Part shown: positions 1 through 64,000 of the stretch, in pieces
How the letters are laid out: each line of letters starts with the position of its first letter
How positions within the stretch are numbered: position 1 is the first letter of the stretch
Notes under the pieces: generated by a model
What the model was told of the DNA's origin: nothing
Databases searched by the model: none
The model's input: only the letters and a program-made list of their open reading frames with translations
Made by a program: the position numbers and the translations under genes
Origin: Clostridia bacterium
Lineage (GTDB): Bacteria > Bacillota > Clostridia > RGIG6154
Length of the DNA: 64,000 nucleotides
NCBI GenBank assembly: GCA_045660065.1
Contig: JAZRDC010000026.1
Coordinates: forward strand, 5,823-69,822
Direction of reading: 5' to 3'

Positions 1-863
1 TTGTACTTCATCGCAAACAAAATAAGGCGTAGATATAAAAATAATCGGCAAATCAGGGTGCTTTTCTCTTACAATTTTATACCCTCTTTCGTGGGTTTCT
101 TTTAAGTATTCCGGATTAGGTGCATTGTAATCGTAATCATAAACAAAAATGCTCATATCACGACTTGCAATATATTCCATAACTTCAGGTTCTGCTTTAG
201 CACTTCCTGAAAGCCCAAGATTAATATAGTCAACATTATTTCTTCTGTTGATAATTGCCTGATATGTATTTCCAGGTCTTGATGCACATCCCCCTTGAGT
301 AATCGATGAGCCGTAGTAAAGAATCGGTTTGATGTCAATATATTTTTTACCTTCTGAAACTGTTGCATCTTTCTGCAAACCAATATGAATACTTTCTAAC
401 ATTTCGTATGTCATCAGATTTAAAGTAAAGCTTCTTTCTTCGTTATTGCCAAAATGTTTTATACCTTCAAATTCCTGAACAACTGTATCTTCTTTTGGAA
501 TGTATCTTCCTGCAAAAGTACTGCTACCATCGTTACGGTCAATATACAAATCGCACGCCTGTCTGGTTGATGACATAAACGATGGTTCCCAGTGGAATTT
601 TACTTTGATTGCAACATATTTAGAATTTGTGGTAAATCTTACTCTGAAGCCTGTACTGCATTTACAACCCCAGAAAAGATGACTATATGTATCCATAATC
701 TTTTTGGGCATACGCCAAAAGCCTTCTCCTTCAAAAGAAGAAGGATCAGCACCATAGATTGCAAAAGGTTTTTGTTTTGCATCGTAGTATTTTAAATCTT
801 CAATACCAAGTGTAGATTCAATTTTAAAATTTTTATCAATATCTTCAAGTTTAATTTTCATAT
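1..863 (-). CDS. SGNH/GDSL-type hydrolase family protein, paralog copy 1 (C-terminal end lies outside the window)
   Basis: Manual minus-strand translation from the ATG at 863 gives MKIKLEDIDKNFKIESTLG…YYGSSITQGGCASRPGN…FVYDYDYNAPN… with no stop before the window edge. It is absent from the ORF track only because no stop falls inside the window. I estimate ~75–80% aa identity to the adjacent copy at 871..1971. Confidence 0.6.
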
Positions 864-870
864 CTTTCAC

Positions 871-1971
871 CTATAACCTTCTGCTTAATATAGTATCAAT
901 CTGATTTCCAATTATATCTGCCATTTTCATAAATCCTAAATCAGTAGGATGACAACCGTCTGCTACGCAGCAATCCCCTTCGTTTATGTTAAAGAACTGG
1001 GCACCGTCTATAAAATATACATTTTTATCGCCGCTTTCAACCGCATTAATGTATGTCTGCATTACAGTTGTTCTACGCTTTATGGCGCCTTCGTGCCATT
1101 GCCAATGTGCAGACATATTATTATCATAATCAGGTTTTGTTATGAAAATAATCGGCAGGTCAGGATTTTTTTCACGAACAATTTTATATCCTCTTTCGTG
1201 AGTTTCTTTTAAATATTCAACATTTGGTGCGTTATGATCATAATCATAAACAAAAATACTCATATCACGGTTTGCAATGTATTCCATAACCTCAGGTTCT
1301 GCTTTGGCTGAGCCTGAAAAACCAAGATTAATATAATCTATGTTATTTCTTCTGTTGATTATTGCCTGATATGCGTTGCCCGGTCTTGATGCGCATCCGC
1401 CTTGTGTAATTGATGAGCCATAATACAAAATCGGTTTAATATCAAGATACTTTCTTCCTTCTCCCAAAGTTGCATCTTCCTGAAGTCCGATTTTAATATC
1501 TCCGAGCATTTCGTAGTTCATAAGATTTACAGTAAGATATCGTTCCTCTCTGTTACCAAAGTGAATTACTGCTTCATATTCTTCATATACATCTTTAGGT
1601 GGTGTAAATCTTCCGGCAAATCGGCTTACGTTTTCAAAGTCAACATAAAGATCACAGCATCTGCATCTTGTTTCAAACACAGTTGGGTCTGAATAAATTT
1701 TCACTTTTACAGCAACATATTCTGAATCTGTTTTAAATCTTACTCTGAAACCTGCACTGCATTTACTGTGCCACAAAAGATGATTATACTGATCGCTTAT
1801 GTGTTTTGCCATACGCCAGTATTCTTCTCCTTCAAAAGTTGAAGGGTCTGCACCATATAATTTAAAAGGTGCTTTTCTTATATCGTGAAACTTAATATCG
1901 TCAAGCCCCAAGGTGGACTCCACTTTAAAATTCTTATCTACATCTTCAAGTTTAATACCCATCTCTATCAC
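871..1971 (-). CDS. SGNH/GDSL-type hydrolase family protein with an N-terminal beta-rich domain of about 170 aa; no signal peptide
   Basis: The 366-aa ORF has the nucleophile block YYGSSITQGG, a GNAYQ oxyanion-like block and a C-terminal DGCHPTDLGF (DxxH catalytic His), all typical of the SGNH hydrolase fold. The N-terminus MIEMGIKLED is not a secretion signal. Confidence 0.7.
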   Translation of the reverse strand: MIEMGIKLEDVDKNFKVESTLGLDDIKFHDIRKAPFKLYGADPSTFEGEEYWRMAKHISDQYNHLLWHSKCSAGFRVRFKTDSEYVAVKVKIYSDPTVFETRCRCCDLYVDFENVSRFAGRFTPPKDVYEEYEAVIHFGNREERYLTVNLMNYEMLGDIKIGLQEDATLGEGRKYLDIKPILYYGSSITQGGCASRPGNAYQAIINRRNNIDYINLGFSGSAKAEPEVMEYIANRDMSIFVYDYDHNAPNVEYLKETHERGYKIVREKNPDLPIIFITKPDYDNNMSAHWQWHEGAIKRRTTVMQTYINAVESGDKNVYFIDGAQFFNINEGDCCVADGCHPTDLGFMKMADIIGNQIDTILSRRL

Positions 1972-2065
1972 CTCAAAAGTAATTTAAATATTCACTTTAT
2001 ATAATACCATTTTTGAATATTTTTTTCAATAGAAACCTATAAATTTGCACATATTTATTTTAAAC

Positions 2066-2094
2066 TTGTTAAATATTTAAATCTATGTTATACT
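2066..2094 (+). promoter_or_regulatory. sigma-A type promoter for tmcAL (TTGTTA-N17-TATACT)
   Basis: The -35 TTGTTA is at 2066-2071, the spacer is 17 nt, and the -10 TATACT is at 2089-2094. It lies about 25 nt upstream of the tmcAL start in an AT-rich divergent intergenic region. Confidence 0.4.
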
Positions 2095-2119
2095 AAACAA
2101 AAAAACTTTGGAGAAGTTT

Positions 2120-3265
2120 ATGGATTTATTAGGAATAATAGCAGAATACAACCCATTTCACAATGGGCATAAGTATCATTTATTAAAATCAAAAGAAGAA
2201 TTATCTCCCGATGCAACTGTTGTTATAATGAGCGGAAATTTCACACAACGAGGCAGTTGTGCGTGTTTTGACAAATGGACACGCACAAAATGTGCATTAT
2301 TAAATGGTGCTGACCTTGTAGTTGAACTTCCTGTTACTTTTGCAACAGGCTCTGCCGAGCGATTTGCAATGGGAAGTGTTTATCTGCTTGATAAAATGGG
2401 GGTAAAAAACATTTCTTTCGGTTCAGAGTCGCCTTTATCAGAACTTGAGGCAATCGCAGAAAAACTTATTTCAGATGAATTTGAAATAAATAGTCCCTCT
2501 GAAGTCCCATTTCATATAGCACGGCAGAAAGCAGTTGATGATAACGAAATTCTTACAAAACCAAACAATATTTTGGCTATTGAGTACATTAAAGCACTGA
2601 AAAAATTAAACTCTCCAATTAAGACCGCTCGCATTGAAAGGCATCTTGCGGGCTATAATGATATGAATATAACTGACGGATTTGCTTCCGCAACAAAAGT
2701 TCGTGAACTTATTAAAAACTGTAGCAACTATTGTGATGTTATACCTGAAAATGTTTACGAAATACTTTCAAACTCAAAATTTACTGATGATGAAAGTCTT
2801 TTTGGCAGCATTAAATACTCGATTATTTCCAAAAATGCTGATGAACTAAGTGAGTTTGCTCATATACGTGAAGGAATAGAAAATAGAATATACAAATCAG
2901 TGTTTGAAGCAAGTTCATTAGATGAATTAATAAAAGAAATCAAATCAAAAAGATATACCTATACTTCAGTTTCAAGAATGCTTACCTCAATTCTTCTTGG
3001 AATTAAGAAGGATCACTTGCCCGAAAATCCTGAATATATCAGAGTTTTGGGGCTTAATGACAAAGGCGCACAAGCATTAAAACACATTAAAAACAACTGT
3101 GAATTGCCGATTATAACAAAAATTTCAACTTCTGTTGATAAATTATCGCAATCGGCATTAAAACAACTTGAAACTGACATCAAGGCAAGTGATATTTATT
3201 ATAGTTGTGCAAATATCAAGGCATCAGGTAAGCCTGATTTTGTTAATTCGCCAGTTAAACTTTAG
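2120..3265 (+). CDS. tmcAL: tRNA(Met) cytidine acetate ligase TmcAL (YlbM-type nucleotidyltransferase)
   Basis: The N-terminus MDLLGIIAEYNPFHNGHKYHL matches the YlbM/TmcAL signature EYNPFHNGH. The ORF track starts at a TTG at 2108, but the ATG at 2120 fits the family N-terminus. Confidence 0.85.
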   Translation: MDLLGIIAEYNPFHNGHKYHLLKSKEELSPDATVVIMSGNFTQRGSCACFDKWTRTKCALLNGADLVVELPVTFATGSAERFAMGSVYLLDKMGVKNISFGSESPLSELEAIAEKLISDEFEINSPSEVPFHIARQKAVDDNEILTKPNNILAIEYIKALKKLNSPIKTARIERHLAGYNDMNITDGFASATKVRELIKNCSNYCDVIPENVYEILSNSKFTDDESLFGSIKYSIISKNADELSEFAHIREGIENRIYKSVFEASSLDELIKEIKSKRYTYTSVSRMLTSILLGIKKDHLPENPEYIRVLGLNDKGAQALKHIKNNCELPIITKISTSVDKLSQSALKQLETDIKASDIYYSCANIKASGKPDFVNSPVKL

Positions 3266-3306
3266 AAAAAACCTCTTTATCAACTTGTGATAAAGAGGTT
3301 TTTATT
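3264..3306. terminator. Bidirectional rho-independent terminator between convergent tmcAL and the minus-strand glycan operon
   Basis: A perfect 12-bp stem ACCTCTTTATCA / TGATAAAGAGGT with a 5-nt loop sits at 3271-3299. It is flanked by an A-run (3264-3270) and a T-run (3300-3306). Confidence 0.6.
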
Positions 3307-3775
3307 ATTGTTCGTTCATTTCTGAAATATATGCTTCAAATTCGATATTTTTTGCTTTAAGTCTGGTGTTACTTCCTGCGCCTAAATTTTTCTTGCCGTT
3401 TAAGAAATAGCCTTCTTTTTCAACCACTGCTTTAGCGTTTACTTCAAGATAAGCGTCAAACTTACCCGGATTTACTGCTTTAACATAGGTACCGTCTGCC
3501 ATAACTTCATTTGTTTCGGCATTTATAATGGTTTTTGAAACGATTTCACCAATCTCAATACCGTCTTCATCATATAACTTTCCTGATTCAGGTAAGGCAT
3601 CTGCAGTTGACTGAATTATCTCTCCTACCTTTACAACATAAACAATGTCTGTCATTTCTCCGTTTTCACTTTTCAGAGCAGTTGAATTTGTAAATTTAAA
3701 AGCCACAAAAACTACAACTGCACATATAAAAAGAATTACAATCAAATCTATTATATTAAATCTCTTTTTCATCAT
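3305..3775 (-). CDS. Small N-terminally membrane-anchored protein (DUF4330-like), paralog B
   Basis: The 156-aa ORF has a basic N-terminus followed by one TM helix (IIDLIVILFICAVVVFVAF) and a beta-rich soluble domain. It overlaps the upstream paralog by 1 nt (ATGA). Confidence 0.5.
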   Translation of the reverse strand: MMKKRFNIIDLIVILFICAVVVFVAFKFTNSTALKSENGEMTDIVYVVKVGEIIQSTADALPESGKLYDEDGIEIGEIVSKTIINAETNEVMADGTYVKAVNPGKFDAYLEVNAKAVVEKEGYFLNGKKNLGAGSNTRLKAKNIEFEAYISEMNEQ

Positions 3776-4242
3776 TATTCTCCTTCACTTACAGTTGTTA
3801 CATTTCCATGTCCAACAAATCCAATGCTTTTAACATCTACTCTTTTGCCTACATAAATTTCGTACTCATTAACAAAGCAGGATAATTCATTACAGTTACC
3901 CACTGCATCAACTTTAACTGTTAAATCATAGCGTTCAGGAATATTAACATTTACATATTCCCCTGTCAATGTATTAAGTTCGTACTTTGTTGCATCTGTA
4001 TAGGATACATCTGAAATTGTGCCGATATTTATGATTTTTACTCCGTCAAAAAGGTCAGCACCATTTTGTACTGATTCTGCAACCTCAAGAGGAACTTCTC
4101 TGAAAAGAATTTCGTAAGAAAACTCTTGACCTGCTCCCGAAGATGAATTGTTACCTAAAATCAACCATCCTGCAACCGCTACAAGGATAACGGCCATTAC
4201 TATAACAAAATCCACGAAATTAAATTTAAGTTTCTTTTTCAT
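3775..4242 (-). CDS. Small N-terminally membrane-anchored protein (DUF4330-like), paralog A
   Basis: The 155-aa ORF has the same architecture (MKKKLKFNFVDFVIVMAVILVAVAGWLIL then a beta-rich domain). It sits immediately downstream of the GT4 gene with a 1-nt gap. Confidence 0.5.
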   Translation of the reverse strand: MKKKLKFNFVDFVIVMAVILVAVAGWLILGNNSSSGAGQEFSYEILFREVPLEVAESVQNGADLFDGVKIINIGTISDVSYTDATKYELNTLTGEYVNVNIPERYDLTVKVDAVGNCNELSCFVNEYEIYVGKRVDVKSIGFVGHGNVTTVSEGE

Positions 4243-4243
4243 A

Positions 4244-5362
4244 TTATTTTCTCCTTAATACTGACAAATAAATTTCTTCAATATTTCTTGCATTAATATC
4301 TGCAGTATATTTTTCTCTGTAAAGTTTTTCTGCACCCTCTGAAAGTTTTGTGTAGAGTGCCTTATCATCAAGCAATTTTCTCATTTTTGCTTCAAGTTCA
4401 GCACTGTTTTTACTTTCAAACATCAATCCGTTTACACCATTTATAACAAGTTCAGGATTTCCGCCGTAATCAGATGCTATAATCGGTTTACCAAGACTCA
4501 TACCTTCAAGAAGCGATAAACTTGTTGCCTCTGTACCAAAAGATGCATTAACATTAACGTCAATAATATTCATAACAGCAGTTACATCTTTTATATGACC
4601 TGTAACCAAAATGCTGTCAGACATATTTTCATCTTCAACTCTGCATTTCACATGTTCAAGATATCCGCCTGTACCGCAAATCATAAATTTAACATTATTA
4701 TAATCTTTAACAATATTTTTAGCGGCATCGATAAAGAAATCGTGGCCCTTAATATCCTCAACACGGGCAATCATTGCAAAAACAAACTCATCTTTAATTC
4801 CGTATGAATTTCTTACTTCTGTAATTTCTTCATCTGTAAATTTTCTTACAGGCTTTACCCCGTTTTTAATGACTTTGATTTTTTTCTCATTAACCCCTGC
4901 TTCTGTGAGATTATCACTTGCAGCACCTGCTACCGCAATAATTTTATCTGCGGTAATGTTGTTAGCAAATCCATTTATGAATTTACCTATTCCGTGAGTT
5001 ACTTTTGGTGAGTTCGGGAACACACTATGTCTTGTATAAACCACAGGAACTCCTGCAAGTCTTGCGGCAATTCTTGCTGAAAAACTTGCGTGAGTGTGCA
5101 CAACATCAGGTTTTTCTTTTTTGAAAATCTTCAGCAATTCACCAACTGCCTTATTTGAATAAGATCTGTTTTCAAGACCATCTGCCTCAATAATCACAGT
5201 GTTTGTTGCATCAATATTAGGTATAAGTTCGCTACCTCTTGGAACGACCACCGAAACATCAAATTTATCTCTGTCATAATGTTCCAAAAAAGCCAATATA
5301 CATCTTCCTGCGCCGCCGATATTGTGGTCGCTTGTAACATTGATAACTTTTATTTTTTTCAT
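4244..5362 (-). CDS. Glycosyltransferase family 4 (GT-B fold, GT4/RfaB-like)
   Basis: The 372-aa ORF has an N-terminal GT4 donor/acceptor domain (NIGGAGR, HTHASFSARIAARLAGVP) and a C-terminal Glycos_transf_1-like region (EGMSLGKPIIASDYGGNPELV). Confidence 0.8.
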   Translation of the reverse strand: MKKIKVINVTSDHNIGGAGRCILAFLEHYDRDKFDVSVVVPRGSELIPNIDATNTVIIEADGLENRSYSNKAVGELLKIFKKEKPDVVHTHASFSARIAARLAGVPVVYTRHSVFPNSPKVTHGIGKFINGFANNITADKIIAVAGAASDNLTEAGVNEKKIKVIKNGVKPVRKFTDEEITEVRNSYGIKDEFVFAMIARVEDIKGHDFFIDAAKNIVKDYNNVKFMICGTGGYLEHVKCRVEDENMSDSILVTGHIKDVTAVMNIIDVNVNASFGTEATSLSLLEGMSLGKPIIASDYGGNPELVINGVNGLMFESKNSAELEAKMRKLLDDKALYTKLSEGAEKLYREKYTADINARNIEEIYLSVLRRK

Positions 5363-7209
5363 ACTTTAGTCCTCCTTGAAACAATATCAACCACCGCACC
5401 TATTGCAATATATATCCAGAACAGTAAAAATACGCGATAATTATACCACACATTATCAAACATTCCCTGCAGTAAAAATCCACTCATTGCCGCCACTAAT
5501 CCCGATGAAATTAACTTCATATTTTTGTCGTCTGAATGTTTCATTACTGCAAAAAGTTTTTTGTAATATAATAAAATTATCAAAACAAACGCAATTGCAC
5601 CTACAATACCTGTTTCAGTAAGTATAACAAGATAAAGATTGTGCGGATGTGGGGCGGTAATTGCAGAGTAGGCATAGAAAGGATATACTGCATTAAATGC
5701 ATCTGTGCCCAATCCGATACCTGTTACCCAGAAATCTTTGAGCATATTGAGAGTTCCTTCCCAGATATAAACTCTGTATGATGTTGAACTGTCCGCTAAA
5801 TTTCCTACACTGGCAATTCTTGAAATAATGCTTTCAGGAAGGAAAAATACCGATACTGCACCTAATGCACAAAAGGCTAAAAACAGTTTTCGTTTGCTTA
5901 AGAACAAGAAAATAACTAAAGCAAAAACCAACCCAATCCAGCATCCTCTTGAATAAGTGAACACAAGAGAAATTAAAGAGCAAACGCCTGCAAACAAATG
6001 GATTGCTTTGAATTTATAGTCCTTTGTAATAAAAAAGCAAATTACAGATGTAAGAATTATTAAAATCAGATACTCGCCAAACACATTTGGATTTCCGAAA
6101 AATGAAACTACACGGCCTGAAATATCCTCAAACATTTCAGTATCTATCCAGGTATTCTGTTTATCAAATCCACTGAAATGCTGATAAATACCATAAAGTG
6201 AAACAGGAATTGAGAACAATGAAATACCATTTAATACATTAATAAGAATTTTTTTCTCTGCAAAAATTCTTATTAATGCGTATGTTACAAGCAAAAATGC
6301 AATATACACCAATGCTATTTTTATACTTGCATTTCTTGCATATGAAAACATTGCCGCAAGTGCAAATGCAATACCCATAAACAAAAGATACATATTAAGT
6401 AAGTAATTTTTGCTGAACAACTTATCGGTATACCCTAAAACGGATTTGATTGCTACACACAAAAACAATGCCAATCCGCCGCCAACCATTGCCATAGTAG
6501 GCATAAAAGGCAATACACAAACATACAAAAATGCTACTTGTGAAGTAAAATTAAATCCTATTGCTACAACTGCAAATAATAAGACTACAGCTAAAATCGG
6601 TAAGATGCCGAATATTAAAGATAATACTCCTAAAGCGACACCTGTAAACAAAAAGGTTTTTGCGTTATAAGCACCCTTTAATTCATCACTTTTTGATGTT
6701 ACAAATTTTCCAAAAACAAATGAATTTGAAAACAGTTCTGCTATGCTTTTGTTAAATATTATCAAAAATAAGCCTAAAATTACAATCAACGCGCAAAGTA
6801 TCAATGCGGTGTTTTTGGCATTCATTGCAAAACTTGCAATCAGGGCTACAATCCCCCAAGACAGTAAAAGTATTCCGGGATATTTAAGCGGAACTAACAA
6901 AAATTCATTACACCAATTTGCTGTAAATGAAATAATCTTACTGTTTTTCACAGAAGATGAAAACCATAAAAAGCATCTTCTGAAAAGTGCAGCAATTGCT
7001 GAAAATAGTTTTCCGTACCTTGCTCCGTACACTTCATCTGCATTACCATCAGAAGAAGCAACATTAACAAGCAAACTTTTTTCAGCACTTTTATTAAACT
7101 TACAGTTACATTTGCTTAAAAAGTTCCATAAAAAACTTTTTTTCAAGGTTGCCATAAATAAACTGTAAATTTTAATAATAATATTTACAAAAAAAGATTC
7201 TCTTAACAC
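5359..7209 (-). CDS. O-antigen ligase / Wzy_C family polytopic membrane protein (WaaL/Wzy-like)
   Basis: The 616-aa ORF has many TM helices. It carries the Wzy_C hallmarks YTYSRGCWIGL, a GIGLGT loop and the PHPHNLYL histidine motif. It overlaps the GT4 gene by 4 nt. Confidence 0.7.
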   Translation of the reverse strand: MLRESFFVNIIIKIYSLFMATLKKSFLWNFLSKCNCKFNKSAEKSLLVNVASSDGNADEVYGARYGKLFSAIAALFRRCFLWFSSSVKNSKIISFTANWCNEFLLVPLKYPGILLLSWGIVALIASFAMNAKNTALILCALIVILGLFLIIFNKSIAELFSNSFVFGKFVTSKSDELKGAYNAKTFLFTGVALGVLSLIFGILPILAVVLLFAVVAIGFNFTSQVAFLYVCVLPFMPTMAMVGGGLALFLCVAIKSVLGYTDKLFSKNYLLNMYLLFMGIAFALAAMFSYARNASIKIALVYIAFLLVTYALIRIFAEKKILINVLNGISLFSIPVSLYGIYQHFSGFDKQNTWIDTEMFEDISGRVVSFFGNPNVFGEYLILIILTSVICFFITKDYKFKAIHLFAGVCSLISLVFTYSRGCWIGLVFALVIFLFLSKRKLFLAFCALGAVSVFFLPESIISRIASVGNLADSSTSYRVYIWEGTLNMLKDFWVTGIGLGTDAFNAVYPFYAYSAITAPHPHNLYLVILTETGIVGAIAFVLIILLYYKKLFAVMKHSDDKNMKLISSGLVAAMSGFLLQGMFDNVWYNYRVFLLFWIYIAIGAVVDIVSRRTKV

Positions 7210-7212
7210 ACC

Positions 7213-8742
7213 CTACACCTTTCTTTTAATCAGATTTTTAATTTCTTCTGTACGAAGTACAATGAGAAAAATAATGTAAACTACGAGTAAAAGTCCTGCA
7301 CAAGCACCAAGAAGTAAAAATTTGCCGACCAAACCTGTAAAATAGCCTGAACACAAACTGAAAATCACTTTTGAAATTACAGAAGCCACACATCCCGCTA
7401 AAATGGTTTTTATGAAGGTTTTACCCAAAGAAGAAAATGCAACTTCTTTGAGATTTTTCTTTAAAAGTCTTAAAAGATTTGCTGCACTTACTGTTGCCGC
7501 TATTGCCGCTGCGAAAGCAAGTCCGCCTACACCGAATGATTTATACAAAGTAAAACTGAAAATCACATTCACGGCTATGGTAAGAAAAGCGTTTTTCATT
7601 GGTACAACAGAATTTTGCATAGAATAAAAACTTTTATTCAAAATCTCCTGCAATCCATAACCAAGCATTCCAAAACTGTAAAAATACAGTGCAGTTGAAG
7701 TCATAGCAACTGATTTTTCATCAAATGCACCTCGCATATACACAACTTCTACAATCTGATATGAATATGCCAAAAATACCATCATTACAGGTATAATAAA
7801 AATAATACCTGATTTTAATGCAGACTCTATAACCTCTGCACTTTTTTTACGGTTATTATCCGCAAAAAGGCGTGAAAGTTCAGGCAAAATCAAATTTGTA
7901 ACAGACATTGTAAACACGCCGACTATTATGATATACAGTTTATTTGCGTAATTTATATAACTCACTGCATTTCCGCCATCTATAAAAGATGCAAGATATG
8001 TGTTTATCATTACGTTAAGCGGTTGTGCCCACGAACTTAATAAAATGGGCAAAGCAAGTCTGTATACCTTTTTCATCCCGGGATGTAAAAAGTTAAATGC
8101 TAAACCAAATTTGTATTTAAATTTAAAAAGTGCAGGCAATAAAATCAACAGTTGCATCGCCCAACCTATAAGCATTGCTGCAGCAAGTCCGAAAATACCT
8201 GCAAATTTATTCAAAAACACAAAATATAATATTGCAGTTAGATTCGAGGCTATACTCATTGCCGCGGGGATTTTAAATTCTCCGTATGATTGTACTATAC
8301 CTGCATATGAATAAGCAACTGCAGTAAAAAGAAGTGATGGAAACATTATCACAAGTAATTTTGATGCAAGTGAAGTGGTAGTTTCATCAAATCCCGTTGC
8401 AAGTAAAGATACGATGCTTTTAGAAAAAATCACACCAAACAATACCATAGCAACAGAAATAATCAAAACAATGCCAACAAAATTACCTGCAAATTCGTCA
8501 GCCGTCTCTTTACCTTTTTTCTGAAGATATTCATTGAAAACAGGAACAAATGCTGAAACTATAGCAAGTCCCAACACCATATCAAAAAAATTTAAGGGTA
8601 TCTGGGATGCAACTAAAAATGCTGACGCATCATTACCTGTACCATAGTATCCCGCAAGCATAATTTCTCTTAGTTGACCTAAAAGTTTTGCCGCCATCAT
8701 TATGACGAACATACCCGATACCGTCTTTAAAGCTTTATTCAT
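7213..8742 (-). CDS. murJ: Lipid II flippase MurJ (MviN)
   Basis: The 509-aa ORF has about 14 TM helices and an N-terminus GQLREIMLAGYYGTGNDASAFLVASQIPLNFFDMVLG characteristic of MurJ/MviN. Confidence 0.85.
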   Translation of the reverse strand: MNKALKTVSGMFVIMMAAKLLGQLREIMLAGYYGTGNDASAFLVASQIPLNFFDMVLGLAIVSAFVPVFNEYLQKKGKETADEFAGNFVGIVLIISVAMVLFGVIFSKSIVSLLATGFDETTTSLASKLLVIMFPSLLFTAVAYSYAGIVQSYGEFKIPAAMSIASNLTAILYFVFLNKFAGIFGLAAAMLIGWAMQLLILLPALFKFKYKFGLAFNFLHPGMKKVYRLALPILLSSWAQPLNVMINTYLASFIDGGNAVSYINYANKLYIIIVGVFTMSVTNLILPELSRLFADNNRKKSAEVIESALKSGIIFIIPVMMVFLAYSYQIVEVVYMRGAFDEKSVAMTSTALYFYSFGMLGYGLQEILNKSFYSMQNSVVPMKNAFLTIAVNVIFSFTLYKSFGVGGLAFAAAIAATVSAANLLRLLKKNLKEVAFSSLGKTFIKTILAGCVASVISKVIFSLCSGYFTGLVGKFLLLGACAGLLLVVYIIFLIVLRTEEIKNLIKRKV

Positions 8743-8751
8743 AAAAAAATA

Positions 8752-9003
8752 TTATTCTCCGTCAATATAGAACTTTACAATTTCTTCTAAAAGTTCATCA
8801 CGCTCAAGTTTGGTGATAATCGCTCTTGCGTTAAGATGACCTGTTATATATGATGGGTCTCCTGATAAAAAGTACCCTACTATCTGATTTATTGGATTAT
8901 ACCCTTTTTCTTTCAGTGCATCATAGACAGAATTCATTATCTCTCTTGCACGATCTTTAGTATCTTTTGTAACCTTAAATCTTACTGTTTCATTTGGATT
9001 CAT
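8752..9003 (-). CDS. ireB: IreB family regulatory phosphoprotein (UPF0297)
   Basis: The protein matches IreB/YrzL through [11 protein letters not shown]…[51 protein letters not shown] chose the internal ATG at 9003 with RBS GGGGAGGAG, because the longer ORF start at 9066 lies inside the promoter. Confidence 0.8.
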
Positions 9004-9037
9004 TTTATATACTCCTCCCCATACTATTATATATAAA

Positions 9038-9066
9038 ATTATAGCATATTTCAAAGCACAATTCAA
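9038..9066 (-). promoter_or_regulatory. sigma-A promoter for the ireB-murJ-ligase-GT4-DUF4330 operon (TTGAAT-N17-TATAAT)
   Basis: On the minus strand, TTGAAT is the reverse complement of 9061-9066, the spacer is 17 nt, and TATAAT is the reverse complement of 9038-9043. The ireB RBS and ATG follow. Confidence 0.5.
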
Positions 9067-9073
9067 GCATAAA

Positions 9074-9109
9074 GCAAAAAATAAATATCCACAAAATGGA
9101 TATTTATTT
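9074..9109 (-). terminator. Rho-independent terminator after the Gfo/Idh/MocA oxidoreductase gene
   Basis: A perfect 13-bp stem AAATAAATATCCA / TGGATATTTATTT with a 5-nt loop sits at 9079-9109. Reading the minus strand it is followed by TTTTTGC (reverse complement of the A-run at 9074-9078). The stem is AT-rich. Confidence 0.45.
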
Positions 9110-9115
9110 TAAAAA

Positions 9116-10156
9116 CTATTCAAAAATAACAGGTAATTTTGTTTCTGCAGATTTATAAAGTCCATCTATAATTTCCATCAACTTAACAGCCTCTGATAAT
9201 TTAACAATACATTCAGTCCCGTTTAAAATACAATCAACAAAATGGTCAATCTCTCTTTCGTAACCGGAAACAGAAGGAATATCCGGCTGATTTTCAACAA
9301 AACATTCATCAGAAATTTCCACCATTTTAATCGCATTGTTTTCAAATCTTGCTCCGGCTTTTGATCCGGTAATTTCATAATTTCGGCCTACATTTATTGA
9401 ATTTAAGATTTTTGCAGTTTTAACTCTGATACTTGCACCATTTTCCAGAACAACAAATCCTTCAATAGAACTTTCTATACTTTTCTCATAAGTATTGGTA
9501 TCAAAAGATGCCCAACCTTTTGAATTAAATCTTACCGGAAGATCTTTATTCACGAAACTTTCGTTTGCCGCTACATATTTAACATCGGGATACCCCATTA
9601 AGTACATTAACACGTCCAAGTCGTGTATGCACTCATCTATTAATACTCCGCCTCCCTTTTCGCGACTTGCAAACCATCCGTTACTGGGTGAGCAACGATT
9701 CACACGGAAACATTCTGCACTTACAAATTCACCCATTTTGCCTGCCTCAATATATTTTTTCAAATATTGTGTGTGATTGCTAAATCTGCATACAAAAGCA
9801 AACATGAGAATTTTACCGCATTCTTCTGCAACTTTTTCGCATTCACGAACTTCTTGTGCGTTAAGCATCGGAGGTTTTTCGCACAAAACATGTTTACCAC
9901 TTTTTAACGCATCTATAACAATTTGTTTATGTGTAAAAGTAGGTGTTATGATACTCACTGCTTCAATAGATTCATCTTGCAACAATTCTTTATAATCACT
10001 ATAACAATCTTTGATTCCAAATTCATCAGCACGAGATCTGGCATTTTCGATGTTCATATCCGCTATTGCAACTATCTCGCAATTATCAAGTTCTTTAACA
10101 GCTTTTAGCTGGTATGAAGCAATATTACCTGCTCCTATCATTCCCATCTTTAACAT
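9116..10156 (-). CDS. Gfo/Idh/MocA family NAD(P)-dependent oxidoreductase (possible sugar dehydrogenase)
   Basis: The N-terminal Rossmann motif MGMIGAGNIASYQLKA, the EKP motif (HVLCEKPP) and the 346-aa length fit the GFO_IDH_MocA N- and C-terminal domains. Confidence 0.8.
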   Translation of the reverse strand: MLKMGMIGAGNIASYQLKAVKELDNCEIVAIADMNIENARSRADEFGIKDCYSDYKELLQDESIEAVSIITPTFTHKQIVIDALKSGKHVLCEKPPMLNAQEVRECEKVAEECGKILMFAFVCRFSNHTQYLKKYIEAGKMGEFVSAECFRVNRCSPSNGWFASREKGGGVLIDECIHDLDVLMYLMGYPDVKYVAANESFVNKDLPVRFNSKGWASFDTNTYEKSIESSIEGFVVLENGASIRVKTAKILNSINVGRNYEITGSKAGARFENNAIKMVEISDECFVENQPDIPSVSGYEREIDHFVDCILNGTECIVKLSEAVKLMEIIDGLYKSAETKLPVIFE

Positions 10157-10226
10157 ATTATCTCCTCCTGCGTATAATTATACATTAAAAACATTTTTTG
10201 TCAATACTAAATTGGCATTCTAATTG

Positions 10227-10649
10227 TCATCTTTTTTTACTGAAAACATTTACACCAACTATGCCACCAACGCCTCCTAAAAACAAAGATGCAAGAAGTT
10301 TTAACAAGAGCAGATTCAACTTAATTTCAGATATATTCACTAAAAAGGTAACAAAGAAAATCACGCAAGCATACACTCCGCCTGAGATCAAACCATGTAA
10401 CCATCCATTTGATTTTATTTTACTGCTGCTTAGCATTCCACTGGAAATTGCTCCAATATAAAATATTATGTTGCTGAGAACACCTGCCAAAGAAATACTT
10501 ACATTTGTGTAAGTAAGAACAACTGCAGAAATAAGCAATAAAATTATACAAAGTGTAGCAGACCAGACAATACCCCTTAAAATTTGTTTAAAATCAATTT
10601 TTGAATTGCCATTTATATCTTTTGGTCCGAAATATTTTATTTTATCCAA
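10227..10649 (-). CDS. Small polytopic membrane protein (TIGR04086-like, yajC-associated)
   Basis: The 140-aa ORF has 3-4 TM helices and a short N-terminal soluble part. It lies immediately downstream of yajC, a pairing I recall for the TIGR04086 family, though I cannot verify the family. Confidence 0.45.
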   Translation of the reverse strand: MDKIKYFGPKDINGNSKIDFKQILRGIVWSATLCIILLLISAVVLTYTNVSISLAGVLSNIIFYIGAISSGMLSSSKIKSNGWLHGLISGGVYACVIFFVTFLVNISEIKLNLLLLKLLASLFLGGVGGIVGVNVFSKKR

Positions 10650-10698
10650 AAAACAACACTCCCTGATGTAAGTTAATACATACTATGCAGGAAGTGTT
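10647..10698 (-). terminator. Rho-independent terminator downstream of yajC
   Basis: An 11-bp stem with one mismatch (10655-10665 / 10688-10698) encloses an inner ATGTA/TACAT extension. On the minus strand it is followed by GTTTTTTGG (reverse complement of the A-run at 10648-10653). Confidence 0.45.
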
Positions 10699-10711
10699 AA
10701 TTTTATGTTGA

Positions 10712-11068
10712 TTATTCTGCTGTTTCTTCAGTTTCTTCTTCAGCTGCTGCTTCAGCGTTTTCATTTGATTTAACAACTGCTTTTACAGCACCTGCTTCAA
10801 TCTTAACTTTACAATCGCCAAGCATAACTGTTATAACATTATCTTTAACAGAAACAACTTTTGCGTAAAAACCACCGATTGTAACAATCTGGTCGCCTTT
10901 CTTTAAAGATGAAATCATATTCATCTGTTCTTTTTCTTTTTTCTTCTGTGGTCTGATCAAAATAAAATAGAAAATTGCAATGATGAAAGCAAGATAGATC
11001 CACATTCCGAATTTTGCTACAAAATCTGCTAATGGCATTAAAAATGCACCTCCAAAAAGTATTTTCAA
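10712..11068 (-). CDS. yajC: Preprotein translocase subunit YajC
   Basis: It has a single TM helix, the YajC core QKKKEKEQMNMISSLKKGDQIVTIGGFYAKVVSVKDNVITV and an acidic C-terminal tail. It is not adjacent to secDF or tgt. Confidence 0.8.
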   Translation of the reverse strand: MKILFGGAFLMPLADFVAKFGMWIYLAFIIAIFYFILIRPQKKKEKEQMNMISSLKKGDQIVTIGGFYAKVVSVKDNVITVMLGDCKVKIEAGAVKAVVKSNENAEAAAEEETEETAE

Positions 11069-11106
11069 TTATTTTACCATATATTGTTAAAAATATCAAT
11101 AGTTTT

Positions 11107-13311
11107 TTAAATTAAAGACAATTGTTCCCCATCTTTATCTTCTGCTATAAGTTTTGCACCTGCCGCAGGAAGATTGCGGGATTTATATGGTTTTGCCTCT
11201 GTAATTCCTGAATTTTCAAACAGTGTAAGATTTATCATTTTACCACGTTTTCCCGGATTAAATGTCTTAACACCCTGTGAACTTCTTGTTACTTTTTCAG
11301 GAATCATTGAAGTGTTAAACACAAGTGCCTTTTCGTTGCTACCGAATGCTACCAAATCTCTGTCTTCTTCAATATAAACAGATGAAACAAGCGGACTATG
11401 GTCTGAATATGCTTTTGTGAGCATCTTTCTGTTAGTTTTCGTAACATATGCGCTAAGCGGAACTTTACATGTTCTTCCGTCTTCAAAACCGAACACCATA
11501 TATCCCTTATATTCGCCCGCAACCACAGCATTTAAAATCATTTCACCTTCGCCAAGACCTAAAAGATTTGACATATATTCGCCTAAATCACTCGCCTTAA
11601 CGCTTGGGATTTCGTAAATTTTCATCTTGTATACATTACATTGATTTGAGAACAATAACAATTCTTCTTTATTGGAAGTATCAATTTCCAACATAATTTC
11701 ATCAGTCTCTTTAAGTTTCTGAACATTACTTGCTCTTAAAGATACAAGAGAAATCTTTTTGATATAACCCTGCTTGGTAACAAAGATTTTAAGTGAAAAA
11801 TCATCAATGAATTTTTCAGGCACAAAATCTATTTTGTTTTCTGCAGCAGAAATTATTTCTGTAACTCTGTCTTTACCATATTTTTTTGATATTTCCTGAA
11901 GTTGTTTTGAAATAAGATTTTTAATGCGTCTGTCGCTGTCAAGTGTTATTTTAATATCTTCAATTTCACGCTCTAAATCGGCAATATCTTTGATGTTTTT
12001 CAAAATGTATTCTTTGTTTAAATTTCTCAATTTAATTTCAGCAACAAAGTTTGCCTGAATTTCATCAATTCCAAAGCCTTGCATAAGAGTTGGAACAACA
12101 TCTGCATCTTTTTCAGTTTCTCTTATTATTTTAATTGCTTTATCAATATCAAGAAGGATTTTTTCCAAACCTTTAAGCAAATGAAGTCTTGCTTCTTTTT
12201 TTGACAAGTCAAATCGGAGTGTGCGTTTTACGCAATCCATTCTGAATCTGACCCATTCACAAAGAATTTGCTTAACACCCAAAACTCTCGGCATTCCGTC
12301 AATAAGCAAATTAAAGTTACAACTGAATGTATCCTGCAGAGTTGTTGTTTTAAAGAGCATTGTCATTAATTTATCAACATCTGTACTGCGTTTAACATCA
12401 ATGGCAATTTTAAGACCTGACAAGTCAGTTTCATCTCTTACATCTGTAACATCTTTAATTTTTCCCGCCTTAATCTGCTCAATAATTTTGTCGATAATTA
12501 CTTCAGCGGTAGTAGAGTATGGAATTTCTGTAATTTCGATAACATTGTTCTTTTTATCATAATTATATTTTGAACGGATTTTGAAACTGCCTCTGCCAGT
12601 TTCATAAATTTCACGCATTTCCTGCTCATCATATAAAATCTGACCGCCGCCTGGAAAATCAGGTGCTTTGATGATAGGAATCAAATCCACATTTTCATCA
12701 CGCATATAGGCAATGGTTGCTTCGCAGATTTCTCTTAAGTTAAAACTGCAGATTTTACTTGCCATACCTACTGCAATACCTTCATTTGGGTTAACCAAGA
12801 TATTCGGGAAAGTTACCGGAAGAAGTTTCGGCTCTTTCATTGTAGCATCGTAGTTATCCTGGAACTCAACGGAATCTTTATCGATTTCTGCAAAAAGTTC
12901 TTTACAGATTTCATCAAGTTTTACTTCTGTATATCTTGATGCGGCAAATGCCATATCTCTTGAAAACTGCTTACCAAAGTTACCCTTTGAGTCAACAAAC
13001 GGATGAAGCAGTGCTGCATTACCTTTTGTAAGACGGACCATTGTTTCATATATTGCCATATCGCCGTGAGGGTTGAGTCTCATTGTCTGTCCTACAACAT
13101 TTGCAGATTTAGTTTTATTTCCTGTTAAAAGCCCCATTTTATACATTGTATACAAAAGTTTTCTGTGAGAAGGCTTAAAACCATCAATTTCAGGGATTGC
13201 TCTCGAAACAATTACACTCATAGCATAGGGCATATAATTAGTTTCTAAAGTATCCGCTATTTTTTGTTCAGTAAAATTCATTTTATCCTCCAAATCACGA
13301 AATATCGGCAA
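11107..13311 (-). CDS. parC: Type IIA topoisomerase subunit A (ParC-like, topoisomerase IV; possibly a second GyrA)
   Basis: The N-terminus has the GyrA/ParC motifs AMSVIVSRAIPEIDGFKPSHRKLLYTMY… The 734-aa length is short for GyrA, so the C-terminal beta-pinwheel is reduced. The start is probably the internal ATG (MNFTEQ, ~13281), since the long ORF overlaps parE by 17 nt. Confidence 0.75.
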   Translation of the reverse strand: MPIFRDLEDKMNFTEQKIADTLETNYMPYAMSVIVSRAIPEIDGFKPSHRKLLYTMYKMGLLTGNKTKSANVVGQTMRLNPHGDMAIYETMVRLTKGNAALLHPFVDSKGNFGKQFSRDMAFAASRYTEVKLDEICKELFAEIDKDSVEFQDNYDATMKEPKLLPVTFPNILVNPNEGIAVGMASKICSFNLREICEATIAYMRDENVDLIPIIKAPDFPGGGQILYDEQEMREIYETGRGSFKIRSKYNYDKKNNVIEITEIPYSTTAEVIIDKIIEQIKAGKIKDVTDVRDETDLSGLKIAIDVKRSTDVDKLMTMLFKTTTLQDTFSCNFNLLIDGMPRVLGVKQILCEWVRFRMDCVKRTLRFDLSKKEARLHLLKGLEKILLDIDKAIKIIRETEKDADVVPTLMQGFGIDEIQANFVAEIKLRNLNKEYILKNIKDIADLEREIEDIKITLDSDRRIKNLISKQLQEISKKYGKDRVTEIISAAENKIDFVPEKFIDDFSLKIFVTKQGYIKKISLVSLRASNVQKLKETDEIMLEIDTSNKEELLLFSNQCNVYKMKIYEIPSVKASDLGEYMSNLLGLGEGEMILNAVVAGEYKGYMVFGFEDGRTCKVPLSAYVTKTNRKMLTKAYSDHSPLVSSVYIEEDRDLVAFGSNEKALVFNTSMIPEKVTRSSQGVKTFNPGKRGKMINLTLFENSGITEAKPYKSRNLPAAGAKLIAEDKDGEQLSLI

Positions 13312-15268
13312 GATCTAAATACTTACCGCCAAATTCAGCAATATAATCTTTTCTTCCCTGAAGGTTGTCGCCTAAAAGCACATCAAACATCATCTTGGTT
13401 GTTTCTTCGTCCTGAGGCATAACTTTGATAAGTCGTCTTGTTTCAGGATTCATTGTGGTTCTCCACATCATTTCAGGTTCATTTTCACCAAGACCTTTTG
13501 AACGCTGAATTGTGCATTTCTGACCTTCAAGTTTTTTAAGAATTTCAACTTTTTCCGCTTCATTATATGCAAAATAAGTTTCGCCTTTGGAAGTAATTTC
13601 AAAAAGCGGAGATTCTGCTATAAACACTTTGCCTTCTTTAATAAGAGTCGGCACCAAAGTATAAAGCATTGTAAGAATAAGTGTTCTGATCTGGAAACCG
13701 TCAACATCGGCATCAGTACAGATGATAATTTTATTCCATCTTAAAGCATTTAAATCAAACATTTCCTGAGAATGTTTTGTTTTAATTTCAACTCCGCATC
13801 CCAAAACTTTAAGCAAATCGGTTATAATTTCACTGGCGAAAATTTTGGAATAATCTGCTTTAAGACAGTTTAATATTTTACCTCTTACAGGAATAATTGC
13901 CTGAAATTCTGCATCTCTGCCCTGCTTACATGAGCCCATAGCAGAATCACCTTCCACGATGTAAACTTCGCGTCTTGAAACATCTTTGGTTCTGCAGTCA
14001 ATAAATTTCTGCACTCTGTTTGTTACATCGGTATTTCCGATCAATTTCTTCTTATATGAAATTTTTGCTTTTTCAGCATTTTCTCTTGAACGCTTATTTA
14101 ACAAAATCTGATCAGCAACTTTATCTGCAACAGCCTTATTTTCAATAAAGAAAATATCAAGTTGTTCTTTTAAGAATTCAGTCATTGTATCCTGAATGAA
14201 TTTGTTACTGATAGCCTTTTTAGTCTGATTTTCATAACTTGTTATTGTAGAAAAACTGTTTGATACAAAAATCAAACTGTCTTCAACATCAACAAAAGTG
14301 ATTTTTGCTTCGTTATTTTTATATTTATTTGAATTTTTTATAAGTTTATCTATTGAATAAACAAATGCATTTCTTACCGCTTTATCAGGCGAACCGCCGT
14401 GCTCTAAGAAACTTGAGTTGTGATAATATTCAATTAAGTTAACTTCATTATTGAAGCAAAATGCACAGGAAAGTTTTACTTTATATTCAGGCTTGTCCTC
14501 TCTGTCACGGCCTTTTCTTTCTGTTTCAATATACTTAACTTCTGAAAAACTCTTTTCATTTTCAAGTTTTTTGATGTAGTCAACAATACCGTCAGGGTAA
14601 ACAAATTCAAAATTGGTATTTTCCTTGTGGTCAATAAACTTAAACTTTAAGCCTTTATTTACCACCGCCTGTTTTTTCATAACATTAATAAAATATTCAG
14701 AAGGAATATTTACATCAGTAAATACCTGGTTATCAGGTTTCCATGTAATCTGGGTTCCTGTAACTTTACTGTCTGTTGGTTCTTTGAAAAGACCACCGAT
14801 GTTTTCACCTTTTTCAAAATGAAGAGAATACTTAAATCCGTCACGATGAACAACAACATCCATAAATTCAGAAGCATACTGTGTAGCGCAGGCACCAAGA
14901 CCATTTAAACCAAGTGAAAACTCATAGTTATCATCTGAATTGTTTTTATATTTACCACCTGCATAAAGTTCACAAAATACAAGTTCCCAGTTGTATCTTT
15001 CTTCTTTTTCGTTATAATCTACAGGCACACCTCTGCCTTTGTCAGTTACTTTAATTGAATTATCTGAAAATCTTTCAAGTGTAATGAGATTACCGTAACC
15101 TTCTCTGGCTTCATCAATTGAGTTTGATAAAATTTCAAAAACAGAATGCTGACAACCTTCAATACCGTCTGACCCGAACATAACACCAGGTCTTAAACGA
15201 ACCCTGTCAGCACCTTTTAAGGAGGTGATACTCTCGTTACCGTACTCAGTTTTTTTCAAAAAACCCAT
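13295..15268 (-). CDS. parE: Type IIA topoisomerase subunit B (ParE-like, topoisomerase IV)
   Basis: The 657-aa ORF has the GHKL ATPase motifs (HSVFEILSNSIDEA, GLNGLGA), a toprim domain (EGDSAMGS, DADVDG) and a PLxGK-like motif. Confidence 0.8.
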   Translation of the reverse strand: MGFLKKTEYGNESITSLKGADRVRLRPGVMFGSDGIEGCQHSVFEILSNSIDEAREGYGNLITLERFSDNSIKVTDKGRGVPVDYNEKEERYNWELVFCELYAGGKYKNNSDDNYEFSLGLNGLGACATQYASEFMDVVVHRDGFKYSLHFEKGENIGGLFKEPTDSKVTGTQITWKPDNQVFTDVNIPSEYFINVMKKQAVVNKGLKFKFIDHKENTNFEFVYPDGIVDYIKKLENEKSFSEVKYIETERKGRDREDKPEYKVKLSCAFCFNNEVNLIEYYHNSSFLEHGGSPDKAVRNAFVYSIDKLIKNSNKYKNNEAKITFVDVEDSLIFVSNSFSTITSYENQTKKAISNKFIQDTMTEFLKEQLDIFFIENKAVADKVADQILLNKRSRENAEKAKISYKKKLIGNTDVTNRVQKFIDCRTKDVSRREVYIVEGDSAMGSCKQGRDAEFQAIIPVRGKILNCLKADYSKIFASEIITDLLKVLGCGVEIKTKHSQEMFDLNALRWNKIIICTDADVDGFQIRTLILTMLYTLVPTLIKEGKVFIAESPLFEITSKGETYFAYNEAEKVEILKKLEGQKCTIQRSKGLGENEPEMMWRTTMNPETRRLIKVMPQDEETTKMMFDVLLGDNLQGRKDYIAEFGGKYLDLADIS

Positions 15269-15345
15269 TCCCTTCCGCGTAAAATTAATTAAAATCTATT
15301 TTAATGTAAATAATATCATTAACAAAATAAAAAATCACACTATAT

Positions 15346-15374
15346 ATTGTACTATAAATTTGAAATTATGTCAA
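15346..15374 (-). promoter_or_regulatory. sigma-A promoter for the parE-parC operon (TTGACA-N17-TACAAT) with a ~75-nt 5' UTR
   Basis: On the minus strand, TTGACA is the reverse complement of 15369-15374, the spacer is 17 nt, and TACAAT is the reverse complement of 15346-15351. It overlaps the divergent start region of the YihY-family gene. Confidence 0.45.
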
Positions 15375-15389
15375 GTAATGGGGAAAGTT

Positions 15390-16184
15390 ATGAAAAGCAT
15401 AAAACTGTTTATAAGGGAATTTATTAAAAATAATTTGTTATTTCACTCTGCACAAAATGCATTTTATTTTGTACTGTCTATTTTTCCTTTTTTGTATATA
15501 CTCACAAAAATATTTATTATTATCCCTTTGCCTTCAGAACAGGTTTTAAAAAGTTTAGAACTGCTTTTCCCCAAGGAAGCACTCAAAATTATATATTCAA
15601 ATTTAAATTCTATATCAAAAGTTGTCCCTTCTGTCAATTCAATTCCATATATTCTTGTTGCACTATGGTCATCATCTATGCTGATTTACTCGTTAAAATC
15701 AGTTTTTGCCATATTTTATAATAAAAAGCCAATAAAAAATAAACTGCATATCAGGGTTATATCAATTGCTATAACATCTATTGTTCTCATTGTAATATTT
15801 TTTACTTTTGTCGTTGTCTTTTTCATAAACCTTGGACTTAGTATTCTGGTAAAGCATCTGTCAATTGATTATTCACCATATGTTTTGTCCCTAATCAGTC
15901 TTGCTCTTATTATTTTCGATATTGTACTTTTATACATCATCCTGCCACCTGCCCGTATAAAAATTACACACGCAGTCCCGGGGGCGGTTTTTGCTATTTC
16001 CGGACTGACAGTATTTTCCTACGGGTTTTCATACTATATTAACTATATTGCTGATTATTCAAGAATATATGGTGCGTTAGGCAGTGTGATAACTTTGCTT
16101 TTATGGCTTTATTTCTGTTCGGTAATCATTCTGTCCGGTGGACTTATTAACGCAAAATTTTTCAAAGAAAAAGACACACCATAG
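15390..16184 (+). CDS. YihY/BrkB (virulence factor BrkB / ribonuclease BN-like) family membrane protein
   Basis: The N-terminus MKSIKLFIREFIKNNLLFHSAQNAFYFVLSIFPFLYIL fits YihY, and the ORF has 6 TM helices. I chose the start at 15390 after a GGGGAAAG RBS, because the ORF-track start at 15225 overlaps parE. Confidence 0.7.
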   Translation: MKSIKLFIREFIKNNLLFHSAQNAFYFVLSIFPFLYILTKIFIIIPLPSEQVLKSLELLFPKEALKIIYSNLNSISKVVPSVNSIPYILVALWSSSMLIYSLKSVFAIFYNKKPIKNKLHIRVISIAITSIVLIVIFFTFVVVFFINLGLSILVKHLSIDYSPYVLSLISLALIIFDIVLLYIILPPARIKITHAVPGAVFAISGLTVFSYGFSYYINYIADYSRIYGALGSVITLLLWLYFCSVIILSGGLINAKFFKEKDTP

Positions 16185-16191
16185 AGTGTGT

Positions 16192-16449
16192 CTAAAATAT
16201 GTATCCTGACAAAAGCAAAGCGGCTACACTGAATATTGCCGTCATATCTTTTTCTTCTTCCATCAAAAGCAAAACCAAAATAACAAGTAGTACTATATCA
16301 TCAGTTTTTAACCCTTGAGAAATTTCTGAAACCCTATTATCAGTACCGCAGTTACTTATTTCATTTTGTGCATTCAAAACAGGAAAATCCTCCGGTCTTG
16401 GAACAACAGTATCATAATTTTCAAATTTTCTATAATATCTTCTGTCCAT
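16192..16449 (-). CDS. Hypothetical small protein with a C-terminal double-TM hairpin
   Basis: The 85-aa ORF has a polar N-terminal half followed by two hydrophobic segments (IVLLVILVLLLM, AIFSVAALLLSGYIF). I recognise no family. Confidence 0.35.
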   Translation of the reverse strand: MDRRYYRKFENYDTVVPRPEDFPVLNAQNEISNCGTDNRVSEISQGLKTDDIVLLVILVLLLMEEEKDMTAIFSVAALLLSGYIF

Positions 16450-16463
16450 TTTTACCTCCGGTA

Positions 16464-16829
16464 TTATTTTTTAAATTCCGAAAACGCATTGGATATTTTA
16501 ATTGCCTTTCTGATTTTTTCGAGATTTCCTGTGCGCCTTTGACTCAGATATGGCTTTAACGCATCTAAAAGTTTAAGTCCCGGTGTCATATTATTTGAGT
16601 ATCCGCTATATGCATTATTAATCTTTTTAAGCATTTCGCTGTTTTGCTGATTATTTAAAAATTCATATATAAAGGGCAGCGAATTCAATGTTTCTCTTGA
16701 AGATGAATTTGTATTTTCATTTTCTGCCGACTCACCTGAAGACATATTTCCTACCATATCTTTGATGTTTTTAATTGCTTCAGGGTCTGCTATTAACTTA
16801 TTTAATAAATCCATAGGATTACTTTCCAA
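16464..16829 (-). CDS. Hypothetical small soluble protein; N-terminal motif shared with the 74-aa neighbour
   Basis: The 121-aa ORF starts DLLNKLIADPEAIKNIKDMVG, paralleling LKLLNHPDAIDLKNKIG in 16836..17060. It is Asn/Ser-rich and predicted helical. Confidence 0.35.
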   Translation of the reverse strand: MESNPMDLLNKLIADPEAIKNIKDMVGNMSSGESAENENTNSSSRETLNSLPFIYEFLNNQQNSEMLKKINNAYSGYSNNMTPGLKLLDALKPYLSQRRTGNLEKIRKAIKISNAFSEFKK

Positions 16830-16835
16830 TTAAAA

Positions 16836-17060
16836 TCATCCTTTCATTTTTTTCATTACTTCTCCGATAAGTTCTTCGCAGGTCTTTTCTTTGATTTTTT
16901 CTTCTGCCATTTTTAAATCTGCTCCTGTTGGATTTATTTGCTTAAATAATTCAAGAAGTTTATTCTGATCGATACTGCCAATCTTGTTTTTTAAATCAAT
17001 CGCATCAGGGTGGTTTAAAAGTTTTAATATTTTTTGTGAAGTTTCAGGTGATATATTCAT
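16836..17060 (-). CDS. Hypothetical small Lys-rich helical protein
   Basis: The 74-aa ORF is preceded by an AGGAAG RBS 6 nt upstream of the ATG at 17060. It shares the LLNxPDAI…KNKIG motif with the 121-aa neighbour. Confidence 0.35.
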   Translation of the reverse strand: MNISPETSQKILKLLNHPDAIDLKNKIGSIDQNKLLELFKQINPTGADLKMAEEKIKEKTCEELIGEVMKKMKG

Positions 17061-17075
17061 TAAATCTTCCTTTCA

Positions 17076-17108
17076 AAGAGTGCCATACTTTCATTGTATG
17101 GCACTCTT
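17076..17108. promoter_or_regulatory. Perfect 13-bp inverted repeat (AAGAGTGCCATAC-N7-GTATGGCACTCTT), operator or RNA hairpin, immediately upstream of the RBS of the 74-aa gene
   Basis: I read it directly from the sequence. On the minus strand it is followed by TGAAAGGAAG-ATTTA-ATG and has no U-tract, so it is not a canonical terminator. Confidence 0.35.
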
Positions 17109-17120
17109 ATTACAAATATG

Positions 17121-17207
17121 TTAGCAGGCAAAAAGAATCAAGAACACAAGAATGAAAAATAAAATGCTTGTGTCAATTCCTTTGTTTGAATTACAGTTGT
17201 TAAACAT
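17121..17207 (-). CDS. Candidate 28-aa micro-ORF encoding a small hydrophobic peptide (MFNNCNSNKGIDTSILFFILVFLILFAC)
   Basis: The minus-strand ATG (reverse complement of 17205-17207) is preceded by a strong SD GGAGGGAGG with a 7-nt spacer. The stop TAA is the reverse complement of 17121-17123. The C-terminal half is one TM-length hydrophobic stretch. It is below the ORF-track size cutoff. Confidence 0.25.
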   Translation of the reverse strand: MFNNCNSNKGIDTSILFFILVFLILFAC

Positions 17208-17231
17208 TTATGTTCCTCCCTCCAAAAATTA

Positions 17232-17261
17232 GAACTTTCGTTCTGATTACATATTATGTAA
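17232..17261. promoter_or_regulatory. Two adjacent palindromes (GAAC-N4-GTTC and TTACATA-T-TATGTAA) in the divergent control region
   Basis: GAACTTTCGTTC is at 17232-17243 and the perfect 15-bp palindrome TTACATATTATGTAA is at 17247-17261. Both lie between the micro-ORF RBS and the YfcE-gene promoter. Confidence 0.3.
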
Positions 17262-17283
17262 TATTCTTCCCAAGTGTTACATC

Positions 17284-17312
17284 TTGACAAATTCTATTTT
17301 CTATACTAAACT
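17284..17312 (+). promoter_or_regulatory. Putative sigma-A promoter for the phosphoesterase gene (TTGACA-N17-TAAACT)
   Basis: A perfect -35 TTGACA is at 17284-17289. The -10 TAAACT at 17307-17312 is weak. An alternative TATACT is spaced only 12 nt away. Confidence 0.3.
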
Positions 17313-17329
17313 AATTACGGTGATTTTTT

Positions 17330-17803
17330 TTGAAAAGAATTGTTGTTTTTTCAGACACACACAGAGATATAGATAATTGTATCCGTGTTCTTGACAATCT
17401 TATTGGCGTTGATATGGTTATACATTTGGGCGACCATACATTTGATGCAGAAAACATCAGTTATCTGTATCCTGACATTGAGTTTGTTAAAGTCCGCGGG
17501 AACAACGATTTTGATTTTTCTGTACCCTGTGAAACAGTTGTTGAATGCGAGGAAATCAAGATTTTTTGTTGCCACGGGCATATGTATAAACAAGATACTT
17601 TATTCAAATTGGCAGAAGATGAGGGTTGCTCTGTTGTATTGTGCGGTCATACTCACATCAGTAAAATTGTAAAAGAAAACAATATTACACTTATGAACCC
17701 GGGAAGTATTTCAAGGCCAAGAGATTCACATTGTTCCTATGGGATTATAGAGATAGAAAATAATAAATTCGGATTAGATGTTATAAAAGGAGTAAAGTTA
17801 TGA
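17330..17803 (+). CDS. YfcE/MJ0936-family metallophosphoesterase (phosphodiesterase)
   Basis: MKRIVVFSDTH…GDHTF…RGNND…GHTH are the canonical calcineurin-like metal-binding motifs. The start is TTG. Confidence 0.8.
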   Translation: MKRIVVFSDTHRDIDNCIRVLDNLIGVDMVIHLGDHTFDAENISYLYPDIEFVKVRGNNDFDFSVPCETVVECEEIKIFCCHGHMYKQDTLFKLAEDEGCSVVLCGHTHISKIVKENNITLMNPGSISRPRDSHCSYGIIEIENNKFGLDVIKGVKL

Positions 17804-18123
17804 ATTGTCCATTTTGCGGAAAAGAAATTAATGAAAATGAAACCTATTGCAAATCTTGCGGTAATCCGCTTACTGCAAAAGCGCGTGCGTTTTCAACATT
17901 GCCACAGACTAAAAAAACAAGAATGCTTAAAGTAAGCGACTATTTACTTATGTTTTTATTATCAATTATTTTACCTGTAAACTACATTATGTGGTTTATC
18001 TGGTTGTTTAACCCAAAAACAAATGTAAATAAAAAGAACTACGCAGCAGCAGCGTTAATTTTTAACACTTGCCTTGTAGTTCTTATAGCAGCAGGTTATG
18101 CAATAAACAAATTTTTAATTTAA
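17800..18123 (+). CDS. Zinc-ribbon domain membrane protein
   Basis: The N-terminal CPFCGKEINENETYCKSCGN is a CxxC…CxxC zinc ribbon, followed by two TM helices. It overlaps the phosphoesterase stop by 4 nt (ATGA), suggesting translational coupling. Confidence 0.5.
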   Translation: MNCPFCGKEINENETYCKSCGNPLTAKARAFSTLPQTKKTRMLKVSDYLLMFLLSIILPVNYIMWFIWLFNPKTNVNKKNYAAAALIFNTCLVVLIAAGYAINKFLI

Positions 18124-19538
18124 AATCTGAAATCTCTCATACCGCTTTCTATGTCAGAAATGTTGCTCTTTGCAATGTTTCTGACTTTTTCATTTGGTAC
18201 ATTTTCAAGTTCTTTTTCAATAAGTTTATTTCCGATTTCTTTAGTTTTTTCAGAAGCGTAATCTTCAACAAATTCTTTTAAAGTTATAAGTGCGTTCGGA
18301 TGACAGCAATTCTGGATTTGCCCTGTTTTGCAAAGTTGCATAAATCTATCTCCTGTTCTTCCTTCTCTGTAACAGGCTGTGCAAAAACTCGGAATGTATC
18401 CAAGTTCCATAAGCCATCTTACAACTTCATCCAATGTGCGTTTATCGCTTACATCAAACTGTTCTGAACCGTCTTCTTCAGGCTCGTCTTCTGAGTATCC
18501 GCCAACACTTGTTCTTGATGCTCCACTTATCTGCGATACCCCAAGTGGCAGAACCTTTTCTCTGCACTCTTTGCTTTCTCTTGTTGAAATAATCATACCT
18601 GTATATGGAACTGCAATTCTGATGCAGGCAACGATTTTTGCAAAAATCTCATCATCAATACCATTATCAAAAACACTTGGGTCAATATCACTTGCGCGTT
18701 TAATTCTTGGAACACTGATTGTATGTGGGCCAACACCGTGCACCGCTTCTAAGTGTTCTGCGTGCATCAAAAGTCCCGCAAATTCATACTTATACATTTC
18801 AAGACCAAACAAAACCCCAAGGCCTACATCATCAATTCCGCCTTTCATTGCTCTGTCCATCGCCTCTGTATGGTAAGCGTAGTTGTGTTTTGGACCTGTT
18901 GGATGTAATTTTTCATAACTTTCTTTATGATATGTTTCCTGGAACAAAATGTATGTTCCAATTTCTGCCTCTTTTAATTTTCTGTAATTTTCAACAGTAG
19001 TGGCCGCAATATTTACATTTACGCGTCTGATTGCACCATTTTTATGCTTAACGCTGTAAATTGTTTTAATGCAGTCTAAAATATACTCAATCGGGTTATT
19101 AACAGGATCTTCCCCTGCTTCAATAGCAAGGCGCTTATGTCCCATATCCTGAAGTGCAATAACTTCTTTTTCCACTTCTTCCTGTGTAAGTTTTTTTCTT
19201 GGAATTTCTTTATTTTTTGCGTGATATGGGCAATATACGCAACCGTTTACGCAGTAGTTTGAAAGATAAAGAGGTGCAAACATTACAATTCTGTTTCCAT
19301 ACAACTCTTTTTTAATTTTGTTTGCAAGAGCATACATTTCTTTAATTATTTCTTCATCTTCACAAGCAAGTAGAACAGATGCTTCTCTGTGAGAAAGGCC
19401 TTTGCAGTCTTCTGCTTTTTTTAAGATTTCTTTTACTAAACTAATATTATTTTTATTGGCCTCTGCATAGTTTAAGGTTTCGATAATTTCATCATGTGAA
19501 ATAAACTCTTCAGCCTTCATTGAATTTTTATTATACAT
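18120..19538 (-). CDS. hydG: [FeFe]-hydrogenase maturase HydG (radical SAM tyrosine lyase)
   Basis: The 472-aa ORF has the radical-SAM CX3CX2C motif (CVNGCVYC) and a C-terminal auxiliary-cluster CxxC…C motif (CTACYREG…NCC). Its length distinguishes HydG from ThiH. Confidence 0.7.
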   Translation of the reverse strand: MYNKNSMKAEEFISHDEIIETLNYAEANKNNISLVKEILKKAEDCKGLSHREASVLLACEDEEIIKEMYALANKIKKELYGNRIVMFAPLYLSNYCVNGCVYCPYHAKNKEIPRKKLTQEEVEKEVIALQDMGHKRLAIEAGEDPVNNPIEYILDCIKTIYSVKHKNGAIRRVNVNIAATTVENYRKLKEAEIGTYILFQETYHKESYEKLHPTGPKHNYAYHTEAMDRAMKGGIDDVGLGVLFGLEMYKYEFAGLLMHAEHLEAVHGVGPHTISVPRIKRASDIDPSVFDNGIDDEIFAKIVACIRIAVPYTGMIISTRESKECREKVLPLGVSQISGASRTSVGGYSEDEPEEDGSEQFDVSDKRTLDEVVRWLMELGYIPSFCTACYREGRTGDRFMQLCKTGQIQNCCHPNALITLKEFVEDYASEKTKEIGNKLIEKELENVPNEKVRNIAKSNISDIESGMRDFRF

Positions 19539-19550
19539 AGCATTTCCTCC

Positions 19551-21014
19551 TTAATCAACAAGCCATTCTTTAATTAACGCTGCAGCAACCGGCGCTCCGT
19601 CTGAACCACCTGTGTTCCCGCTGTATTCACAAACAACCGCCACGGCAATTGTTGGGTTATCTTTAGGTGCAAACCCAACAAACCATGTGTGTTCCTTATT
19701 CTCAATTTCATTTTCAGCAGTACCCGTTTTCCCCGCTACTTCTATACCGTTTACTCTGGCATTATAACCTGTACCTGTTTCTACAACATTTAACATATAG
19801 TCTGCAACTTTATTTGCAGTTGAAGACATAAGTGCTCTTTCCATAATCTGAGGCTTGGTACTTTCTACAGTAATTCCAAGACTGTTTGTAACTTTACTTA
19901 CCAAATATGGCTTTTGAATAATACCATCATTTGCAACCGCACTTGTCATCAATGCCATTTGCATCGGGGTAACCAATAATCTTCCTTGTCCTATACACAG
20001 TTGCGCAAAATCACCTTTACTAAGTTTTTCATTATAATCAAAGCGACTGTTTGCAACAGAAATATTAAATGGAATTTTATCGCCAATTCCGAATTTTTTC
20101 ATATATTCCTTTACAGTTTGTTCTCCAAGTTGTTCGCCCAGTTGCATAAATGCCACATTACTTGAAACTGCATATGCTTTTTTTAAATCTATATTACCAT
20201 ATGCCTTGTTTCCGCTGTTTTTAAATTTTTTATTTCCTGCAAAGTATTCACCGTTATCTTCAAAAGTAATATCTTCTAAACCATTTTCTATTGCAGCGCT
20301 TAAAAGTATAGTTTTGAAAATTGACCCCGGTGCGTAGAGTCCACTTGTTGCTCTTGCAACAAATGGTGAATTTTCATCATCTGTAAGGGTTGACCACTTT
20401 TCCTGAAGAGAACTGCTGTCTGGTGAAAATGATGGATTACTGAGCATACAAAGTATTTCCCCCGTCTGCGGTTGTATTGCAACTACTGCTCCGTTTCTGC
20501 CACACATCGCATTTGATGCTACTCGTTGAAGACGATTTGAAATTGTAAGTGTTACAGTATCGCCTGTTTTTGTTCCTGATATCTGTTCTGTAATACCAGA
20601 CAAAGCACCACCATCAGTAAGCCCTGCCAATTGTTTGTTATAACTGAGTTCTATCTGAGATTTTCCGTAAATTTTAGAAGTATAACCAATAACATGAGTA
20701 TATAAATCTTTATAGGGATACTCTCTTATCTGACTCTTTCCGTCTTCGTTCATTACACTTTTTGCAAGAACTACACCTTCACGGTCCACAATTTCACCAC
20801 GCAAAGTATCTTGCTCCAATTTCCACTGACGCTGATTAAAAGAATTATTAATAAACTTGTCCTTTGAAAAAATTTCAATATATGTCAAATACCCCACAAG
20901 GCACAAAAAAAGCAAACCTACTGCACACAAAAGAACAATAAGTCTTGTTTCTTCTTTGTATAAACTGTCGTTTTTGTTAAGTTCGCTTTTTTTCACTTTT
21001 TCACTTCCAATCAC
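19551..21014 (-). CDS. Class B penicillin-binding protein (peptidoglycan D,D-transpeptidase, FtsI/SpoVD-like), short form
   Basis: It has an N-terminal TM helix, a dimerisation domain and a transpeptidase domain with SxxK (SIFK), SxN-like (SSN) and KTGT (KTGTA) motifs. It is 487 aa and has no PASTA domains. Confidence 0.75.
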   Translation of the reverse strand: MIGSEKVKKSELNKNDSLYKEETRLIVLLCAVGLLFLCLVGYLTYIEIFSKDKFINNSFNQRQWKLEQDTLRGEIVDREGVVLAKSVMNEDGKSQIREYPYKDLYTHVIGYTSKIYGKSQIELSYNKQLAGLTDGGALSGITEQISGTKTGDTVTLTISNRLQRVASNAMCGRNGAVVAIQPQTGEILCMLSNPSFSPDSSSLQEKWSTLTDDENSPFVARATSGLYAPGSIFKTILLSAAIENGLEDITFEDNGEYFAGNKKFKNSGNKAYGNIDLKKAYAVSSNVAFMQLGEQLGEQTVKEYMKKFGIGDKIPFNISVANSRFDYNEKLSKGDFAQLCIGQGRLLVTPMQMALMTSAVANDGIIQKPYLVSKVTNSLGITVESTKPQIMERALMSSTANKVADYMLNVVETGTGYNARVNGIEVAGKTGTAENEIENKEHTWFVGFAPKDNPTIAVAVVCEYSGNTGGSDGAPVAAALIKEWLVD

Positions 21015-21023
21015 GAAAAAACT

Positions 21024-22241
21024 TTATGCCGCTCCTCGCCTGTTTGCAATGGCTTCCAAAAATGCAACGGCTGAAAAACTGATAAGAAGTGAACTTCCGC
21101 CGTAACTTACAAATGGTAATGTAATTCCAGTAAGCGGAATAAGTTTTATAACTCCGCCAAGAATTACAAATGTCTGAAAACCGAACAAAGCACTTATCCC
21201 CGCCGCAACGCATCTGTAAAACACATTGTTTGTTTTCATAGCAATTCGTATACCACGGTATACAAGTATGAAATAGAGCATTATTACCGCTACACCGCCA
21301 AGAATTCCAAATTCTTCGCAAATTGCAGAAAATATAAAATCAGAATGAACTTCAGGGATATATTCAGGACTTCCAAGCCCAATACCACTGCCAAAAAATC
21401 CGCCTGAACCAATTGCAAACAATGACTGGGTTATCTGATAACCCCTGCCTGTAATATCAGCCCAGGGGTCAAGCCACACGTCGATACGCACTTTAATATG
21501 CGAAACCAGCAAAGCACCGAGGAGTGCACCAACAGAACCAATGAGAATATTACAAAGCAATATTCGTTTCTTTTCGCCGAAAACATACATCAGGGATATG
21601 TAAATCAAAAATATAAGCACCGATGTTCCCCACTCGCGTTGCAGAACCATAAGCCCTAATTCAAAATATACAAGCACCGATGTTACAATGCCCGGCCCCC
21701 ATCTTTTAAATTGGTATCTTTCAGGTTTTGCAAATCTGTCTGCTATAAAAAATACGGTAAGCAATTTTGCAACCTCTGATGGCTGAAACCCGAAATCACC
21801 GAACATTATCCAGTTTTTTGCGCCGCCCGCAGTTGTTCCTATCAACAACGTGAGAATTAAAAGGAAAACTGCCAAGCCATAGTAAAAATATCCCAGTTTC
21901 GTCCAGATGTTTAATTTCATAAACAGAAGATAAACAACAAAAAAGCACAAAAGGCTGACCGCCAGCCACATAAGTTGTCTGTGTCCATAAAATTCATCTA
22001 TTCTGTAAAGCATAATTTCACCGATAGAAAAAAGCATTGATACTATCAGAAAAATATACCCGTCCTGAACTCCAAAGGCAGATGTTAAAAAATACGAAAA
22101 ACAGAGCATGCCGATAACGGCAAGCCCTACATAGAGCATATCCACATCAAAATTTTGTTCAAAAAGAGAAAGTAACCCATATCCTGCAATATTAATCAGT
22201 ATAATCATTATTATGGGTTTTCTTATGTTAAACAACCCCAT
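21024..22241 (-). CDS. SEDS family glycosyltransferase (FtsW/RodA/SpoVE)
   Basis: The 405-aa, 10-TM ORF has the SEDS blocks FQPSEVAKL and PLTGITLPFVSYGGSSLL. It sits immediately upstream of the class B PBP, forming a SEDS-bPBP pair. Confidence 0.8.
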   Translation of the reverse strand: MGLFNIRKPIIMIILINIAGYGLLSLFEQNFDVDMLYVGLAVIGMLCFSYFLTSAFGVQDGYIFLIVSMLFSIGEIMLYRIDEFYGHRQLMWLAVSLLCFFVVYLLFMKLNIWTKLGYFYYGLAVFLLILTLLIGTTAGGAKNWIMFGDFGFQPSEVAKLLTVFFIADRFAKPERYQFKRWGPGIVTSVLVYFELGLMVLQREWGTSVLIFLIYISLMYVFGEKKRILLCNILIGSVGALLGALLVSHIKVRIDVWLDPWADITGRGYQITQSLFAIGSGGFFGSGIGLGSPEYIPEVHSDFIFSAICEEFGILGGVAVIMLYFILVYRGIRIAMKTNNVFYRCVAAGISALFGFQTFVILGGVIKLIPLTGITLPFVSYGGSSLLISFSAVAFLEAIANRRGAA

Positions 22242-22600
22242 TATTCACTAGCTTCCGGCAACTTAATTCCTTTAACATTAACATTAATTTTCTGAACAAT
22301 AAGACCTGTCATAGTTTCAACGGCATTTTTAACTTTGCTTTGGATTTCCCAAGATACATCCTGCATTTTCACGCCATATTCTACCACGATATCTATATCT
22401 ACTGAAAGAACATTATCTTTCATTTCAGCAGAAACACCTTTAGAAGATGATTTCATACCGAAAATGCCAGTTTTGCCTGAATCATAAATTCCTACAACAC
22501 CTTCAATATCGCTTACTGCTATTGAAGAAACCACAGAAATAACTTCATCAGAAATTTTAACTTCACCAAAATCATTCTTTTTTTCAATCATTTTAAGCAC
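22241..22600 (-). CDS. Asp23/Gls24 family envelope stress protein (YqhY-like)
   Basis: The 119-aa ORF has the Asp23 core (SDEVISVVSSIAVSDIEGVVG). It sits downstream of spoIIIAH, as yqhY does in Bacillus. Confidence 0.75.
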   Translation of the reverse strand: MLKMIEKKNDFGEVKISDEVISVVSSIAVSDIEGVVGIYDSGKTGIFGMKSSSKGVSAEMKDNVLSVDIDIVVEYGVKMQDVSWEIQSKVKNAVETMTGLIVQKINVNVKGIKLPEASE

Positions 22601-22656
22601 CTCCGCTTATTTTTTATAATTGTATATTTTTATTATAGCACAAAATTCTTTGAATA

Positions 22657-23166
22657 TCAATCACCCGATAAAATTTTTATTTTATCAACATCAATTCCTG
22701 TAACTGAGGAAACTGTTTCAGTTATCTGTGCAATTTCCGTGCTCATAATATTTTTAACATCAACACTTACCGACGCACTGTTATCAGTTATTGTAACAAC
22801 AGGGTTTTCAAATCCTTTTTCTTTTAACTGCACTTCGCAATCCGCCTCATTTTTTATTGCTTTTGCAATGTTAATCATTTCCTGCTCGGCATTTTTCCGT
22901 CCTTCTTCTGTTGTTGCAGGATTTTTGATGATATCTTCAAGCATTTCTTTTGCTTCATCTCTTGCCTTTTCTCTTTTTAGGATTTCACTTTCAAGGACTA
23001 TTTTATCTTCAACTTTAACATTATTATTTACATATGCCGCTTCACCAAGAATTTTGGCGGTCTGATCGCTTTGCTGTTGTTTGTAGTTACGGTTTACAAA
23101 TCCCGCTATAATTAAAACTGTCGCTAAAACCAAAGTTATGTACTTTCTGTTTAACACATATTTCAA
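22657..23166 (-). CDS. spoIIIAH: Stage III sporulation protein AH
   Basis: Last gene of the spoIIIA array: an N-terminal TM anchor, a charged linker and a C-terminal YscJ/FliF-like domain. Position and size (169 aa) fit. Confidence 0.7.
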   Translation of the reverse strand: MKYVLNRKYITLVLATVLIIAGFVNRNYKQQQSDQTAKILGEAAYVNNNVKVEDKIVLESEILKREKARDEAKEMLEDIIKNPATTEEGRKNAEQEMINIAKAIKNEADCEVQLKEKGFENPVVTITDNSASVSVDVKNIMSTEIAQITETVSSVTGIDVDKIKILSGD

Positions 23167-23168
23167 AA

Positions 23169-23627
23169 TTATTCCCCCTCGGATATTTTAACATAAATTC
23201 TGTGCATTGGTGCACCTGTTGCCGCTTTAATTATTTTTACAATTTCACTTTCATTTGCTCTACCTTCTACAGATACAAATATTCCGCGTATTTTCGGATT
23301 GCTTACGCTTTTAATCAACGGTTCGTCATCACTTAATTTAATTTCCAGTTGTCTGTTACTCCCTGAACTAATATCATATGCAAAGTTGCTTTCTCCCTGA
23401 TTGTCATAAGTAATAAACACTTCGCAGGATCTTACTCCTTGGATTTTCTTTAGAATTTTTTCCAGTTTTTCTGTTTCAATTCTATTCACACGCTCTTCAT
23501 ATATTCTGCTCTCCTTATTATTTTTCTCTGAATTACCGGGAATAAGCATAATTACTATACCAACAACCAACAAAATTAATAAAAATTTCTTTTCTTTTAC
23601 TCTGCTTACAATTTCATTAAAATTCAT
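23169..23627 (-). CDS. spoIIIAG: Stage III sporulation protein AG
   Basis: The 152-aa ORF has an N-terminal TM and the conserved C-terminal block RGIFVSVEGRANESEIVKIIKAATG. It sits between AF and AH. Confidence 0.8.
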   Translation of the reverse strand: MNFNEIVSRVKEKKFLLILLVVGIVIMLIPGNSEKNNKESRIYEERVNRIETEKLEKILKKIQGVRSCEVFITYDNQGESNFAYDISSGSNRQLEIKLSDDEPLIKSVSNPKIRGIFVSVEGRANESEIVKIIKAATGAPMHRIYVKISEGE

Positions 23628-23636
23628 TTGTTCACC

Positions 23637-24077
23637 TTATTCTAACACAACAGTTTCTTTATTTATGTCGCAATATGAAGAAATTAATGAAATAATTTCT
23701 TCTCTATTATCTTCGTTTGCAAGTTTTACTTTCACTTCTGTAACTTCGTTATTTTCCAAAGTAACTTCCACATTTTTTACAGATTTTCTGTTTGATTTTA
23801 ACATATTAATAATGTTTTGCCTTACAATTTCATTAGTTTGTTTTTGCACAGTTTCAGTTATTTTTGAATTTTCAAAAACAGGAACATTGTTATTAAAATC
23901 AAGCACACCGCTTGAAATATCAAACTCTCTCACCGAGCCTGCAAAAACAAGTACCAAAACAAGTCCGAATATATATTTACAATATTTTTCATACCCGCCG
24001 CCCGGTAACATTGTATATATAAGATTTACGGCTATCACTGTTGTTGCAATCAATATGATTATTTTGCTCATATTCAC
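23637..24077 (-). CDS. spoIIIAF: Stage III sporulation protein AF
   Basis: The 146-aa ORF has two N-terminal TM helices and a soluble C-terminal domain. Position in the operon fits. Confidence 0.7.
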   Translation of the reverse strand: MNMSKIIILIATTVIAVNLIYTMLPGGGYEKYCKYIFGLVLVLVFAGSVREFDISSGVLDFNNNVPVFENSKITETVQKQTNEIVRQNIINMLKSNRKSVKNVEVTLENNEVTEVKVKLANEDNREEIISLISSYCDINKETVVLE

Positions 24078-24078
24078 C

Positions 24079-25197
24079 TCACGAAATAAAATTACCGCTT
24101 ATCAGAATAATACCGATGCATCCTATAAACAACAAACTTACTGCTGTTAAAATCGCAAATATCATAGACACTGAGTCGGCAACATCTGTTGTAAGTTTCA
24201 CAATTTTTGTGTCTGAAACCGGTTCTAATATAACAGCGCTTAATTTAAACATCCACATAACCATTGCGATTTTTATAAGCGGCAATATTGCCACAGCACA
24301 TATTGCAATAATACCAACAACACCTGTAATGCTTCTTAGGGCTGCAATAGTGCCGATTATAGTTTCTATTGAATCAGACACAACTCCACCAACAACTGGT
24401 ACACTGCTGCCAACTGCAAATCTTGTTGCTTTGCCAAATCTACTGTCAAGTGCACTTCCCGCTAAGCCATACACCCCGTAAATACCGCTGTAAACTGCCA
24501 TACAGAACAACAATATCCATTTTACAAATTGTTTTAATGATTTAACTGCCGATGAAATGTTTATCCTGTCAGACATTCTGTCTGCTACCGACAACGAAAC
24601 TGTAGCAATTGATACCGATATCAAAAATTCTCCCAGAATTGAAGCAACAACATTTATCAATGAAACTAAAATCGGTGACATAAACCCTGATGTTGTAATC
24701 CCACCGCTTAAAGTGAGCAGAGTGAGCAATATCGGAATGGTTGATTTTATCATTGTTACAAGACTTTCTATTGTTTCCCTTGCCGGATTAATTAGTTCTG
24801 CAAAAACTGATATAATTATCCCGGCAAAAACACAATAACCAACTATAAACGCCGTCTTTGAAGCCCCGCCTCCAAGAGTAAGCCCCACGGTGTTTGTAAC
24901 ACTTATAATATATCCGGTTACAACAAGCATTGTAAATATTTTTATCAGATCATAAAAAGATTTAAAAATATATTCTTTGATTGCCTGAAATATACCTGTG
25001 CCATCAATGCCTTTGCCTTGTGCCAGATTATTTACAATGCTCTCCCCATCAAATTCAGGAAAGGTTTTTTCTGCAATTTCAAAGGCATTATTAATTTCCA
25101 TTTCGGTATAATTATCTGAAATTGTGTTTTCTTGTGCATTACAAACATACGGATTAAGTGCGCACATTAACATAATCATAAGTATAATTTTTTTCAT
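24079..25197 (-). CDS. spoIIIAE: Stage III sporulation protein AE
   Basis: The 372-aa ORF has a signal peptide and a polytopic membrane domain. Its size and position are diagnostic within the spoIIIA operon. Confidence 0.8.
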   Translation of the reverse strand: MKKIILMIMLMCALNPYVCNAQENTISDNYTEMEINNAFEIAEKTFPEFDGESIVNNLAQGKGIDGTGIFQAIKEYIFKSFYDLIKIFTMLVVTGYIISVTNTVGLTLGGGASKTAFIVGYCVFAGIIISVFAELINPARETIESLVTMIKSTIPILLTLLTLSGGITTSGFMSPILVSLINVVASILGEFLISVSIATVSLSVADRMSDRINISSAVKSLKQFVKWILLFCMAVYSGIYGVYGLAGSALDSRFGKATRFAVGSSVPVVGGVVSDSIETIIGTIAALRSITGVVGIIAICAVAILPLIKIAMVMWMFKLSAVILEPVSDTKIVKLTTDVADSVSMIFAILTAVSLLFIGCIGIILISGNFIS

Positions 25198-25580
25198 AGG
25201 GGTACCTTTGTAATCAGATTTATAAGTTCTTTAAAAATTGGTACTGAGGCTGAAAGTATTATGAGTTTACCTGCGATATCAATTTTTAGCGCAACAGAAC
25301 TTTCTCCTGCATCTTTGCACACCGACGAGATAAACTCACACATATAAGACACACCGATTACCTTGAACATAATTTCAAGATAGATTGTTTTAATACCTGC
25401 ATCATTGCATATCCTGCGTATACCCTCAAAGACAGTTTCAACATTTTTGCATATGTAAAGCATAAAAATTCCGCCAAAAATCACTGCTACGCACACTGAA
25501 AATTCAGGGCGGTAATTTTTAAGTATTACAGAAAGTAATGTTGCAACAAGTGCAATCCCAAGAATTTGTACTATATCCAT
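25194..25580 (-). CDS. spoIIIAD: Stage III sporulation protein AD
   Basis: The 128-aa ORF has four TM segments and overlaps spoIIIAE by 4 nt. Confidence 0.75.
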   Translation of the reverse strand: MDIVQILGIALVATLLSVILKNYRPEFSVCVAVIFGGIFMLYICKNVETVFEGIRRICNDAGIKTIYLEIMFKVIGVSYMCEFISSVCKDAGESSVALKIDIAGKLIILSASVPIFKELINLITKVPL

Positions 25581-25582
25581 AT

Positions 25583-25777
25583 TTAAAATCCAAAAGTATT
25601 TTTAACCACATCAAAAAGATTTTTTATTTCGCTGACCATTGTAAGCAATGCCACTATCAATCCTGCCAGAGTTACAAGCATCGCTTGTTCGTCTCTTCCT
25701 GATTTTGACAGCAGTTGATTGAGCACAGCAACCAATATCCCCACCGCCGCTATTTTAAATATCAAATCAACATCCAT
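25583..25777 (-). CDS. spoIIIAC: Stage III sporulation protein AC
   Basis: The 64-aa two-TM protein MDVDLIFKIAAVGILVAVLNQLL… is typical of SpoIIIAC. Confidence 0.75.
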   Translation of the reverse strand: MDVDLIFKIAAVGILVAVLNQLLSKSGRDEQAMLVTLAGLIVALLTMVSEIKNLFDVVKNTFGF

Positions 25778-25793
25778 AAATTTCTCCTTTAGT

Positions 25794-26299
25794 TTAAATA
25801 AGTAAAACTGCTATGCCAACTCCTGCTACAATTCCTGTTTTCTTCAACATTACGCATTCTTTATTACAAAAATCATTTTGTTTATTTATAATAGCCGAAA
25901 GTTTATCAAGATAACCATTTAACATTTTTTCCTGGTTTTCACAATCTTTTTCTCCAAGTTGCAAAAACAAATCTCTTGTTATGTAATATGTTTCGGTATT
26001 TGTGTTTTTTAAAAGCATTGGTGTAAGTTTTTCTATTGCGTTTTTGGCGCTTACACCCTTTTTAGCCAGTTCTTCCCCCACCGCTTTCATAAATTCAGAC
26101 GCAATGCCTGAAAATGAGGCTGATTTTAGAATACATTCATCTAAAAATCCACAGGAATATACAATTTCACTTTTAAGATATTCTATTCCATTTAAAAGAC
26201 CTTTTGCGAACTCAAGTTTTTTAATGTTGGATTTATAAAAATCAATTCCAAGTACCCAGCAAGTGAAGATAATTATAAGTGCTCCTAAAATTTTCATAT
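25794..26299 (-). CDS. spoIIIAB: Stage III sporulation protein AB
   Basis: I chose the internal start MKILGALIIIF (~26299). The longer ORF-track start at 26363 runs into spoIIIAA. About 168 aa. Confidence 0.7.
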
Positions 26300-27187
26300 T
26301 TCCTCCAGTAGCCGATAATTGATTGTGCGCCCTGAATGATTTTTTGATATTATCAGAAAACAATCAAAAGGAGTTTTTGTTATACCGAAAATTCTCGCTT
26401 TATCAAAATAATCTTTTTCGGTTATACCATGAAATGTTGCAAAAATCTTAACACCCGAAACTGAAATATTATTTATAATTTCAAAATCTTCTTTTGACAA
26501 TATTTCATCTGTTGCTATAATTTCGGGATTCATTGTCTTTAGCATAATATTTATTCCTTCTTTTTTGTAAATATCACTTAATACATCAGTATTTAAACCT
26601 AAATCATATATTCTTGCTCCTTCGGAAAACGGTGATATTTCACTTCTTTCATCAATAACAGACACATTTTTCCCCATATCTGACGCATATTTTATCATAT
26701 TTCTCAAAAGTGTGGTTTTGCCATAGCCGGGCGGTGCGATAATTAATACATTTCTTTCGGCCAAATCAAATTTATTGAAAATATTATTGCCCCAACCGTC
26801 TATTTGTCTTGACAATCTGATATTAAAACTTGAAATATCATTAATATTTTCAACAATTCCGCATTTGGTAATACATCTTCCGCAAATTCCTACTCTCGTG
26901 CCGTCCGGAAGGGTTATAAATCCACTTTTGATATCCTGCTGCATTGCATATACTGAATTTTGAGTAAAATATTTAAACATCTCTTTCAAATCCTCTTTGT
27001 GCAATCTTACGCCTTCATTTGTATTTTTAATTAAATTTCCATTTTTATCAAGAAAACATTTACTATTTAAACTGCAAAAAGTGATGTTTTGTCCGCACCT
27101 TACTCTTATTTCTTCGATATCTGTGTTATTTTTTAAACCTTGTTTTACAGCATCTCTCACCCTTAAGGGAAAATAATTGTAAAGCAT
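26294..27187 (-). CDS. spoIIIAA: Stage III sporulation protein AA (secretion-type ATPase)
   Basis: It has a Walker A motif (IIAPPGYGKTTLLRNMI). The start MLYNYFPLRV at 27187 is preceded by a GAGGAGG RBS, and the longer ORF-track start is unlikely. Confidence 0.85.
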   Translation of the reverse strand: MLYNYFPLRVRDAVKQGLKNNTDIEEIRVRCGQNITFCSLNSKCFLDKNGNLIKNTNEGVRLHKEDLKEMFKYFTQNSVYAMQQDIKSGFITLPDGTRVGICGRCITKCGIVENINDISSFNIRLSRQIDGWGNNIFNKFDLAERNVLIIAPPGYGKTTLLRNMIKYASDMGKNVSVIDERSEISPFSEGARIYDLGLNTDVLSDIYKKEGINIMLKTMNPEIIATDEILSKEDFEIINNISVSGVKIFATFHGITEKDYFDKARIFGITKTPFDCFLIISKNHSGRTINYRLLEEI

Positions 27188-27214
27188 TTCAAATTTCCTC
27201 CTCATGCACATTTA

Positions 27215-27242
27215 ACTATATGCTGCTTGTACAATTTTAGAA
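27215..27242 (-). promoter_or_regulatory. Possible sigma-E-type sporulation promoter for spoIIIA (-35 TTCTAAA, -10 CATATAGT)
   Basis: The -10 CATATAGT (reverse complement of 27215-27222) resembles the σE -10 consensus CATACA-T. The -35-like TTCTAAA lies 13 nt upstream. It sits between the upstream terminator and the spoIIIAA RBS. Confidence 0.25.
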
Positions 27243-27270
27243 CAAAAAAATAACCGCCTGAAAAGCGGTT
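27243..27270 (-). terminator. Rho-independent terminator after the DUF4363-like gene
   Basis: The stem AACCGC / GCGGTT (27252-27257 / 27265-27270) has a 7-nt loop. On the minus strand it is followed by ATTTTTTTG (reverse complement of the A-run at 27243-27250). Confidence 0.5.
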
Positions 27271-27271
27271 A

Positions 27272-27652
27272 TCAAAATATATTTTCCAATGTGGGTTTTA
27301 CACCTTCAACTGAGTAATTCAAAAGATATCTGAATTTATTTAAACTGCTCATAACCACTGGATCCCCAACTTCTTCACCATAAGCCTTAATTTCCTGTAT
27401 GCACTGTGCCATTTCCAATATTTGATCGTGGTCTTCAAATGCCATAAGCCAATTTTTTACTTCTTCAAAATTATCGCTTAACTTCTTAGTTGTTTGCTTT
27501 AATTTTTCCTTGTCATAGGTTTCAGCGTATTTTTGTATTTCAAAAGTTATCTGATATATTTCTTCTGCCTTTTTTTCAAGAATAAACTGATAAAAAATCA
27601 CGCCAACCAAAACAAAACAAAAAAAGGAAATTGATATTATAAAACTTTTCAT
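27272..27652 (-). CDS. DUF4363-like small protein (N-terminal TM, helical domain), partner of the DUF421 protein
   Basis: The 126-aa ORF overlaps the upstream DUF421/YetF-like gene by 4 nt. I recall this pairing as recurrent, but cannot verify the family. Confidence 0.45.
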   Translation of the reverse strand: MKSFIISISFFCFVLVGVIFYQFILEKKAEEIYQITFEIQKYAETYDKEKLKQTTKKLSDNFEEVKNWLMAFEDHDQILEMAQCIQEIKAYGEEVGDPVVMSSLNKFRYLLNYSVEGVKPTLENIF

Positions 27653-28320
27653 TTCTCCTCCTTTTTTTGCAGGAAATATTCCTGTCCGTCCGAGGACATC
27701 AAAAATACATCCTTAAGTTTTGTTTTTTCTTTTTTTAGTATCTCTTCAACCCATTTATTGTTTTTCCCGATTTCTTGTAAATTTGTTGTTTCTACTATAC
27801 CATCTTTAATGATATTTTTGTGCATAGTTGCATCTTTTACTTTCATATTCAAATCTTTTGGACTCAACGGTTTTAAATGGGCTTTGGGGATAATACTGAT
27901 TTCTCCGTTGGTTTCTAAAATAGCATATTCAATTTCACCAACTGATGTGTAACCGTTCATTCTTAATTCTTCGGACAAATCGTCAATATTAACTCTTAAT
28001 CTTTTTAATTCTTTAATATCAATTTTTCCTTTGTTTATAATAAGGCTTGCAGAGCCCGAGAGAATTTTTCTTACTTTTTCACTTTTCTGAGATAAAAATG
28101 ACAGCACAATTTCTGCCGTCATAAGGGTGATTATTGGTATTATTCCGCTAAGTAAAGGCTTTCCGGTCGACTCCATCGGAACAGTTGCAATATCTGAAAC
28201 CATTATCGCAAGAATCAGTTCGCTTGGTTGCAACTGTCCTATTTGTCTTTTCCCCATACATCTGAAAATTATTATAATTGAAAAATATAATATCAGCGTT
28301 CTAATAAGTGAAATCAGCAA
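27649..28320 (-). CDS. DUF421 (YetF/YdfS-like) membrane protein
   Basis: The N-terminal membrane domain has the conserved block MGKRQIGQLQPSELILAIMVSDIA. A C-terminal YetF-type soluble domain follows. Confidence 0.75.
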   Translation of the reverse strand: MLISLIRTLILYFSIIIIFRCMGKRQIGQLQPSELILAIMVSDIATVPMESTGKPLLSGIIPIITLMTAEIVLSFLSQKSEKVRKILSGSASLIINKGKIDIKELKRLRVNIDDLSEELRMNGYTSVGEIEYAILETNGEISIIPKAHLKPLSPKDLNMKVKDATMHKNIIKDGIVETTNLQEIGKNNKWVEEILKKEKTKLKDVFLMSSDGQEYFLQKKEEK

Positions 28321-28362
28321 TCAAATACACTCCTTAAGAGGTATTATCTGCTATTTTAATTA

Positions 28363-29058
28363 TTAATATTCCTTATTTTCAAACTCTTTGCGCATTTTGC
28401 CAAGGGCCTTTTTCTCAATCCTTGAAACATAAGACCTTGATATTCCCAGGAGTTTTGCTATTTCCCTTTGAGTTTTTTCCGCATATCCTTCAAGTCCGTA
28501 TCTGTACCTTATGACTGTTTTTTCTCTGTTTGTTAAAACATCCTCCAATATGCCATACATTTTTTTAATCTGCGCAGTAAGTTCCACCCGTTCGATAACA
28601 TCTTCATCTTCCTGAGATACTATATCTAAAAAACTGATTTCATTGCCTTCTTTATCAATACCAATGGGTTCTTCAAGTGAAACTTCATTGGCAAATTTTT
28701 TACCGCCTCGTATAATCATCAGTATTTCATTTTCGATACATCTGGAAGCGTATGTCGCAAGTCTGATACCTTTTTCTGCATCAAAAGTATTTATTGCTTT
28801 AATCAGTCCGATTGTGCCTATAGAAATTAAATCATCTGCTTCTACATTGGCAGAGTTATACTTTTTGGCAATGTATGCAACAAGACGCAGATTTTTTTCA
28901 ATCAAAGTATTTCTTGCAGACATATCGCCTGATTTCATTTTTTCAAGCTGTTCTTTTTCCTCCTTTGCGCTAAGTGGTTTCGGAAAAGAATTAGATGTGG
29001 AAACATACGACAGTAAAAAAAGCACCTGACTCATTACAGAGCCGAACAAAACAAACAT
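28363..29058 (-). CDS. sigK: RNA polymerase sporulation sigma factor sigma-K (pro-σK, uninterrupted)
   Basis: The hydrophobic pro-sequence ends …YVSTSNSFPKPLS, as B. subtilis pro-σK does with YVKNNAFPQPLS. The region-2 (DLISIGTIGLIKAI) and region-4 (REIAKLLGISRSYVSRIEKKAL) blocks match SigK, and no intervening element is present. Confidence 0.85.
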   Translation of the reverse strand: MFVLFGSVMSQVLFLLSYVSTSNSFPKPLSAKEEKEQLEKMKSGDMSARNTLIEKNLRLVAYIAKKYNSANVEADDLISIGTIGLIKAINTFDAEKGIRLATYASRCIENEILMIIRGGKKFANEVSLEEPIGIDKEGNEISFLDIVSQEDEDVIERVELTAQIKKMYGILEDVLTNREKTVIRYRYGLEGYAEKTQREIAKLLGISRSYVSRIEKKALGKMRKEFENKEY

Positions 29059-29076
29059 TATACTCCTCCTTTGTAG

Positions 29077-29084
29077 AGTATATG
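29077..29084 (-). promoter_or_regulatory. Sporulation-sigma type -10 element (CATATACT) upstream of sigK
   Basis: The minus-strand CATATACT lies about 20 nt upstream of the sigK ATG and matches the σE/σK -10 consensus CATA…TA. I could not assign a -35 confidently. Confidence 0.25.
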
Positions 29085-29112
29085 TTTTTTATATTTTATT
29101 TTGCAAGTCCAT

Positions 29113-29144
29113 AAAAAAAGACTTTCCTCCAAAAAGGAAAGTCT
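29113..29144 (-). terminator. Rho-independent terminator after yabR
   Basis: A 9-bp stem AGACTTTCC / GGAAAGTCT (29119-29127 / 29136-29144) with an 8-nt loop is followed on the minus strand by TTTTTTTAT. Confidence 0.5.
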
Positions 29145-29150
29145 AAATAA

Positions 29151-29576
29151 TTAATAGTTTTGTCTTCTTGAACCGCAACTTCCGCGTTTTGATTCAAAGT
29201 TACGTTTTAAAGTCTGTTGTCTTTCATCACTGTCTGATTTAAAACGGCTGATTTTATCTTCAAAAGAGAGATTTGCAGCAGAAGGTTTAGTAAACATTTC
29301 AACATCTGCAGGTCTTGATGCTTTTAAAGCAGCTTCTTCCTCCTGAACTTTTTTAATAGATAAACTAACCTTTCCGCCCGGAGCAACAGAAACAACCTTA
29401 ACTTTAACGCTATCATTAACTTTAAGATGATCGTTGATATCCTTAACATAATCCATCGCTACTTCAGAAATATGTACAAGCCCTGTGATTTTTGTGCCAT
29501 CAATCTGCACAAAAGCACCAAAATTAGTTATACCTGTAATCTTTCCGTTTAACACACTGCCTACTTCAAGCTGCAT
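29151..29576 (-). CDS. S1 RNA-binding domain protein (YabR-like)
   Basis: The N-terminal S1 domain reads VGSVLNGKITGITNFGAFVQIDGTKITGLVHISEVAMDYVKDINDHLKVNDSVKVKVVSV. Its position after divIC matches B. subtilis yabR. Confidence 0.75.
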   Translation of the reverse strand: MQLEVGSVLNGKITGITNFGAFVQIDGTKITGLVHISEVAMDYVKDINDHLKVNDSVKVKVVSVAPGGKVSLSIKKVQEEEAALKASRPADVEMFTKPSAANLSFEDKISRFKSDSDERQQTLKRNFESKRGSCGSRRQNY

Positions 29577-29614
29577 AAAACTTAAATCCTCCTTGGTTTA
29601 CCTTACACTTACAA

Positions 29615-29905
29615 TTATCTTGATGAGTCAACAAATAAGCGTTCATTCTCTTTAAGGAAACCTAACTTCTCACGCGCAATTTTTTCTACGCGTTTGATTT
29701 CATTTTCTGTTTTCATTTCAGTTTCAATTTCCTTTTTAAGTTCATTCTGAACTTTGATTTCACTTCTTATTGTATCTGCTTTATCTGATAATTGACTAAT
29801 AGTAACCTGCTGTTGTATTAAAACAACACAAAAATAAACTGCCAAAACCATAGGAAGAACTAAAAACATTAAACTCTTTTTTCCGGTTTTCGTTTTCTTC
29901 GACAC
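29615..29905 (-). CDS. divIC: Septum formation initiator DivIC/FtsB family
   Basis: The 96-aa ORF has a basic N-terminus, one TM helix and a coiled coil (QLSDKADTIRSEIKVQNELKKEIE). It sits between yabQ and yabR and overlaps yabQ by 37 nt. Confidence 0.7.
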   Translation of the reverse strand: MSKKTKTGKKSLMFLVLPMVLAVYFCVVLIQQQVTISQLSDKADTIRSEIKVQNELKKEIETEMKTENEIKRVEKIAREKLGFLKENERLFVDSSR

Positions 29906-30414
29906 GGCTTACGCTCCTTGCAAAATTTATTGCCTAAATACAAAATCCCTACATTACACTTTATTTTAAAACAAAATTGCTTAAATGTCAATGCTATTTT
30001 CGCTTTTTTTGATAAAAGTTTTTGTTTTATTTTTAAAAATGGCAAAATTATAATTCTGCAAAGAGAAATTACAGGATACAACATTATTTTCAAAATATAT
30101 TTTATTAATTTGTTTGTCCATATAAAAATTCTTACAACATATGCACTTAACAACCATCTGTAAATTACAAATGCTACTATTGATGAAACCATCATATATC
30201 CTCTTATTTCCGCGCCGTTTAACTTTAAAATAAAACTAAATATAACAACTGATATTATTATATAATAAAAAATATCTTGCAAAACTAACTGCCTTGCTTT
30301 TACTATTTTCCCGAACCGTGCCGCCTTAAACAAATCAAAAATAATTCCGCAGATTATACCCAGCACAAAACAACTAACCACTACATTTATTTCCAGGGTA
30401 ACAGAATTGCTCAT
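29869..30414 (-). CDS. yabQ: Spore cortex biosynthesis membrane protein YabQ
   Basis: The 181-aa multi-TM protein lies immediately downstream of yabP, the conserved yabP-yabQ-divIC order. Confidence 0.6.
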   Translation of the reverse strand: MSNSVTLEINVVVSCFVLGIICGIIFDLFKAARFGKIVKARQLVLQDIFYYIIISVVIFSFILKLNGAEIRGYMMVSSIVAFVIYRWLLSAYVVRIFIWTNKLIKYILKIMLYPVISLCRIIILPFLKIKQKLLSKKAKIALTFKQFCFKIKCNVGILYLGNKFCKERKPCRRKRKPEKRV

Positions 30415-30428
30415 ATTTCATTTCCCCG

Positions 30429-30716
30429 CTACTTGAAAAGTTTTGCAAAAAAACCGCCCGAACTTTCCCCTTGTCCGTCATTATAAACAACAGAAAATAC
30501 ATAGCCTTCGATACTCATTTCGCCCTCATCCACGCTCAAAGTGTTAATATGCAGATTTTCGCCTTCCAATGTAATCATTCCATCCGTTGTTTCGGCTATG
30601 ATTTTTTCCTCGTCGAAAGATACAACATTTTCTACTCCTGAAATGCTGATTTTCTCTCTGTTTTCAATGATAATATTATGCAGCACACTATCCTTTAAAA
30701 ATTTCTTTTCTTCCAT
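30429..30716 (-). CDS. yabP: Sporulation protein YabP
   Basis: The 95-aa ORF has the YabP signature ISISGVENVVSFDEEKIIAETTDGMITLEGENLHI. Confidence 0.8.
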   Translation of the reverse strand: MEEKKFLKDSVLHNIIIENREKISISGVENVVSFDEEKIIAETTDGMITLEGENLHINTLSVDEGEMSIEGYVFSVVYNDGQGESSGGFFAKLFK

Positions 30717-30774
30717 AAAAAAACTCCTTTGCCTTTTTTATAAATTGTATTTGGCAAAAGAGTTATTTATTACA

Positions 30775-31020
30775 TTAATCAAATTGTCTATACATAAGTG
30801 GTGCATCATCTTTGGTTACATGTTTATCATCAACTTTCAGGATTTCTGCCTTTACCACCTTATCACCCAAAGATATTGACAATACATCACCGACTTTTAC
30901 TTCAGCAGACGCTTTGACTACTTTATCGTTAATCATTATTCTTCCTTTATCACAGGCCTCATTAGCAACTGTGCGTCTTTTGATAAGTCTTGATACTTTT
31001 AAGAATTTATCTACTCGCAT
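30775..31020 (-). CDS. RNA-binding S4 domain protein (YabO / Hsp15-like)
   Basis: The S4 domain reads MRVDKFLKVSRLIKRRTVANEACDKGRIMINDKVVKASAEVKVGD. I chose the internal start at 31020, since the longer ORF-track start adds a non-conserved extension. Confidence 0.75.
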   Translation of the reverse strand: MRVDKFLKVSRLIKRRTVANEACDKGRIMINDKVVKASAEVKVGDVLSISLGDKVVKAEILKVDDKHVTKDDAPLMYRQFD

Positions 31021-31086
31021 TTTCTCCTCCGATTTATACAAAAAAGACAGTCCGATCAAAAAATCGAACTGTCCTTCAGGGCTAAA

Positions 31087-31362
31087 TTATTTTATAGCAT
31101 CTTTGAAAGCTTTACCAGCTTTGAATGCTGGAGCTTTAGAAGCTGGGATAGTGATTTCCTGTTTTGTACGAGGATTTCTACCCTTTCTTGCAGCTCTTGT
31201 CTTAACTTCAAATGTACCAAAGCCAACTAACTGTACTTTGTCATCTTTTGCTAATGCACCTTCAACGCTTTCAATAAAAGCAGCTAATGCTTTTTCAGCA
31301 TCTTTCTTTGAAAGTTCAGCTTTTTCTGCGATAGCAGCGATAAGTTCTGTCTTATTCATCAT
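31087..31362 (-). CDS. hup: DNA-binding protein HU
   Basis: [32 protein letters not shown]…GFGTFEV…[33 protein letters not shown] is a textbook HU sequence. Confidence 0.9.
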
Positions 31363-31563
31363 AAAACACCTCCCATTTTTTTATAATACAAATTGGAATA
31401 TATAAAAGGCAAAAAGCCATTTTATCGAGTCCACATCAACTATTATAAACAATTTTCAAACAATATTCAAGTGTTTTTTTTAATTTTTTCCATATTTTTT
31501 GTTATTTTCTTGTTTTTGACACTTTAATTTGCTTTTTATTGTCATTATTTACCAATATATTAG

Positions 31564-33153
31564 CTATTTTAAAAACATTTTAAAGATTTTAGCTATTTTT
31601 TCACCGCATGGCATAGCCAAAACATCCTGTTTATTAACTGCTTTTAACACTAAAAGTAAAGCAAAATATACAATCGCTGACAATGCAATTGATGCAAGAA
31701 GCGAAACAGAATTTGACGATGTTATTCCAAGCACAAAATTATAACTTACATTTGCACATACACCCATTATTGCAACAGAAATTATTGTCTTAATTATAAA
31801 GCCAACACCATAGTTGGGGGCAAAATACTTATGTATTGCAATAAGATTTAATGTCGCAGTAGTAAGGTAACACAAAACTGTGCCGATAGGTGCACCGTTA
31901 ATGTTAATATTGATGTTACCCACCAGAACATAGTTGACAACTATTTTTACAAGTCCACCAATACACATATTAATTACAGGCACCCATACATTTCCCCTTG
32001 CCTGAATAATTGCATTTGCAACCATAACCACGCTTACAAATATAACGCCATAGGCTAAAATTTTAAGCAAAAGTTCTGCTCCTGTATCTGCAAAAGCAAG
32101 ATTTAAAATAGGACCTGACAGAACTGACATTCCAACTGCACAAGGAAGTGCAATCAAAAGTGTAATTCTGATGGCAGTTTCAACTGTTTTGGTTGCAACA
32201 GCGTAATCTTTTTTAACCAATGCTACTGAAATAGCAGGAACTATACTTACCGCCAAAGATGCGATAATTGTCGGTGGAAGATTGAACATTGTTACAGCGT
32301 AACCTGAATAATAACCATACATTGTTGTTCTTGCATCTTCATCAAATCCAAGATCTGCAAGTTGTCGCATTATCATAGTTAAGTCAATCACACTTGCAAG
32401 TGTGAATACTGATGCTCCCAGAGTAATCGGAACTGCAAGTTTTATTAAATTTACTGCTATTGTTTTTGATTTTGTAGTTTGTTTTTCAGGTTTGCAGAGT
32501 TTTTTTACTTCTGGTCTTAATTTATACCAATAAAGCATTAAAAACAGTGCAGCAATAAATGTACCTGTTGAAACACCCAGTATTGCTCCTGATGCGGCAT
32601 ATTCAATGCCATAACTCAAAAACAGATAAGAAAGAAGCAGTCCTACAAACATTTTTCCACTTGCTTCAATTACTTCAGATATTGCAGTAGGCATCATATT
32701 GCTCATACCCTGATAAAAGCCTCTGTAAGCACTCATCAAAGATACAAAGAACAAACTCGGCGCCATTGCCATCATTGCAATTCCCGCACTTGGTATTTTC
32801 AAAAATCCCGCAAAGGCATTTGCTCCAAACAAAAGGATACAAAATCCGAGGACACCTAAAATAAACAAAATAACTCTTGAAACTTTAAATATTTTTAGTG
32901 CTTCGTTATAATTTTCTTTTGCAATGCTTTCGCTGACCATTTTAGATATTGCAACAGGAAGCCCCGCTGTTGAAACAATAAACAAAACATTATAAATTGT
33001 ATACGATGAGTTGTAAATTCCGATACCATCAGGGCCTAAAATATAGCGCGTGAGCGGAATTTTATATATAGCACCTATAATTTTAACAACAATATGCGCA
33101 ATTGCTATAATGAGTGCTCCCTGTAAAAATCCTTGCTTTTTAACTTTTTCCAA
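31564..33153 (-). CDS. MOP-superfamily flippase of the SpoVB/YabM polysaccharide-biosynthesis type
   Basis: The 529-aa, ~14-TM ORF has the Polysacc_synt N-terminal pattern (GALIIAIAHIVVKIIGAIYKIPLTRYILGPDGIGIY). Its position near the yab cluster fits yabM/spoVB. Confidence 0.65.
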   Translation of the reverse strand: MEKVKKQGFLQGALIIAIAHIVVKIIGAIYKIPLTRYILGPDGIGIYNSSYTIYNVLFIVSTAGLPVAISKMVSESIAKENYNEALKIFKVSRVILFILGVLGFCILLFGANAFAGFLKIPSAGIAMMAMAPSLFFVSLMSAYRGFYQGMSNMMPTAISEVIEASGKMFVGLLLSYLFLSYGIEYAASGAILGVSTGTFIAALFLMLYWYKLRPEVKKLCKPEKQTTKSKTIAVNLIKLAVPITLGASVFTLASVIDLTMIMRQLADLGFDEDARTTMYGYYSGYAVTMFNLPPTIIASLAVSIVPAISVALVKKDYAVATKTVETAIRITLLIALPCAVGMSVLSGPILNLAFADTGAELLLKILAYGVIFVSVVMVANAIIQARGNVWVPVINMCIGGLVKIVVNYVLVGNINININGAPIGTVLCYLTTATLNLIAIHKYFAPNYGVGFIIKTIISVAIMGVCANVSYNFVLGITSSNSVSLLASIALSAIVYFALLLVLKAVNKQDVLAMPCGEKIAKIFKMFLK

Positions 33154-33232
33154 AGTCTCCGACCTCCAAATAATGTTATTATAAGTATACCAAATTTCTA
33201 CTTACAAATCAATAGTTTTATAAACTTAGTTC

Positions 33233-33261
33233 TTGCATTTATTCAGTATATTTGATATAAT
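33233..33261 (+). promoter_or_regulatory. Strong sigma-A promoter (TTGCAT-N17-TATAAT) for the 63-aa Cys-rich ORF
   Basis: The -35 TTGCAT is at 33233-33238, the spacer is 17 nt, and a consensus -10 TATAAT is at 33256-33261. The RBS GAGGTG at 33284-33289 lies 5 nt before the ATG at 33295. Confidence 0.45.
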
Positions 33262-33294
33262 AAGACGAATTCTAACAAATTATGAGGTGTTACG

Positions 33295-33486
33295 ATGGAA
33301 AATATCAATGTTTGCAACACATGTGTATATGCTACTGTTTTAGTTACTGATGAAATACTTTGCTCTAAATATGGAGTTTTAAATTGCAACGATGCCTGCA
33401 AGCACTTTAAAGAAGATCTTACTAAAAAGCAGGTCAGAAAAAAAAGAACAGTAAAATTTAACAGTTTAGAAAATAACGCTAACTGA
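33295..33486 (+). CDS. Small Cys-rich protein (CxxC…C…Cx3C) with a basic C-terminal tail; hypothetical
   Basis: The 63-aa sequence is MENINVCNTCVYATVLVTDEILCSKYGVLNCNDACKHF…KKQVRKKRTVKF. It has a consensus promoter and RBS, and its 3' end overlaps the gpr stop region by 8 nt (convergent). Confidence 0.45.
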   Translation: MENINVCNTCVYATVLVTDEILCSKYGVLNCNDACKHFKEDLTKKQVRKKRTVKFNSLENNAN

Positions 33487-34393
33487 TATAACTGTCAATT
33501 TCATCAATTTTTATATTGTGAAATGTTATATTTATCCCACTTGAAATAATACTTGCCATTTGTTTTGTAAGTCTATCTGTTTCTTTTGGTGTAACTGTAA
33601 ACAAGGTGTTTTCACCTTGTTTTTTTTCACTTATTTTTTCTAAAATTTCATTTTTATTAATTATCCCCAGAGAATCAACTGCATCATATGCAAGAGTGAG
33701 TGCATCGACTACCATTGGCACTCCAATTGAAATAACGGGAATTCCAAGTGATTTTTTTGTTATTTCTTTTCTGTGATTGCCTATGCCCGAACCCGGATTT
33801 ATGCCTGTGTCTGACATCTGGATTGTTGTAGCAACTCTTTCTGTTTTTCTTGATGCTAATGCGTCAACAGCAATTACTGCATCGGGGTGAACTTTTTCAC
33901 ATATTCCTTTTATAACATCTGCGGTTTCCACCCCGGTTATCCCCATAACTCCTGGAACTGCTGCATATATCAGTCCAAGTTCTCCAAGGCTTTTAGGCGC
34001 AAGTTCTGCCAAATGACCTGTTACTATCAGTTTATCTACTGTCCACGGGCCTAACGCATCTGAGGTTATTAATCTGTTTCCAAGTCCTGCAACCAAAATT
34101 TTTTTCTTTTCAAATCCCGGTAAAAGTTTTTTTAATTCACTTTTGATAAGTTCAATTGCCTCTTTGTGATAGACATATCCGTAATTCAAAAATTCGGGCA
34201 TTTCTATGGTGATGTAATTTCCTACGGGTTTTCCGATAGCACTGCTTCCCTTTTCGTTTATCACCTTAACTTCTGTAACAATTACATTTGTATATTCATA
34301 AGTTTTTGCTTCCACTCCGTCAATCTCGCTTGTGTTTCCTGCGTTTTCGTGATACATTTCTTTTGCTTCCAAAGCAAGGTCTGTTCTTAACAT
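33479..34393 (-). CDS. gpr: Germination protease GPR (SASP-degrading endopeptidase)
   Basis: MLRTDLALEA…ILVAGLGNRLITSDALGP…MGITGVETADVI… match the GPR family. The ORF is 304 aa. Confidence 0.85.
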   Translation of the reverse strand: MLRTDLALEAKEMYHENAGNTSEIDGVEAKTYEYTNVIVTEVKVINEKGSSAIGKPVGNYITIEMPEFLNYGYVYHKEAIELIKSELKKLLPGFEKKKILVAGLGNRLITSDALGPWTVDKLIVTGHLAELAPKSLGELGLIYAAVPGVMGITGVETADVIKGICEKVHPDAVIAVDALASRKTERVATTIQMSDTGINPGSGIGNHRKEITKKSLGIPVISIGVPMVVDALTLAYDAVDSLGIINKNEILEKISEKKQGENTLFTVTPKETDRLTKQMASIISSGINITFHNIKIDEIDSYIS

Positions 34394-34404
34394 TAATTCA
34401 CCTC

Positions 34405-34436
34405 AAAAAAAATAAAAGTATCCTAAAAAGGATACC
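34405..34436 (-). terminator. Rho-independent terminator after ribF
   Basis: The stem GGTATCC / GGATACT (34418-34423 / 34430-34436) has a 6-nt loop. On the minus strand it is followed by TTTTATTTTTTTT (reverse complement of the A-run at 34405-34417). Confidence 0.5.
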
Positions 34437-34455
34437 TTTATTATAAAACAACCTA

Positions 34456-35364
34456 TTAAAAATATTCTTTTGCATTTTGTAAATCTGACTGAATTTGCTC
34501 TTTCAATTCTTCCAAACTGTCAAATTTCTTTTCTTCACGCAAAAAATTAAGTAAATTAAATGATATTTTTTTACCGTAAAAATCACCTTCAGCATCAATA
34601 ATATGTGCTTCAAGCAACGGTGTATTTCCACCAACTGTGGGCTTAATACCAATATTGATTATGGAATTATACTCCACACAATCTATTATGGTTTTACCTG
34701 CATAAACGCCGAATTTGGGTACAATTTTATCACTGCCAAAATTAATATTTGCAGTAGGAAAACCAATTCCTGTTCCCAGATGATTACCGTGAACAACTTC
34801 TCCCTCTATGGAAAAAGGTCTGCCAAGCATTTTATTGGCGCAAGTTACATCACCATTTTTAAGAAATTCACGAATTTTTGAACTTGAAACAATCAAACCG
34901 TCTTGTTCAAAAAGGTCTTCAACATTGGTTTCAATTCCAAATTGCTCTGCAAAAGATTTCAAAAAAGCACTTGTGCCTTTGGCTTTTGCACCAAAAGAAT
35001 AATGTTTGCCAACAACAATATGTTTTGCACCTAATTTTTCAGCAACTGTTTTTTCGACAAATTCTTCAGGTGAAAGGGCTAAAAACTTTTCATCTGGCTT
35101 CTGATACACTAATACATCTATACCAAGATTATCAAAAATCTTCTCTTTTTCAGAATTCGAAGTCAAAATTTCAATATTTTTGCCAAAAAACTTCTGCGGA
35201 TGTTCGGAAAAAGTATATATAACTGAAAGCAAGTCGTTTTCTTTGGCAATTCTTACTGCTTTTTCTATAAGCATTTTATGGGCGCAATGCACACCATCAA
35301 AATTTCCCAACACCACAACCGAATTTTTTAATGTTAAATTATCGTTTGCGTAAAATATTTTCAT
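34456..35364 (-). CDS. ribF: Bifunctional riboflavin kinase / FMN adenylyltransferase
   Basis: It has an N-terminal FAD synthetase domain (VVLGNFDGVHCAHKMLI) and a C-terminal riboflavin kinase domain (FSIEGEVVHGNHLGTGIGFPTAN). Confidence 0.85.
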   Translation of the reverse strand: MKIFYANDNLTLKNSVVVLGNFDGVHCAHKMLIEKAVRIAKENDLLSVIYTFSEHPQKFFGKNIEILTSNSEKEKIFDNLGIDVLVYQKPDEKFLALSPEEFVEKTVAEKLGAKHIVVGKHYSFGAKAKGTSAFLKSFAEQFGIETNVEDLFEQDGLIVSSSKIREFLKNGDVTCANKMLGRPFSIEGEVVHGNHLGTGIGFPTANINFGSDKIVPKFGVYAGKTIIDCVEYNSIINIGIKPTVGGNTPLLEAHIIDAEGDFYGKKISFNLLNFLREEKKFDSLEELKEQIQSDLQNAKEYF

Positions 35365-35367
35365 TTA

Positions 35368-36072
35368 TTACTCCTTAACAAAAGTTTCAGGCGGAATAAG
35401 AACTTTTTCATACTCACCATTTTGCCAAAGTTGTTCAAACTCTTCAAGAGTTATACTGTTTTCAATGGTAAAAGAAGCACTTTTTGTTCTGACTAATGAT
35501 GCCATATAACCTCCGCAACCGAGTTTTTCGCCAATATCGTTGCAAAGTGTTCTGATGTAGGTGCCTTTTGAGCAACAAATATCAAGTTCAACTGTATTAT
35601 CGGTTAAATTGATATCAAGAACATCGATAGAATGAATTGTTATTATGCGAGGCTCTCTTTCAATTTCCTTACCTTCTCTTGCGAGTTTATAGAGTTTCTG
35701 TCCATTTATTTTTACAGCGCTATACATTGGCGGAGTCTGACTGATTTCACCAACAAAATCACTTACAACACTTTTTATTGTATCTTCTGTAACACAAACT
35801 TCTCTTTCAGAAGTGATTTCTCCCTCGCTATCTTGAGTTGTAGTTGTTTTACCTAACTGCAAAAGTGCCTTATAACGCTTTGTTCCATCCATAATCGCCT
35901 GTGAAAGTTTTGTGGATTCTCTGCCGATGCAAATAGGTAAAACTCCTGTTGCCAAAGGATCAAGAGTTCCGGTATGACCGACTTTTTTAATTTTTGTAAT
36001 TCTTCTTATAACTGCCACTACAAAATGTGAACTTTTGCCGTATGGCTTGTTAATATTTACTATACCTGTCAA
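35368..36072 (-). CDS. truB: tRNA pseudouridine(55) synthase TruB (short form without a PUA domain)
   Basis: GIVNINKPYGKSSHFVVAVIRRI…GHTGTLDPLATGVLPICIG carries the catalytic Asp motif. The ORF is 234 aa. Confidence 0.85.
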   Translation of the reverse strand: MTGIVNINKPYGKSSHFVVAVIRRITKIKKVGHTGTLDPLATGVLPICIGRESTKLSQAIMDGTKRYKALLQLGKTTTTQDSEGEITSEREVCVTEDTIKSVVSDFVGEISQTPPMYSAVKINGQKLYKLAREGKEIEREPRIITIHSIDVLDINLTDNTVELDICCSKGTYIRTLCNDIGEKLGCGGYMASLVRTKSASFTIENSITLEEFEQLWQNGEYEKVLIPPETFVKE

Positions 36073-36084
36073 ACCACTTTCTCC

Positions 36085-37032
36085 TTACATATCTTTAGTT
36101 ATTTCAATTACTTTGTTTTTAACATCTTCCAAAGAATTATCGCAGGAAAACCCTGCCGCTCTTATATGACCACCGCCACCAAAGCAAGATGCAATAACAG
36201 TAGCATCAGCATAAGAATTTGTTCTTATGCTTCCTTTTGTTTTGCCGTCTTTTTCTTTGATAAGGCAGGCAATTTCAACACCTTTTACACTTCTTAATAC
36301 ATCAACTAAACCTTCAGTATGTTCATAAGTTGCACCAAAATCTTTAAGGCAATTTTCGTCAATTATCGCAACAGCAACTTTTCCGTTGTGGCATACTAAC
36401 ATATTTTCAACCAGATATGCCTGAAGTTTTAATTCTGCCAAGGTGTTTGTTGCAAACATAAGTCTGTTAATTTCTGCACTGTCAAAATCATATTTTAACA
36501 ATTCAGAAGCAACGATGTGTGTATCTGGTGAAACATTGGAATAAGCAAAGCAACCTGTATCTGAAGAAATGGCACAATACAAAAGTGACGCACTGCTGTT
36601 ATCAATATCAGTTCCTAACTCCTGCAACAATTCAAAAACCAACTCACCTGTTGCTGATGCATCTCCTTTAACAAAGTTAAGTTTCCCATAACCTTTGTTT
36701 GTAAAATGATGGTCAACATTAAGTGTGTTATTATGATTTTCGTAGTACTCTTTAAAAGTCCCGAGTCTGCCCGTATCGCCGCAATCAAGAGCAATTAAGC
36801 AATCATATTCGCAATCAGGCAATTCTGTTTTGTATTCAACAGGTGCAAAGCCAAGCATAAACTCAAGTCTTTCGCTCACCTGTTCATTTAAATACACATC
36901 TGCAACTTTATTCAATTTATTTAAACTGTATTTTAAAGCAAAGGCGCTGCCCAAGGCATCGCCATCTGCTGAAATATGAACAAAAATTGCAATTTTTTCT
37001 GCTTTTAACAAAGCATTTGCTATATTTTTCAT
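36085..37032 (-). CDS. nrnA: DHH/DHHA1 phosphoesterase (NrnA-like oligoribonuclease / pAp phosphatase)
   Basis: The DHH motifs IFVHISADGDALGS and DHH (NVDHHF), plus a C-terminal GGGH (GGGGHIRAAG), are present. Confidence 0.75.
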   Translation of the reverse strand: MKNIANALLKAEKIAIFVHISADGDALGSAFALKYSLNKLNKVADVYLNEQVSERLEFMLGFAPVEYKTELPDCEYDCLIALDCGDTGRLGTFKEYYENHNNTLNVDHHFTNKGYGKLNFVKGDASATGELVFELLQELGTDIDNSSASLLYCAISSDTGCFAYSNVSPDTHIVASELLKYDFDSAEINRLMFATNTLAELKLQAYLVENMLVCHNGKVAVAIIDENCLKDFGATYEHTEGLVDVLRSVKGVEIACLIKEKDGKTKGSIRTNSYADATVIASCFGGGGHIRAAGFSCDNSLEDVKNKVIEITKDM

Positions 37033-37035
37033 ATA

Positions 37036-37383
37036 TTATTCACCGTTAAGTTCATTAATAATTTTGTTAATGTGAGAACCATACTCAATTGAGTCGTCTA
37101 TAACAAAGTGAAGTTCAGGTGTGTATCTTAATTTTGTTCTTGAAGAAACTTCTTTTCTGATAAAGCCCGCACTGCTGCTTAAACCTTTAAGAATTTCTTT
37201 TTTCTTTTCTTCATTACAAAAAGCGGAAACATACACCTTTGCAAATTTTAAATCCTTTGTAACTATTACAGACACAACTGAAAGTAAAACTCCGTCAAGT
37301 CTTGGATCTTTTAAAGTCGGCAAAATTGAACACAGTTCTCTTTTGATTTCTTCATCAATTTTTTGTTGTCTGAATTTAGCCAT
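37036..37383 (-). CDS. rbfA: Ribosome-binding factor A
   Basis: The RbfA KH-like fold signature (ELCSILPTLKDPRLDGVLLSVVSVIVTKDLKFAKVYVS) is present, and the gene sits downstream of infB. Confidence 0.85.
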   Translation of the reverse strand: MAKFRQQKIDEEIKRELCSILPTLKDPRLDGVLLSVVSVIVTKDLKFAKVYVSAFCNEEKKKEILKGLSSSAGFIRKEVSSRTKLRYTPELHFVIDDSIEYGSHINKIINELNGE

Positions 37384-37397
37384 AACGTTTCCTTTCG

Positions 37398-39743
37398 TTA
37401 TCGTTTAATTTCTTCCATAATGAAACTTTCCACGATGTCGCCTTCTTTGATATCGTTGAAGTTTTCGATGCCGATACCACATTCGTAACCACTTGCTACT
37501 TCTTTAACGTCGTCTTTAAATCTCTTAAGTGAGTCTAAAACACCTTCGTGAATAACAATACTGTCACGAACAACACGAACCTGTGAATTTCTTGAAATTT
37601 TACCGTCCAATACATATGAACCACCAATTGTACCAACGCCTGAAACTTTAAATGTCTGTCTGATTTCAGCGTGGCCCTGAACAACTTCTTTAAATTCAGG
37701 ATCGAGCATACCTTTCATAGCGGCTTCAATTTCTTCAATAGCAGTATAAATAACTCTGTAAAGACGGATTTCAACTTCCGCTTTTTCTGCACTTGAAATA
37801 GCATTCGCATCAGGACGAACGTTAAATCCAACGATAATAGCATTAGACGCTGATGCAAGCATAACGTCTGAATCGTTAACACCACCAACACCGCCGTGGA
37901 TAATTCTGATTCTAACCTCATCATTGCTTAATTTTTCCAATGACTGTTTAACTGCTTCAACAGAACCCTGAACATCGGCCTTAATGATAATGTTGAGTTC
38001 TTTCATCTTACCCTGTTCAATCTGACTGAACAAGTTTTCAAGAGATGCTTTCTGTGTTGCCTGAAGTGCTTCTTCTTTCTGTTTTGCAATTCTTTCGTCA
38101 ACAACTTCACGGGCTTTTTTCTCGTTTTCTACAACGTAGAACAAATCGCCGCCGCTTGGAACGCTTGATAAGCCCAATACTTCAACAGGAACAGAAGGTT
38201 CTGCAGTTTTTACTCTTTCTCCTCTGTCGTTCATCATTGCACGAACTCTACCAATTGAAGTACCTACAACTACAACATCACCGATTTTTAATGTACCGTT
38301 CTGAACCAAAACTGTTGCAATAGGACCTCTGCCCTTATCAAGTCTTGATTCAATAACAATACCTCTTGCTTCTCTATTTGGATTTGCTTTAAGTTCTCTC
38401 ATATCAGCAACCAAAAGAAGCATTTCCAAAAGTTCGTCAATACCCTGACCTGTGAGGGCTGAAACATTAACGCAAATTGTATCGCCACCCCACTGTTCAG
38501 GAATAAGTTCATGTTCAGTAAGTTCCTGCAAAACTCTGTCAGGATTTGCTGTATCTTTATCGCATTTATTAACTGCAACAATTACGCTTACACCTGCGGC
38601 TTTTGCGTGGTTAATTGCTTCTACAGTCTGTGGCATAATACCGTCATCTGCGGCAACAACCAAAATTGCAATATCAGTTGCCATTGCACCTCTTGCACGC
38701 ATAGCAGTAAATGCTTCGTGACCAGGGGTATCTAAGAATGTAATTTCTTTATCGTTAAGATTTACTCTGTACGCACCGATATGCTGAGTAATACCACCCG
38801 CTTCACCTGCAGTAACATGTGTACTTCTGATTTTATCCAAAAGACTTGTTTTACCGTGGTCAACGTGTCCCATTACGCAAACAACAGGGCTTCTTGGGAG
38901 CAAATCTTCTTCTTTGTCTTCAATGTCAATAAGAAGTGATTCTTCTGCTGTGATGATAATTTCCTTTTTAACAATTGCTTCAAATTCTTCTGCAACAATT
39001 GCGGCTGTATCAAAGTCGATGATATCGCTTACTGCAGCCATCTGACCTAACATAAACAACTTTTTAACAACTTCTGCTGCTGTCTTTTTAAGTCTTGATG
39101 CAAGTTCACCAACAGAAATTGTATCAGGAATTTCAACTTCCAATTTAACAGGCTTTGGAATAACCTTTTTAACCTGCTGAAGTGGTTTGTTATCCTTTTT
39201 ACCAAATCTGTTCTGACCTTTTTTAATTTTCTGCTTGTTCTGAACATTATCTTTAATTTTGTCAGAAACCATTTCTTCTATACGTTCAACTTTTTCAATT
39301 CTGTTAACATCAATTGCTTCAGAACGAGTGTTTACTACTACGTTTACGCGTTCTTTTTTAGGCTGAGGCTGAGCCTGTTTTTTCTTTTCTGACTTTTCAA
39401 AAGGATGCGGATTTGAAGGCTTTTTAACTTTTTCTTCCTTCTTTTCCTCTGCAGGTTTTTCTTCCTTTACTTCTTCCTTTGGTTCTTCTTTTACAGGTTC
39501 AGGCTTTGGCTCTTCTTTTTTGATAAGTTTACCATATTCCATGGTACTGTTCAAAAGATTAAACTTTCCGCCTTTGTCATATTTTTGTGACAACACTTCA
39601 AAGATAATATCAAGTTGATTTTCTTCTAAAACAGTCATATATCCTTTAACTGATATACCAAACTGTTCTAAGATAGTTATTATATCTTTGCTTGTCATAT
39701 TTAAATCTTTTGCAAGTTCATGCACTCTGATTTTTTGCAGCAT
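37398..39743 (-). CDS. infB: Translation initiation factor IF-2
   Basis: The 781-aa ORF has a Lys/Glu-rich N-terminal region and a G domain ([24 protein letters not shown]) followed by domains II-IV. Confidence 0.9.
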
Positions 39744-39789
39744 TTAAATTCCTCGCTTTCTTTTCATAGCCGCCGTTTTGACAGCACAA

Positions 39790-40089
39790 TTAAATTTCTT
39801 TATCATTATACGCCTTTAAAACAGCGGTTGAAAAATTCTTATCGGTTATTACAGCAACGCTTCTTGTTTCTTTGCCTGTGCATTTTCCCAAAATTTCTTT
39901 TGTGTCTAAATAAATGATTTCAATTCCAGAGTCTGAAAAAATCTTTATTGAATTTTCGGAAGTTTCCTTTGTCAGGATTATAAGTTTTGCTTTATTGGTT
40001 TTTACCGCTTTTTCACAAAGTTCCAATCCTGTTATAACTTTACCTGCTCTTGTTGCAAGTCCAATCATTCTTTCGGCTTTACTTTGCAT
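39790..40089 (-). CDS. L7Ae-family ribosomal-protein-like RNA-binding protein (YlxQ)
   Basis: The 99-aa ORF lies between ylxR and infB as in Bacillus. An L7Ae-like fold is suggested by LATRAGKVITGLELCEKAV. Confidence 0.7.
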   Translation of the reverse strand: MQSKAERMIGLATRAGKVITGLELCEKAVKTNKAKLIILTKETSENSIKIFSDSGIEIIYLDTKEILGKCTGKETRSVAVITDKNFSTAVLKAYNDKEI

Positions 40090-40339
40090 CTTTAAGCACT
40101 TCCTTTAAATCATTCAGTATGTTTTCATCAGACAACAAGCCTGAAAATCTTGCAAATTTTTTTGAAGACATAATTTTATCCAGGCATTGCTCCGAGCAGA
40201 TATAAAATCCTCTGCCACCTGCTTTGAAGGTTTTATCTATCATACCCTTACCCTCTTTTGCAGTAATTCTTGCCATATTATGCTTATGCTTCATATTTCT
40301 GCAACATACGCACATTCTGTAATTAACCTTATCGTTCAT
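40079..40339 (-). CDS. YlxR/RnpM family (DUF448) RNA-binding protein
   Basis: RMCVCCRNMKHKHNMARIT…GRGFYIC matches the DUF448 Cys cluster. It sits downstream of nusA. Confidence 0.75.
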   Translation of the reverse strand: MNDKVNYRMCVCCRNMKHKHNMARITAKEGKGMIDKTFKAGGRGFYICSEQCLDKIMSSKKFARFSGLLSDENILNDLKEVLKDAK

Positions 40340-40348
40340 AAATATTCC

Positions 40349-41401
40349 TTAAAATTCCAAATTTATGTTATCTTCTGCTTTGATATCGATTTTCCAACCG
40401 GTAAGTTTAGCAGCAAGTCTTGCATTCTGACCTTCTCTGCCGATAGCAAGTGAAAGTTGGAACGCAGGAACTACAACAGTACACATTTTTTCTTCTTCGT
40501 TTACTTCAATTGAAATAACCTTTGCAGGGCTCAATGCTGCCTGAATAAATTCAGCAGGATCTTCACTCCACTTGATAATATCAATTTTTTCGCCGCCCAA
40601 TGCATCAACAACATTCTGAACTCTGATGCCACGCTGACCTACGCAAGAGCCAATCGGGTCGATATTAGGATTTTCTGCATATACTGCAATTTTTGTTCTT
40701 GAACCAGGTTCGCGTGAAATTGCTTTAATCTGAACAATTCCTTCACCGATTTCAGGAACTTCATTTTCAAAAAGTTTACCTACAATACCTGCATTGCTTC
40801 TTGAAACAATGATTTCAGGACCGTAGTTTGTTTTGTTTACTTTTGCAACATAAAGTTTAATCTTATCGCCCGGTTCAATTTTTTCGCCTTCAATCTGTTC
40901 ACTTGGAGGAATGATTGCTTCAAAATTACCAACATCTACGATAATGTTTTTCTTATCAATTCTTTTAACAATACCTGTTGTAACAGTATTTTCTTTCTTT
41001 CTGAACTCTGTGTAAAGTTTACCGCTTTCTGCTTCACGGAGTTTCTGGAGCATAACCTGTTTTGCAGTCTGTGCCGCAATTCTTGAAAACGGAGTCTGGT
41101 CGATTTCTTCAACTACAACATCGCCGATTTCATATGCTTCGTTGATTTCTTTTGCTTCGTCAAGGTCGTATTCGCCATCCTGACCCAAGCCATTTTCTAC
41201 AACTTTGCAGTGCTTGTAGAGAGTAACATTACCGTTTTCTCTGTTAAGTTCTACAACAAGGTCTGCACCTTTAATACCTCTGATGCTTCTTTTATACGCA
41301 ATTGCAAGTGCGCTTTCGATTGCCTGGAACATATATTCTCTTTCAATTCCTTTTTCTTTTTCAAGCATAGCAATCGCATTAAGTAATTCTTTGTTATCCA
41401 C
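40349..41401 (-). CDS. nusA: Transcription termination/antitermination factor NusA
   Basis: The 350-aa ORF has NusA N-terminal, S1 and two KH domains, with the C-terminal repeat absent as in Firmicutes. Confidence 0.9.
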   Translation of the reverse strand: MDNKELLNAIAMLEKEKGIEREYMFQAIESALAIAYKRSIRGIKGADLVVELNRENGNVTLYKHCKVVENGLGQDGEYDLDEAKEINEAYEIGDVVVEEIDQTPFSRIAAQTAKQVMLQKLREAESGKLYTEFRKKENTVTTGIVKRIDKKNIIVDVGNFEAIIPPSEQIEGEKIEPGDKIKLYVAKVNKTNYGPEIIVSRSNAGIVGKLFENEVPEIGEGIVQIKAISREPGSRTKIAVYAENPNIDPIGSCVGQRGIRVQNVVDALGGEKIDIIKWSEDPAEFIQAALSPAKVISIEVNEEEKMCTVVVPAFQLSLAIGREGQNARLAAKLTGWKIDIKAEDNINLEF

Positions 41402-41413
41402 AATACATCCTCC

Positions 41414-41878
41414 TTAAAAATCGATAGTTAATCTTACCGATGAAATTTTTTCATTTGGTATTTTTAAAAGACTTTCGTCTTCAGTTTCAATTTCTGTTAT
41501 TTCATTATTTCTTGAAACAAGTTTGCCCTCAAGGCTTTTATTACCTTCAAATGAGCCATAAAAGTTAACACAAACTTTTTCACCTGCAAATCTATCAAAA
41601 TCTCTTTGCTTTTTCAGTTTGCGTTCTAAACCCGGCGAAGAAACTTCCAGGTAATATCCCTGATCAATTGGGTCTTCTTCGTCCAAAACATCGCTCAAAG
41701 GACGAGAAACTGCTTCACAATCATCAATAGAAACAGGTTCGTCTTCTCTGTCGATATAAACTCTTAAATAATAGTCAGAACCTTCTTTTTTAAACTCAAC
41801 ATCATAAATCATAATGCCAAGAGGCTCTGCAATTTTTTCCGCGAGTTTTTCAACGATTTCTTCTACTTTGTTTGCCAT
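41414..41878 (-). CDS. rimP: Ribosome maturation factor RimP
   Basis: The 154-aa ORF sits upstream of nusA. The RimP N-domain motif (LGIMIYDVEFKKEGSDYYLRVYIDREDEPVSIDDCEAVSR) is present. Confidence 0.85.
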   Translation of the reverse strand: MANKVEEIVEKLAEKIAEPLGIMIYDVEFKKEGSDYYLRVYIDREDEPVSIDDCEAVSRPLSDVLDEEDPIDQGYYLEVSSPGLERKLKKQRDFDRFAGEKVCVNFYGSFEGNKSLEGKLVSRNNEITEIETEDESLLKIPNEKISSVRLTIDF

Positions 41879-41912
41879 ACAACAACCTCCCTGAAATCCA
41901 CCGTATACAACG

Positions 41913-41940
41913 CAAAAGAGTGAGCTTTCTGCTCACTCCT
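41913..41940 (-). terminator. Rho-independent terminator ending the polC-ssb-like transcription unit
   Basis: An 8-bp GC-containing stem GGAGTGAGC…GCTCACTC (41918-41925 / 41931-41938) is followed on the minus strand by TTTTGCG. The U-tract is short. Confidence 0.4.
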
Positions 41941-42009
41941 TTGCCAAATTCTTATGTTATTGTTATTTTAACACATTTTTTTAAAAAAATCAAGTGTTTT
42001 AGCAAATTT

Positions 42010-42651
42010 TTAAATATTTTCATCAATTTCCTGATTTTTAACTACTTCAAGTTTTGTTACCGATACCTCATAGGCAGTTTTTTCGGCAAATTCATCTTCA
42101 GAAATTTTCTTTTTATAATCTCTGCTCTGTATTCTGCCCCAAAGTTTGATATTGGTGCCAACTTCAAGATTTCCTGTAAACTTGGCGTTTCTCCCCCAAG
42201 TAATGCAAGGAATGTAGTCAGATTTACCATACTGTCTGTTTACTGCGATTAAAACATCGCAAATTTCTCTGCCGAAAGGTGTGGTTCTGTATACGGGAGT
42301 TTTGCAGATATAACCGTTAAGAAAGATAGAATTCGGGGACTCATAATCTTCTGTCATATCATAAATCTTTTTAACAAACACAGTAAGTACCAGTTTATTC
42401 CCTTCATCGGAATAATTGTTATATGACCGAAATTGCCCCTCAACCTGAATAAGTCTTCCCGGATACAAATCAAAATCGCTTATCATTCTTTCGGAAATAG
42501 TCAGAATAACGCTGTCATAATTATCGCTAAGCCTTGGAACTTTCAAGCACAGTTTACAAAATCCTTCACCGTATATTTCATGGCTGTATTCAGGGACGCT
42601 GTCTACCATCCCTTCAAGCCTGGCCTCGTTATTTGTAAGCAGTTTTTCCAT
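42010..42651 (-). CDS. Tandem-OB-fold single-stranded-DNA-binding (SSB)-like protein lacking the acidic C-terminal tail
   Basis: Both halves of the 213-aa ORF follow the SSB OB-fold pattern. The second is clearest: NSIFLNGYICKTPVYRTTPFGREICDVLIAVNR…DYIPCITWGRNAKF…GTNIKLWGRIQSRDYKKK…AYEVSVTKLEV aligns with Firmicute SSB NRVVLVGRL…FTLAVNR…DFINCVTWRRQAE…GSLVAVEGRLQTRNYE. There is no DDDIPF-type tail. Only an 81-nt gap with no terminator separates it from polC. Confidence 0.55.
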   Translation of the reverse strand: MEKLLTNNEARLEGMVDSVPEYSHEIYGEGFCKLCLKVPRLSDNYDSVILTISERMISDFDLYPGRLIQVEGQFRSYNNYSDEGNKLVLTVFVKKIYDMTEDYESPNSIFLNGYICKTPVYRTTPFGREICDVLIAVNRQYGKSDYIPCITWGRNAKFTGNLEVGTNIKLWGRIQSRDYKKKISEDEFAEKTAYEVSVTKLEVVKNQEIDENI

Positions 42652-42732
42652 AAATACCCTCCTAAAGTATAAAAGCCTGATTTACACTTAAATCGTTATA
42701 TTTATATTTATGCAAAAACTACCAATGATATA

Positions 42733-45700
42733 CTAAAAAAATGTAATTTGCGCAGATTCCTGCATACCATCAAGGCAACCTTCCTGTCGCAAAACCTCGA
42801 TAGCTGTCTTATTTACTCCGCTTCTCATTCTTAAATCTTCAATTGAAGTAAACTCACCGTCTACCCTTGCTTCTGCAATTGACTTGGCAGCATTTTCACC
42901 AAGCCCCGGCATAGCAGAAAGGGGTGGCAAAATTCTGTTTTCTTCGTCAAGCAAGAATTTTACCGCATCTGATTTATACAAATCAATTTTAGTAAACTCA
43001 AAACCTCTTGAATACATTTCGTTGCAAACTTCCAGAATTGTAAGAACGGAAGAATCTTTAACGGAAAGTTTTTCATCGCTTGATTTTAATCTCTTGATTT
43101 CTTCACGGGTTCTTTCAATTCCTTTTGTCATAAGACTTGCATCAAAAAGGTCTGCACGAACTGTAAAATATGTCATATAAAATGCCAGTGGCTGATGAAC
43201 CTTAAACCAGGCAATTCTGAACGCCATCATTACATAAGCCGCAGCGTGGGCTTTAGGGAACATATACTTAATTTTAAGACAAGACTCAATATACCAGTCA
43301 GGAACATTACTTTCTTTCATTTTAGGAACATATTCCTGATGCTGGGTAAATTTACCTTTACGGGTGAACTCCATAATCTGGAATGCGTCTTCAGCGTCCA
43401 TACCCATATACATAAGATTTACCATAATATCGTCACGGGTACAGATTACTTCTTTTAATGTTGCGGTTCCTGCACGGACCAAATCCTGAGCATTGTTAAG
43501 CCATACGTCTGTTCCGTGTGAAAGACCTGAAATTCGTATTAACTCGCCGAAGGTTGTAGGAAGCGTATCAAGAAGCATCTGTTTTGTAAATCCTGTGCCG
43601 AATTCAGGAAGTCCGTTTGTGCCGATAACATCACAAAATTCTTCATCATATAATTCTTCTTTATATTTAAGTATTTTGTTGCTTGAGAAAAGGCTCATAA
43701 CATCCTGATCGTCAAGAGGAATTTTCTGAACATCTACCCCTGTAATATCACCAAGCATACGAAGTACCGTAGGATCGTCGTGTCCTAATATATCAAACTT
43801 CAAAAGGGTACCTTTCATTTTGCTGTAATCGAAGTGGGTGGTTATAATATCAACATCTGTTTTATCGGCAGGTCTGTGAATAGGACAAAAATCGTAAATA
43901 TCCATATCATCCGGCACAACAACCATACCGCCCGGGTGCTGACCTGTAGTTTTTCTTACACCTGCGCAACCTTTGGTAAGTCTGTCTTTTTCAGCATTTG
44001 TTGCAATAATATTGCGTTCTGCCAGATAGTTCATAACATAACCGTATGCAGTTTTATCTGCAAGAGTTGAAATTGTTCCTGCTTTGAACACATGGTCGCT
44101 TCCGAAAAAGTTTTCAAGGAACTTATGGGCTTTTGCCTGATATTCACCTGAAAAGTTAAGGTCTATATCAGGGTCTTTTTCGCCGTGAAAGCCTAAGAAT
44201 GTTTCAAACGGGATATCAAATCCGTCTTTATTCATTTTTGTTCCGCACTCAGGACAATCTTTATCAGGCATATCAACGCCACAGGCGTATTTACCGTCCT
44301 GAATAAACTCGTTATGTTTACAGTTTGGACAAACATAGTGCGGGCAAAGTGAATTAACCTCTGTAATTTTCATTAAAAATGCGATAAATGATGACCCAAC
44401 TGAACCTCGGGAACCAACTAAGTAGCCATCTTCTAATGACTTCCACACAAGTTTCTGGGCAATAACATACATAACAGAAAAGCCGTTATTAATAATGGAG
44501 TTTAATTCTTTATCCATTCTGTCCAAAACGAACTGCGGGATATTTTCACCGTAAATTTCGTGTGCAGTTGCATAGGAAATATTTCTAACATCGTCTTCCG
44601 CGCCGTCGATTTTCGGTGCATAAGTTTTCTTTGGAATTGGTTGCAGGTCAGGTTCAATCATATCTGCAATAAGGTTGGTATTCTTTACAACTGCGTTATA
44701 TGCAGTTTCTTCGTCCAAATAATCAAACTCTTTAAGCATATCTGTTGTGTTTCTGAAATACAAAGGAGCCTGATTATCTGCGTCTTTATACTTTTGACCT
44801 GCCTGAATTATTGCTCTGAAAACTTTATCATCAGGATCAAGAAAATGCGCATCGCAAGTTGCAACATATGGCTTATCGAGTTCTTTTGCAAGGTCAATTA
44901 TAATTTTATTAAACTCCTGAAGTTGCCCTACATTACTAACAGTTCCGTTATCTAACATAAATCTGTTATTTCCGATTGGCTGGACTTCTAAGTAATCATA
45001 AAATTCTGCAATTTTCAATAAGTCATCGTGGCTTTTACCATCAACTACCGCTGTAAAGAGTTCACCCGCTTCACAGGCAGAACCTACTATAAGCCCTTCA
45101 CGGAACTCTGATAAAATTCTTCTTGGCACACGGGGTCGTTTGTAAAAATAGTTAAGGTGTGATTCTGAAATTATTTTATATAAATTTTTCATACCTTCCT
45201 GATTTTTAACAAGAAGAATAACGTGATAAGTATTTGCTTTTGTATAATCTGCACGGGCAAACTGAGAGTTAATCTGTCCAATGTTGGTAACACCCATTTT
45301 CTGCAAAATATCTCTTGTTTTAAAGAAAATATATCCGCAGGTTCTTGCATCATCAAATGCTCTGTGGTGGCTACCCATATTTATATTAAAACTTTTTGCT
45401 ATTGTATCTAACTTGAACTTTTTGAGGTCAGGAAGCAAGTTTTTGCAAAGTTCTAATGTATCAATTGATGTGTTTGAAAATGAAAGTCCTAATTTTTCAC
45501 AATAATACTTAATAAACCCACAATCAAATTCCGCGTTGTGAGCAATAACAGGATAATCACCCGCAAATTTTAAAAATTCGGGCATAACAGTTTCCAAAGT
45601 CGGCATACCGCTTAACATATCATTTGTAATACCTGTCAAGTCGGTTGTAAAACTGCTGATTGAAAAGCCCGGGTCAATCAACTGACTGTATGTATCTACA

Positions 45701-46647
45701 ATCTGCCCTTTTTCGAATTTTACTGCACCGATTTCTATAATTGAACAAGTAAGAGGGCTAAGACCTGTTGTTTCAATATCAAGTGCTATAAATGTATCGT
45801 CAAAAGTACAATCTTTATATCCTTTTACAATCTTTGTTTCATCATCAATCAAATAACATTCTGTACCATAAATAATTTTAATTCCGTTCTTTTTACCTGC
45901 GTCTAATGCATCAGGATATGCCTGAACAACACCGTGGTCTGTAATTGCAATGGCTTTGTGTCCCCATTGGGCAGCACGCTTAACTGCGGCTTCAACATCT
46001 ACAACACTATCCATAGCACTCATTTTTGTGTGGAGATGCAATTCAACACGCTTCTCTTCTGCGTCATCAACCATTTTCGGTTCTTCAACAAGAGTTACAG
46101 CGTCTGCAAAAATGCCAACTTCATTATCATACTTGTCGTATGATGCTTCTCCCATAACACGCAGATATTTCCCCTCTTTGATTGAGGCGCAAATTTTTTC
46201 TGCCACAGGTTTTGTCATTATTAGTTTACAGGTTATAGAAGAAGTTTTATCTGTTACACCAAATTTAAAAAGAATTCTACCTCTTTTTGTTTCTCTTTCG
46301 TCAGTTGAAATAACCTGACCTTCAATTGTAACTTTACCATAATACTGATCGATATTACTGATTTTTTCAATTTCCACATCTTCAGTATTCAAAGGTTTGC
46401 CCAAAAGCACAGGATTTACTTTTTTCTTTTGTTCAACCACATTAAATGTAGCATCTACTTTATCTATTGGATAGATGCCCATAATTGCGTCTGTGAGTTC
46501 TGCTTTTTCCTGATCTGAAAGCGGATTTGGCACAGAAAAAGTAACCTGCATCGAATTCGTTGCAGGTTTAAGTTTTATATTTTCGACCTTTGTGGTAAGC
46601 ATTACAGGAGTAACTACCACATCATTAAATAAATCTAAAAAATTCAT
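42733..46647 (-). CDS. polC: DNA polymerase III PolC-type (Gram-positive replicative polymerase)
   Basis: The 1304-aa ORF has an inserted DEDD exonuclease (FIALDIETTGLSP…HNAEFDCGF…HRAFDDA), a PHP domain and the polymerase core. The zinc-finger insertion CPHYVCPNC…CPECG is present. Confidence 0.9.
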   Translation of the reverse strand: MNFLDLFNDVVVTPVMLTTKVENIKLKPATNSMQVTFSVPNPLSDQEKAELTDAIMGIYPIDKVDATFNVVEQKKKVNPVLLGKPLNTEDVEIEKISNIDQYYGKVTIEGQVISTDERETKRGRILFKFGVTDKTSSITCKLIMTKPVAEKICASIKEGKYLRVMGEASYDKYDNEVGIFADAVTLVEEPKMVDDAEEKRVELHLHTKMSAMDSVVDVEAAVKRAAQWGHKAIAITDHGVVQAYPDALDAGKKNGIKIIYGTECYLIDDETKIVKGYKDCTFDDTFIALDIETTGLSPLTCSIIEIGAVKFEKGQIVDTYSQLIDPGFSISSFTTDLTGITNDMLSGMPTLETVMPEFLKFAGDYPVIAHNAEFDCGFIKYYCEKLGLSFSNTSIDTLELCKNLLPDLKKFKLDTIAKSFNINMGSHHRAFDDARTCGYIFFKTRDILQKMGVTNIGQINSQFARADYTKANTYHVILLVKNQEGMKNLYKIISESHLNYFYKRPRVPRRILSEFREGLIVGSACEAGELFTAVVDGKSHDDLLKIAEFYDYLEVQPIGNNRFMLDNGTVSNVGQLQEFNKIIIDLAKELDKPYVATCDAHFLDPDDKVFRAIIQAGQKYKDADNQAPLYFRNTTDMLKEFDYLDEETAYNAVVKNTNLIADMIEPDLQPIPKKTYAPKIDGAEDDVRNISYATAHEIYGENIPQFVLDRMDKELNSIINNGFSVMYVIAQKLVWKSLEDGYLVGSRGSVGSSFIAFLMKITEVNSLCPHYVCPNCKHNEFIQDGKYACGVDMPDKDCPECGTKMNKDGFDIPFETFLGFHGEKDPDIDLNFSGEYQAKAHKFLENFFGSDHVFKAGTISTLADKTAYGYVMNYLAERNIIATNAEKDRLTKGCAGVRKTTGQHPGGMVVVPDDMDIYDFCPIHRPADKTDVDIITTHFDYSKMKGTLLKFDILGHDDPTVLRMLGDITGVDVQKIPLDDQDVMSLFSSNKILKYKEELYDEEFCDVIGTNGLPEFGTGFTKQMLLDTLPTTFGELIRISGLSHGTDVWLNNAQDLVRAGTATLKEVICTRDDIMVNLMYMGMDAEDAFQIMEFTRKGKFTQHQEYVPKMKESNVPDWYIESCLKIKYMFPKAHAAAYVMMAFRIAWFKVHQPLAFYMTYFTVRADLFDASLMTKGIERTREEIKRLKSSDEKLSVKDSSVLTILEVCNEMYSRGFEFTKIDLYKSDAVKFLLDEENRILPPLSAMPGLGENAAKSIAEARVDGEFTSIEDLRMRSGVNKTAIEVLRQEGCLDGMQESAQITFF

Positions 46648-46648
46648 T

Positions 46649-47692
46649 TTATGCTCCGTTAATTTCTTTCATAAGTTCATCAAGAAGATTTTCAAAAGGA
46701 ATTTTTCTTACCAATTCACCTTTTTTGAACAATATGCACTCATTAAGACCGCCCGCAACCCCGATATCTGCTTCTTTTGCTTCACCCGGTCCGTTCACCA
46801 CGCATCCCATAACTGCAACTGTTAAATTTTTATTTATGTTTTTTGTCAAATCTTCTATCTTTTTTACTGTTTCGATTAAATTGTAATTGCATCTTCCGCA
46901 AGTTGGGCATGATACAATGTTTATTCCGCCATCTAATTTTCCGCAGGCTTTTAAAATCTCTTTTGCTGCATAAATTTCTTTTACAGGTTCTGCGGTAAGT
47001 GATACTCTCATTGTATCACCAATACCATCCAAAATAAGGCTGCCTAACCCCACTGATGATTTTACCAGCCCTGAATATTCACTGCCTGCTTCGGTAACAC
47101 CGATATGTAACGGGTATGAAACAAGTTCAGAAATTTTTCTGTATGCTTCAACAGTTGTAATAACGTTTGATGCTTTTAAAGAAAGCACAATATTTGAAAA
47201 ATCACATTCTTCCAAAAGTTTTACTTCTTTCAAAGCACTTTCTACCAAAGCGTCCGCAGTAGGACTTTTATATTTTTCTAAAATCTCTTTGTCAACAGAG
47301 CCTGAATTTACACCAATTCTTATAGGAATGTTTTTTTCATTTGCCTTTTCGGCTAAAATTCTTACTCTGTTTCTGTCTCCGATATTTCCAGGATTTATTC
47401 TTATTTTATCAATTCCGCGCTCTATACATTCAAGAGCAATTTTGTAGTCAAAATGAATGTCTGCAACCAATGGAATTGAAATTTTTTCTTTGATTTTATC
47501 TATAAATTTTGCATCGTTGGCAGTTGGCACAGTAACACGAACAATATCACATCCTGCCTGTTGAAGGTCTATAATCTGATTAATTGTTTTTTCAGTGTCA
47601 GAGGGCACAGTTGTGGTCATAGACTGAATTGCTACTCTGTTCCCCCCACCAATTACGATATTACCAATTTTAACTTCTGTGGTTTTTTTCAT
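46649..47692 (-). CDS. ispG: 4-hydroxy-3-methylbut-2-en-1-yl diphosphate synthase (flavodoxin)
   Basis: The TIM-barrel and [4Fe-4S] domain cysteines (CPTCGRC) are present. The ORF is 347 aa. Confidence 0.9.
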   Translation of the reverse strand: MKKTTEVKIGNIVIGGGNRVAIQSMTTTVPSDTEKTINQIIDLQQAGCDIVRVTVPTANDAKFIDKIKEKISIPLVADIHFDYKIALECIERGIDKIRINPGNIGDRNRVRILAEKANEKNIPIRIGVNSGSVDKEILEKYKSPTADALVESALKEVKLLEECDFSNIVLSLKASNVITTVEAYRKISELVSYPLHIGVTEAGSEYSGLVKSSVGLGSLILDGIGDTMRVSLTAEPVKEIYAAKEILKACGKLDGGINIVSCPTCGRCNYNLIETVKKIEDLTKNINKNLTVAVMGCVVNGPGEAKEADIGVAGGLNECILFKKGELVRKIPFENLLDELMKEINGA

Positions 47693-47704
47693 AAAATCAC
47701 CTCA

Positions 47705-48712
47705 TTAATTTCCAATAAGCCTGAAAACATCGTTAAATGTTACAAACACCATCAATACCAATAACGCTAAAAAGCCAATTGCGTGCACAATTGCTTCGTA
47801 CTTTTGCGGTACGGGTTTTCTGAAAATAAATTCAATTAAAACAAACAAAATTCTTCCGCCATCTAATGCAGGTAACGGCAAAAGGTTAAACAGACCGAGA
47901 TTGACTGATATCAAAGCCAAAAGGTACAAAACATTCTTAAATCCGTTTTGTGCCGCCTTACCAATCTCACTTACAATTCCCACAGGACCTGATGTATCTT
48001 TTACAGATACTGCACCTGTAAACATATCACCGATGGTAAGCACAACAACTTTAGAAGTAAAAATTTCAAAATTATATGCGTATTTTAATGTTTCCCATAC
48101 ATTGTTTTTCACAATTACAGGAGTGTATCCGATATAATAATTTCCATTATCAGAATGAGGTGTGATATTTAAAACTATCTTTTCATTTCCGCGTTTTACA
48201 GTTACATCAACATCTTTTCCACCGTTTCTGTATAGGAAAAATGAAATATCTGAGTCGATATTTATATTTGTGGAATTCAGTTTTATGATTTCGTCTCCTG
48301 CCTTTAATCCCTGATTATATGCAGGTGCATTTTCAAGCACGCTTCCAACATTTGTTGTTGCAATATTTTCGTTAGGGGCAAACAAAATCACCAGTGCAAT
48401 AAAACCGAGAATTAAATTCATTATTGCACCCGCTGCAAGAATACTTATTCTTTGCAGAGGTTTTTTTGCAGAAAAAGAAACAGGTGAATCTACACTTTCA
48501 TCTTCACCCGTAAGCTTACAATAACCGCCAATAGGGATAAGTCTGAGTGAATACAAGGTTTCTTTCCCCTGAAAGGAAAAAAGTTTTGGACCCATACCGA
48601 TTGCAAACTCAGTTACCTCTACTTTATTTAATTTTGCCGCAATCAGGTGTCCTGCCTCGTGAACACCTATCAATAATCCGAATACAATTATTGCCGCAAT
48701 TGCAGTTAACAA
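47705..48712 (-). CDS. rseP: RIP metalloprotease RseP (site-2 protease, M50 with PDZ)
   Basis: It has the HExxH motif (VHEAGHLIAAK), a PDZ domain and the LDGG motif (PLPALDGGRILF). Confidence 0.85.
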   Translation of the reverse strand: MLTAIAAIIVFGLLIGVHEAGHLIAAKLNKVEVTEFAIGMGPKLFSFQGKETLYSLRLIPIGGYCKLTGEDESVDSPVSFSAKKPLQRISILAAGAIMNLILGFIALVILFAPNENIATTNVGSVLENAPAYNQGLKAGDEIIKLNSTNINIDSDISFFLYRNGGKDVDVTVKRGNEKIVLNITPHSDNGNYYIGYTPVIVKNNVWETLKYAYNFEIFTSKVVVLTIGDMFTGAVSVKDTSGPVGIVSEIGKAAQNGFKNVLYLLALISVNLGLFNLLPLPALDGGRILFVLIEFIFRKPVPQKYEAIVHAIGFLALLVLMVFVTFNDVFRLIGN

Positions 48713-48716
48713 TTAA

Positions 48717-49868
48717 TCACCTTCCAACAATATTTAAAATGGCATCGCGTGCCAATGCGTCAGCATCTAAAACATCTTTAAGAGTATAGTCGTAAATAGT
48801 ATTATACCCATTCATTGCCTTTTCAATTATATCTGCAATATCTAAAAATCCGATTTTTCCTTCTAAAAATAATGCAACCGCAGCCTCATTTGCTCCGTTT
48901 AAAAAGGCAGGCATAGTACCACCTTGTTTGATTGCATTGATTGCAAGTGGTAAACACTTGAAAGTTTCATAATCAGGCTTATCAAAAGTAAGTGCTTTAA
49001 GTGTTGAAAAATCGAGGGGGTCGTTATTTAAAACTTCTCTGTCAGGATAGTTAAGCGCTACACTAATTGGTGTTCTCATATCAGGTTTGCCCATCTGAGC
49101 CATAACACTTCCGTCTGAAAATTCAACCATCGAATGAATTATACTCTGACGGTGAACAACGATATCTATTTTATCGATATCCACATCAAAAAGCCATTTT
49201 GCCTCAATAAATTCAAGGCCTTTATTCATAAGAGTTGCACTGTCAATTGTTATTTTACTTCCCATACTCCAGTTTGGATGATTAAGGGCATCTTTAACAG
49301 TAACACTTTTTAATTCTTCAATATTTTTACCAAAGAAAGGTCCGCCTGATGCAGTTAAAATAATTCTTTTAATGCTTTTGTTATTTTCACCGTTTAAGCA
49401 CTGAAAAATAGCACTGTGTTCACTGTCAACAGGCAAAAGTTTTACATTCTTTTTTCTGATTTTGTCTGTTACAAGGCTTCCTGCAGTTACCAAAGTTTCT
49501 TTGTTGGCAAGAGCAATGTCAATGCCATTATCAATAGCATCTAATGTTGGTAAAAGTCCTGCAATACCAACGATTGCAGACAAAGCAATGTCAGCGCCTG
49601 TGTGTGCTGCTACTTCTCTTACGCCATCTGAGCCGCACAAAATTTCGGTATCGCAATCACTTACCGCTGATTTTAAATCATTATAAAGTGTTTCATCAAA
49701 AATTGCAGCCTTCTTTGGCTTATATTTTCTGATTTGCTCACTTAAAAGTTTTACATTTCTGTTTGCCGCAAGACCGCAAACTTCAAATTTATCGTTTTGT
49801 CTGTCTACTACATCCAAAGTTTGTGTTCCTATTGAACCGGTAGACCCTAAAACAGTGATTTTTTTCAT
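48717..49868 (-). CDS. dxr: 1-deoxy-D-xylulose 5-phosphate reductoisomerase
   Basis: The N-terminus ITVLGSTGSIGTQTLDV and the LANKE motif are present. The ORF is 383 aa. Confidence 0.9.
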   Translation of the reverse strand: MKKITVLGSTGSIGTQTLDVVDRQNDKFEVCGLAANRNVKLLSEQIRKYKPKKAAIFDETLYNDLKSAVSDCDTEILCGSDGVREVAAHTGADIALSAIVGIAGLLPTLDAIDNGIDIALANKETLVTAGSLVTDKIRKKNVKLLPVDSEHSAIFQCLNGENNKSIKRIILTASGGPFFGKNIEELKSVTVKDALNHPNWSMGSKITIDSATLMNKGLEFIEAKWLFDVDIDKIDIVVHRQSIIHSMVEFSDGSVMAQMGKPDMRTPISVALNYPDREVLNNDPLDFSTLKALTFDKPDYETFKCLPLAINAIKQGGTMPAFLNGANEAAVALFLEGKIGFLDIADIIEKAMNGYNTIYDYTLKDVLDADALARDAILNIVGR

Positions 49869-49878
49869 ATAAACTCCG

Positions 49879-50691
49879 TTATTTTACAATAAATACAGGT
49901 AAAACTGTTACAAAATAGTATACTAATGGTGCCATTAAAATAATACTGTCAAGTCTATCCATAACACCGCCGTGTCCTGGCAGAACATTTCCGTAATCTT
50001 TAACACCATACTGCCTTTTGATAATAGATGCAGTCAAATCTCCCAACTGTGAGAATAAGCCACTTAAAATGCCAAGGATAGCAAGATTAAGATAGTTTAC
50101 ATCTAAGTTATTGATTTTACCTGCAACATAGCCAAAAACAAGCATAAGAAGAACTGTTCCCACTTCTCCGCCAACTGCACCTTCGATTGTTTTTTTAGGG
50201 CTTACTTTCGGGCATAATTTATGCTTTCCGAACAACACACCTACAAAATAAGCGCAGGTGTCTGTTGCAAATGCACCTATAAAAATTAAAAATACATATA
50301 AATTTCCAAGTTCAAGTTGTCTTGCAGAAACAATATGAAGCATAGACGCAGTTATGTAAACAAGTGAAAAAACACACAATGAAACATCATTGAATTCAGT
50401 TTTTTCGTGATTAAATAGCATAAGTGCAAATAACAAAACAACATACACTGCAACAACTGCCGGTATAACACTATTTTGCTTTGCAAACACTATTCCTGCA
50501 AAAATCACAGAGAAAATTAAATTTGCACTTAAAAGAAGTGGCTTTTTACCAATACCTACAACTTTTAAAAATTCATATTGTGCAACCAAAGCCAAAAGTG
50601 CAACAAATGCGCCTGTTACAACAACATTTGAAAACAGAATAACAAGCACCACGACAGCAATAGCCGCCCCTGTAATTACCCTTTGAAGCAT
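49879..50691 (-). CDS. cdsA: Phosphatidate cytidylyltransferase
   Basis: It is a multi-TM protein with the CdsA signature near the C-terminus (SIIKRQYGVKDYGNVLPGHGGVMDRLDS). I chose the start MLQRVIT, since the longer ORF overlaps uppS. Confidence 0.8.
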   Translation of the reverse strand: MLQRVITGAAIAVVVLVILFSNVVVTGAFVALLALVAQYEFLKVVGIGKKPLLLSANLIFSVIFAGIVFAKQNSVIPAVVAVYVVLLFALMLFNHEKTEFNDVSLCVFSLVYITASMLHIVSARQLELGNLYVFLIFIGAFATDTCAYFVGVLFGKHKLCPKVSPKKTIEGAVGGEVGTVLLMLVFGYVAGKINNLDVNYLNLAILGILSGLFSQLGDLTASIIKRQYGVKDYGNVLPGHGGVMDRLDSIILMAPLVYYFVTVLPVFIVK

Positions 50692-50692
50692 A

Positions 50693-51439
50693 CTATTCCT
50701 CCGTTTTTTCGCTTTCTTCCAAAAGACCACCGTATTTGCGTTTTCGTAATTGATAATCGCAAATCGCTTGCTCTAAATCTTCTTCCATAAATTCAGGCCA
50801 GAGTTTTTCTGTAAACCAGAACTCTGAATATGATGACTGCCATATAAGGAAGTTGCTGAGTCTTAACTCCCCTGCAGTTCTGATAATCAAATCAGGGTCA
50901 GGAATATCAAAAGTGTATAATTCTTTTGAAAAAGCGTCTTCTGTAATATCATTAATATCAATAATTCCGTCTTTTACTTTCTGGGCAAATTTCTTTGTAG
51001 CAGAAATAATTTCATTACGTCCGCCGTATCCAAGTGCTATATTTACGCTAAGTCCTGTTTTTTTCTCAGTAACTTTTTCAACATAATTAATAGCCGCTTT
51101 AATCGCAGGATCAAAACTTGAAATATCGCCGATTACACGAATTCTGATTTCTGTTCCGCCGATATAACTTTCCCAGTTTTTCAAATAATTTGCCAAAAGA
51201 GACATAAGCCCCATAACCTCGGTTTTGGGGCGTTTCCAGTTTTCTGTTGAAAAAGCATAAACAGTAAGATTTTTAACTCCGATGCGTTCGCAGTATTCGG
51301 CAATTTTAACTAATCTTTCTGCTCCTGCTTTATGTCCGTTGGTTCGTGATAATCCCTGCATAGTGGCAAATCTTCCATTGCCATCCATAATAATTCCTAT
51401 GCTTTTGGGAATTCTCTCTAAATCAAACTTATACTTCAA
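50693..51439 (-). CDS. uppS: Isoprenyl transferase (undecaprenyl diphosphate synthase)
   Basis: PKSIGIIMDGNGRFA, RTNGHKAG and YAFSTENWKRP are the UppS motifs. It probably starts at a TTG at 51439 preceded by GAAGGAAG, because the ORF-track start at 51475 would overlap frr by 47 nt. Confidence 0.85.
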   Translation of the reverse strand: MKYKFDLERIPKSIGIIMDGNGRFATMQGLSRTNGHKAGAERLVKIAEYCERIGVKNLTVYAFSTENWKRPKTEVMGLMSLLANYLKNWESYIGGTEIRIRVIGDISSFDPAIKAAINYVEKVTEKKTGLSVNIALGYGGRNEIISATKKFAQKVKDGIIDINDITEDAFSKELYTFDIPDPDLIIRTAGELRLSNFLIWQSSYSEFWFTEKLWPEFMEEDLEQAICDYQLRKRKYGGLLEESEKTEE

Positions 51440-51983
51440 GAACTTCAGCTTCCTTCTTCTTGACAATTTCGTCAATCTCTTTTATTGCACCGTCTGTCAT
51501 ATCCTGAATATCTTTTTCAATGCCTTTTAAATCATCTTCTGTGATTTCTGATGCTTTCTGCTGTTTTTTGAACATTTCTAAAGCATCACGTCTGATAGAA
51601 CGAATAGCAACTTTTGAATCTTCACCGATTTTCTTTACAGTTTTTACGATTTCTTTTCTTCTTTCTTCTGTAAGCGGTGGGAAGTTAAGTCTGATAACTT
51701 TACCATCGTTGTTAGGATTAATTCCCAAATCAGAAGCCATAATTGCTTTTTCGATTTCTTTTAAAATTGTTGCATCCCATGGCTGGATAACGATTGATCT
51801 TGCTTCAGGAACTGAAACTGTACCAACCTGCTGAATTGGTGTAGGAACACCATAGTAGTCAACTGTGATTTTATCAAGTACTGATGGGTTTGCTCTGCCT
51901 GCTCTGATTGATGCGAGTTCACTTGCCAAAACGCTGATACTTTTATCCATTTTTGCTTTTACTTCTGTATACTGTGCTTTCAT
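51429..51983 (-). CDS. frr: Ribosome recycling factor
   Basis: The 184-aa ORF has the RRF signature (IRAGRANPSVLD, VSVPEARS, LTEERRKE). Confidence 0.9.
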   Translation of the reverse strand: MKAQYTEVKAKMDKSISVLASELASIRAGRANPSVLDKITVDYYGVPTPIQQVGTVSVPEARSIVIQPWDATILKEIEKAIMASDLGINPNNDGKVIRLNFPPLTEERRKEIVKTVKKIGEDSKVAIRSIRRDALEMFKKQQKASEITEDDLKGIEKDIQDMTDGAIKEIDEIVKKKEAEVLEV

Positions 51984-51995
51984 ATATATTCTCCT

Positions 51996-52700
51996 TTATT
52001 CTTTATTATTAACAATTGTACCGATTTTTTCACCCTTGACTGCTCTGATGATATTTTCAGGCTGGTCAAGACCAAATACTAAAATCGGAATATCATTATC
52101 CATACAAAGTGATGTTGCAGTAGAATCCATAACACCGAGTCTTGAATTTAAAATATTTATGTAACTCAAATGGTCAAATCTAACTGCTTCAGGGTTAATA
52201 TTAGGGTCGCTGTCATAAACTGCATCAACTTTTTTAGCAAGAAGTATGATGTCAGCATTGATTTCTGCTGCACGAAGAGCAGCCGCTGTATCAGTTGAGA
52301 AGAACGGACAACCTGAACCACAAGCAAAAATAACAACTCTGCTGTTTTCAAGATGTTTTACTGCCTTTCCTCTGATATAAGGTTCTGCAATCTGACGCAT
52401 TTCAATTGCAGTCTGTACTCTTGTGGGAACACCTTTATGTTCCAATGAATCAGCCAAAGCCAAAGCATTGATAACTGTTGCAAGCATACCCATATGGTCA
52501 GCACGGGTTCTTTCCATATTTTCCCCGTCTCTGCCTCTCCAGAAGTTTCCGCCGCCAACAACGATAGCAACTTCAACACCCATTTCAACACATTCTTTGA
52601 TTTTGTCACAAATATCGCTGATTGTTTCGTGGTTAAGGCCGAATTTGTTATCTCCAGCCAAAGCTTCTCCGCTTACTTTCAGCAACACTCTTTTGTACAT
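51996..52700 (-). CDS. pyrH: UMP kinase
   Basis: [16 protein letters not shown]…[10 protein letters not shown] is the UMP kinase signature. I chose the internal start, since the longer ORF overlaps dusB. Confidence 0.9.
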
Positions 52701-52704
52701 TGCT

Positions 52705-53658
52705 TCACTCACCCTGATTACCCCCATTGTTTTTCTTAAGATTTTCAAGTATATATCTGATTTCATCGGCACTTTCGGAAGAATTTACTGCATTCTTCGC
52801 CTTCGCAGCACCATGAAACCCTTTAATGTACCAGGACATATGCTTTCTTGCTTCCCTGATACCAATATATTCGCCTTTATGTTCTACAATACGCTCCATA
52901 TGATATAAAGCTGTATCTATAATCTGCTCCGCAGTAGGTTTAATTCCTGAAAAAATAAATGGATTTCCAAGAGCACCTCGGGCAATCATAACACCATCGC
53001 ACCCTGTGTAGTCAATCATTTTCTCCACATCTTCATAAGAAAAGACATCGCCGTTTCCTATAACGGGAATACTTACTGCTTCTTTTACTTTTTTAATTAT
53101 ATCCCAATCGGCACTGCCTGAGTAATATTGCTCTCTTGTTCTGCCGTGGACCGCTATGGCTTTTGCTCCGTTTTTTTCTAAAATTTCGGCAACTTCAACT
53201 GCGTTGACATTTTCATCGTCCCAGCCTTTGCGGATTTTAACTGTAACAGGAATGTCAACTGCCTCGCTTACCGCTTTGACAATTTCACCTGCTAAGTCAG
53301 GATTTTTCATAAGTGCCGAACCGTCGCCGTTTCCTGCAACTTTAGGCACGGGGCACCCCATATTAATATCGATAATTTTACATACATTCATTTCCTGCAC
53401 TTTTTTTGCACCGTATGCCATTATTTCAGGATCAGACCCGAAAATCTGAACTGCGTATGGCTGTTCGTCTTCCAATGGCAAAATAAGTTTCACAGTTTTT
53501 TGGTCATTATAATAAAGTGCTTTCGCGTAAACCATTTCTGAGTATGTAAATCCGCATCCGAATTTACGGCATATTCCCCGAAATGATGCATCGGTAACCC
53601 CTGCCATCGGCCCTAAAGCCGTGGCAGAAGGTATTAATACATTACCGATTTTAAACAT
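52705..53658 (-). CDS. tRNA-dihydrouridine synthase (DusB-like)
   Basis: The Dus TIM-barrel motifs (LAPMAGVTD-like [19 protein letters not shown], catalytic Cys region) are present. The ORF is 317 aa. Confidence 0.85.
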
Positions 53659-53864
53659 TATTTACCTACTGATGCAAGATAAGCGTTGATTTTATCAACT
53701 AAAACATCTGCATCTACGCCGTGAACTGCACATGCTTCTGCAATGCTTTCTCCGCTTGCTGAAGGGCAACCTAAGCAATGCATACCGATTTCAAAGAAAA
53801 GCGGTGCTGTTCCCTGATCAATTTTTAAAACATCCAAAATAATAGTATCTTTTGTTACTGCCAT
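53658..53864 (-). CDS. DUF1858 small redox-disulfide protein (hybrid-cluster-protein-associated type)
   Basis: The 68-aa ORF has [25 protein letters not shown], the conserved CxGC motif of DUF1858 (TIGR03980-like) proteins. Confidence 0.65.
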
Positions 53865-53886
53865 GATAATTACTCCTTTTTATAAA

Positions 53887-56800
53887 TTATTTTATAACTT
53901 CAACAGATAAGACAACTTTTTCACCATTAATGTTCCATTCTTTCTGGTGCATACATGTTCCTTCAAAAACTTCATCTGCTAAAGTATCCTGCATAATTTC
54001 AGTCTTATTTCTTTCAATAATTTCAGCAATCTTATTGTTATCAGAATAACCGATTTTAATGTGATCCTGTACTAAGAAGTCGCTGTCTTTTCTCATTGTC
54101 TGAATTTTACTGATAATTTCTCTGATAAAGCCTTCTTCGATAAGTTCGTCGTTAAGGTTAGTATCAAGAACAACAGTTACATCTTTTTCAGTCTGTGAAA
54201 CCATTCCCTCTTTCTGGGTTGTTTCAATCAAGAGGTCTTCTTTTGAAAGTGAAACAGGATTTCCGTCAATTTCAAATTCAAAGTTTTTGCCTGCGTCTAA
54301 ATCTGCCATTGCAGATACAGTATCACATTCAGCAAGGAACTGACCGATTTTACCTAAGATTTTACCGTAACGAGGACCTAATGTTCTGAGTTGAGGTTTG
54401 AATTTGTAACCTACAAATCCTGAAACATCATCTGTAAACTCTAAAGTTTTAACATTGAGTTCTTCTAATACAATATCGTAATATTCTTTGTCAATTTCAT
54501 TTGTTGCTTTTGCGTAAATGCAAGAAAGCGGCTGACGGTTTTTAACATTTGCAGTATTTCTTGCGGCTCTACCTGCAACTACAATATTCAAAACTGTATC
54601 CATATTGTTTTCAAGTTCGCTATCAATCCATGCTTCATTTGCAACAGGATAATCGCAGAAATGAATGCTTTCAGGAGCAGTTTTATCATTTGTTCTTACT
54701 AAATTCTGATAAATTTCTTCTGTCATAAATGGAACATAAGGTGCTGCAAGTTTTGAAACTTCATATAAAACTGTATAAAGTGTCATAAACGCATTGATCT
54801 TATCCTGTGGCATATCTTTCTGCCAGAAACGTTCACGGCATCTTCTTACATACCAGTTTGAAAGTTCATCAACAAAATCCTGAATTGCTCTTGCAGATTC
54901 TGTGATGCGATAGTTTTCAAGATCTGAGTCTGTCTGCTTAATCAATGAATTAAGTCTTGACAAAATCCATTTATCCATTACAGGAAGTTTATCATATTCA
55001 AGTTTGTACTGTGTAGGATCAAACTTATCAATATCCGCATAAAGAATATAGAAAGCATATGTGTTCCAGAGTGTTCCCATAAATTTACGCTGACATTCGT
55101 TAACTGCTTCATCGTAAAATCTGTTTGGAAGCCATGGTGAACTTGATGTGTAGAAATACCATCTTACAGCATCGGCACCCTGATTGTTAAGAACATCCCA
55201 TGGGTCTACAACGTTGCCCTTATGCTTACTCATCTTCTGACCATCTTTATCCTGAACGTGGCCTAGAACGATAACATTTTTATATGGTGCCTTATCAAAG
55301 ATAAGTGTTGAAATTGCCATTAAAGTATAGAACCAACCACGAGTCTGGTCAATTGCTTCACTGATAAAGTCAGCCGGGAAGTTTTCGTCAAAAATTTCTT
55401 TGTTTTCAAATGGATAGTGCCACTGTGCAAATGGCATTGAACCTGAGTCAAACCAGCAGTCAATAACTTCAGGAACACGGTGCATTTTCTTTCCGCATTC
55501 AGGACAGTTGATTTCAACTGCATCGATATATGGTCTGTGAAGTTCAATATCATCAGGGCAGTTATCGCTCATTGATTTTAATTCTTCAATGCTTCCGATC
55601 ATATGGCGATGTCCGCAAGAACATTCCCAGATAGGAAGTGGTGTTCCCCAGTATCTTTCACGTGAAAGACCCCAGTCAATAACGCCGTCTAAGAAGTTAC
55701 CGAATCTGCCATCTTTGATGTTTTCAGGCATCCAGTTAACTGTTGCGTTATTTTTAAGAAGTCTTTCGCGAACTTTTGTCATTGCAATAAACCATGTTGC
55801 TCTTGCATAGTAGATAAGTGGTGTATCGCATCTCCAACAGAATGGATATGAGTGGGTAAATTTCTGTGGCTTGAATAAAAGACCTTTTGCTTTTAAATCT
55901 TCCAAAACCATAGGATCAGCATCTTTCATAAATACGCCTTCGTATTTATCTGTACCTTCAACAAATTTACCTTCTGTGTTAATCATCTGAACGAACGGTA
56001 AATCATTATCTCTTCCAACTCTTGCGTCATCTTCACCGAATGCAGGAGCAATATGAACGATACCTGTACCGTCTGTTGTTGTAACATAACTGTCAGCGAT
56101 AACAAACCAGCATTTCTTTTCAGGTTTTGCGTAATCAAAGAGTGGTTCGTATTCGATACCTTTAAGGTCTTCGCCTTTATATTCTTCGATCACTTCATAT
56201 TCTTCACCAAAAACGCTGTTAGCCAATTCTTTTGCAACGATATAAATTTTATCTTCAAATTTTGCTTTGATGTAATCAACATCGCCGTTTACTGCCAGAG
56301 CCACGTTAGACGGAAGTGTCCAAGGTGTGGTTGTCCACGCCATAATATATTCGTCTTTACCTTTGATTTTGAAGTTTACATATGCTGATGTATCTTCTAC
56401 ATCTTTATATCCTTGAGCAACTTCGTGGCTTGAAAGTGCAGTTCCGCATCTTGGGCAGTACGGTACAACTTTATGACCTTTGTAAATAAGGTCTTTATCC
56501 CATATCTGCTTTAATGCCCACCAAACTGATTCAATAAATTCGTTATGGTAAGTTACATATGGAGCTTCCATATCAGCCCAGAAACCAACACGATCGCTCA
56601 TTTCTTTCCAGAGGCCTTCGTATTTCCATACGCTCTTTTTACATTCTTCAATAAATGGCTGAACACCATATTTTTCAATTTCAGGTTTTCCGTCAATTCC
56701 GAGAATTTTTTCAACTTCCAACTCAACAGGAAGTCCATGTGTATCCCATCCTGCCTTACGGAGAACTTTGTAGCCTTTCATTGTTTTGTAACGTGGAATA

Positions 56801-56994
56801 ATATCCTTCATTACACGGGTTAAAATATGACCGATGTGCGGCTTACCGTTAGCAGTCGGTGGACCGTCAAAAAAAGTAAATACCGGAGCATCTTTTTTAA
56901 TGCTTCGTTCAAACACTTTATTTTCGTTCCAGAATTTTATGGTTTCAAGTTCTCTTTGCTTAAAATCCAAATCTGTGGAAACTTTTTTATACAC
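53887..56994 (-). CDS. ileS: Isoleucine--tRNA ligase, long (type-2-like, 1035 aa) form
   Basis: It has a HIGH-like motif (PTANGKPHIGHIL) and KMSKS (KMSKHKGN). A GTG start at 56994 is preceded by AGGAGG with a 9-nt spacer. Confidence 0.9.
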   Translation of the reverse strand: MYKKVSTDLDFKQRELETIKFWNENKVFERSIKKDAPVFTFFDGPPTANGKPHIGHILTRVMKDIIPRYKTMKGYKVLRKAGWDTHGLPVELEVEKILGIDGKPEIEKYGVQPFIEECKKSVWKYEGLWKEMSDRVGFWADMEAPYVTYHNEFIESVWWALKQIWDKDLIYKGHKVVPYCPRCGTALSSHEVAQGYKDVEDTSAYVNFKIKGKDEYIMAWTTTPWTLPSNVALAVNGDVDYIKAKFEDKIYIVAKELANSVFGEEYEVIEEYKGEDLKGIEYEPLFDYAKPEKKCWFVIADSYVTTTDGTGIVHIAPAFGEDDARVGRDNDLPFVQMINTEGKFVEGTDKYEGVFMKDADPMVLEDLKAKGLLFKPQKFTHSYPFCWRCDTPLIYYARATWFIAMTKVRERLLKNNATVNWMPENIKDGRFGNFLDGVIDWGLSRERYWGTPLPIWECSCGHRHMIGSIEELKSMSDNCPDDIELHRPYIDAVEINCPECGKKMHRVPEVIDCWFDSGSMPFAQWHYPFENKEIFDENFPADFISEAIDQTRGWFYTLMAISTLIFDKAPYKNVIVLGHVQDKDGQKMSKHKGNVVDPWDVLNNQGADAVRWYFYTSSSPWLPNRFYDEAVNECQRKFMGTLWNTYAFYILYADIDKFDPTQYKLEYDKLPVMDKWILSRLNSLIKQTDSDLENYRITESARAIQDFVDELSNWYVRRCRERFWQKDMPQDKINAFMTLYTVLYEVSKLAAPYVPFMTEEIYQNLVRTNDKTAPESIHFCDYPVANEAWIDSELENNMDTVLNIVVAGRAARNTANVKNRQPLSCIYAKATNEIDKEYYDIVLEELNVKTLEFTDDVSGFVGYKFKPQLRTLGPRYGKILGKIGQFLAECDTVSAMADLDAGKNFEFEIDGNPVSLSKEDLLIETTQKEGMVSQTEKDVTVVLDTNLNDELIEEGFIREIISKIQTMRKDSDFLVQDHIKIGYSDNNKIAEIIERNKTEIMQDTLADEVFEGTCMHQKEWNINGEKVVLSVEVIK

Positions 56995-57080
56995 TTTAAA
57001 TTACCTCCTGTGAAGCAAAACATTTTTTGCAAAAAATCTCTTCTTATTATTTTACCCTAAATTAATAGATTTGTAAAGAC

Positions 57081-57746
57081 TTAAATATCAATTTTAGTCA
57101 TATTTTCTTTAAAAATTCCATCTCTTTCAATATCTAAATACATAGCCTTAAATTCAGGAATATATTTTTCCATAGCATCTATTACACCTGTTGCTTTTAA
57201 GTTTGCCTTTTCACCGATTGAAAGAACAAATTCAAAATCTATTTCCAAATTGTTTTCATTAAGGATTTTTATTTCTTTAATCATAGGTTTAATATCAGTT
57301 GCAGATATGCCTTTTTTTGTTTTTTTATCAATAACAATTTCGTCTCTGCCGCAAAATTCTTCAATCAAAGATGTTAAATTTTCAAGTTCTTTTTCCAGAG
57401 TAACTTTTACATTGTATTTGGCAAAACAAATTAAATTCAAGTTTTCTTTCGGCTGCCACGCTTTGATAATTTTAATATCTTTAGGCATAGCACTGTTAAT
57501 CTGCTCAACTAATTTTTCGTAGTCAGGTTCTGAGTCAACCTGCAAATCAAGGTATTCTTCCTCAGATGTTACACCAACAGGCAACGGATATGCGATTGAC
57601 ATTTTAGGATGTGGATTAAATCCTTGAGAAAATGTAACATCTACTCCTGCTATTCTGAAAACTCTTTGAAACATTTTCATTAAATCGAGGTGAGAAACGA
57701 ATTTTGCATAGTCTTTTTTGAAAAAAGAAAGTCTTACTTTATACAT
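57081..57746 (-). CDS. TIGR03936-family radical-SAM-associated protein (DUF2344)
   Basis: The 221-aa ORF starts MYKVRLSFFKKDYAKFVSHLDLMKMFQRVFRIAGVDVTFSQGFNPHPK, typical of the TIGR03936 partner. It overlaps the upstream radical SAM gene by 13 nt. Confidence 0.65.
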   Translation of the reverse strand: MYKVRLSFFKKDYAKFVSHLDLMKMFQRVFRIAGVDVTFSQGFNPHPKMSIAYPLPVGVTSEEEYLDLQVDSEPDYEKLVEQINSAMPKDIKIIKAWQPKENLNLICFAKYNVKVTLEKELENLTSLIEEFCGRDEIVIDKKTKKGISATDIKPMIKEIKILNENNLEIDFEFVLSIGEKANLKATGVIDAMEKYIPEFKAMYLDIERDGIFKENMTKIDI

Positions 57747-59581
57747 TTTACGCCCCCCAATCCATTAATTCCGCATCCTGTGCACCCTTCTCTGCAATCG
57801 TGAGTTGTAACTCCTTCTGATGCTTTTTTAAGTTCGTTTTTAAGATAAGTTTCGCTGATGCCAACATCGATATGCGACCATGGTAAAACTTCATCTAAAT
57901 CTCTTTGACGAAGTGCATAAAAATCAGGATCTATACCACATTCTTCAAACACTTCCATCCATCTGTTAAAGTCAAAACATTCGTCCCAACTGTCAAATTT
58001 ACATCCTTTTTCAAAGGCTTTGAGCATTACTTTTGAAAGTCTTCTGTCCCCTCTTGCAAACACTGCTTCCAAATAACTGAGTTTACTGTCATGCCAGTTG
58101 TAAGTAACACTTTTACCAACCGCCATTTTAAGAGCATTCTGTTTTTCAATAACGCTGTCCATTCTTTCCTGACCCTGCCACTGGAATGGTGTAAAAGGTT
58201 TTGGAACAAAAATAGATGTACTTACAGTTACTCTTACAGGCTTACGTTTTTTATCAGAGCCTAATTCGTAATAAATTTTTGCAACTTTATTTGCAAGGTC
58301 AGCAATACCTAAAACATCTTCTAATGTTTCAAAAGGAAGACCTGTCATAAAGTAAAGTTTAATATTGCTCCAACCATTTGAAAACGCCAATGACGCAGTA
58401 TTAAGTAAATCCTGCTCTGTTACATTTTTATTTATAACATCACGAAGTCTTTGTGTTCCTGCTTCAGGTGCAAATGTAAGACCGCTTTTTCTTACTTTCT
58501 GAATTCTGTTCATTAAATCCACAGAAAAATTATCAACTCTTAATGACGGTAAAGCAAGATTGACTTTTTTGCTTTCTGTAATATCTAAAAGTTTGTCCGC
58601 AAGTTCATTAAAGCAAGAATAATCACTTGAACTTAATGATGTAAGTGAAAGTTCATCGTAACCTGTATTATTAATAAGTTCGATTGCTTGCTCAACAAGT
58701 TTATCAGGACTTTTTTCACGAACAGGTCTGTAAATAAATCCTGCCTGACAAAATCTGCAACCTCTTGTGCATCCTCTGAAAATTTCAAGCATTGCACGGT
58801 TGTGAACTATATCGGTAAAAGGAACTATCGGATTTGTTGGATAATAAACATTATCCATATCTTTAATAATTCTTTTTCTCGGCTTGTCCGCAGCATTTAC
58901 ATTATTTTTTTCTATTTTTTTAACAGTTCCGTCTTCGTTATATTCAACATCATAAAATGAAGGAACATAAACCCCTTCAATTTTTGCTATTGTTTCCAAA
59001 AACTCTTTTCTTGTTTTTCCGCTACCCTTCCATTTGGTGTATTCCTCTGCAATTTCAATGAAAAGTTCTTCACCTGCACCAAGCATTACAAAATCGGCAA
59101 AATCTGCAATAGGTTCACAGTTATATGCACAAGGTCCACCAAAGCAAACAAAGGTATCCCCTTTTCTTTCTGATGCAAGTAATTCAACTCCGCCTAAATC
59201 AAGCATATTTAAAATATTTGTGTATGACATTTCATACTGCAGAGTAAACCCGATAATATCAAATCCATTAAGGGCTTTTTTGTTTTCCAATGAATAGATT
59301 GGCATATTATGCTCGCGCATTTTTTCTTCCATATCTACCCATGGAGCAAAAAATCTCTCACAAAGATAATCGGGATGGTTATTTAAAACACCGTATAGAA
59401 TTTTCATTCCAAGGTGCGACATTCCTATTTCATATGTATCGGGAAAACAAAAGGCAACTTTGCATTTAGCACTGTCAAAATCTTTGACAATGCTGCCTGT
59501 TTCTCCCCCGATATACCTTGCAGGTTTTTGTACCTGAAGTAATATTTTTTCAAACAGTTTATTGTTCATTTTTTCCTCCAA
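57734..59581 (-). CDS. TIGR03960-family B12-binding-domain radical SAM protein
   Basis: The 615-aa ORF has an N-terminal B12-binding-like domain and the radical SAM CX3CX2C motif (CTRGCRFCQAG). Confidence 0.7.
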   Translation of the reverse strand: MEEKMNNKLFEKILLQVQKPARYIGGETGSIVKDFDSAKCKVAFCFPDTYEIGMSHLGMKILYGVLNNHPDYLCERFFAPWVDMEEKMREHNMPIYSLENKKALNGFDIIGFTLQYEMSYTNILNMLDLGGVELLASERKGDTFVCFGGPCAYNCEPIADFADFVMLGAGEELFIEIAEEYTKWKGSGKTRKEFLETIAKIEGVYVPSFYDVEYNEDGTVKKIEKNNVNAADKPRKRIIKDMDNVYYPTNPIVPFTDIVHNRAMLEIFRGCTRGCRFCQAGFIYRPVREKSPDKLVEQAIELINNTGYDELSLTSLSSSDYSCFNELADKLLDITESKKVNLALPSLRVDNFSVDLMNRIQKVRKSGLTFAPEAGTQRLRDVINKNVTEQDLLNTASLAFSNGWSNIKLYFMTGLPFETLEDVLGIADLANKVAKIYYELGSDKKRKPVRVTVSTSIFVPKPFTPFQWQGQERMDSVIEKQNALKMAVGKSVTYNWHDSKLSYLEAVFARGDRRLSKVMLKAFEKGCKFDSWDECFDFNRWMEVFEECGIDPDFYALRQRDLDEVLPWSHIDVGISETYLKNELKKASEGVTTHDCREGCTGCGINGLGGVKCIK

Positions 59582-59602
59582 TAAAGTATGTTTATTATTC
59601 TT

Positions 59603-60433
59603 TTAAATATCTGATATTTTATAGTTAAGATACCCTTTACCACTTATTCCGAGAATATATTTATTAGTTAAGATTTGCTTGGTTTTTCCGTCGTCTGACA
59701 CAACGACGACCAAACATAAATCTTCAAAGGGCAATTCTTTCAAAGCATCTTTTACAGTATAATTTGCACTTATATAAAACACCTTCATAGCATCACAGGT
59801 AATTTCTGATGTATAAAGTGATGCAATATCCATAGATTTATTATTGTGAATTTTTATGCTGTTACACATAAAAAGAGATGCAACAAGGAGTGATACATTA
59901 ACTTTGCTTTTTACAAGCAAAACAATCCCGAAAACTGTCAGTATAAAAACAACAGGAATTGATATGAATTTTAATATTTTTTGTGCCTTTTTTTCGCTCA
60001 TTTCACTTTTTAATATTGCCCTGATAATTCTTCCACCGTCAAGGGGCATTACAGGCAAAAAGTTGATAAAAAGCATATAAAAATTTGATACAAAAAAGAC
60101 TTCGGGAACAGAAAAATTTACATAAGTTAAAACTGCCGCTGATGCAAGTAGTATAACATTTACAAAAGGTCCTGCCAGACTGATTAAAAGTTCGTGAACA
60201 GAGTCAGATACATTATCTGCTAATCTTAAACAGACACCAAAAGGTGCTATTTTAATGCCTGCAATTTTGTATCCAAAAAACTTTGCTGCCAAAAGATGAC
60301 CGATTTCGTGAAGTATTGCAACTACATAGGCAACTATAAATAAATCAAGTCTGCCAAAGCAGGCGAATAACACCAAAAACAAAACAAACCACGGACTAAA
60401 ACTGATAATGTTAAATCCTCCAAACAAATTCAA
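59603..60433 (-). CDS. spoIVFB: Site-2 protease of the SpoIVFB type (M50B, pro-σK processing protease candidate)
   Basis: The HExxH motif LHEIGHLLAAK lies in a TM helix, and the NxxPxxxLDGG motif (FINFLPVMPLDGGRI) is present. A C-terminal CBS-like region follows. It lies downstream of minD, as in the B. subtilis minCD-spoIVFA-spoIVFB order. Confidence 0.65.
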   Translation of the reverse strand: MNLFGGFNIISFSPWFVLFLVLFACFGRLDLFIVAYVVAILHEIGHLLAAKFFGYKIAGIKIAPFGVCLRLADNVSDSVHELLISLAGPFVNVILLASAAVLTYVNFSVPEVFFVSNFYMLFINFLPVMPLDGGRIIRAILKSEMSEKKAQKILKFISIPVVFILTVFGIVLLVKSKVNVSLLVASLFMCNSIKIHNNKSMDIASLYTSEITCDAMKVFYISANYTVKDALKELPFEDLCLVVVVSDDGKTKQILTNKYILGISGKGYLNYKISDI

Positions 60434-60741
60434 TTATCCTCTTTGGTATCATATACATCCCCTGAATTTACAGGTACAGATTGTCTGCTATTTACAAAAT
60501 TATCAAAATATGCTTTTGCGTTATCAACAAGTTTATCAAAATCCACACTTACACAAAGATAGTGCCTGATACTGTTGTTTAATTTTACAGAAAAAGAATT
60601 TGATAGTTTTGAATTTGCAAAAACTGCGACAAATATCAAAAAAGATGCTACCATCTGACAGATAACTTTTTTGGCAAAGCGTTCATCACTTTTATTTTGT
60701 GCTATTCTTGAATTTTTTCTTGTTTTTTTCATAAAAACCAT
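60430..60741 (-). CDS. Small single-pass membrane protein in the SpoIVFA position (mini SpoIVFA-like?), hypothetical
   Basis: The 103-aa ORF has a basic N-terminus (KKTRKNSRIAQNKSDERFAKK), a single TM helix and a ~55-aa extracytoplasmic tail. It overlaps spoIVFB by 4 nt (translational coupling). It has no LytM domain. Confidence 0.4.
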   Translation of the reverse strand: MVFMKKTRKNSRIAQNKSDERFAKKVICQMVASFLIFVAVFANSKLSNSFSVKLNNSIRHYLCVSVDFDKLVDNAKAYFDNFVNSRQSVPVNSGDVYDTKEDN

Positions 60742-60793
60742 CCCTTTAAGTATTTCCTGTTATAAATATATGAAAAGGGACGGTTAATATTCT

Positions 60794-61576
60794 CTATTTT
60801 CTTTTGCGCCAACCTTTAAAAAGTTTTCTTTTTCTGATTTTTTCTATCGGTATATTTTCACCGCATATTCTGCGCGCAATATTTTTAAATTCTTCCCCCG
60901 TAACGCTTCTTTCATCAAGAACAATTGGTTCACCGCAAATTGCGCGTTCAATAATTGCCCCATCTTCGTAAACAACGCCAGCAAGTCTTATTCCGAGGGC
61001 TTCAATAAGAGCGTCAATATTAAGCATTATGCCTTTTGTTACCATATCAGGGCGAATTCTGTTAACAATAAGTCTTAAATCGTCTACTCCCTGCTGTTCA
61101 AGAAGAGACGCTACACGATCCGCATCGCGAAGTGAAAATGGCTCAGGATTTACAACAATCAAAGACATATCTGAAATTTTTGCAGACATTTCAAACCCGT
61201 CACCGATACCTGCGGGAGAATCGATAATAACATAATCATACTGCTTTTTTAACTCAGAAATTATTTTTGAAAATTTATCAAAATCAAGTCCGATATCTGT
61301 TTTAAACTGTGATGCTGGAATAAAGCCAAGTCCGTGATATCTTTCATCTTTTATAACTGCTTCTCTCATTCTGCATTCGCCTGAAACAAGGTCTGACATA
61401 TCATAAATAACATGATTTTCAAGTCCAAGTGCCAAATCAAGATTTCTCAATCCGATATCTGTATCTATTATTATTGTTTTTTGCCCAAGCATAGCAAGGG
61501 CAATACCTACATTTGCGGTAACTGTTGTTTTGCCAACTCCGCCTTTGCCCGAAATAACTGAAATTACTTTGCTCAA
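60794..61576 (-). CDS. minD: Septum site-determining ATPase MinD
   Basis: It has the deviant Walker A motif (SGKGGVGKTT), the DTDIGLRNLD motif and a C-terminal amphipathic membrane-targeting helix (KRKLFKGWRKRK). Confidence 0.9.
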   Translation of the reverse strand: MSKVISVISGKGGVGKTTVTANVGIALAMLGQKTIIIDTDIGLRNLDLALGLENHVIYDMSDLVSGECRMREAVIKDERYHGLGFIPASQFKTDIGLDFDKFSKIISELKKQYDYVIIDSPAGIGDGFEMSAKISDMSLIVVNPEPFSLRDADRVASLLEQQGVDDLRLIVNRIRPDMVTKGIMLNIDALIEALGIRLAGVVYEDGAIIERAICGEPIVLDERSVTGEEFKNIARRICGENIPIEKIRKRKLFKGWRKRK

Positions 61577-61590
61577 AAAATCACATCCTT

Positions 61591-63624
61591 TTATCTGTTA
61601 AGTGAATTAACCGTATATAAATCTGATATATCTTTATTTGAAAAATATTGTGTAAACATCGCTTTTGCAATTGGTGCTGCCAGATATCCGCCTGTACCGT
61701 GTTCAATTACAATCGCAACAGCAATCTGTGGATTATCGTATGGTGCAAAAGCAACAAATATACCGTTGTTTGAACCTTTGCTGACCTCCGCAGTACCTGT
61801 TTTACCTGCCACCTGAATGAAAAAATCTTCAAAAACATTACTTGCTGTACCTTCTTCAGCAACTTTTTTCATTCCAAGTTTAACCGCTTTTAAATTTTTA
61901 TCATCGATATCTATTTTGGTTGACACTTCTGCCATGGAATTTTTGATAATATCCCCTGTTTCGCTGTCTTTAATTGTTTTTAAAATATGCGGCTTATATC
62001 TTGTACCACCATTTGCAATTGTAGCGGTGTATGACGCAAGTTGAAGTGGAGTAATCAGGTTATCTGACTGACCGATTGCCGACTGAAGTGTATCGCCCGG
62101 GTTCCATTTTTCTCCCCTTGCCTCTTTATTTTCAGGACTTGCAATCTGACCTTTAACCTCACCGCCGATTTCAATGCCTGTTGTTTTTCCAAATCCAAAC
62201 TTATCAGCATATTCAACAAGTTTTTCTATGCCGAGTCTTCTGCCAACATCAAAAAAGTAATAGTTACAAGACTCCTGCAACCCTTTTACAACATCAACAT
62301 AGTCGTGAGTTTCACCTGTTTTCCATTTCATACAGGTTGGCTGATAATCTTTATAAAAAGTGTATTTTCCTTCGTCAAAAATTACATCGTCAGTTTCTAC
62401 TATTCCTTCTTCAAGGGCTGCAATTGCAGTAAGCATTTTAAATGTTGAACCCGGTTCGTACGCTCCGCCGATAGCACGGTTCCACACGGGATTTGCAGGG
62501 TTTTTAATCAAGTTGTCATACTTTTTATTGTATTCCCACGGATTATATGATGGATATGATGCCATTGATAAAATTTCACCGTTATTGACATCTATACACA
62601 CAACACTTCCTGCATTGCAATCAGGAACAGAGGCGCTGATTGAACGGATTGTATCTTCCAATGATTTTTCTGTAACTTCCTGCAAATCTCTATCTATTGT
62701 GAGCATAACATTATTGCCTTTTTTAGCAGGAACAGATGTTACAATATTTTCCGAGCCTTCTATTGTTTGCTCAAATCCTCTTATTCCATCTTCGCCTTTA
62801 AGATATCTCTCATACACAAGTTCTATGCCCTGTTTACCAACAAGTGCATCCATAGAGTAATTCTGATTTTTTAATTTCTCGTATTCTTCCTGATAAATAA
62901 TACCAACATTACCGAGAATATGTGCAAGCATCGAACCGTTTGGATATGCTCTTACACTTGTTTCTGTAATTTCAACGCCTTTAAAATCTGCACTGTTTTC
63001 CTTCACAAGCGCAACTATTTCACCGCTTACATCTTCTAAAAGCACGTAAGGATTAAAATTGCTGAATCCTTTTTGTTTCATATCGTAAATAATATCACAA
63101 ATAAGTCTTTTATCGCTTTCTGAAAAAGATGAATCAATTTTATAAGCATCATAAAGTTTTGTTATAACATCGTCTGCTGAATTATCTGAGTTAAAATTAT
63201 TGTCATCAAGCCATTTTGAAATCTTTTCCTTTTGATTTTCTCCAGAAAAAGAAAATTCATATGGTTTTTCTTTAGTGATCGGTAAAGTATATGAAAATTC
63301 TGCAGATTCGCGTTTTAAAGCAACCACAAGTTTATGGAGCATGTCAGAAAGTTCTTTTCTGTTTAACCCCACATCTTTAATGCTTACTGAAAAACCGCTT
63401 CTGTTTGTAACAAGAATTTCACCGTGGCGGTCAACAATATTTCCGCGAGGTGCTTTTATCGTCATTGATGTATGAAGTTTTGCTTCAGATACTTTTCTAT
63501 AGTTTTCACCGTTGATTATCTGCAAATTTACAAGTCTTATGATGCACAGCAAAAAAAGCACTGCTACAACAAAAATTATAAAAACAGTTCTTGCATTTTT
63601 ATCGAAATGATTCAAACTGTGCAC
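61591..63624 (-). CDS. mrdA: Penicillin-binding protein 2 (elongasome class B PBP)
   Basis: The 677-aa ORF has an N-terminal TM and a transpeptidase domain with STFK, SxN and KTGTA motifs. It lies between mreD and minD. Confidence 0.8.
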   Translation of the reverse strand: MHSLNHFDKNARTVFIIFVVAVLFLLCIIRLVNLQIINGENYRKVSEAKLHTSMTIKAPRGNIVDRHGEILVTNRSGFSVSIKDVGLNRKELSDMLHKLVVALKRESAEFSYTLPITKEKPYEFSFSGENQKEKISKWLDDNNFNSDNSADDVITKLYDAYKIDSSFSESDKRLICDIIYDMKQKGFSNFNPYVLLEDVSGEIVALVKENSADFKGVEITETSVRAYPNGSMLAHILGNVGIIYQEEYEKLKNQNYSMDALVGKQGIELVYERYLKGEDGIRGFEQTIEGSENIVTSVPAKKGNNVMLTIDRDLQEVTEKSLEDTIRSISASVPDCNAGSVVCIDVNNGEILSMASYPSYNPWEYNKKYDNLIKNPANPVWNRAIGGAYEPGSTFKMLTAIAALEEGIVETDDVIFDEGKYTFYKDYQPTCMKWKTGETHDYVDVVKGLQESCNYYFFDVGRRLGIEKLVEYADKFGFGKTTGIEIGGEVKGQIASPENKEARGEKWNPGDTLQSAIGQSDNLITPLQLASYTATIANGGTRYKPHILKTIKDSETGDIIKNSMAEVSTKIDIDDKNLKAVKLGMKKVAEEGTASNVFEDFFIQVAGKTGTAEVSKGSNNGIFVAFAPYDNPQIAVAIVIEHGTGGYLAAPIAKAMFTQYFSNKDISDLYTVNSLNR

Positions 63625-63634
63625 CTCCTTAAAA

Positions 63635-63991
63635 TTATACTCTTTTAACTTTTAACACTGATTTAAAAAGCCAGAAAATAGGCAGGCAAATCAGTGAATT
63701 TACCAGGCATTGCGGCAATATTATGCCAGACAGTGCCAAAGATGTGTATGCCATAGACTTAAAGGCATAGAAAATCCAATAGATTAAAAGTTCTGATATC
63801 AATGTGGAAATTACCACAAACATTAATGATATCCAGAAATTTCTGTTAAACATATGTTTTGAAACAGTTTGTACCAAAATCGCAAGTACAAGGTATATTA
63901 TAAAAAATGTTCCCGGCACTTTAGAAACAGAAATATCCAAAATCAATGAAATTAAAACTGCATTAAAAATCGCAGTTTTACCTCCGCACAA
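63635..63991 (-). CDS. mreD: Rod shape-determining protein MreD
   Basis: The 118-aa hydrophobic protein has 4-5 TM helices and lies immediately upstream of mrdA. I assigned it mainly by position and hydropathy. Confidence 0.55.
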   Translation of the reverse strand: MCGGKTAIFNAVLISLILDISVSKVPGTFFIIYLVLAILVQTVSKHMFNRNFWISLMFVVISTLISELLIYWIFYAFKSMAYTSLALSGIILPQCLVNSLICLPIFWLFKSVLKVKRV

Positions 63992-64000
63992 GCAGGAAAA

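Follow-up and report, generated by a model that had tools for sequence, protein, structure and literature searches.

Pyruvyltransferase, TagA and SLH proteins together are the hallmark of systems that make pyruvylated secondary cell-wall polymers. In Bacillus anthracis and Paenibacillus alvei, the pathway comprises TagO, TagA, CsaB, the MATE-like flippase Bas5279 and WpaA/WpaB of the Wzy/WaaL clan (PMC6030368), and the anionic-polymer (PSII) locus of Clostridioides difficile contains an mviN/murJ homologue (PMC4973711). A related membrane protein, the cyanobacterial IctB, is an essential 'bicarbonate transporter' of unclear function (PMC4594306, PMC9477826). The locus described here is a six-gene operon of an uncultured gut Clostridia bacterium, lying in a 64-kb stretch of DNA that was analysed as a whole (the window; Table 1). 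The operon would probably carry out late steps in the assembly of an undecaprenyl-diphosphate (Und-PP)-linked secondary cell-wall glycopolymer (probability about 0.55), with a putative acceptor and a presumed role for two DUF4330 proteins.

Table 1. Features of the operon and its flanking signals (positions in the window).
Feature	Position	Strand	Evidence or description
Operon ireB-murJ-Wzy_C-GT4-DUF4330-A-DUF4330-B	3305-9003	minus	six genes
Sigma-A-type promoter region	9026..9066	minus	two overlapping -35/-10 pairs
Ribosome-binding site GGGGAGGAG	9012..9020	minus	8 nt 5' of ireB ATG; read from sequence
ireB, 83 aa, IreB/ReoM-type regulatory phosphoprotein	8752..9003	minus	PF06135 and NF003997
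murJ, 509 aa, MOP-superfamily MurJ/MviN-type lipid-linked-precursor flippase	7213..8742	minus	TIGR01695
WaaL-fold Wzy_C protein, 616 aa	5359..7209	minus	PF04932, 90 bits
GT4 glycosyltransferase, 372 aa, soluble	4244..5362	minus	PF00534 (3.5e-34) and PF13439 (2.6e-25)
DUF4330-A, 155 aa	3775..4242	minus	PF14221, 54.5 bits, 2.1e-14
DUF4330-B, 156 aa (155 aa from second Met)	3305..3775	minus	PF14221, 75.3 bits (cut-off 27.6)
Bidirectional intrinsic terminator	3267..3303	both	16-bp stem, 5-nt loop, U-runs on each strand

The operon was confirmed, and its gene arrangement lies far beyond chance expectation. All six domain identities exceeded curated cut-offs in profile scans, and the Pfam and NCBIfam matches agreed with the by-eye assignments of the original prediction (IreB, MurJ, a Wzy_C/WaaL-like protein, GT4 and two DUF4330 proteins). 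The genes were indeed as tightly packed as had been claimed, every junction being 9 nt or less; from ireB to DUF4330-B, the coordinates give a 9-nt gap, a 3-nt gap, a 4-nt overlap (ATGA) of the GT4 start with the Wzy_C stop, a 1-nt gap and a 1-nt overlap. The predicted sigma-A promoter was located as TTGAAT (9066-9061)-N17-TGcTATAAT, with a TG-extended -10 at 9043-9038, and overlaps a second pair, TTGAAA (9054)-N17-TATAAT (9031-9026). For promoter-like matches as such, 54 were found where 43 are expected in DNA this AT-rich, so they are not rarer than chance. The arrangement TTGAAT/TTGAAA-N17-(TG)TATAAT/TATACT recurred 5' of ireB at a similar distance in at least eight other species, in which the flanking intergenic DNA had diverged, and the pair with its TG extension was conserved in loci L013, L001, L017, L016, L014, L042, L036 and L038. 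The bidirectional terminator was likewise borne out, with folding energies of -19.1 kcal/mol (z -6.0) on the minus strand and -21.8 kcal/mol (z -7.0) on the plus strand. This terminator is common to the operon and a convergent plus-strand gene (2108-3265).

A survey of 80 species-representative genomes of the window's clade yielded 64 testable loci. murJ lay directly 5' of the Wzy_C gene in 62 and GT4 3' of it in 62, and two DUF4330 genes came next in 61, so the expectation that the small proteins are syntenic with Wzy_C and GT4 held nearly everywhere. A sister clade whose Wzy_C measures 470 aa was sampled as 80 loci from metagenomes, which grouped into 59 clusters at 90% identity; here GT4 followed Wzy_C in 55 of 56 loci. 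The five-gene core murJ-Wzy_C-GT4-DUF4330-DUF4330 recurred in hundreds of species, its order being kept at Wzy_C identities down to approximately 32%, in the cultured Monoglobus pectinilyticus and in distant contigs; the module is conserved in a broad set of gut Clostridia, most of them uncultured. Since every further gene family around the module was confined to 11 of 85 loci or fewer and the genes 3' of it were heterogeneous, the block is self-contained. Neither a priming transferase nor a nucleotide-sugar gene was recurrent near the module in these 85 loci, a point against the polymer reading.

Two parts of the original prediction did not hold, and two further suggestions, that ligation is coordinated with lipid II flipping and that the small proteins control chain length, are speculative and gained no support. 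IreB matched PF06135 at 125 bits (1.2e-36) and NF003997 at 127.8 bits (cut-off 91), and its N-terminal ETVRF motif includes Thr6, but the gene, described as hard-wired to the unit, was found 5' of murJ in no more than 22 of the 58 species of the window's clade and nowhere among the sister-clade loci, and is therefore an add-on. Its placement ahead of the module in this lineage would tie expression to the PASTA-kinase/IreB wall-synthesis circuit. The Gfo/Idh/MocA gene noted just upstream of the module does not belong to it: a 12/12 consensus promoter and a terminator hairpin, both its own, set it apart as a separate unit, and it was missing from all related loci compared and never syntenic.

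MurJ scored 343.8 bits against the lipid II flippase equivalog TIGR01695 (cut-off 235.6) and matched solved MurJ structures (E 2e-39). Because it passes this cut-off and the window encodes just one other MOP protein, which is SpoVB-like, it may simply be the housekeeping flippase. These features, and the position of ireB, a wall-synthesis regulator, as first gene of the operon here and in the 22 species, would suit a pathway centred on peptidoglycan, in which murJ supplies the housekeeping lipid II flippase and the WaaL-fold enzyme, GT4 and the DUF4330 proteins act on lipid II or nascent peptidoglycan. A glycan might be ligated onto lipid II right after flipping, as had been proposed, or glycan strands might be modified or terminated. 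Some loci have peptidoglycan genes beside the module (L095 with ddl and murI, L008 with the dcw cluster), and some sister-clade blocks have no adjacent murJ (L094; 14 of 53 loci), so that the flippase may be a shared housekeeping one. Against this reading, no WaaL-fold enzyme with peptidoglycan or lipid II as acceptor is known to us. Furthermore, of the cavity residues of the operon MurJ (K18, R24, F52, D53 and K270 in E. coli numbering), F52 and D53, which stand in place of the R52/R53 of E. coli MurJ, did not vary among the 71 module-linked MurJ proteins; as R52 is reported to be essential in E. coli, substrate recognition by the module MurJ may differ. Taken together with the gene context of the sister clade, which points to a separate polymer, a function centred on peptidoglycan was judged unlikely.

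That context was systematic. A GT4+PS_pyruv_trans fusion lay directly 3' of the block in 38 of 38 testable sister-clade loci, WecG/TagA then followed in 5 of 35, and in 14 of 24 an SLH-domain protein, often NAGPA+SLH, was encoded no more than 6 kb upstream. Because the sister-clade block sits with this pyruvyltransferase, TagA and SLH set, assembly of a secondary cell-wall polymer is supported, and the general idea of a module for a lipid-linked envelope glycan gains support with it; the earlier interpretation of the operon as a whole is partly supported. In L087, two SLH proteins lay directly 3' of the module. SLH genes lay near approximately 14 of 80 long-form loci, with no clear enrichment over chance in SLH-rich genomes. 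The window operon has no pyruvyltransferase and no TagA-like gene, a phmmer search over the 64 kb found neither an SLH nor a pyruvyltransferase gene, and no other glycan-pathway domain came up when about 50 of the 64 window ORFs of at least 120 aa, including all those of at least 200 aa except the two topoisomerase-like ORFs at 11107-15268, were scanned against Pfam. The link of the window operon to the polymer is therefore by homology to a Wzy_C clade approximately 33% identical to its own.

Within the Wzy_C protein, residues 225-603 form an IctB-like core, preceded by an N-terminal extension of predicted-cytoplasmic helices and extra TM helices. Its His and Arg motifs, including H[NSQ]x9Gxx[GTY], were present, as had been noted by eye, and invariant, which argues against a degenerate enzyme. 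With this fold and motif, the protein would act as either a polymerase or a ligase on a putative acceptor. GT4 reached no equivalog cut-off in the NCBIfam scan; its best matches, far under cut-off, were polysaccharide glycosyltransferases, and its closest solved relatives were mixed (TarM, BshA-like and PglA). GT4 also scored with alpha-monoglucosyldiacylglycerol synthase (94 bits) and the glycolipid-anchor transferases IagA/BgsA, and Firmicutes possess a Wzy_C-family ligase in pneumococcal TacL. The operon could accordingly be imagined to produce a lipoglycan or a lipoteichoic acid-type polymer, GT4 making a glycolipid anchor onto which a TacL-like Wzy_C protein moves an Und-PP-linked chain. 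However, every glycolipid match of GT4 was far under its cut-off, and the sister-clade pyruvyltransferase, TagA and SLH genes fit a peptidoglycan-linked rather than a membrane-anchored polymer, making this explanation very improbable.

The small proteins proved to be members of a large conserved family, PF14221, of which 3088 representatives of 50%-identity clusters were found. The searchable literature contained no mention of DUF4330. DUF4330-A has an N-terminal KKKLKFNFVD motif and a TM helix followed by an extracytoplasmic β-domain; DUF4330-B has a TM helix (8-30), a disordered linker (30-40) and an all-β domain (42-155), and the two are 24% identical (E 5e-5). Their pairing and topology were supported by natural fusions: DUF4330~DUF4330 in 12 of the top 150 cluster representatives, and a single GT4~DUF4330 fusion (L057) that puts the DUF4330 N-terminus in the cytoplasm. 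One natural Wzy_C~GT4 fusion (L087) was also found; this and the L057 fusion are possibly assembly frameshifts.

Small anchored proteins beside a Wzy_C enzyme also call to mind O-oligosaccharyltransferases, which share the Wzy_C domain and His motif and are in some cases encoded beside a membrane-anchored substrate such as a pilin. The Wzy_C protein would then be of the PglL/TfpO/WsaB type and glycosylate the DUF4330 or S-layer/SLH proteins; Ser and Thr make up 26% of the membrane-proximal DUF4330 linker versus 16% of the β-domain. This enrichment is modest, however, and none of the linker Ser/Thr residues is conserved. The invariant DUF4330 residues sit in the TM helix (D10), which is not a glycosylation site, and a pilin-like N-terminus was ruled out by the absent Gly at -1 and the short helix. 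A subunit fits better than a substrate with the GT4 fusions and with the near-universal association of DUF4330 with murJ and a cytoplasmic GT4. Protein O-glycosylation was considered the least probable of the explanations.

Under the favored model, in which a secondary cell-wall polymer is assembled, a priming enzyme encoded elsewhere would make an Und-PP-sugar, which GT4, judging from its family, would extend at the cytoplasmic face. The MurJ-type MOP flippase would, on the same grounds, move the lipid-linked unit outward, and may double as the lipid II flippase of the cell. At the outer face, the IctB-like WaaL-fold enzyme would transfer the glycan from Und-PP to the acceptor via the conserved site formed by His523, Arg421 and Arg479. 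The two DUF4330 proteins, each with one TM helix bearing the invariant Asp and an outward β-domain, would form a heterodimer serving as an obligatory accessory subunit, e.g., a co-polymerase or an acceptor-side adaptor.

At the level of single proteins, the transferase shares with the O-antigen ligase WaaL (7TPJ) the H[NSQ]x9Gxx[GTY] motif, the conserved Arg residues and a presumed Und-PP-linked donor. Sequence identity to WaaL is just 11%, a HMMER search with the Wzy_C protein gave no PDB match, the N-terminal extension of approximately 220 aa is additional, and a lipid A-core acceptor is not expected if the host is monoderm like other sporulating Clostridia. IctB (TIGR00947) was the best curated match for every module Wzy_C tested, over the whole 425-position model (159-213 bits, E down to 8e-63; next family 1e-11 to 1e-23), with scores well under the equivalog cut-off of 366 bits; IctB is roughly 470 aa long, and the short-form relatives (approximately 470 aa) are similar in length.

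At the level of whole pathways, the module follows the same logic as Wzx/Wzy/Wzz systems, combining a cytoplasmic glycosyltransferase, a MOP flippase, an outer-face Wzy_C-clan enzyme and small bitopic accessories, but it has no priming enzyme, a single glycosyltransferase and no Wzz/PCP-family protein, DUF4330 having one TM helix and a β-domain rather than two TM helices and a coiled coil. The C. difficile PSII locus, which also holds several glycosyltransferases and LCP genes, provides a precedent for murJ/mviN inside a clostridial wall-polymer locus serving surface-protein anchoring. That locus differs in anchoring CWB2 rather than SLH proteins, in its large size, with manC, pgm2 and a second Und-PP synthase gene, uppS2 (PMC4973711), and in that a DUF4330 pair is not described there. 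With the B. anthracis/P. alvei pathway, the module shares a MOP-superfamily flippase, a Wzy/WaaL-clan membrane protein and an Und-PP-linked repeat and, in the sister clade, genes for a pyruvyltransferase, a TagA-like protein and SLH proteins. The window operon lacks tagO and csaB; its flippase is a bona fide MurJ/MviN-type protein, its transferase is an IctB-like PF04932 protein whereas WpaA/B belong to PF13425, and GT4 and two DUF4330 proteins, of which no report was found for that pathway, are fixed parts of the module.

All six open reading frames of the minus-strand operon ireB-murJ-Wzy_C-GT4-DUF4330-A-DUF4330-B (3305-9003) were confirmed by curated family models, which bore out the gene annotation and coordinates of the original prediction. 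From ireB onwards, the genes are separated by 9 nt and then by 3 nt, next overlap at ATGA, then stand 1 nt apart and finally overlap by 1 nt. Promoter-like matches alone were not significant in the AT-rich DNA of the window (54 found, 43 expected). However, at least eight other species share the -35/extended -10 pair in front of ireB, although the remaining spacer differs; the pair is absent where ireB comes directly after pheT.

Features of the operon and of the adjacent oxidoreductase gene, in window coordinates
Feature	Coordinates	Strand	Support
Gfo/Idh/MocA oxidoreductase gene	9116-10156 (gene), in the stretch 9116-10204	minus	own promoter and terminator
Operon promoter TTGAAT-N17-TGcTATAAT	9066-9038	minus	sequence
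Second promoter TTGAAA-N17-TATAAT, overlapping the first, then GGGGAGGAG ribosome-binding site		minus	sequence
ireB		minus	PF06135 125.2 bits (vs 25); NF003997 127.8 bits (cut-off 91)
murJ	7213-8742	minus	TIGR01695 343.8 bits (cut-off 235.55)
Wzy_C protein, 616 aa		minus	PF04932 90.3 bits (gathering score 31.7)
GT4 glycosyltransferase		minus	PF13439 89.8 bits; PF00534 118.3 bits
DUF4330-A, DUF4330-B		minus	PF14221 54.5 and 75.3 bits (gathering score 27.6)
Terminator, 16-bp hairpin with U-runs on both strands	3267-3303		folds of -19 and -22 kcal/mol, z about -6 and -7

The oxidoreductase gene just upstream, which had been noted as a possible sugar dehydrogenase, could not be retained as part of the module. 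It is preceded by a perfect (12/12) promoter, TTGACA-N16-TATAAT, and followed by an AT-rich terminator hairpin (-14.9 kcal/mol, z -6). No homologue was found in any of the 85 related loci, and only in the window genome does such a gene lie between DUF3792 and ireB. Its own signals and its absence from all relatives exclude membership, and the gene looks like a separate unit inserted in this lineage. The best models, inositol 2-dehydrogenase and UDP-GlcNAc 3-dehydrogenase, both scored far under their cut-offs. At the other end of the operon, a plus-strand nucleotidyltransferase gene with a HIGH motif (PF05636, 2108-3265) converges on the terminator, and a minus-strand SGNH/GDSL esterase gene with a GxDLY N-terminal domain lies at 871-1971; neither is kept beside the module in relatives.

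The surroundings of the operon are of housekeeping type, and the window also carries a SEDS-bPBP pair, PBP2, minD and an uppS-cdsA-dxr block. Its NusA groups with MAGs that bear the name 'Clostridia bacterium'. The presence of spoIIIA genes, gpr, yabQ and a SpoVB-like gene identifies the host as a sporulating member of the Clostridia. The SpoVB-like gene (31564-33153, minus strand) encodes a second MOP-family protein, whose best match, SpoVB TIGR02900, reached 264 bits against a cut-off of 372; lying beside the gpr germination protease gene, it presumably encodes a sporulation-specific flippase. The SEDS protein, which is FtsW/RodA/SpoVE-like, is encoded on the minus strand at 18120-22241 together with a class B PBP that is short (487 aa) and has a PBP_dimer_2 domain, adjoining a radical-SAM/BATS protein; a second PBP2-type gene lies at 61591-63624 and minD at 60794-61576. 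T-box or riboswitch leaders often stand upstream of such housekeeping genes in Firmicutes. Across the whole 64-kb window, including the stretch upstream of an ileS-like gene (53887-56994) and other housekeeping operons, Rfam gave 0 families at gathering score.

Conservation of the module was determined by scanning one genome per species with the Wzy_C alignment as query. This returned at least 599 stretches, of which at least 592 were confirmed to carry the module, and at least 491 metagenome stretches carry it as well. The best 80 loci of the species scan, all from uncultured Clostridia, Oscillospiraceae, Ructibacterium, Ruminococcus or Eubacteriales MAGs, were subjected to ORF calling and searched with the window proteins and the DUF4330 profile. 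Among these, murJ lay directly upstream of Wzy_C and GT4 directly downstream in 62 of 64 testable loci each, and two DUF4330 genes followed GT4 in 61 of 64. Exact-protein look-ups recovered the same order at 31-47% DUF4330 identity. The cultured Monoglobus pectinilyticus shares this order, and RefSeq gives the genes there only generic names. GT4 was absent from a few loci (L008, L073 and L076). No further gene family recurred near the module in more than 11 of 85 loci, and the first downstream gene varied (ABC transporters, trigger factor, methyltransferases), which argues that the five-gene core from murJ to DUF4330-B is a self-contained unit. The upstream ireB gene was present in 22 of 58 testable loci. 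The original interpretation was partly supported: the general idea of an envelope-glycan assembly module stood together with its annotation, the tie to ireB proved optional and the oxidoreductase fell outside it.

IreB itself matched its family over the full length, above curated cut-offs, and its N-terminus, MNPNETVRF, contains Thr6, which we take to be the phospho-acceptor by analogy with E. faecalis IreB and Listeria ReoM, with the PASTA kinase presumably the phosphorylating enzyme. The scanned ORFs of the window include no kinase gene, and any role of ireB in the operon is putative. The window MurJ could be aligned from end to end with MurJ proteins of solved structure (PDB, E 2e-39 to 9e-37). 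All 71 module-linked MurJ sequences have K for R18 of E. coli, R for R24, F for R52, D for R53 and K/R for R270, so that an invariant Phe-Asp replaces Arg52-Arg53; the window protein (K18, R24, F52, K270) keeps three of the four positive charges of the cavity and has lost R52. Judged by these residues, module-linked MurJ is a distinct subfamily without one cavity arginine, and its substrate range may differ from that of E. coli MurJ. The GT4 protein carries the two-domain GT-B signature (Glyco_transf_4 and Glycos_transf_1); its searches reached no specific equivalog and no close characterised relative.

The Wzy_C protein has a WaaL-type fold by fold comparison, the only approach that matched it to the PDB, where phmmer and profile searches found no sequence homologue. 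The original prediction had noted His and Arg motifs in this ligase-like protein. Indeed, the ligase motif H[NSQ]x9Gxx[GTY] is present as H523-N524-x9-G534-xx-G537, and R366, R421, R479, R592, D356, D473 and D585 are among the residues invariant in 13 sequences down to 29% identity. With this motif and this set of invariant residues, the protein is very probably an active enzyme. An acceptor other than lipid A-core is expected, since the host is a sporulating Clostridia bacterium. A role as a TacL-like lipoglycan ligase was weighed for this enzyme and appears very improbable.

The Wzy_C protein begins with an extension of approximately 220 residues, in which predicted cytoplasmic helices are joined by extra TM helices. 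Residues 225-603 matched the entire model of the IctB family (TIGR00947), which was the best NCBIfam match for all 13 aligned homologues and seven further relatives. The window protein scored 178.8 bits and the relatives 159-213 bits, far ahead of the next family and in every case below the equivalog cut-off of 366.4 bits. On this scoring, the Wzy_C proteins are a sister group of the IctB family and not members of it. The module places close relatives of IctB in a genomic context for the first time.

DUF4330-A and DUF4330-B share 24% identity and belong to a family with 3088 representatives of 50%-identity clusters in a profile search (E ≤0.001). No paper in the literature that could be searched mentions DUF4330, and an exact look-up of the window DUF4330-B sequence returned no record. 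The structure model of DUF4330-B (pLDDT 83.5) consists of a TM helix (8-30), a disordered linker and an all-β domain (42-155) with pLDDT >90. The N-terminus is basic and carries the motif (K/R)(F/I)(N/S)(I/V)(I/V)D, the Asp of which was unchanged in all 69 of the diverse members compared. Under the positive-inside rule, the basic N-terminus predicts that the β-domain faces outward. A fusion of GT4 to DUF4330 at L057, one of three loci with a single DUF4330 gene, agrees with this orientation. Fusions that combine one TM helix with two β-domains make up twelve of the top 150 cluster representatives, which argues that both paralogues act next to each other at the outer face. Protein O-glycosylation with DUF4330 as the substrate was considered here as well and seems a shade less probable even than the TacL-like role.

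Several family members place more than one β-domain behind a single TM helix: three to four in P0280 (540 aa), and two in P0146, P0147 and P0164 (about 290 aa each). The β-domain is therefore a repeatable extracytoplasmic module. Eleven stretches matched by the DUF4330 profile in P0246 (3144 aa) were treated as spurious, since Pfam finds no DUF4330 in this protein. A prepilin identity was also rejected: K-F-N-I-I-D resembles G|FTLIE, but there is no Gly at -1, and the helix spans only about 23 residues before the disordered linker and β-barrel.

Two related loci carry unusual gene fusions. At L087 (7713-14144), an 874-aa ORF fuses Wzy_C and GT4 and is followed by one DUF4330 gene and then by a pair of paralogues (522 and 540 aa) with SLH domains, each of which also has repeats of an unassigned domain at its N-terminal end. 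At L057 (6843-12622), the GT4-DUF4330 fusion is a 529-aa ORF; a gene for an NAD-dependent sugar epimerase/dehydratase precedes a short-form Wzy_C gene, and murJ is not adjacent. Each fusion was seen once and could be an assembly error.

The polymer that the module might serve was approached through a sister clade whose Wzy_C proteins, of about 470 aa, have no N-terminal extension and share about 33% identity with the long form. The clade was first met through the distant DUF4330 matches L093 and L094 and was sampled in a metagenome scan of 80 loci (59 clusters at 90% identity). GT4 and two DUF4330 genes were each found in 55 of 56 testable loci, and murJ lay upstream in 39 of 53. Directly after the DUF4330 pair, a fusion of GT4 and polysaccharide pyruvyltransferase was present in all 38 testable loci, followed in 5 of 35 by a WecG/TagA-type transferase. 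In 14 of 24, the 6 kb upstream encoded a protein with an SLH domain, which was often combined with a phosphodiester-glycosidase domain of the NAGPA type. Pfam confirmed the partner assignments on two example loci. Pyruvyltransferase, TagA and SLH ligands together are a signature of pyruvylated secondary cell-wall polymers.

Large secreted proteins are encoded directly upstream of murJ at L118 (3950-6283), L149 (3272-6208) and many of the other sister-clade loci (L115-L173). They combine a NAGPA domain with three SLH repeats, and that of L149 also has Big_2 and SH3_3 domains. Such proteins are candidate enzymes for cleaving the phosphodiester bond that joins the wall polymer to peptidoglycan.

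Partners of this kind were also seen in four long-form lineages. A pyruvyltransferase gene adjoins the module at L005/L006, L007 (with WecG) and L034, and two SLH proteins directly follow it at L087; at L057 only a second GT4, downstream of the module, occupies the place. SLH genes near long-form loci as a whole (about 14 of 80) were judged indistinguishable from chance in SLH-rich genomes.

Parallels exist in described systems. The Bacillus anthracis model assigns flipping and polymerisation or ligation to a MATE-like flippase and to WpaA/WpaB of the Wzy/WaaL clan (PMC6030368), and in Clostridioides difficile a murJ/mviN homologue lies within a wall-polymer locus (PMC4973711). Given these parallels and the pyruvyltransferase/TagA/SLH context of the sister clade, we favour, at a probability of about 0.55, the reading that the window operon is a conserved late-stage machine of a secondary cell-wall polymer pathway. 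GT4 would act on the inner face, on a glycan presumably borne by a lipid carrier. MurJ-type flipping would follow, and the IctB-like WaaL-fold transferase would act on the outer face, as polymerase or ligase towards a putative acceptor, with a DUF4330 heterodimer as a fixed accessory.

Several caveats bear on this reading. Neither a pyruvyltransferase nor an SLH gene was found by phmmer in the operon or its 64 kb, and Pfam scans of about 50 of the 64 window ORFs of at least 120 aa gave no other glycan-pathway domain. The long- and short-form enzymes share only about 33% identity, no priming enzyme recurs beside the module, and the window MurJ could be no more than the housekeeping lipid II flippase. 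These points keep alive a peptidoglycan-centred explanation, in which the substrate of the WaaL-fold enzyme is lipid II or nascent peptidoglycan; we regard it as unlikely, though well ahead of the lipoglycan and protein-glycosylation alternatives. Under the wall-polymer reading, gut Clostridia have in this module a candidate machine that is compact and conserved very widely, and if the link holds, functions could be assigned to a DUF, an IctB-like clade and a variant MurJ subfamily.

A more speculative extension concerns IctB, which is essential in cyanobacteria and whose function is disputed; as a 'bicarbonate transporter' it has found wide use in engineering crop and plant yield. The literature searched on ictB has nothing on its gene neighbours or function. 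Mutants of ictB could not be fully segregated in cyanobacteria, and the function of IctB is described as unresolved (PMC4594306, PMC9477826). The cyanobacterial outer membrane depends on a pyruvylated, peptidoglycan-linked polysaccharide to which it is tethered via SLH domains (PMC9163127). It is conceivable, and in our estimate doubtful, that murJ, the IctB-like enzyme, GT4 and the DUF4330 pair constitute the polymerase or ligase of SLH-anchoring, often pyruvylated wall polymers, and that the IctB family is the orthologous enzyme. If true, the essentiality of ictB would be explained by the SLH-tethered outer membrane, the 'bicarbonate transporter' would be reassigned, and DUF4330 would represent a new type of co-polymerase or adaptor.

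For the steps in which the secondary wall polymers of Gram-positive bacteria, which hold S-layer and SLH proteins, are polymerised and attached, the only proteins known to have been named are candidates of the Wzy/WaaL clan in Bacillus anthracis. The window system would work like a Wzx/Wzy-type wall-polymer pathway. No priming phosphoglycosyl transferase and no Wzz/PCP co-polymerase was found in the operon or recurrently in the 85 related loci, and DUF4330 stands where an accessory protein would be. Compared with described wall-polymer systems, the window module has a bona fide MurJ-type flippase with the F52/D53 variant cavity, an enzyme that is IctB-like and not WpaA/B-like, an obligatory DUF4330 pair without a solved or studied relative, and an extremely compact gene order that is widely conserved.

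Follow-up and report, generated by a model that had tools for sequence, protein, structure and literature searches.

The small minus-strand genes that lie between a YihY/BrkB gene on one side and a YfcE-type Metallophos_2 gene on the other, in the 64,000-nucleotide stretch of Clostridia DNA analyzed here (the window), raise the question of what a 28-codon open reading frame preceded by a very strong Shine-Dalgarno (SD) sequence is doing at their head. An initial annotation had likened this arrangement of micro-ORF, inverted repeat, and small genes to type-I-toxin-like or leader-peptide-controlled modules, and had also suggested a link to sporulation. The four ORFs and both flanks that it described are all present. 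Read in the direction of transcription on the minus strand, these are the micro-ORF (cistron 1; 17121-17207, 28 aa), gene 2 (16836-17060, 74 aa), gene 3 (16464-16829, 121 aa from a TTG start), and gene 4 (16192-16449, 85 aa). We favor, with moderate confidence, the view that they form an operon of four cistrons that is conserved among endospore-forming Clostridia; it would be σK-transcribed late in the mother cell, and its small products would act together at a membrane.

A canonical intrinsic terminator follows gene 4 on the minus strand (16162-16193; AGACACAC-UCUA-UGGUGUGUCU, then UUUUUCUUU) and was the sole terminator-like site in a terminator scan of positions 15900-17700. Upstream, a divergent σA-type promoter on the plus strand (17284-17312; TTGACA-N17-TAAACT, 10/12 matches in the promoter scan) serves the YfcE-like phosphoesterase gene (17330-17803) and lies outside the operon. 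A TTTGTCAAG box in the shared intergenic region showed no variation in the leader alignment, because it belongs to this divergent promoter. Between micro-ORF and gene 2 lies a hairpin that ends 15 nt before the gene 2 ATG in the window, and therefore a separate promoter for gene 2 cannot fit there. The SD sequences of cistrons 1 to 4 rank 1, 39, 43, and 10, respectively, by anti-SD duplex energy among the 68 starts of the window.

The conservation check proposed with the initial annotation came out positive, as homologous loci share all four ORFs together with the palindrome. Peptide, hairpin, and genes 2, 3, and 4 always come in this order, and the outer flanks vary between loci. All carriers are Clostridia from gut and bioreactor, represented by uncultured MAGs or metagenome contigs. 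At one locus (L047), the module is flanked by the housekeeping genes coaX and alr and by ribosomal protein genes, and a structured spacer of 278 nt separates the hairpin from gene 2; therefore, the peptide gene may form its own transcription unit there. At another (L058), a gene for a SleB-like protein follows the module. A genome pattern scan with the 85-aa family yielded two true genomes and one false positive, a match (L014) located within a helicase. A metagenome pattern scan returned at least 120 loci, with about 110 of the matches listed being chance hydrophobic matches.

The micro-ORF has the best translation start signal in the window. Its SD sequence, GGAGGGAGG (17215-17223, minus strand), is separated from the ATG by a 7-nt spacer and forms an anti-SD duplex of -12.0 kcal/mol, which bears out the strong site noted in the initial annotation. 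This sequence is unpaired in the centroid fold, and a GGAGG-type SD is kept ahead of the ORF in every lineage. Absence from homologous loci had been named as the outcome that would speak against the micro-ORF; it was found in all module-bearing loci, in about eight lineages, with peptide lengths ranging from 23 to 34 aa. Variable columns are distributed over the three codon positions as 4:3:22, and pN/pS is approximately 0.03-0.1 at pS values of 0.45-1.0. A 12-residue core, [IV]LFFI[LI]VFLILF, is essentially invariant between lineages although the codons differ. Peptide identity remains at 57-67% where genes 2 and 3 drop to 23-37%, making the micro-ORF the best-conserved coding element of the operon. 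On these comparative grounds, the micro-ORF is shown to be a genuine conserved protein-coding gene, and one that looks heavily translated.

Its product, MFNNCNSNKGIDTSILFFILVFLILFAC, starts with a short, polar head that contains Cys. The hydrophobic helix at its C-terminus runs until 2 residues ahead of the stop codon and reaches a Kyte-Doolittle maximum of 3.75 (residues 15-25). A membrane peptide of the tail-anchored type, crossing the membrane once, is predicted. Fst- and TxpA-type toxins typically have a charged tail, and the helix of this peptide reaches the C-terminus without one, which argues against a toxin of that kind. The exact 28-aa sequence had no match in a collection of 15 billion proteins, the ORF is unannotated in databases, and a literature search with the motif string gave no match. 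Genes this short escape the length limits of gene callers, and we regard the micro-ORF as a well-supported addition to the short list of bacterial microproteins with comparative evidence.

The case for a role in sporulation draws on the promoter and on the host. Upstream of the micro-ORF, on the minus strand, an AC dinucleotide (17276-17277) is followed after 17 nt by a -10 element, CATAATAT (17251-17258), so that the putative promoter spans positions 17251-17277. The pattern AC-N15-17-CATAnnnT was found in 13 of 13 loci from about eight lineages and is kept while the spacer and the 5' untranslated region diverge. In Clostridioides difficile, σK promoters show AC at -35 and -10 boxes of the form CATATTAT or CATATAAT (Saujet et al. 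2013, PMC3789822). From this likeness we infer that the operon promoter is σK dependent. A SigK gene lies in this very window (28363-29058; score of 333 bits, cutoff of 252), as do genes for YabP, YabQ, and GPR, all four above curated cutoffs, and there are strong matches to SpoIIIAA, SpoIIIAE, and SpoVB. The sporulation link suggested in the initial annotation fits both the conserved σK-type promoter and these sporulation genes of the host. A promoter of this type also counts against a type-I toxin, as the type-I modules of B. subtilis are σA driven (PMC10730256).

The same four genes might instead be an operon with a weak housekeeping σA-type promoter, expressed in growing cells and encoding a small membrane-protein complex unrelated to sporulation, in which case its presence in spore formers would merely reflect the taxon of the carriers. 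We consider this rather unlikely but the most serious competitor of the σK reading. The promoter bases can be read as a weak σA-like sequence, GTAACA-N16-CATAAT, with 9/12 matches in a σ70-type scan; none of the module proteins matched a known sporulation family in Pfam or NCBIfam; and the flanks at L047 are housekeeping genes. A single gene 2 ortholog gave a subthreshold SpoVIF match (E = 0.04). However, if the -10 element is taken to begin at CATA, the hexamers of other lineages stand 14-16 nt apart, a short spacing for σA. Furthermore, σA prefers T at the first -10 position, and this position is a C in all lineages. Together, an invariant C at the start of the -10 element and a -35 element reduced to AC are the σK signature described in C. 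difficile (PMC3789822). If σK-type control holds, the operon would suggest that late sporulation in gut Clostridia involves a small-protein component so far unstudied. Coat and late-stage machinery of these bacteria differ greatly from those of Bacillus.

The products of genes 2, 3, and 4 are small proteins, and the statement in the initial annotation that the cluster belongs to no characterized family withstood database searches, since none of the four products matched Pfam or NCBIfam; searches of these databases and permissive scans with the four products and their distant orthologs gave nothing above noise. Across loci, the products of genes 2, 3, and 4 have sizes of about 80, about 120, and about 85-100 aa, respectively. 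The gene 2 product is a soluble, all-helical protein of no known family, with six close homologs and with orthologs of 79-83 aa in distant lineages. Its AlphaFold2 model (pLDDT of 71) comprises five helices and found no match below E = 6 in a Foldseek search against the PDB.

Gene 3 is annotated in databases from an internal ATG at position 16814, giving a protein of 116 aa, but N-termini across the family, M..NPM[DE]L, speak for the upstream TTG start. Its product begins with an LL..PEA..iK helix, continues with a disordered linker, and ends in a helical module, PG..LLDALKPYLS..R...L..I.K. An AlphaFold2 model of the 116-aa form reached a pLDDT of only 53 and was unusable. Fourteen close homologs were found, and an exhaustive profile search (E<=1e-3) brought in 73 cluster representatives of a wider family without a name, to which the protein belongs. 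Forty members of this broad family had no meaningful match in Pfam or NCBIfam, and the source names of 20 family members were "hypothetical protein" or blank throughout. The 74-aa and 121-aa proteins had been described as paralogs sharing an N-terminal motif. The motif is indeed shared, but paralogy found no backing in a profile comparison (hhalign probability of 10%, E = 0.003, over 29 N-terminal columns).

Gene 4 has 15 homologs, and its orthologs follow gene 3 in all lineages. The protein has a conserved N-terminus, RRYYR.(F/Y)EN.DTVVPR.EDFPVL, and a C-terminus in which paired short hydrophobic helices surround an invariant LLMEEEKD. The double transmembrane hairpin attributed to it earlier corresponds to two hydrophobic peaks at residues 49-65 and 69-85; the segments themselves, at about residues 52-63 and 69-85, are short for full membrane spans. 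We consider a membrane hairpin at the C-terminus of the predicted protein plausible.

Another conserved element of the operon is the hairpin between micro-ORF and gene 2 (17076-17108, minus strand), with a stem of 13 bp, a loop of 7 nt, and a ΔG of about -21 kcal/mol. The perfect 13-bp inverted repeat reported in the initial annotation proved real, with arms at 17096-17108 and 17076-17088. A search of the window for its core pattern gave a single site (palindromic and hence read on both strands), against 0.00 expected by chance. Hairpins were found in 12 of 12 loci, with ΔG values of -15 to -29 kcal/mol and z scores of -5.7 to -7.8; an apparent hairpin in L065 was discarded as coincidental. 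In an alignment of 11 sequences, 92% of the cells pair and both sides have changed in 8 of 13 base pairs, a covariation score that was reached by 0 of 500 shuffles. The inner half-sites, CCATAC/GTATGG, keep their sequence and not just their pairing, and this conservation of the apical stem suggests a specific reader.

No U-tract follows the hairpin in any lineage. In the window the stem is followed by UGAAAGG, the corresponding tails of L009, L012, L013, L094, and L131 are likewise poor in U, and the hairpin at 17076-17108 was absent from the output of the terminator scan of 15900-17700. Lacking a U-tract, it is therefore not a canonical intrinsic terminator, although its stem would suit one. 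By analogy with known intercistronic elements, it is probably a 3' stabilizer, a processing site, or a partial pause site acting on the sense RNA. Stabilizer hairpins in the puf operon and the REP elements of malEFG are accompanied by strong expression of the proximal and weaker expression of the distal cistron. The element described here resembles them in being stable, devoid of a U-tract, and situated between cistrons, and a difference in abundance between mRNA segments would be expected from it. It differs from them in that its apical stem is sequence conserved, and Rfam holds no family matching anything in the interval 15900-17600.

A smaller stem-loop precedes the SD sequence of the micro-ORF (17232-17243, minus strand; GAAC-GAAA-GUUC), with a 4-bp stem and a GNRA-type tetraloop, and is predicted in the minimum free energy and centroid folds alike. 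In close relatives, its loop reads GAAA, GCAA, GAGA, or GAUA, and the stem in L001 contains a G·U pair. Hairpins of other sequence occupy the same position in L009 (GAAGC-GGU-GCUUC) and L012 (GAACCGA-AU-CGGUUC), and none is present in L013, L047, and L131. This stem-loop probably stabilizes the 5' end of the mRNA.

Taken as a σK-type operon, the locus allows a model in which σK RNA polymerase would transcribe all four cistrons late in the mother cell. The hairpin would cause the peptide segment of the mRNA to accumulate to a level different from that of the distal genes, and together with the strong SD sequences of cistrons 1 and 4 and the weak ones of cistrons 2 and 3 it might set the stoichiometry of the products. 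It is unusual for a plain hydrophobic 12-mer to vary so little, and this suggests a specific helix-helix interaction that would be rewarding to identify. The peptide helix may dock on a conserved membrane partner, either the gene 4 hairpin or a sporulation membrane machine.

It is tempting to take this one step further and to speculate that the whole set, from peptide and hairpin to the three partner proteins, is an unrecognized sporulation membrane module, the invariant helix of which docks on or regulates a conserved membrane machine of late sporulation, such as a transporter, a protease, or an enzyme linked to cortex or coat. The peptide would then be analogous to AcrZ, MgtR, or phospholamban-like small transmembrane regulators, and a dedicated RNA-binding protein or RNase might read the apical stem and so adjust how much peptide is made. 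In L027 and L100 the tail of the peptide is found on other small proteins without the downstream trio, and in L058 it is duplicated; in all these cases it could be serving as a portable targeting module. We offer this extended proposal tentatively and consider it unlikely in its full form. Independently of it, four unnamed protein families and a covarying RNA element are now defined and open to curation.

The remaining explanations fare much worse. Had the micro-ORF been a leader peptide or upstream ORF, only the act of its translation would matter, with attenuation or translational coupling governing whether the hairpin is read through or gene 2 is translated. The ORF does lie in the 5' leader immediately ahead of a strong hairpin, and one fold of the window RNA pairs its 3' end with the SD sequence of gene 2. 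However, selection acts on the amino acid sequence across the whole hydrophobic core, as seen in the low pN/pS values, and the terminator expected of an attenuator has no counterpart here, the hairpin lacking a U-tract in every lineage. The pairing that would mask the gene 2 SD has a probability of 0.00-0.22 in 9 of 10 lineages and of 0.06 in the window when a slightly different fragment is folded. Translational coupling by SD masking, seen in a single fold, was therefore set aside as neither reproducible nor conserved. The distance from hairpin to gene 2 varies (15 to about 230 nt) across lineages, and the tail found in L027 and L100 on proteins lacking the trio likewise speaks against a leader function. 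Overall, we consider control by a leader peptide, as proposed in the initial annotation, very improbable.

Similarly improbable is a role of the inverted repeat at the DNA level, as the operator of a dimeric transcription factor and not as an RNA structure. A perfect palindrome with sequence-conserved inner half-sites would suit such an operator, but wobble pairs, U·G or G·U, occur on the sense strand only (L001, L009, L047, and L094) and would be A·C mismatches on the other strand. Moreover, the outer stem varies by compensatory substitutions and stem length ranges from 9 to 16 bp between loci, which fits pairing and not a fixed half-site, and the repeat sits within the transcription unit. 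Least probable of all is a type-I toxin-antitoxin-like module, with the peptide as a membrane toxin whose synthesis an antisense RNA or the folding of the mRNA would curb: like Fst, TxpA, and BsrG, the peptide is small (28 aa, below the limit of about 60 aa for such toxins), hydrophobic, and adjacent to structured RNA, here a stable hairpin, but no antisense gene and no promoter- or terminator-like site was found on the plus strand between 16200 and 17283, minus-strand coding fully accounts for the conservation pattern, the SD, which a toxin mRNA would sequester, is open in the centroid fold and outranks every other in the window, and the peptide gene is not a stand-alone, multicopy, or mobile one, being present once in the window, in a syntenic position on the chromosome, under a sporulation-type promoter, and always co-oriented with the same three conserved downstream genes.

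Among the closest known systems, several belong to sporulation. SpoVM (26 aa) and CmpA (37 aa) of B. subtilis are mother-cell products made from sporulation-sigma promoters, function at or near the forespore membrane, and were long missed by annotation (PMC10730256). The peptide described here shares with them its very small size and a mother-cell sporulation-sigma promoter, in our case recognized by its sequence pattern. SpoVM, however, is an amphipathic surface helix encoded by a σE-dependent monocistronic gene, whereas the C-terminal 14-17 residues of our peptide are uniformly hydrophobic (ILFFILVFLILFAC) and present no polar face, as would befit a membrane-spanning helix, and its gene heads a four-gene operon with a σK-type promoter pattern. 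The peptide showed no sequence similarity to SpoVM or CmpA and no HMM match to them.

A second likeness is to the YjcZ or "tiny transmembrane" family of Firmicutes spore formers, which combines a short Gly/Cys/polar head and a very hydrophobic L/I/V/F helix with σK-type control. The σK regulon of B. subtilis includes yjcZ (PMC517825). Ten variants of our peptide gave no relevant match in Pfam or NCBIfam at E <= 10, a search in which the HMMER filters are weak for queries of 23-34 aa. The variant in L123 (…CGFFGGNSEILFFILVFLILFGGFFD) is presumably the closest to the YjcZ family, judged by the family motif. The peptide family differs from YjcZ in its distinct core motif and in its association with a particular trio of downstream genes and with an RNA hairpin. 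In its overall composition, the operon also resembles the mother-cell clusters yabP-yabQ, cotJA-JB-JC, and gerPA-PF, which encode small proteins (below about 130 aa), some of them membrane embedded; yabP and yabQ are present in the same window. Its products showed no homology to those of the three clusters, and it differs from them in having at its head a micro-ORF below the length limits of gene callers and in its conserved RNA element.

A Cys-rich head in the peptide of L012 prompted us to consider a RiPP precursor, a reading that was set aside since the module has no conserved modification enzyme as a neighbor. A radical-SAM gene, which we take to be HydG-like, neighbors the module only in close relatives, and its precomputed Pfam matches are Radical_SAM and BATS.

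The layout of the locus described in the initial annotation was confirmed. Between a YihY/BrkB-family membrane gene (15354-16184, plus strand) and a divergently transcribed YfcE-type Metallophos_2 phosphoesterase gene (17330-17803, plus strand), which flank the module, lie four minus-strand ORFs: a 28-aa micro-ORF (17121-17207), a 74-aa gene (16836-17060), a 121-aa gene with a TTG start (16464-16829), and an 85-aa gene (16192-16449), after which a terminator scan placed a canonical intrinsic terminator (16172-16193). The micro-ORF is preceded by the Shine-Dalgarno (SD) sequence GGAGGGAGG with a 7-nt spacer. Described as among the strongest in the window, this SD ranked first of 68 starts in anti-SD pairing (-12.0 kcal/mol), with the 85-aa, 74-aa, and 121-aa genes at ranks 10, 39, and 43, respectively. 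The perfect 13-bp inverted repeat was located at 17076-17108, and its core pattern has this single site in the window versus zero expected.

DNA was compared among relatives at several distances, species-representative genomes, and a metagenome scan with a degenerate peptide-core pattern. Lack of conservation in homologous loci had been named as evidence against the micro-ORF, but it was found in every examined locus bearing all three partner genes. Its product is MFNNCNSNKGIDTSILFFILVFLILFAC in the window and, in the compared loci, MMKCRKGEIDTSILFFILVFLILFVWE (L009), MLRCGCEKSCDSNCGCSNTNILFFIIVFLILFVY (L012), MGCCNNERGFDTSVLFFILVFLILFYC (L013), MGCCGNEKGFDTSILFFILVFLILFYC (L094), MCNNGCDSSILFFIIVFLILFWS (L047), and MRRREGSSNILFFILVFLILFYE (L131). 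Among five close relatives, 22 of the 29 variable columns fell at the third codon position (4:3:22), and pairwise pN was 0.015 to 0.083 versus a pS of 0.45 to 1.0. Across deep lineages, the peptide showed 57-67% identity to the window's copy and an invariant 12-mer, [IV]LFFI[LI]VFLILF; partner identities in the same lineages were 29-58% (85 aa), 24-37% (121 aa), and 23-31% (74 aa). Judged by this substitution pattern, the micro-ORF encodes a protein and is under strong purifying selection; we are highly confident that the encoded peptide is functional. It was missed by databases because it is too short. Directly 3' of its stop codon (17111-17120, minus strand), a non-coding (A)CATA(T/A)TT sequence was kept in five of seven lineages, including L009, L012, L013, and L094.

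The order of promoter, peptide gene, hairpin, and the 74-aa, 121-aa, and 85-aa genes was constant among module loci, the three co-oriented partner genes being conserved and ended by one terminator. A four-gene operon is very likely. A divergent YfcE-like phosphoesterase was found beside the module in the window, L009, L012, L013, and L131, and coaX takes its place in L047; this adjacency may reflect functional linkage or just the preservation of synteny. In the window, the divergent pair (plus strand; promoter 17284-17312, genes 17330-18123) consists of the YfcE-like phosphoesterase gene and one for a zinc-ribbon membrane protein. Outer flanks varied: the window group has ParE/ParC and a HydG-like gene, L009 an AraC-family gene and cobW, L013 and L094 HrcA-GrpE, L011 NusB-XseA, and L058 a SleB-like protein. 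The window's radical-SAM enzyme (18120-19538, minus strand; Radical_SAM and BATS domains), which we take to be HydG-like, is encoded two genes upstream of the module. A radical-SAM gene beside the module was confined to the window group and not conserved with it in other lineages. Carriers with organism names were uncultured Clostridia MAGs.

In every lineage, an AC is found 15-17 nt 5' of a CATAnnnT box, with divergent spacers and 5' untranslated regions. The -10-type box reads CATAATAT in the window and CATATTATA, CATAATATA, CATATACT, or CATAGTAT in other lineages. In Clostridioides difficile, σE and σK have a common -10 box, e.g., CATATTAT and CATATAAT, and are distinguished by the -35 region, ATA for σE and AC for σK (Saujet et al. 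2013, PMC3789822); these promoter determinants have been argued to be conserved among endospore-formers (Eichenberger et al. 2004, PMC517825). SigK (28363-29058), YabP, YabQ, and GPR are encoded in the window, above curated cut-offs, together with strong SpoIIIAA, SpoIIIAE, and SpoVB matches. Because of the AC/CATAnnnT pattern, the published consensus, and these sporulation genes, a σK-type promoter is plausible for the module. The sporulation link suggested initially fits the promoter pattern and the SigK and Spo genes; the same bases can also be read as a weak σA promoter in a promoter scan. We lean slightly towards sporulation-specific control on these sequence grounds; the main live alternative, a vegetative small-membrane-protein operon, appears rather unlikely. 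The sigK copy (minus strand, 231 aa, scoring 333 bits with the SigK model) is apparently uninterrupted, with no skin-like insertion visible, and adjoins the spoIIIA operon (22657-27211) and yabP-yabQ (29869-30716). The promoter scan identifies a conserved TTTGTCAAG box as the -35 element (TTGACA) that serves the divergent phosphoesterase gene. Near its 5' end, the window transcript carries a short stem-loop closed by a GNRA-type loop; L009 and L012 have a counterpart of different sequence, and L013, L047, and L131 have none.

The intercistronic hairpin was present in 12 of 12 loci (ΔG -15 to -29 kcal/mol, z -5.7 to -7.8). In an 11-sequence alignment, 92% of cells were paired and both partners had changed in 8 of 13 pairs; the observed score was not reached in any of 500 shuffles, and slid registers dropped to 22-52% pairing. 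Both sequence and pairing of the apical CCAUAC/GU(A/G)UGG were conserved, and an Rfam search of 15900-17600 gave no match for the hairpin. Wherever its pairing departs from Watson-Crick, the pair is U·G or G·U, and only so on the sense strand, and therefore it works as RNA; the one-sidedness of these wobbles, together with a stem of variable length, speaks against the repeat being a DNA operator. With the ATG of the 74-aa gene just 15 nt past the end of the hairpin in the window, the three downstream genes must be read through it. A leader peptide or attenuator, one of the readings offered initially, is not supported, since the hairpin lacks a 3' U-tract in every lineage, conserved alternative pairing was not found, and the amino acid sequence itself is under selection; the terminator scan did not list the hairpin either. 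Its role as a stability or processing element is a tentative assignment. The resemblance to type-I toxin modules is likewise not supported, since promoter and terminator scans of the opposite strand found no antisense signals, the micro-ORF SD is exposed in the RNA fold, the locus is single-copy in the window, syntenic, and operonic, and B. subtilis type-I modules are σA-driven (PMC10730256). In the distant lineage L047 (3735-4012, reverse complement), 278 nt lie between the peptide gene with its hairpin and the 74-aa gene homolog; this spacer contains several further strong hairpins as well as a second CATAATAC box, and the peptide gene may be transcribed separately in this lineage.

Pfam and NCBIfam matched neither the four products nor their distant orthologues, and they likewise gave nothing for 40 members of the broader family to which the 121-aa protein belongs. 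At 90% identity, each of the three larger proteins is a singleton; among 5.8 billion clusters, they have only 6-15 close relatives, all unnamed. An exhaustive profile search assigned the 121-aa protein to this family, which has 73 cluster representatives at E <= 1e-3 and is named only "hypothetical protein" at source. Its members combine a helix at the N-terminus (LLsDPEa), a linker of low complexity, and a module at the C-terminus (DDPr.nLL.ALKPYLs.kR....D.AiK). The public gene call starts this protein at an internal ATG (16814; 116 aa). Because of the family N-terminus M..NPM[DE]L and a better SD, AAAGGA 8 nt 5' of the TTG at 16829, sequence comparison indicates the TTG start and 121 aa instead. 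The 85-aa family has a conserved head, RRYYR..EN.DTVVPR.EDFPVL, and an invariant LLMEEEKD flanked by two short hydrophobic helices. Paralogy of the 74-aa and 121-aa proteins, proposed from a shared N-terminal motif, was not borne out (hhalign probability only 10%). Structure prediction was of little use, with a pLDDT of 53 for the 116-aa model and of 71 for the 74-aa model, which has five helices and no match in the PDB. Small micro-proteins associated with sporulation or with membranes, like operons of small proteins, are known as a kind; the families of this module are absent from curated libraries, the micro-ORF is unannotated, and the hairpin is missing from Rfam. The peptide motif string is absent from the searchable literature.

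In the favored reading, the operon would be transcribed late in the mother cell in a σK-dependent manner. By protecting the 3' end, serving as a processing site, or causing a partial stop, the hairpin would raise the dose of the peptide segment, and SD strengths of strong, weak, weak, and strong for cistrons 1 to 4 would favor the two membrane products. The invariant helix of the peptide might make a specific helix-helix contact with the hairpin of the 85-aa protein or with a sporulation membrane machine.

The micro-gene is duplicated and internally repeated in L058 (9823-10307), where two tandem genes (61/70 aa and 67 aa), each with two copies of the ..ILFFI[IL][IV]FL[IL]LF.. motif, replace the single micro-ORF upstream of homologs of the three partner genes. 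A SleB-like peptidoglycan-binding protein (11881-12576) is encoded downstream of this module. One match from the pattern-based genome scan (L014, 4001-4201) was a false positive, a 33% match inside an 888-aa helicase-like ORF. The same hydrophobic tail forms the C-terminus of an unrelated 58-aa protein (MAEENILK...NKEVILFFILVFLILF[CY]D) in L027 (1072-1293) and L100 (1353-1529; both reverse complement), with none of the three partner genes downstream. This protein, annotated solely as hypothetical, was found on >25 contigs, including MAGs named Acetivibrio sp. and Clostridium sp.; in L027 and L100, its gene is followed by a terminator and then by a gene for a secreted LysM/SCP-like protein.

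Follow-up and report, generated by a model that had tools for sequence, protein, structure and literature searches.

An OB-fold gene lies between polC and rimP

Within a 64-kb stretch of DNA from a Clostridia bacterium (hereafter, the window), the reading frame at positions 42010-42651 of the minus strand encodes a tail-less, tandem-OB protein of the SSB family that is 213 aa in length. The frame of this gene, to which we refer as the OB gene, begins with an ATG that lies 6 nt downstream of a ribosome-binding site evident in the sequence (AGGAGG; 42658-42663, minus strand) and closes with ...VVKNQEIDENI followed by TAA. Upstream on the same strand is polC, which encodes a PolC-type DNA polymerase III of 1304 aa (42733-46647; NF001688, 1731 bits). 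Exactly 81 nt (42652-42732) separate the polC stop from the start of the OB gene. A consensus scan of this gap revealed no terminator, and an 84-nt fold showed little structure (-8.5 kcal/mol, z +0.5); without a terminator between them, co-transcription of the two genes stays possible. These results agree with the original prediction, which had described a 213-aa frame that stops after ...QEIDENI and lies 81 nt downstream of polC with no intervening terminator. On the other side, the OB gene is followed by rimP (41414-41878, minus strand), which is the first gene of a rimP-nusA-rnpM(ylxR)-ylxQ-infB array with rbfA next in line. The conserved gene order in Firmicutes is polC-rimP-nusA-infB, and by comparison with this order the OB gene looks as if it had been inserted at the polC-rimP junction.

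The protein is predicted to contain two homologous OB folds

Modeling of the 213-aa protein with AF2, using an input of 36 homologs, yielded a confident structure (pLDDT 85.5, pTM 0.79) with two barrels at residues 9-98 and 108-203, each of which comprises five strands and a capping helix. When the whole chain was compared to known structures using Foldseek, the top matches were SSBs with two OB folds from Thermus and Deinococcus (2fxq, 2cwa and 1se8; TM 0.71-0.75 across ~210-220 columns, E ~1e-12), and the single domains matched SsbA, SsbB and 4GS3. The C-terminal OB fold (42043-42330, minus strand) is of the canonical SSB type: it aligns with B. subtilis SsbA (6bhw), and the Pfam SSB model PF00436 matched residues 107-202 only (E 9.4e-18; 64.6 bits, cut-off 26). 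The N-terminal OB fold (42358-42627, minus strand) is diverged and goes unrecognized by Pfam SSB; it was identified by phmmer, AF2 and Foldseek through its similarity to PDB 4GS3 (4gs3_A; E 3.5e-19 by phmmer, 42% identity and TMt 0.89 by Foldseek). As modeled, a single chain is shown to comprise two homologous OB folds that would pack together in the manner of an SSB dimer.

We also compared the two halves of the protein with each other. A pairwise BLASTP alignment of the N-terminal half with the C-terminal half gave 18% identity and no significant similarity (E 4.1). We do not count this result against a duplication because profile-profile comparison does detect it, with hhalign profiles of the N-halves and C-halves of 241 family members matching at 96.8% probability (E 2.7e-10). 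Judged by these profiles, the internal duplication is real but old. The two OB folds that had been predicted, with an AlphaFold model proposed as a check, are thus recovered, and the predicted duplication holds at the level of profiles and not by BLASTP.

In E. coli SSB, the residues that stack on ssDNA are W40, W54, F60 and W88. Within the C-terminal OB fold, these residues align with Y141, Y146, W152 and Y179, which also align with the aromatics of B. subtilis SsbA and are near-invariant across the family. The corresponding positions of the N-terminal OB fold are occupied by S42, S47, S53 and N79, i.e., by none of the canonical aromatics. The alignments show that the canonical aromatic residues predicted to stack on ssDNA are kept in the C-terminal OB fold only and are lost from the N-terminal OB fold. 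It had been claimed that both halves keep the aromatic pattern of SSB, which is accurate for the C-terminal half and incorrect for the N-terminal half.

The protein extends only 10 residues beyond its last strand. This short C-terminal tip, VKNQEIDENI (42013-42042, minus strand), is predicted to be disordered (pLDDT <50 at residues 207-213) and is acidic with Ile as the last residue, and it features neither a linker nor a P-F tip. A tip resembling D-D-D-[IL]-P-F was found in 0 of 241 family members, many of which have a short run of acidic residues that finishes with I or V, while many others stop straight after the barrel. The protein had been described as tail-less, and this description extends to its relatives.

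The protein appears to be an SSB paralog within a known clostridial family

The NCBIfam model NF004476 (PRK05813.1, 'single-stranded DNA-binding protein') matched the protein with 315.9 bits (cut-off 171), with residues 1-209 aligning to profile positions 2-212 of 219. The protein also has the architecture of this family, which consists of two OB folds within a chain of ~205-220 aa and an N-domain homologous to 4GS3. The family is large, with at least 8000 matching clusters at 90% identity, 1025 clusters at 50% identity with E <1e-30, and at least 595 species genomes that carry a member. Conservation is strong, with 78 columns invariant in 36 sequences that range down to 56% identity, and the 80 related loci that we retrieved are all from Clostridia or unclassified Bacillota.

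Members of this family have been studied in two organisms. In T. tengcongensis, the 216-aa PRK05813 member Tte0829 has two OB folds and was named EndoTT; it binds ssDNA in vitro, both as the full-length protein and through each half, and its C-terminal half cleaves ssDNA at high protein:DNA ratios (Zhang et al., 2010; PMC2887958). Cleavage requires G170, R172 and G177, and D171 and R178 contribute to binding (PMC2887958). The structure of its N-domain is cited as that of 'TtePriB' (PDB 4GS3; Liebschner et al., 2012, as cited in PMC12614216 and PMC4129139). T. tengcongensis also encodes the canonical single-OB SSBs Tte2053 and Tte2780 (PMC2887958). In C. difficile, CD3235 ('ssb') was named by Zhang et al. 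as a PRK05813 homolog (PMC2887958) and is distinct from the canonical SSB of that organism, CD3662 (PMC5400081). In both organisms, therefore, the family member coexists with canonical SSBs. The protein encoded in the window resembles EndoTT/TtePriB in belonging to the same curated family, in length (213 vs. 216 aa), in its two OB folds and lack of a tail, in the C-domain motif WGR(I/V)QSR-Y-KK, and in an N-domain that is 42% identical to 4GS3. It differs in its host, a mesophilic spore former of the gut type and of low GC content rather than a thermophile, and in the location of its gene between polC and rimP. The implication that this type of protein is new does not survive, as the curated family PRK05813/NF004476, a crystal structure and a biochemical paper already exist. 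On the basis of its profile match, the protein is a new addition to a known, curated and partly characterized clostridial family, and it holds little discovery value as a protein type that has already been catalogued, partly crystallized and characterized in vitro.

We evaluated the protein against the features of a housekeeping SSB. The whole-protein ssb model TIGR00621 scored 30 bits, which falls below its cut-off of 53.95. The rpsF-ssb-rpsR context that houses the main SSB gene of Firmicutes is absent from the locus, where polC and rimP are the neighbors instead. Because the protein fails the TIGR00621 cut-off, lacks the tail and lies outside of rpsF-ssb-rpsR, the evidence supports its assignment as an SSB paralog distinct from the housekeeping SSB, in line with the original prediction and with the coexistence of family members and canonical SSBs in T. 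tengcongensis and C. difficile. Searches of the 64-kb window, for which E. coli SSB, B. subtilis SsbA and each half of the protein served as queries, revealed no second SSB-like ORF. The two-OB SSBs of the Deinococcus-Thermus group (DrSSB, 1SE8/3UDG; TaqSSB, 2FXQ; TthSSB, 2CWA) likewise place two OB folds in one chain that resembles an SSB dimer. However, each of those proteins serves as the only housekeeping SSB of its host and keeps an acidic C-terminal tail, whereas the protein described here shares only 18-20% sequence identity with them and has lost the aromatics of its N-terminal OB fold.

Adjacency to polC appears confined to one small clade

The original prediction placed the OB gene in an operon with polC and proposed that conserved synteny across Clostridia be examined. 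In 80 related loci that we retrieved, tblastn was used to find the positions of polC, rimP, nusA, infB and ispG. The polC gene was upstream of the OB gene in only three loci, i.e., L001, L003 and L004, in which the OB protein shows 87%, 69% and 67% identity, respectively. In L003 and L004, the adjacency to polC is kept even though the downstream genes differ. The remaining loci, which include L002 (74% identity) and 76 others, present contexts without polC upstream. Conservation of the arrangement across Clostridia was therefore not found; since the three loci are all from close relatives, adjacency to polC is, as judged from the retrieved loci, restricted to one small clade of closest relatives.

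Clustering of all neighboring ORFs revealed other partners that recur. The commonest neighbor is a PdaB-like polysaccharide deacetylase, which is encoded directly upstream on the same strand in 37 of the 80 loci and for which the best NCBIfam match is TIGR02764 PdaB (226 bits, cut-off 237). The deacetylase gene and the OB gene are often separated by a gene for a small unknown protein, and the same order of deacetylase, unknown gene and OB gene is found in an abundant ruminococcal-type lineage (L081-83). In loci from Clostridium sensu stricto, the OB gene is followed by dapH, dapB, dapA and asd. In about five loci, a small ORF directly downstream resembles an alpha/beta-type SASP by its sequence, with no match in NCBIfam.

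A putative sigma-E promoter suggests a link to sporulation

The organism from which the window derives forms spores and has the spoIIIA operon together with sigK, gpr and yabP. We scanned the window with a two-block weight matrix for sigma-E that was built from 47 mapped C. difficile promoters (Saujet et al., 2013; PMC3789822). A sigma-E-type promoter-like element, AGTATATC-N13-GCATAAAT (ATA-N16-CATAAATA), was detected at 42706-42734 on the minus strand, where it overlaps the polC stop codon, and ranked third of the 127,948 positions within the window. The matrix also recovered sites directly upstream of yabP (rank 19) and spoIIIAA (rank 23), which are classical sigma-E targets and serve as an internal positive control, and further sites preceding two other clusters of small genes (ranks 4 and 7). 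Conservation of the promoter-like element extends to all five of the closest loci, i.e., the window and L001-L004, which include L002 with its different upstream gene. The coding strand of the gap between polC and the OB gene yielded no sigma-70-type site.

We next considered the family as a whole. When the best sigma-E scores upstream of family members were compared to those of 404 control regions from the same loci, the medians were 5.07 and 3.61, respectively, and scores of at least 7 occurred in 17.5% of family members versus 4.5% of controls (Mann-Whitney p 2e-6), figures that derive from an AT-rich matrix of low information applied to loci that are related and hence non-independent. A strict ATA-N15-17-CATA expression was uninformative, with 16 matches among the regions upstream of family members from 79 loci versus 13 +/- 3.6 in shuffled sequences. 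In many relatives, clear sigma-A-like promoters are found instead or in addition, such as TTGAAA-17-TATAAT in Clostridium sensu stricto and a similar promoter in L081-83, in which the sigma-E-type site that scores highest within the locus lies upstream of the deacetylase gene and not the OB gene. As indicated by these putative promoters, regulation of the OB gene varies by lineage. Furthermore, EndoTT was detected in growing cultures of T. tengcongensis (PMC2887958) and CA_C2382 in proteomes of C. acetobutylicum (PMC4886415), which suggests that expression is not strictly limited to sporulation across the family.

Direct evidence for regulation by sigma-E comes from C. difficile. Transcript levels of CD3235 showed a ratio of 0.03 between a sigE mutant and wild type (33-fold), which places the gene within the sigma-E regulon, and CD3235 showed 3.6-fold de-repression when spoIIID was mutated and features a sigma-E promoter mapped by its TSS (Saujet et al., 2013; PMC3789822). 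CD3235 is a second SSB, beside CD3662, and its promoter, which combines ATA with a spacer of 16-18 bp and an A/C-ATA-type -10 box, is of the sigma-E type, as is the element described here. The two genes differ in that sigma-E dependence of CD3235 has been demonstrated by experiment, whereas regulation of the OB gene is deduced from sequence. The aside that the protein might be specific to sporulation gains support from the sigma-E dependence of CD3235 and from the conserved, high-scoring promoter-like element. Taken together, the sigma-E-type promoter, the dependence of CD3235 and the PdaB-like neighbor point to a very large, strongly conserved family that is apparently linked to sporulation.

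Proposed role of the OB protein in the mother cell

The explanation that we favor, and in which we place moderate confidence, is that the protein is an accessory ssDNA binder that does not recruit the partners of SSB and is expressed under sigma-E in the sporulating mother cell, with the proximity to polC being incidental. Binding to ssDNA would occur mainly via the C-terminal OB fold, and the N-terminal OB fold may contribute to assembly or to contacts with partners, which are roles reported for EndoTT-N. With the C-terminal tip of SSB missing, the usual SSB partners would not be recruited, and the protein would therefore act as an accessory paralog that coats or occupies ssDNA rather than perform the function of the housekeeping SSB. 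Transcription would arise mainly from the sigma-E-type promoter that the gene appears to possess within the 81-nt gap, and expression would occur early in sporulation within the mother cell, as has been shown experimentally for CD3235. Read-through from polC may take place but would be incidental, with the adjacency representing a lineage-specific accident of gene order instead of a functional operon. Candidate actions on ssDNA of the mother cell include its protection, the blocking of replication or repair, assistance of recombination, and cleavage.

A precedent for such a specialized paralog is SsbB of B. subtilis and Staphylococcus (3VDY, 5YYU), which is also a second SSB, lacks the tip that recruits partners and is induced during development, in that case competence, where we propose sporulation for the OB protein. 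The C-domain aligns with SsbB (E ~5e-6). In contrast, SsbB has a single OB fold, assembles as a tetramer, and belongs to another family and another regulon.

A broader proposal is that PRK05813 represents an overlooked sporulation function of Clostridia, i.e., an ssDNA binder of the mother cell that is controlled by sigma-E and genomically coupled to a PdaB-like cortex deacetylase. We view this proposal as tentative and, at present, somewhat doubtful. If true, ssDNA would be occupied or processed in the mother cell, for example with replication and repair being shut down or programmed DNA rearrangements being assisted, and the published labels 'PriB' and 'endonuclease' would miss the real biological role of the family. 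As they stand, the names 'SSB', 'PriB' and 'EndoTT' conflict with one another.

Alternative roles

Among the alternatives to a mother-cell ssDNA binder, the one that fares best is that the two-OB chain mimics the PriB homodimer, which is the basis for the crystallographers' name 'TtePriB', and assists replication restart directed by PriA in Clostridia. Proteobacterial PriB is similarly tail-less and derived from SSB, with two OB folds per functional unit, but it is a homodimer of single-OB chains and its gene lies between rpsF and rpsR. The OB gene is outside of the rpsF-rpsR context, and the PriB model TIGR04418 scored 20.4 bits against a cut-off of 72. Gene neighborhoods offer some encouragement, as priA-def-fmt lies just downstream in eight of the 80 loci, which represent several genera (L019, L032, L038, L040, L052, L056, L060 and L072) and often have a 139-aa unknown gene in between, and other neighbors also function in DNA metabolism, including mutS upstream in eight loci, a likely ligA downstream in L008 (assigned by its N-terminal sequence only), and polC in the window. 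Adjacency to priA is nevertheless seen in just 10% of loci, and no interaction with PriA has been reported for any family member. Restart in Firmicutes uses DnaD, DnaB and DnaI, and PriA is recruited through the SSB tail, which is the feature that is missing here. The dependence on sigma-E observed in C. difficile is also ill-suited to a housekeeping restart factor. On balance, we consider a primosomal role unlikely.

Fusions of the OB protein to other domains were encountered among family members. A fusion to a DnaD-like PF07261 domain (P0137) would connect the family to the primosome, but it is present in three singleton clusters versus more than 100 near-identical clusters that are unfused, and the normal context in that lineage contains no DnaD gene; we rejected this link as weak or artefactual. 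Fusions to an EF-Tu-like GTPase domain (P0178, P0183) appear to be artefacts of gene calling.

The protein could instead act as does Tte0829, with its C-terminal OB fold cleaving ssDNA, as well as ss/ds junctions, in the course of repair or recombination. Membership in the same family is consistent with this activity, and residues 170-190 of EndoTT (GDRIRLWGRVQSREYQKKLGD) align with residues 165-185 of the window protein (GTNIKLWGRIQSRDYKKKISE), such that G170 and G177, which are essential for the nuclease, are kept as G165 and G172, and the DNA-binding residue R178 is kept as R173. However, the third residue required for cleavage, R172, is replaced by N167, and across 241 members this position is N in 136 and R in 19. 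The authors of the EndoTT study limit their prediction of nuclease activity to homologs with G-R-G, and the cleavage that they observed needed a large excess of protein (PMC2887958). Within the OB fold, we see no evident acidic or metal-binding residues that would be catalytic. Because the equivalent of R172 is Asn, the alignment weakens the case for an EndoTT-type nuclease, which we judge to be quite improbable.

The least supported alternative, and in our view a highly improbable one, is the original proposal that the protein is a dedicated ssDNA-binding accessory of PolC expressed from one shared operon: the genes do share a strand and a terminator-free gap of 81 nt, and their adjacency is retained in L001, L003 and L004 despite the changed downstream genes in the latter two, but 77 of the 80 related loci lack it, L002 (74% identity) among them, the gap contains an independent, conserved promoter-like element, the OB gene resembles an insertion into the polC-rimP junction of Firmicutes, and family members have no reported link to PolC. 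Given a known family, proximity to polC in only the closest relatives, and a sigma-E-type promoter of its own, the OB protein is probably not a polymerase accessory, and the argument from a shared operon to a polymerase accessory reflects a gene-order accident of a small clade that is unfit for annotation.

A hairpin downstream of the OB gene is probably shared with the rimP operon

The OB gene had also been described as being followed by a hairpin terminator. Folding of the region revealed a 14-bp hairpin (GCAAAGGAGUGAGC/GCUCACUCUUUUGC) followed by GUUGU (41912-41944, minus strand; -24.1 kcal/mol, z -5.7), which the consensus terminator scan had missed, as the U-tract pairs within the lengthened stem. 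Rfam detected no family anywhere in the window. The hairpin is thus real, but it is also, and perhaps mainly, a candidate leader element of the rimP-nusA-infB operon. A promoter scan identified a sigma-A-like promoter, TTGATT-17-TAAAAT with a TG motif (41965-41993, minus strand), that lies past the OB stop codon and ahead of the hairpin, and we presume that this promoter serves the rimP operon. In B. subtilis, an autoregulatory terminator that depends on NusA is located upstream of the rimP-nusA-infB operon. A leader role is suggested by the position of the hairpin downstream of the sigma-A-like promoter and by its end lying only 33 nt from the rimP ATG, with both elements conserved in L001. 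We conclude that the hairpin probably functions as a terminator of the OB gene, as a leader attenuator of rimP-nusA-infB, or as both, and perhaps mainly as the attenuator. In L001, the hairpin is kept with one compensatory change of an A-U to a G-C pair, and the counterpart of the promoter is TTGATT-17-TATAAT.

Sigma-E-type promoter sites in the window and a probable variant -35 box at tandem-OB loci

Using a weight matrix built from mapped C. difficile sigma-E promoters, we found high-scoring sigma-E-type sites on the (-) strand of the window directly upstream of spoIIIAA (27216-27243), yabP (30745-30773), a pair of genes encoding products of 103 and 276 aa (60766-60793) and three small unknown ORFs (site at 17206-17235; ORFs at 16192-17060). 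The gene pair has no NCBIfam match, and the 276-aa product bears an HExxH motif, which suggests that the pair may be SpoIVFA/SpoIVFB-like.

The -35 element of the spoIIIAA site is GTTCTAAA, and the same -35-like element, (G)TTCTAA(A), also precedes the tandem-OB gene (encoding a tail-less two-OB SSB-family protein) by approximately 30-60 nt in related loci (L007-L072). There a -10-like box follows it after 14-16 nt, and the arrangement is repeated across many lineages without other relation. (G)TTCTAA(A) is a candidate sigma-E -35 box, probably in a lineage-variant form.

The window also contains a dense group of sporulation genes on the (-) strand at 22657-34393. Family matches identify spoIIIAA (26294-27211), an apparently uninterrupted sigK (28363-29058), yabP (30429-30716) and gpr (33479-34393), all on the (-) strand; the remaining spoIIIA operon (about 22657-25777) and, within the same group, yabQ, divIC and a SpoVB-like gene, likewise on the (-) strand, were assigned by position or sequence only.

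Neighbors and architectures of tandem-OB relatives

Two conserved proteins with neither a Pfam nor an NCBIfam match adjoin the tandem-OB gene in relatives. The first is 139 aa long and bears a Walker-A-like motif (GKKGVGKT); its gene separates the tandem-OB gene from priA in several Clostridia (L019, 7748-8167; also L032, L040, L060, L072 and others). The second, an unknown protein of approximately 155-215 aa, is encoded between a PdaB-like deacetylase gene and the tandem-OB gene in 18 of the 80 loci (e.g., L028, 4976-5635; L081, 5379-5846).

Among the homologous proteins, P0121 has four OB folds in one chain, as its 469 aa comprise two complete tandem-OB units. P0137, P0271 and P0272 combine the tandem-OB unit with a DnaD-like domain (PF07261), and such fusions are limited to three singleton metagenomic clusters.

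PolC and a putative rimP leader

Typical PolC proteins are approximately 1440 aa long. The window PolC (42733-46647, (-) strand) has 1304 aa, and its alignment to the NF001688 model begins only at profile position 209 of 1445, which indicates that the predicted protein is missing most of the typical N-terminal domain.

An Rfam scan of the whole window (1-64000) returned no family at or above the gathering score, and therefore no curated RNA family (tRNA, rRNA, riboswitch or other) was detected. The region ahead of rimP (41912-41993, (-) strand), which likewise matched no Rfam family, contains a sigma-A-like promoter (TTGATT-17-TAAAAT) followed by a 14-bp hairpin that ends 33 nt ahead of the rimP ATG. 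The close relative L001 retains both elements (6660-6745), with one compensatory pair change in the hairpin. Together, promoter and hairpin resemble a leader that attenuates transcription of the rimP-nusA-infB operon and is possibly subject to autoregulation by NusA.
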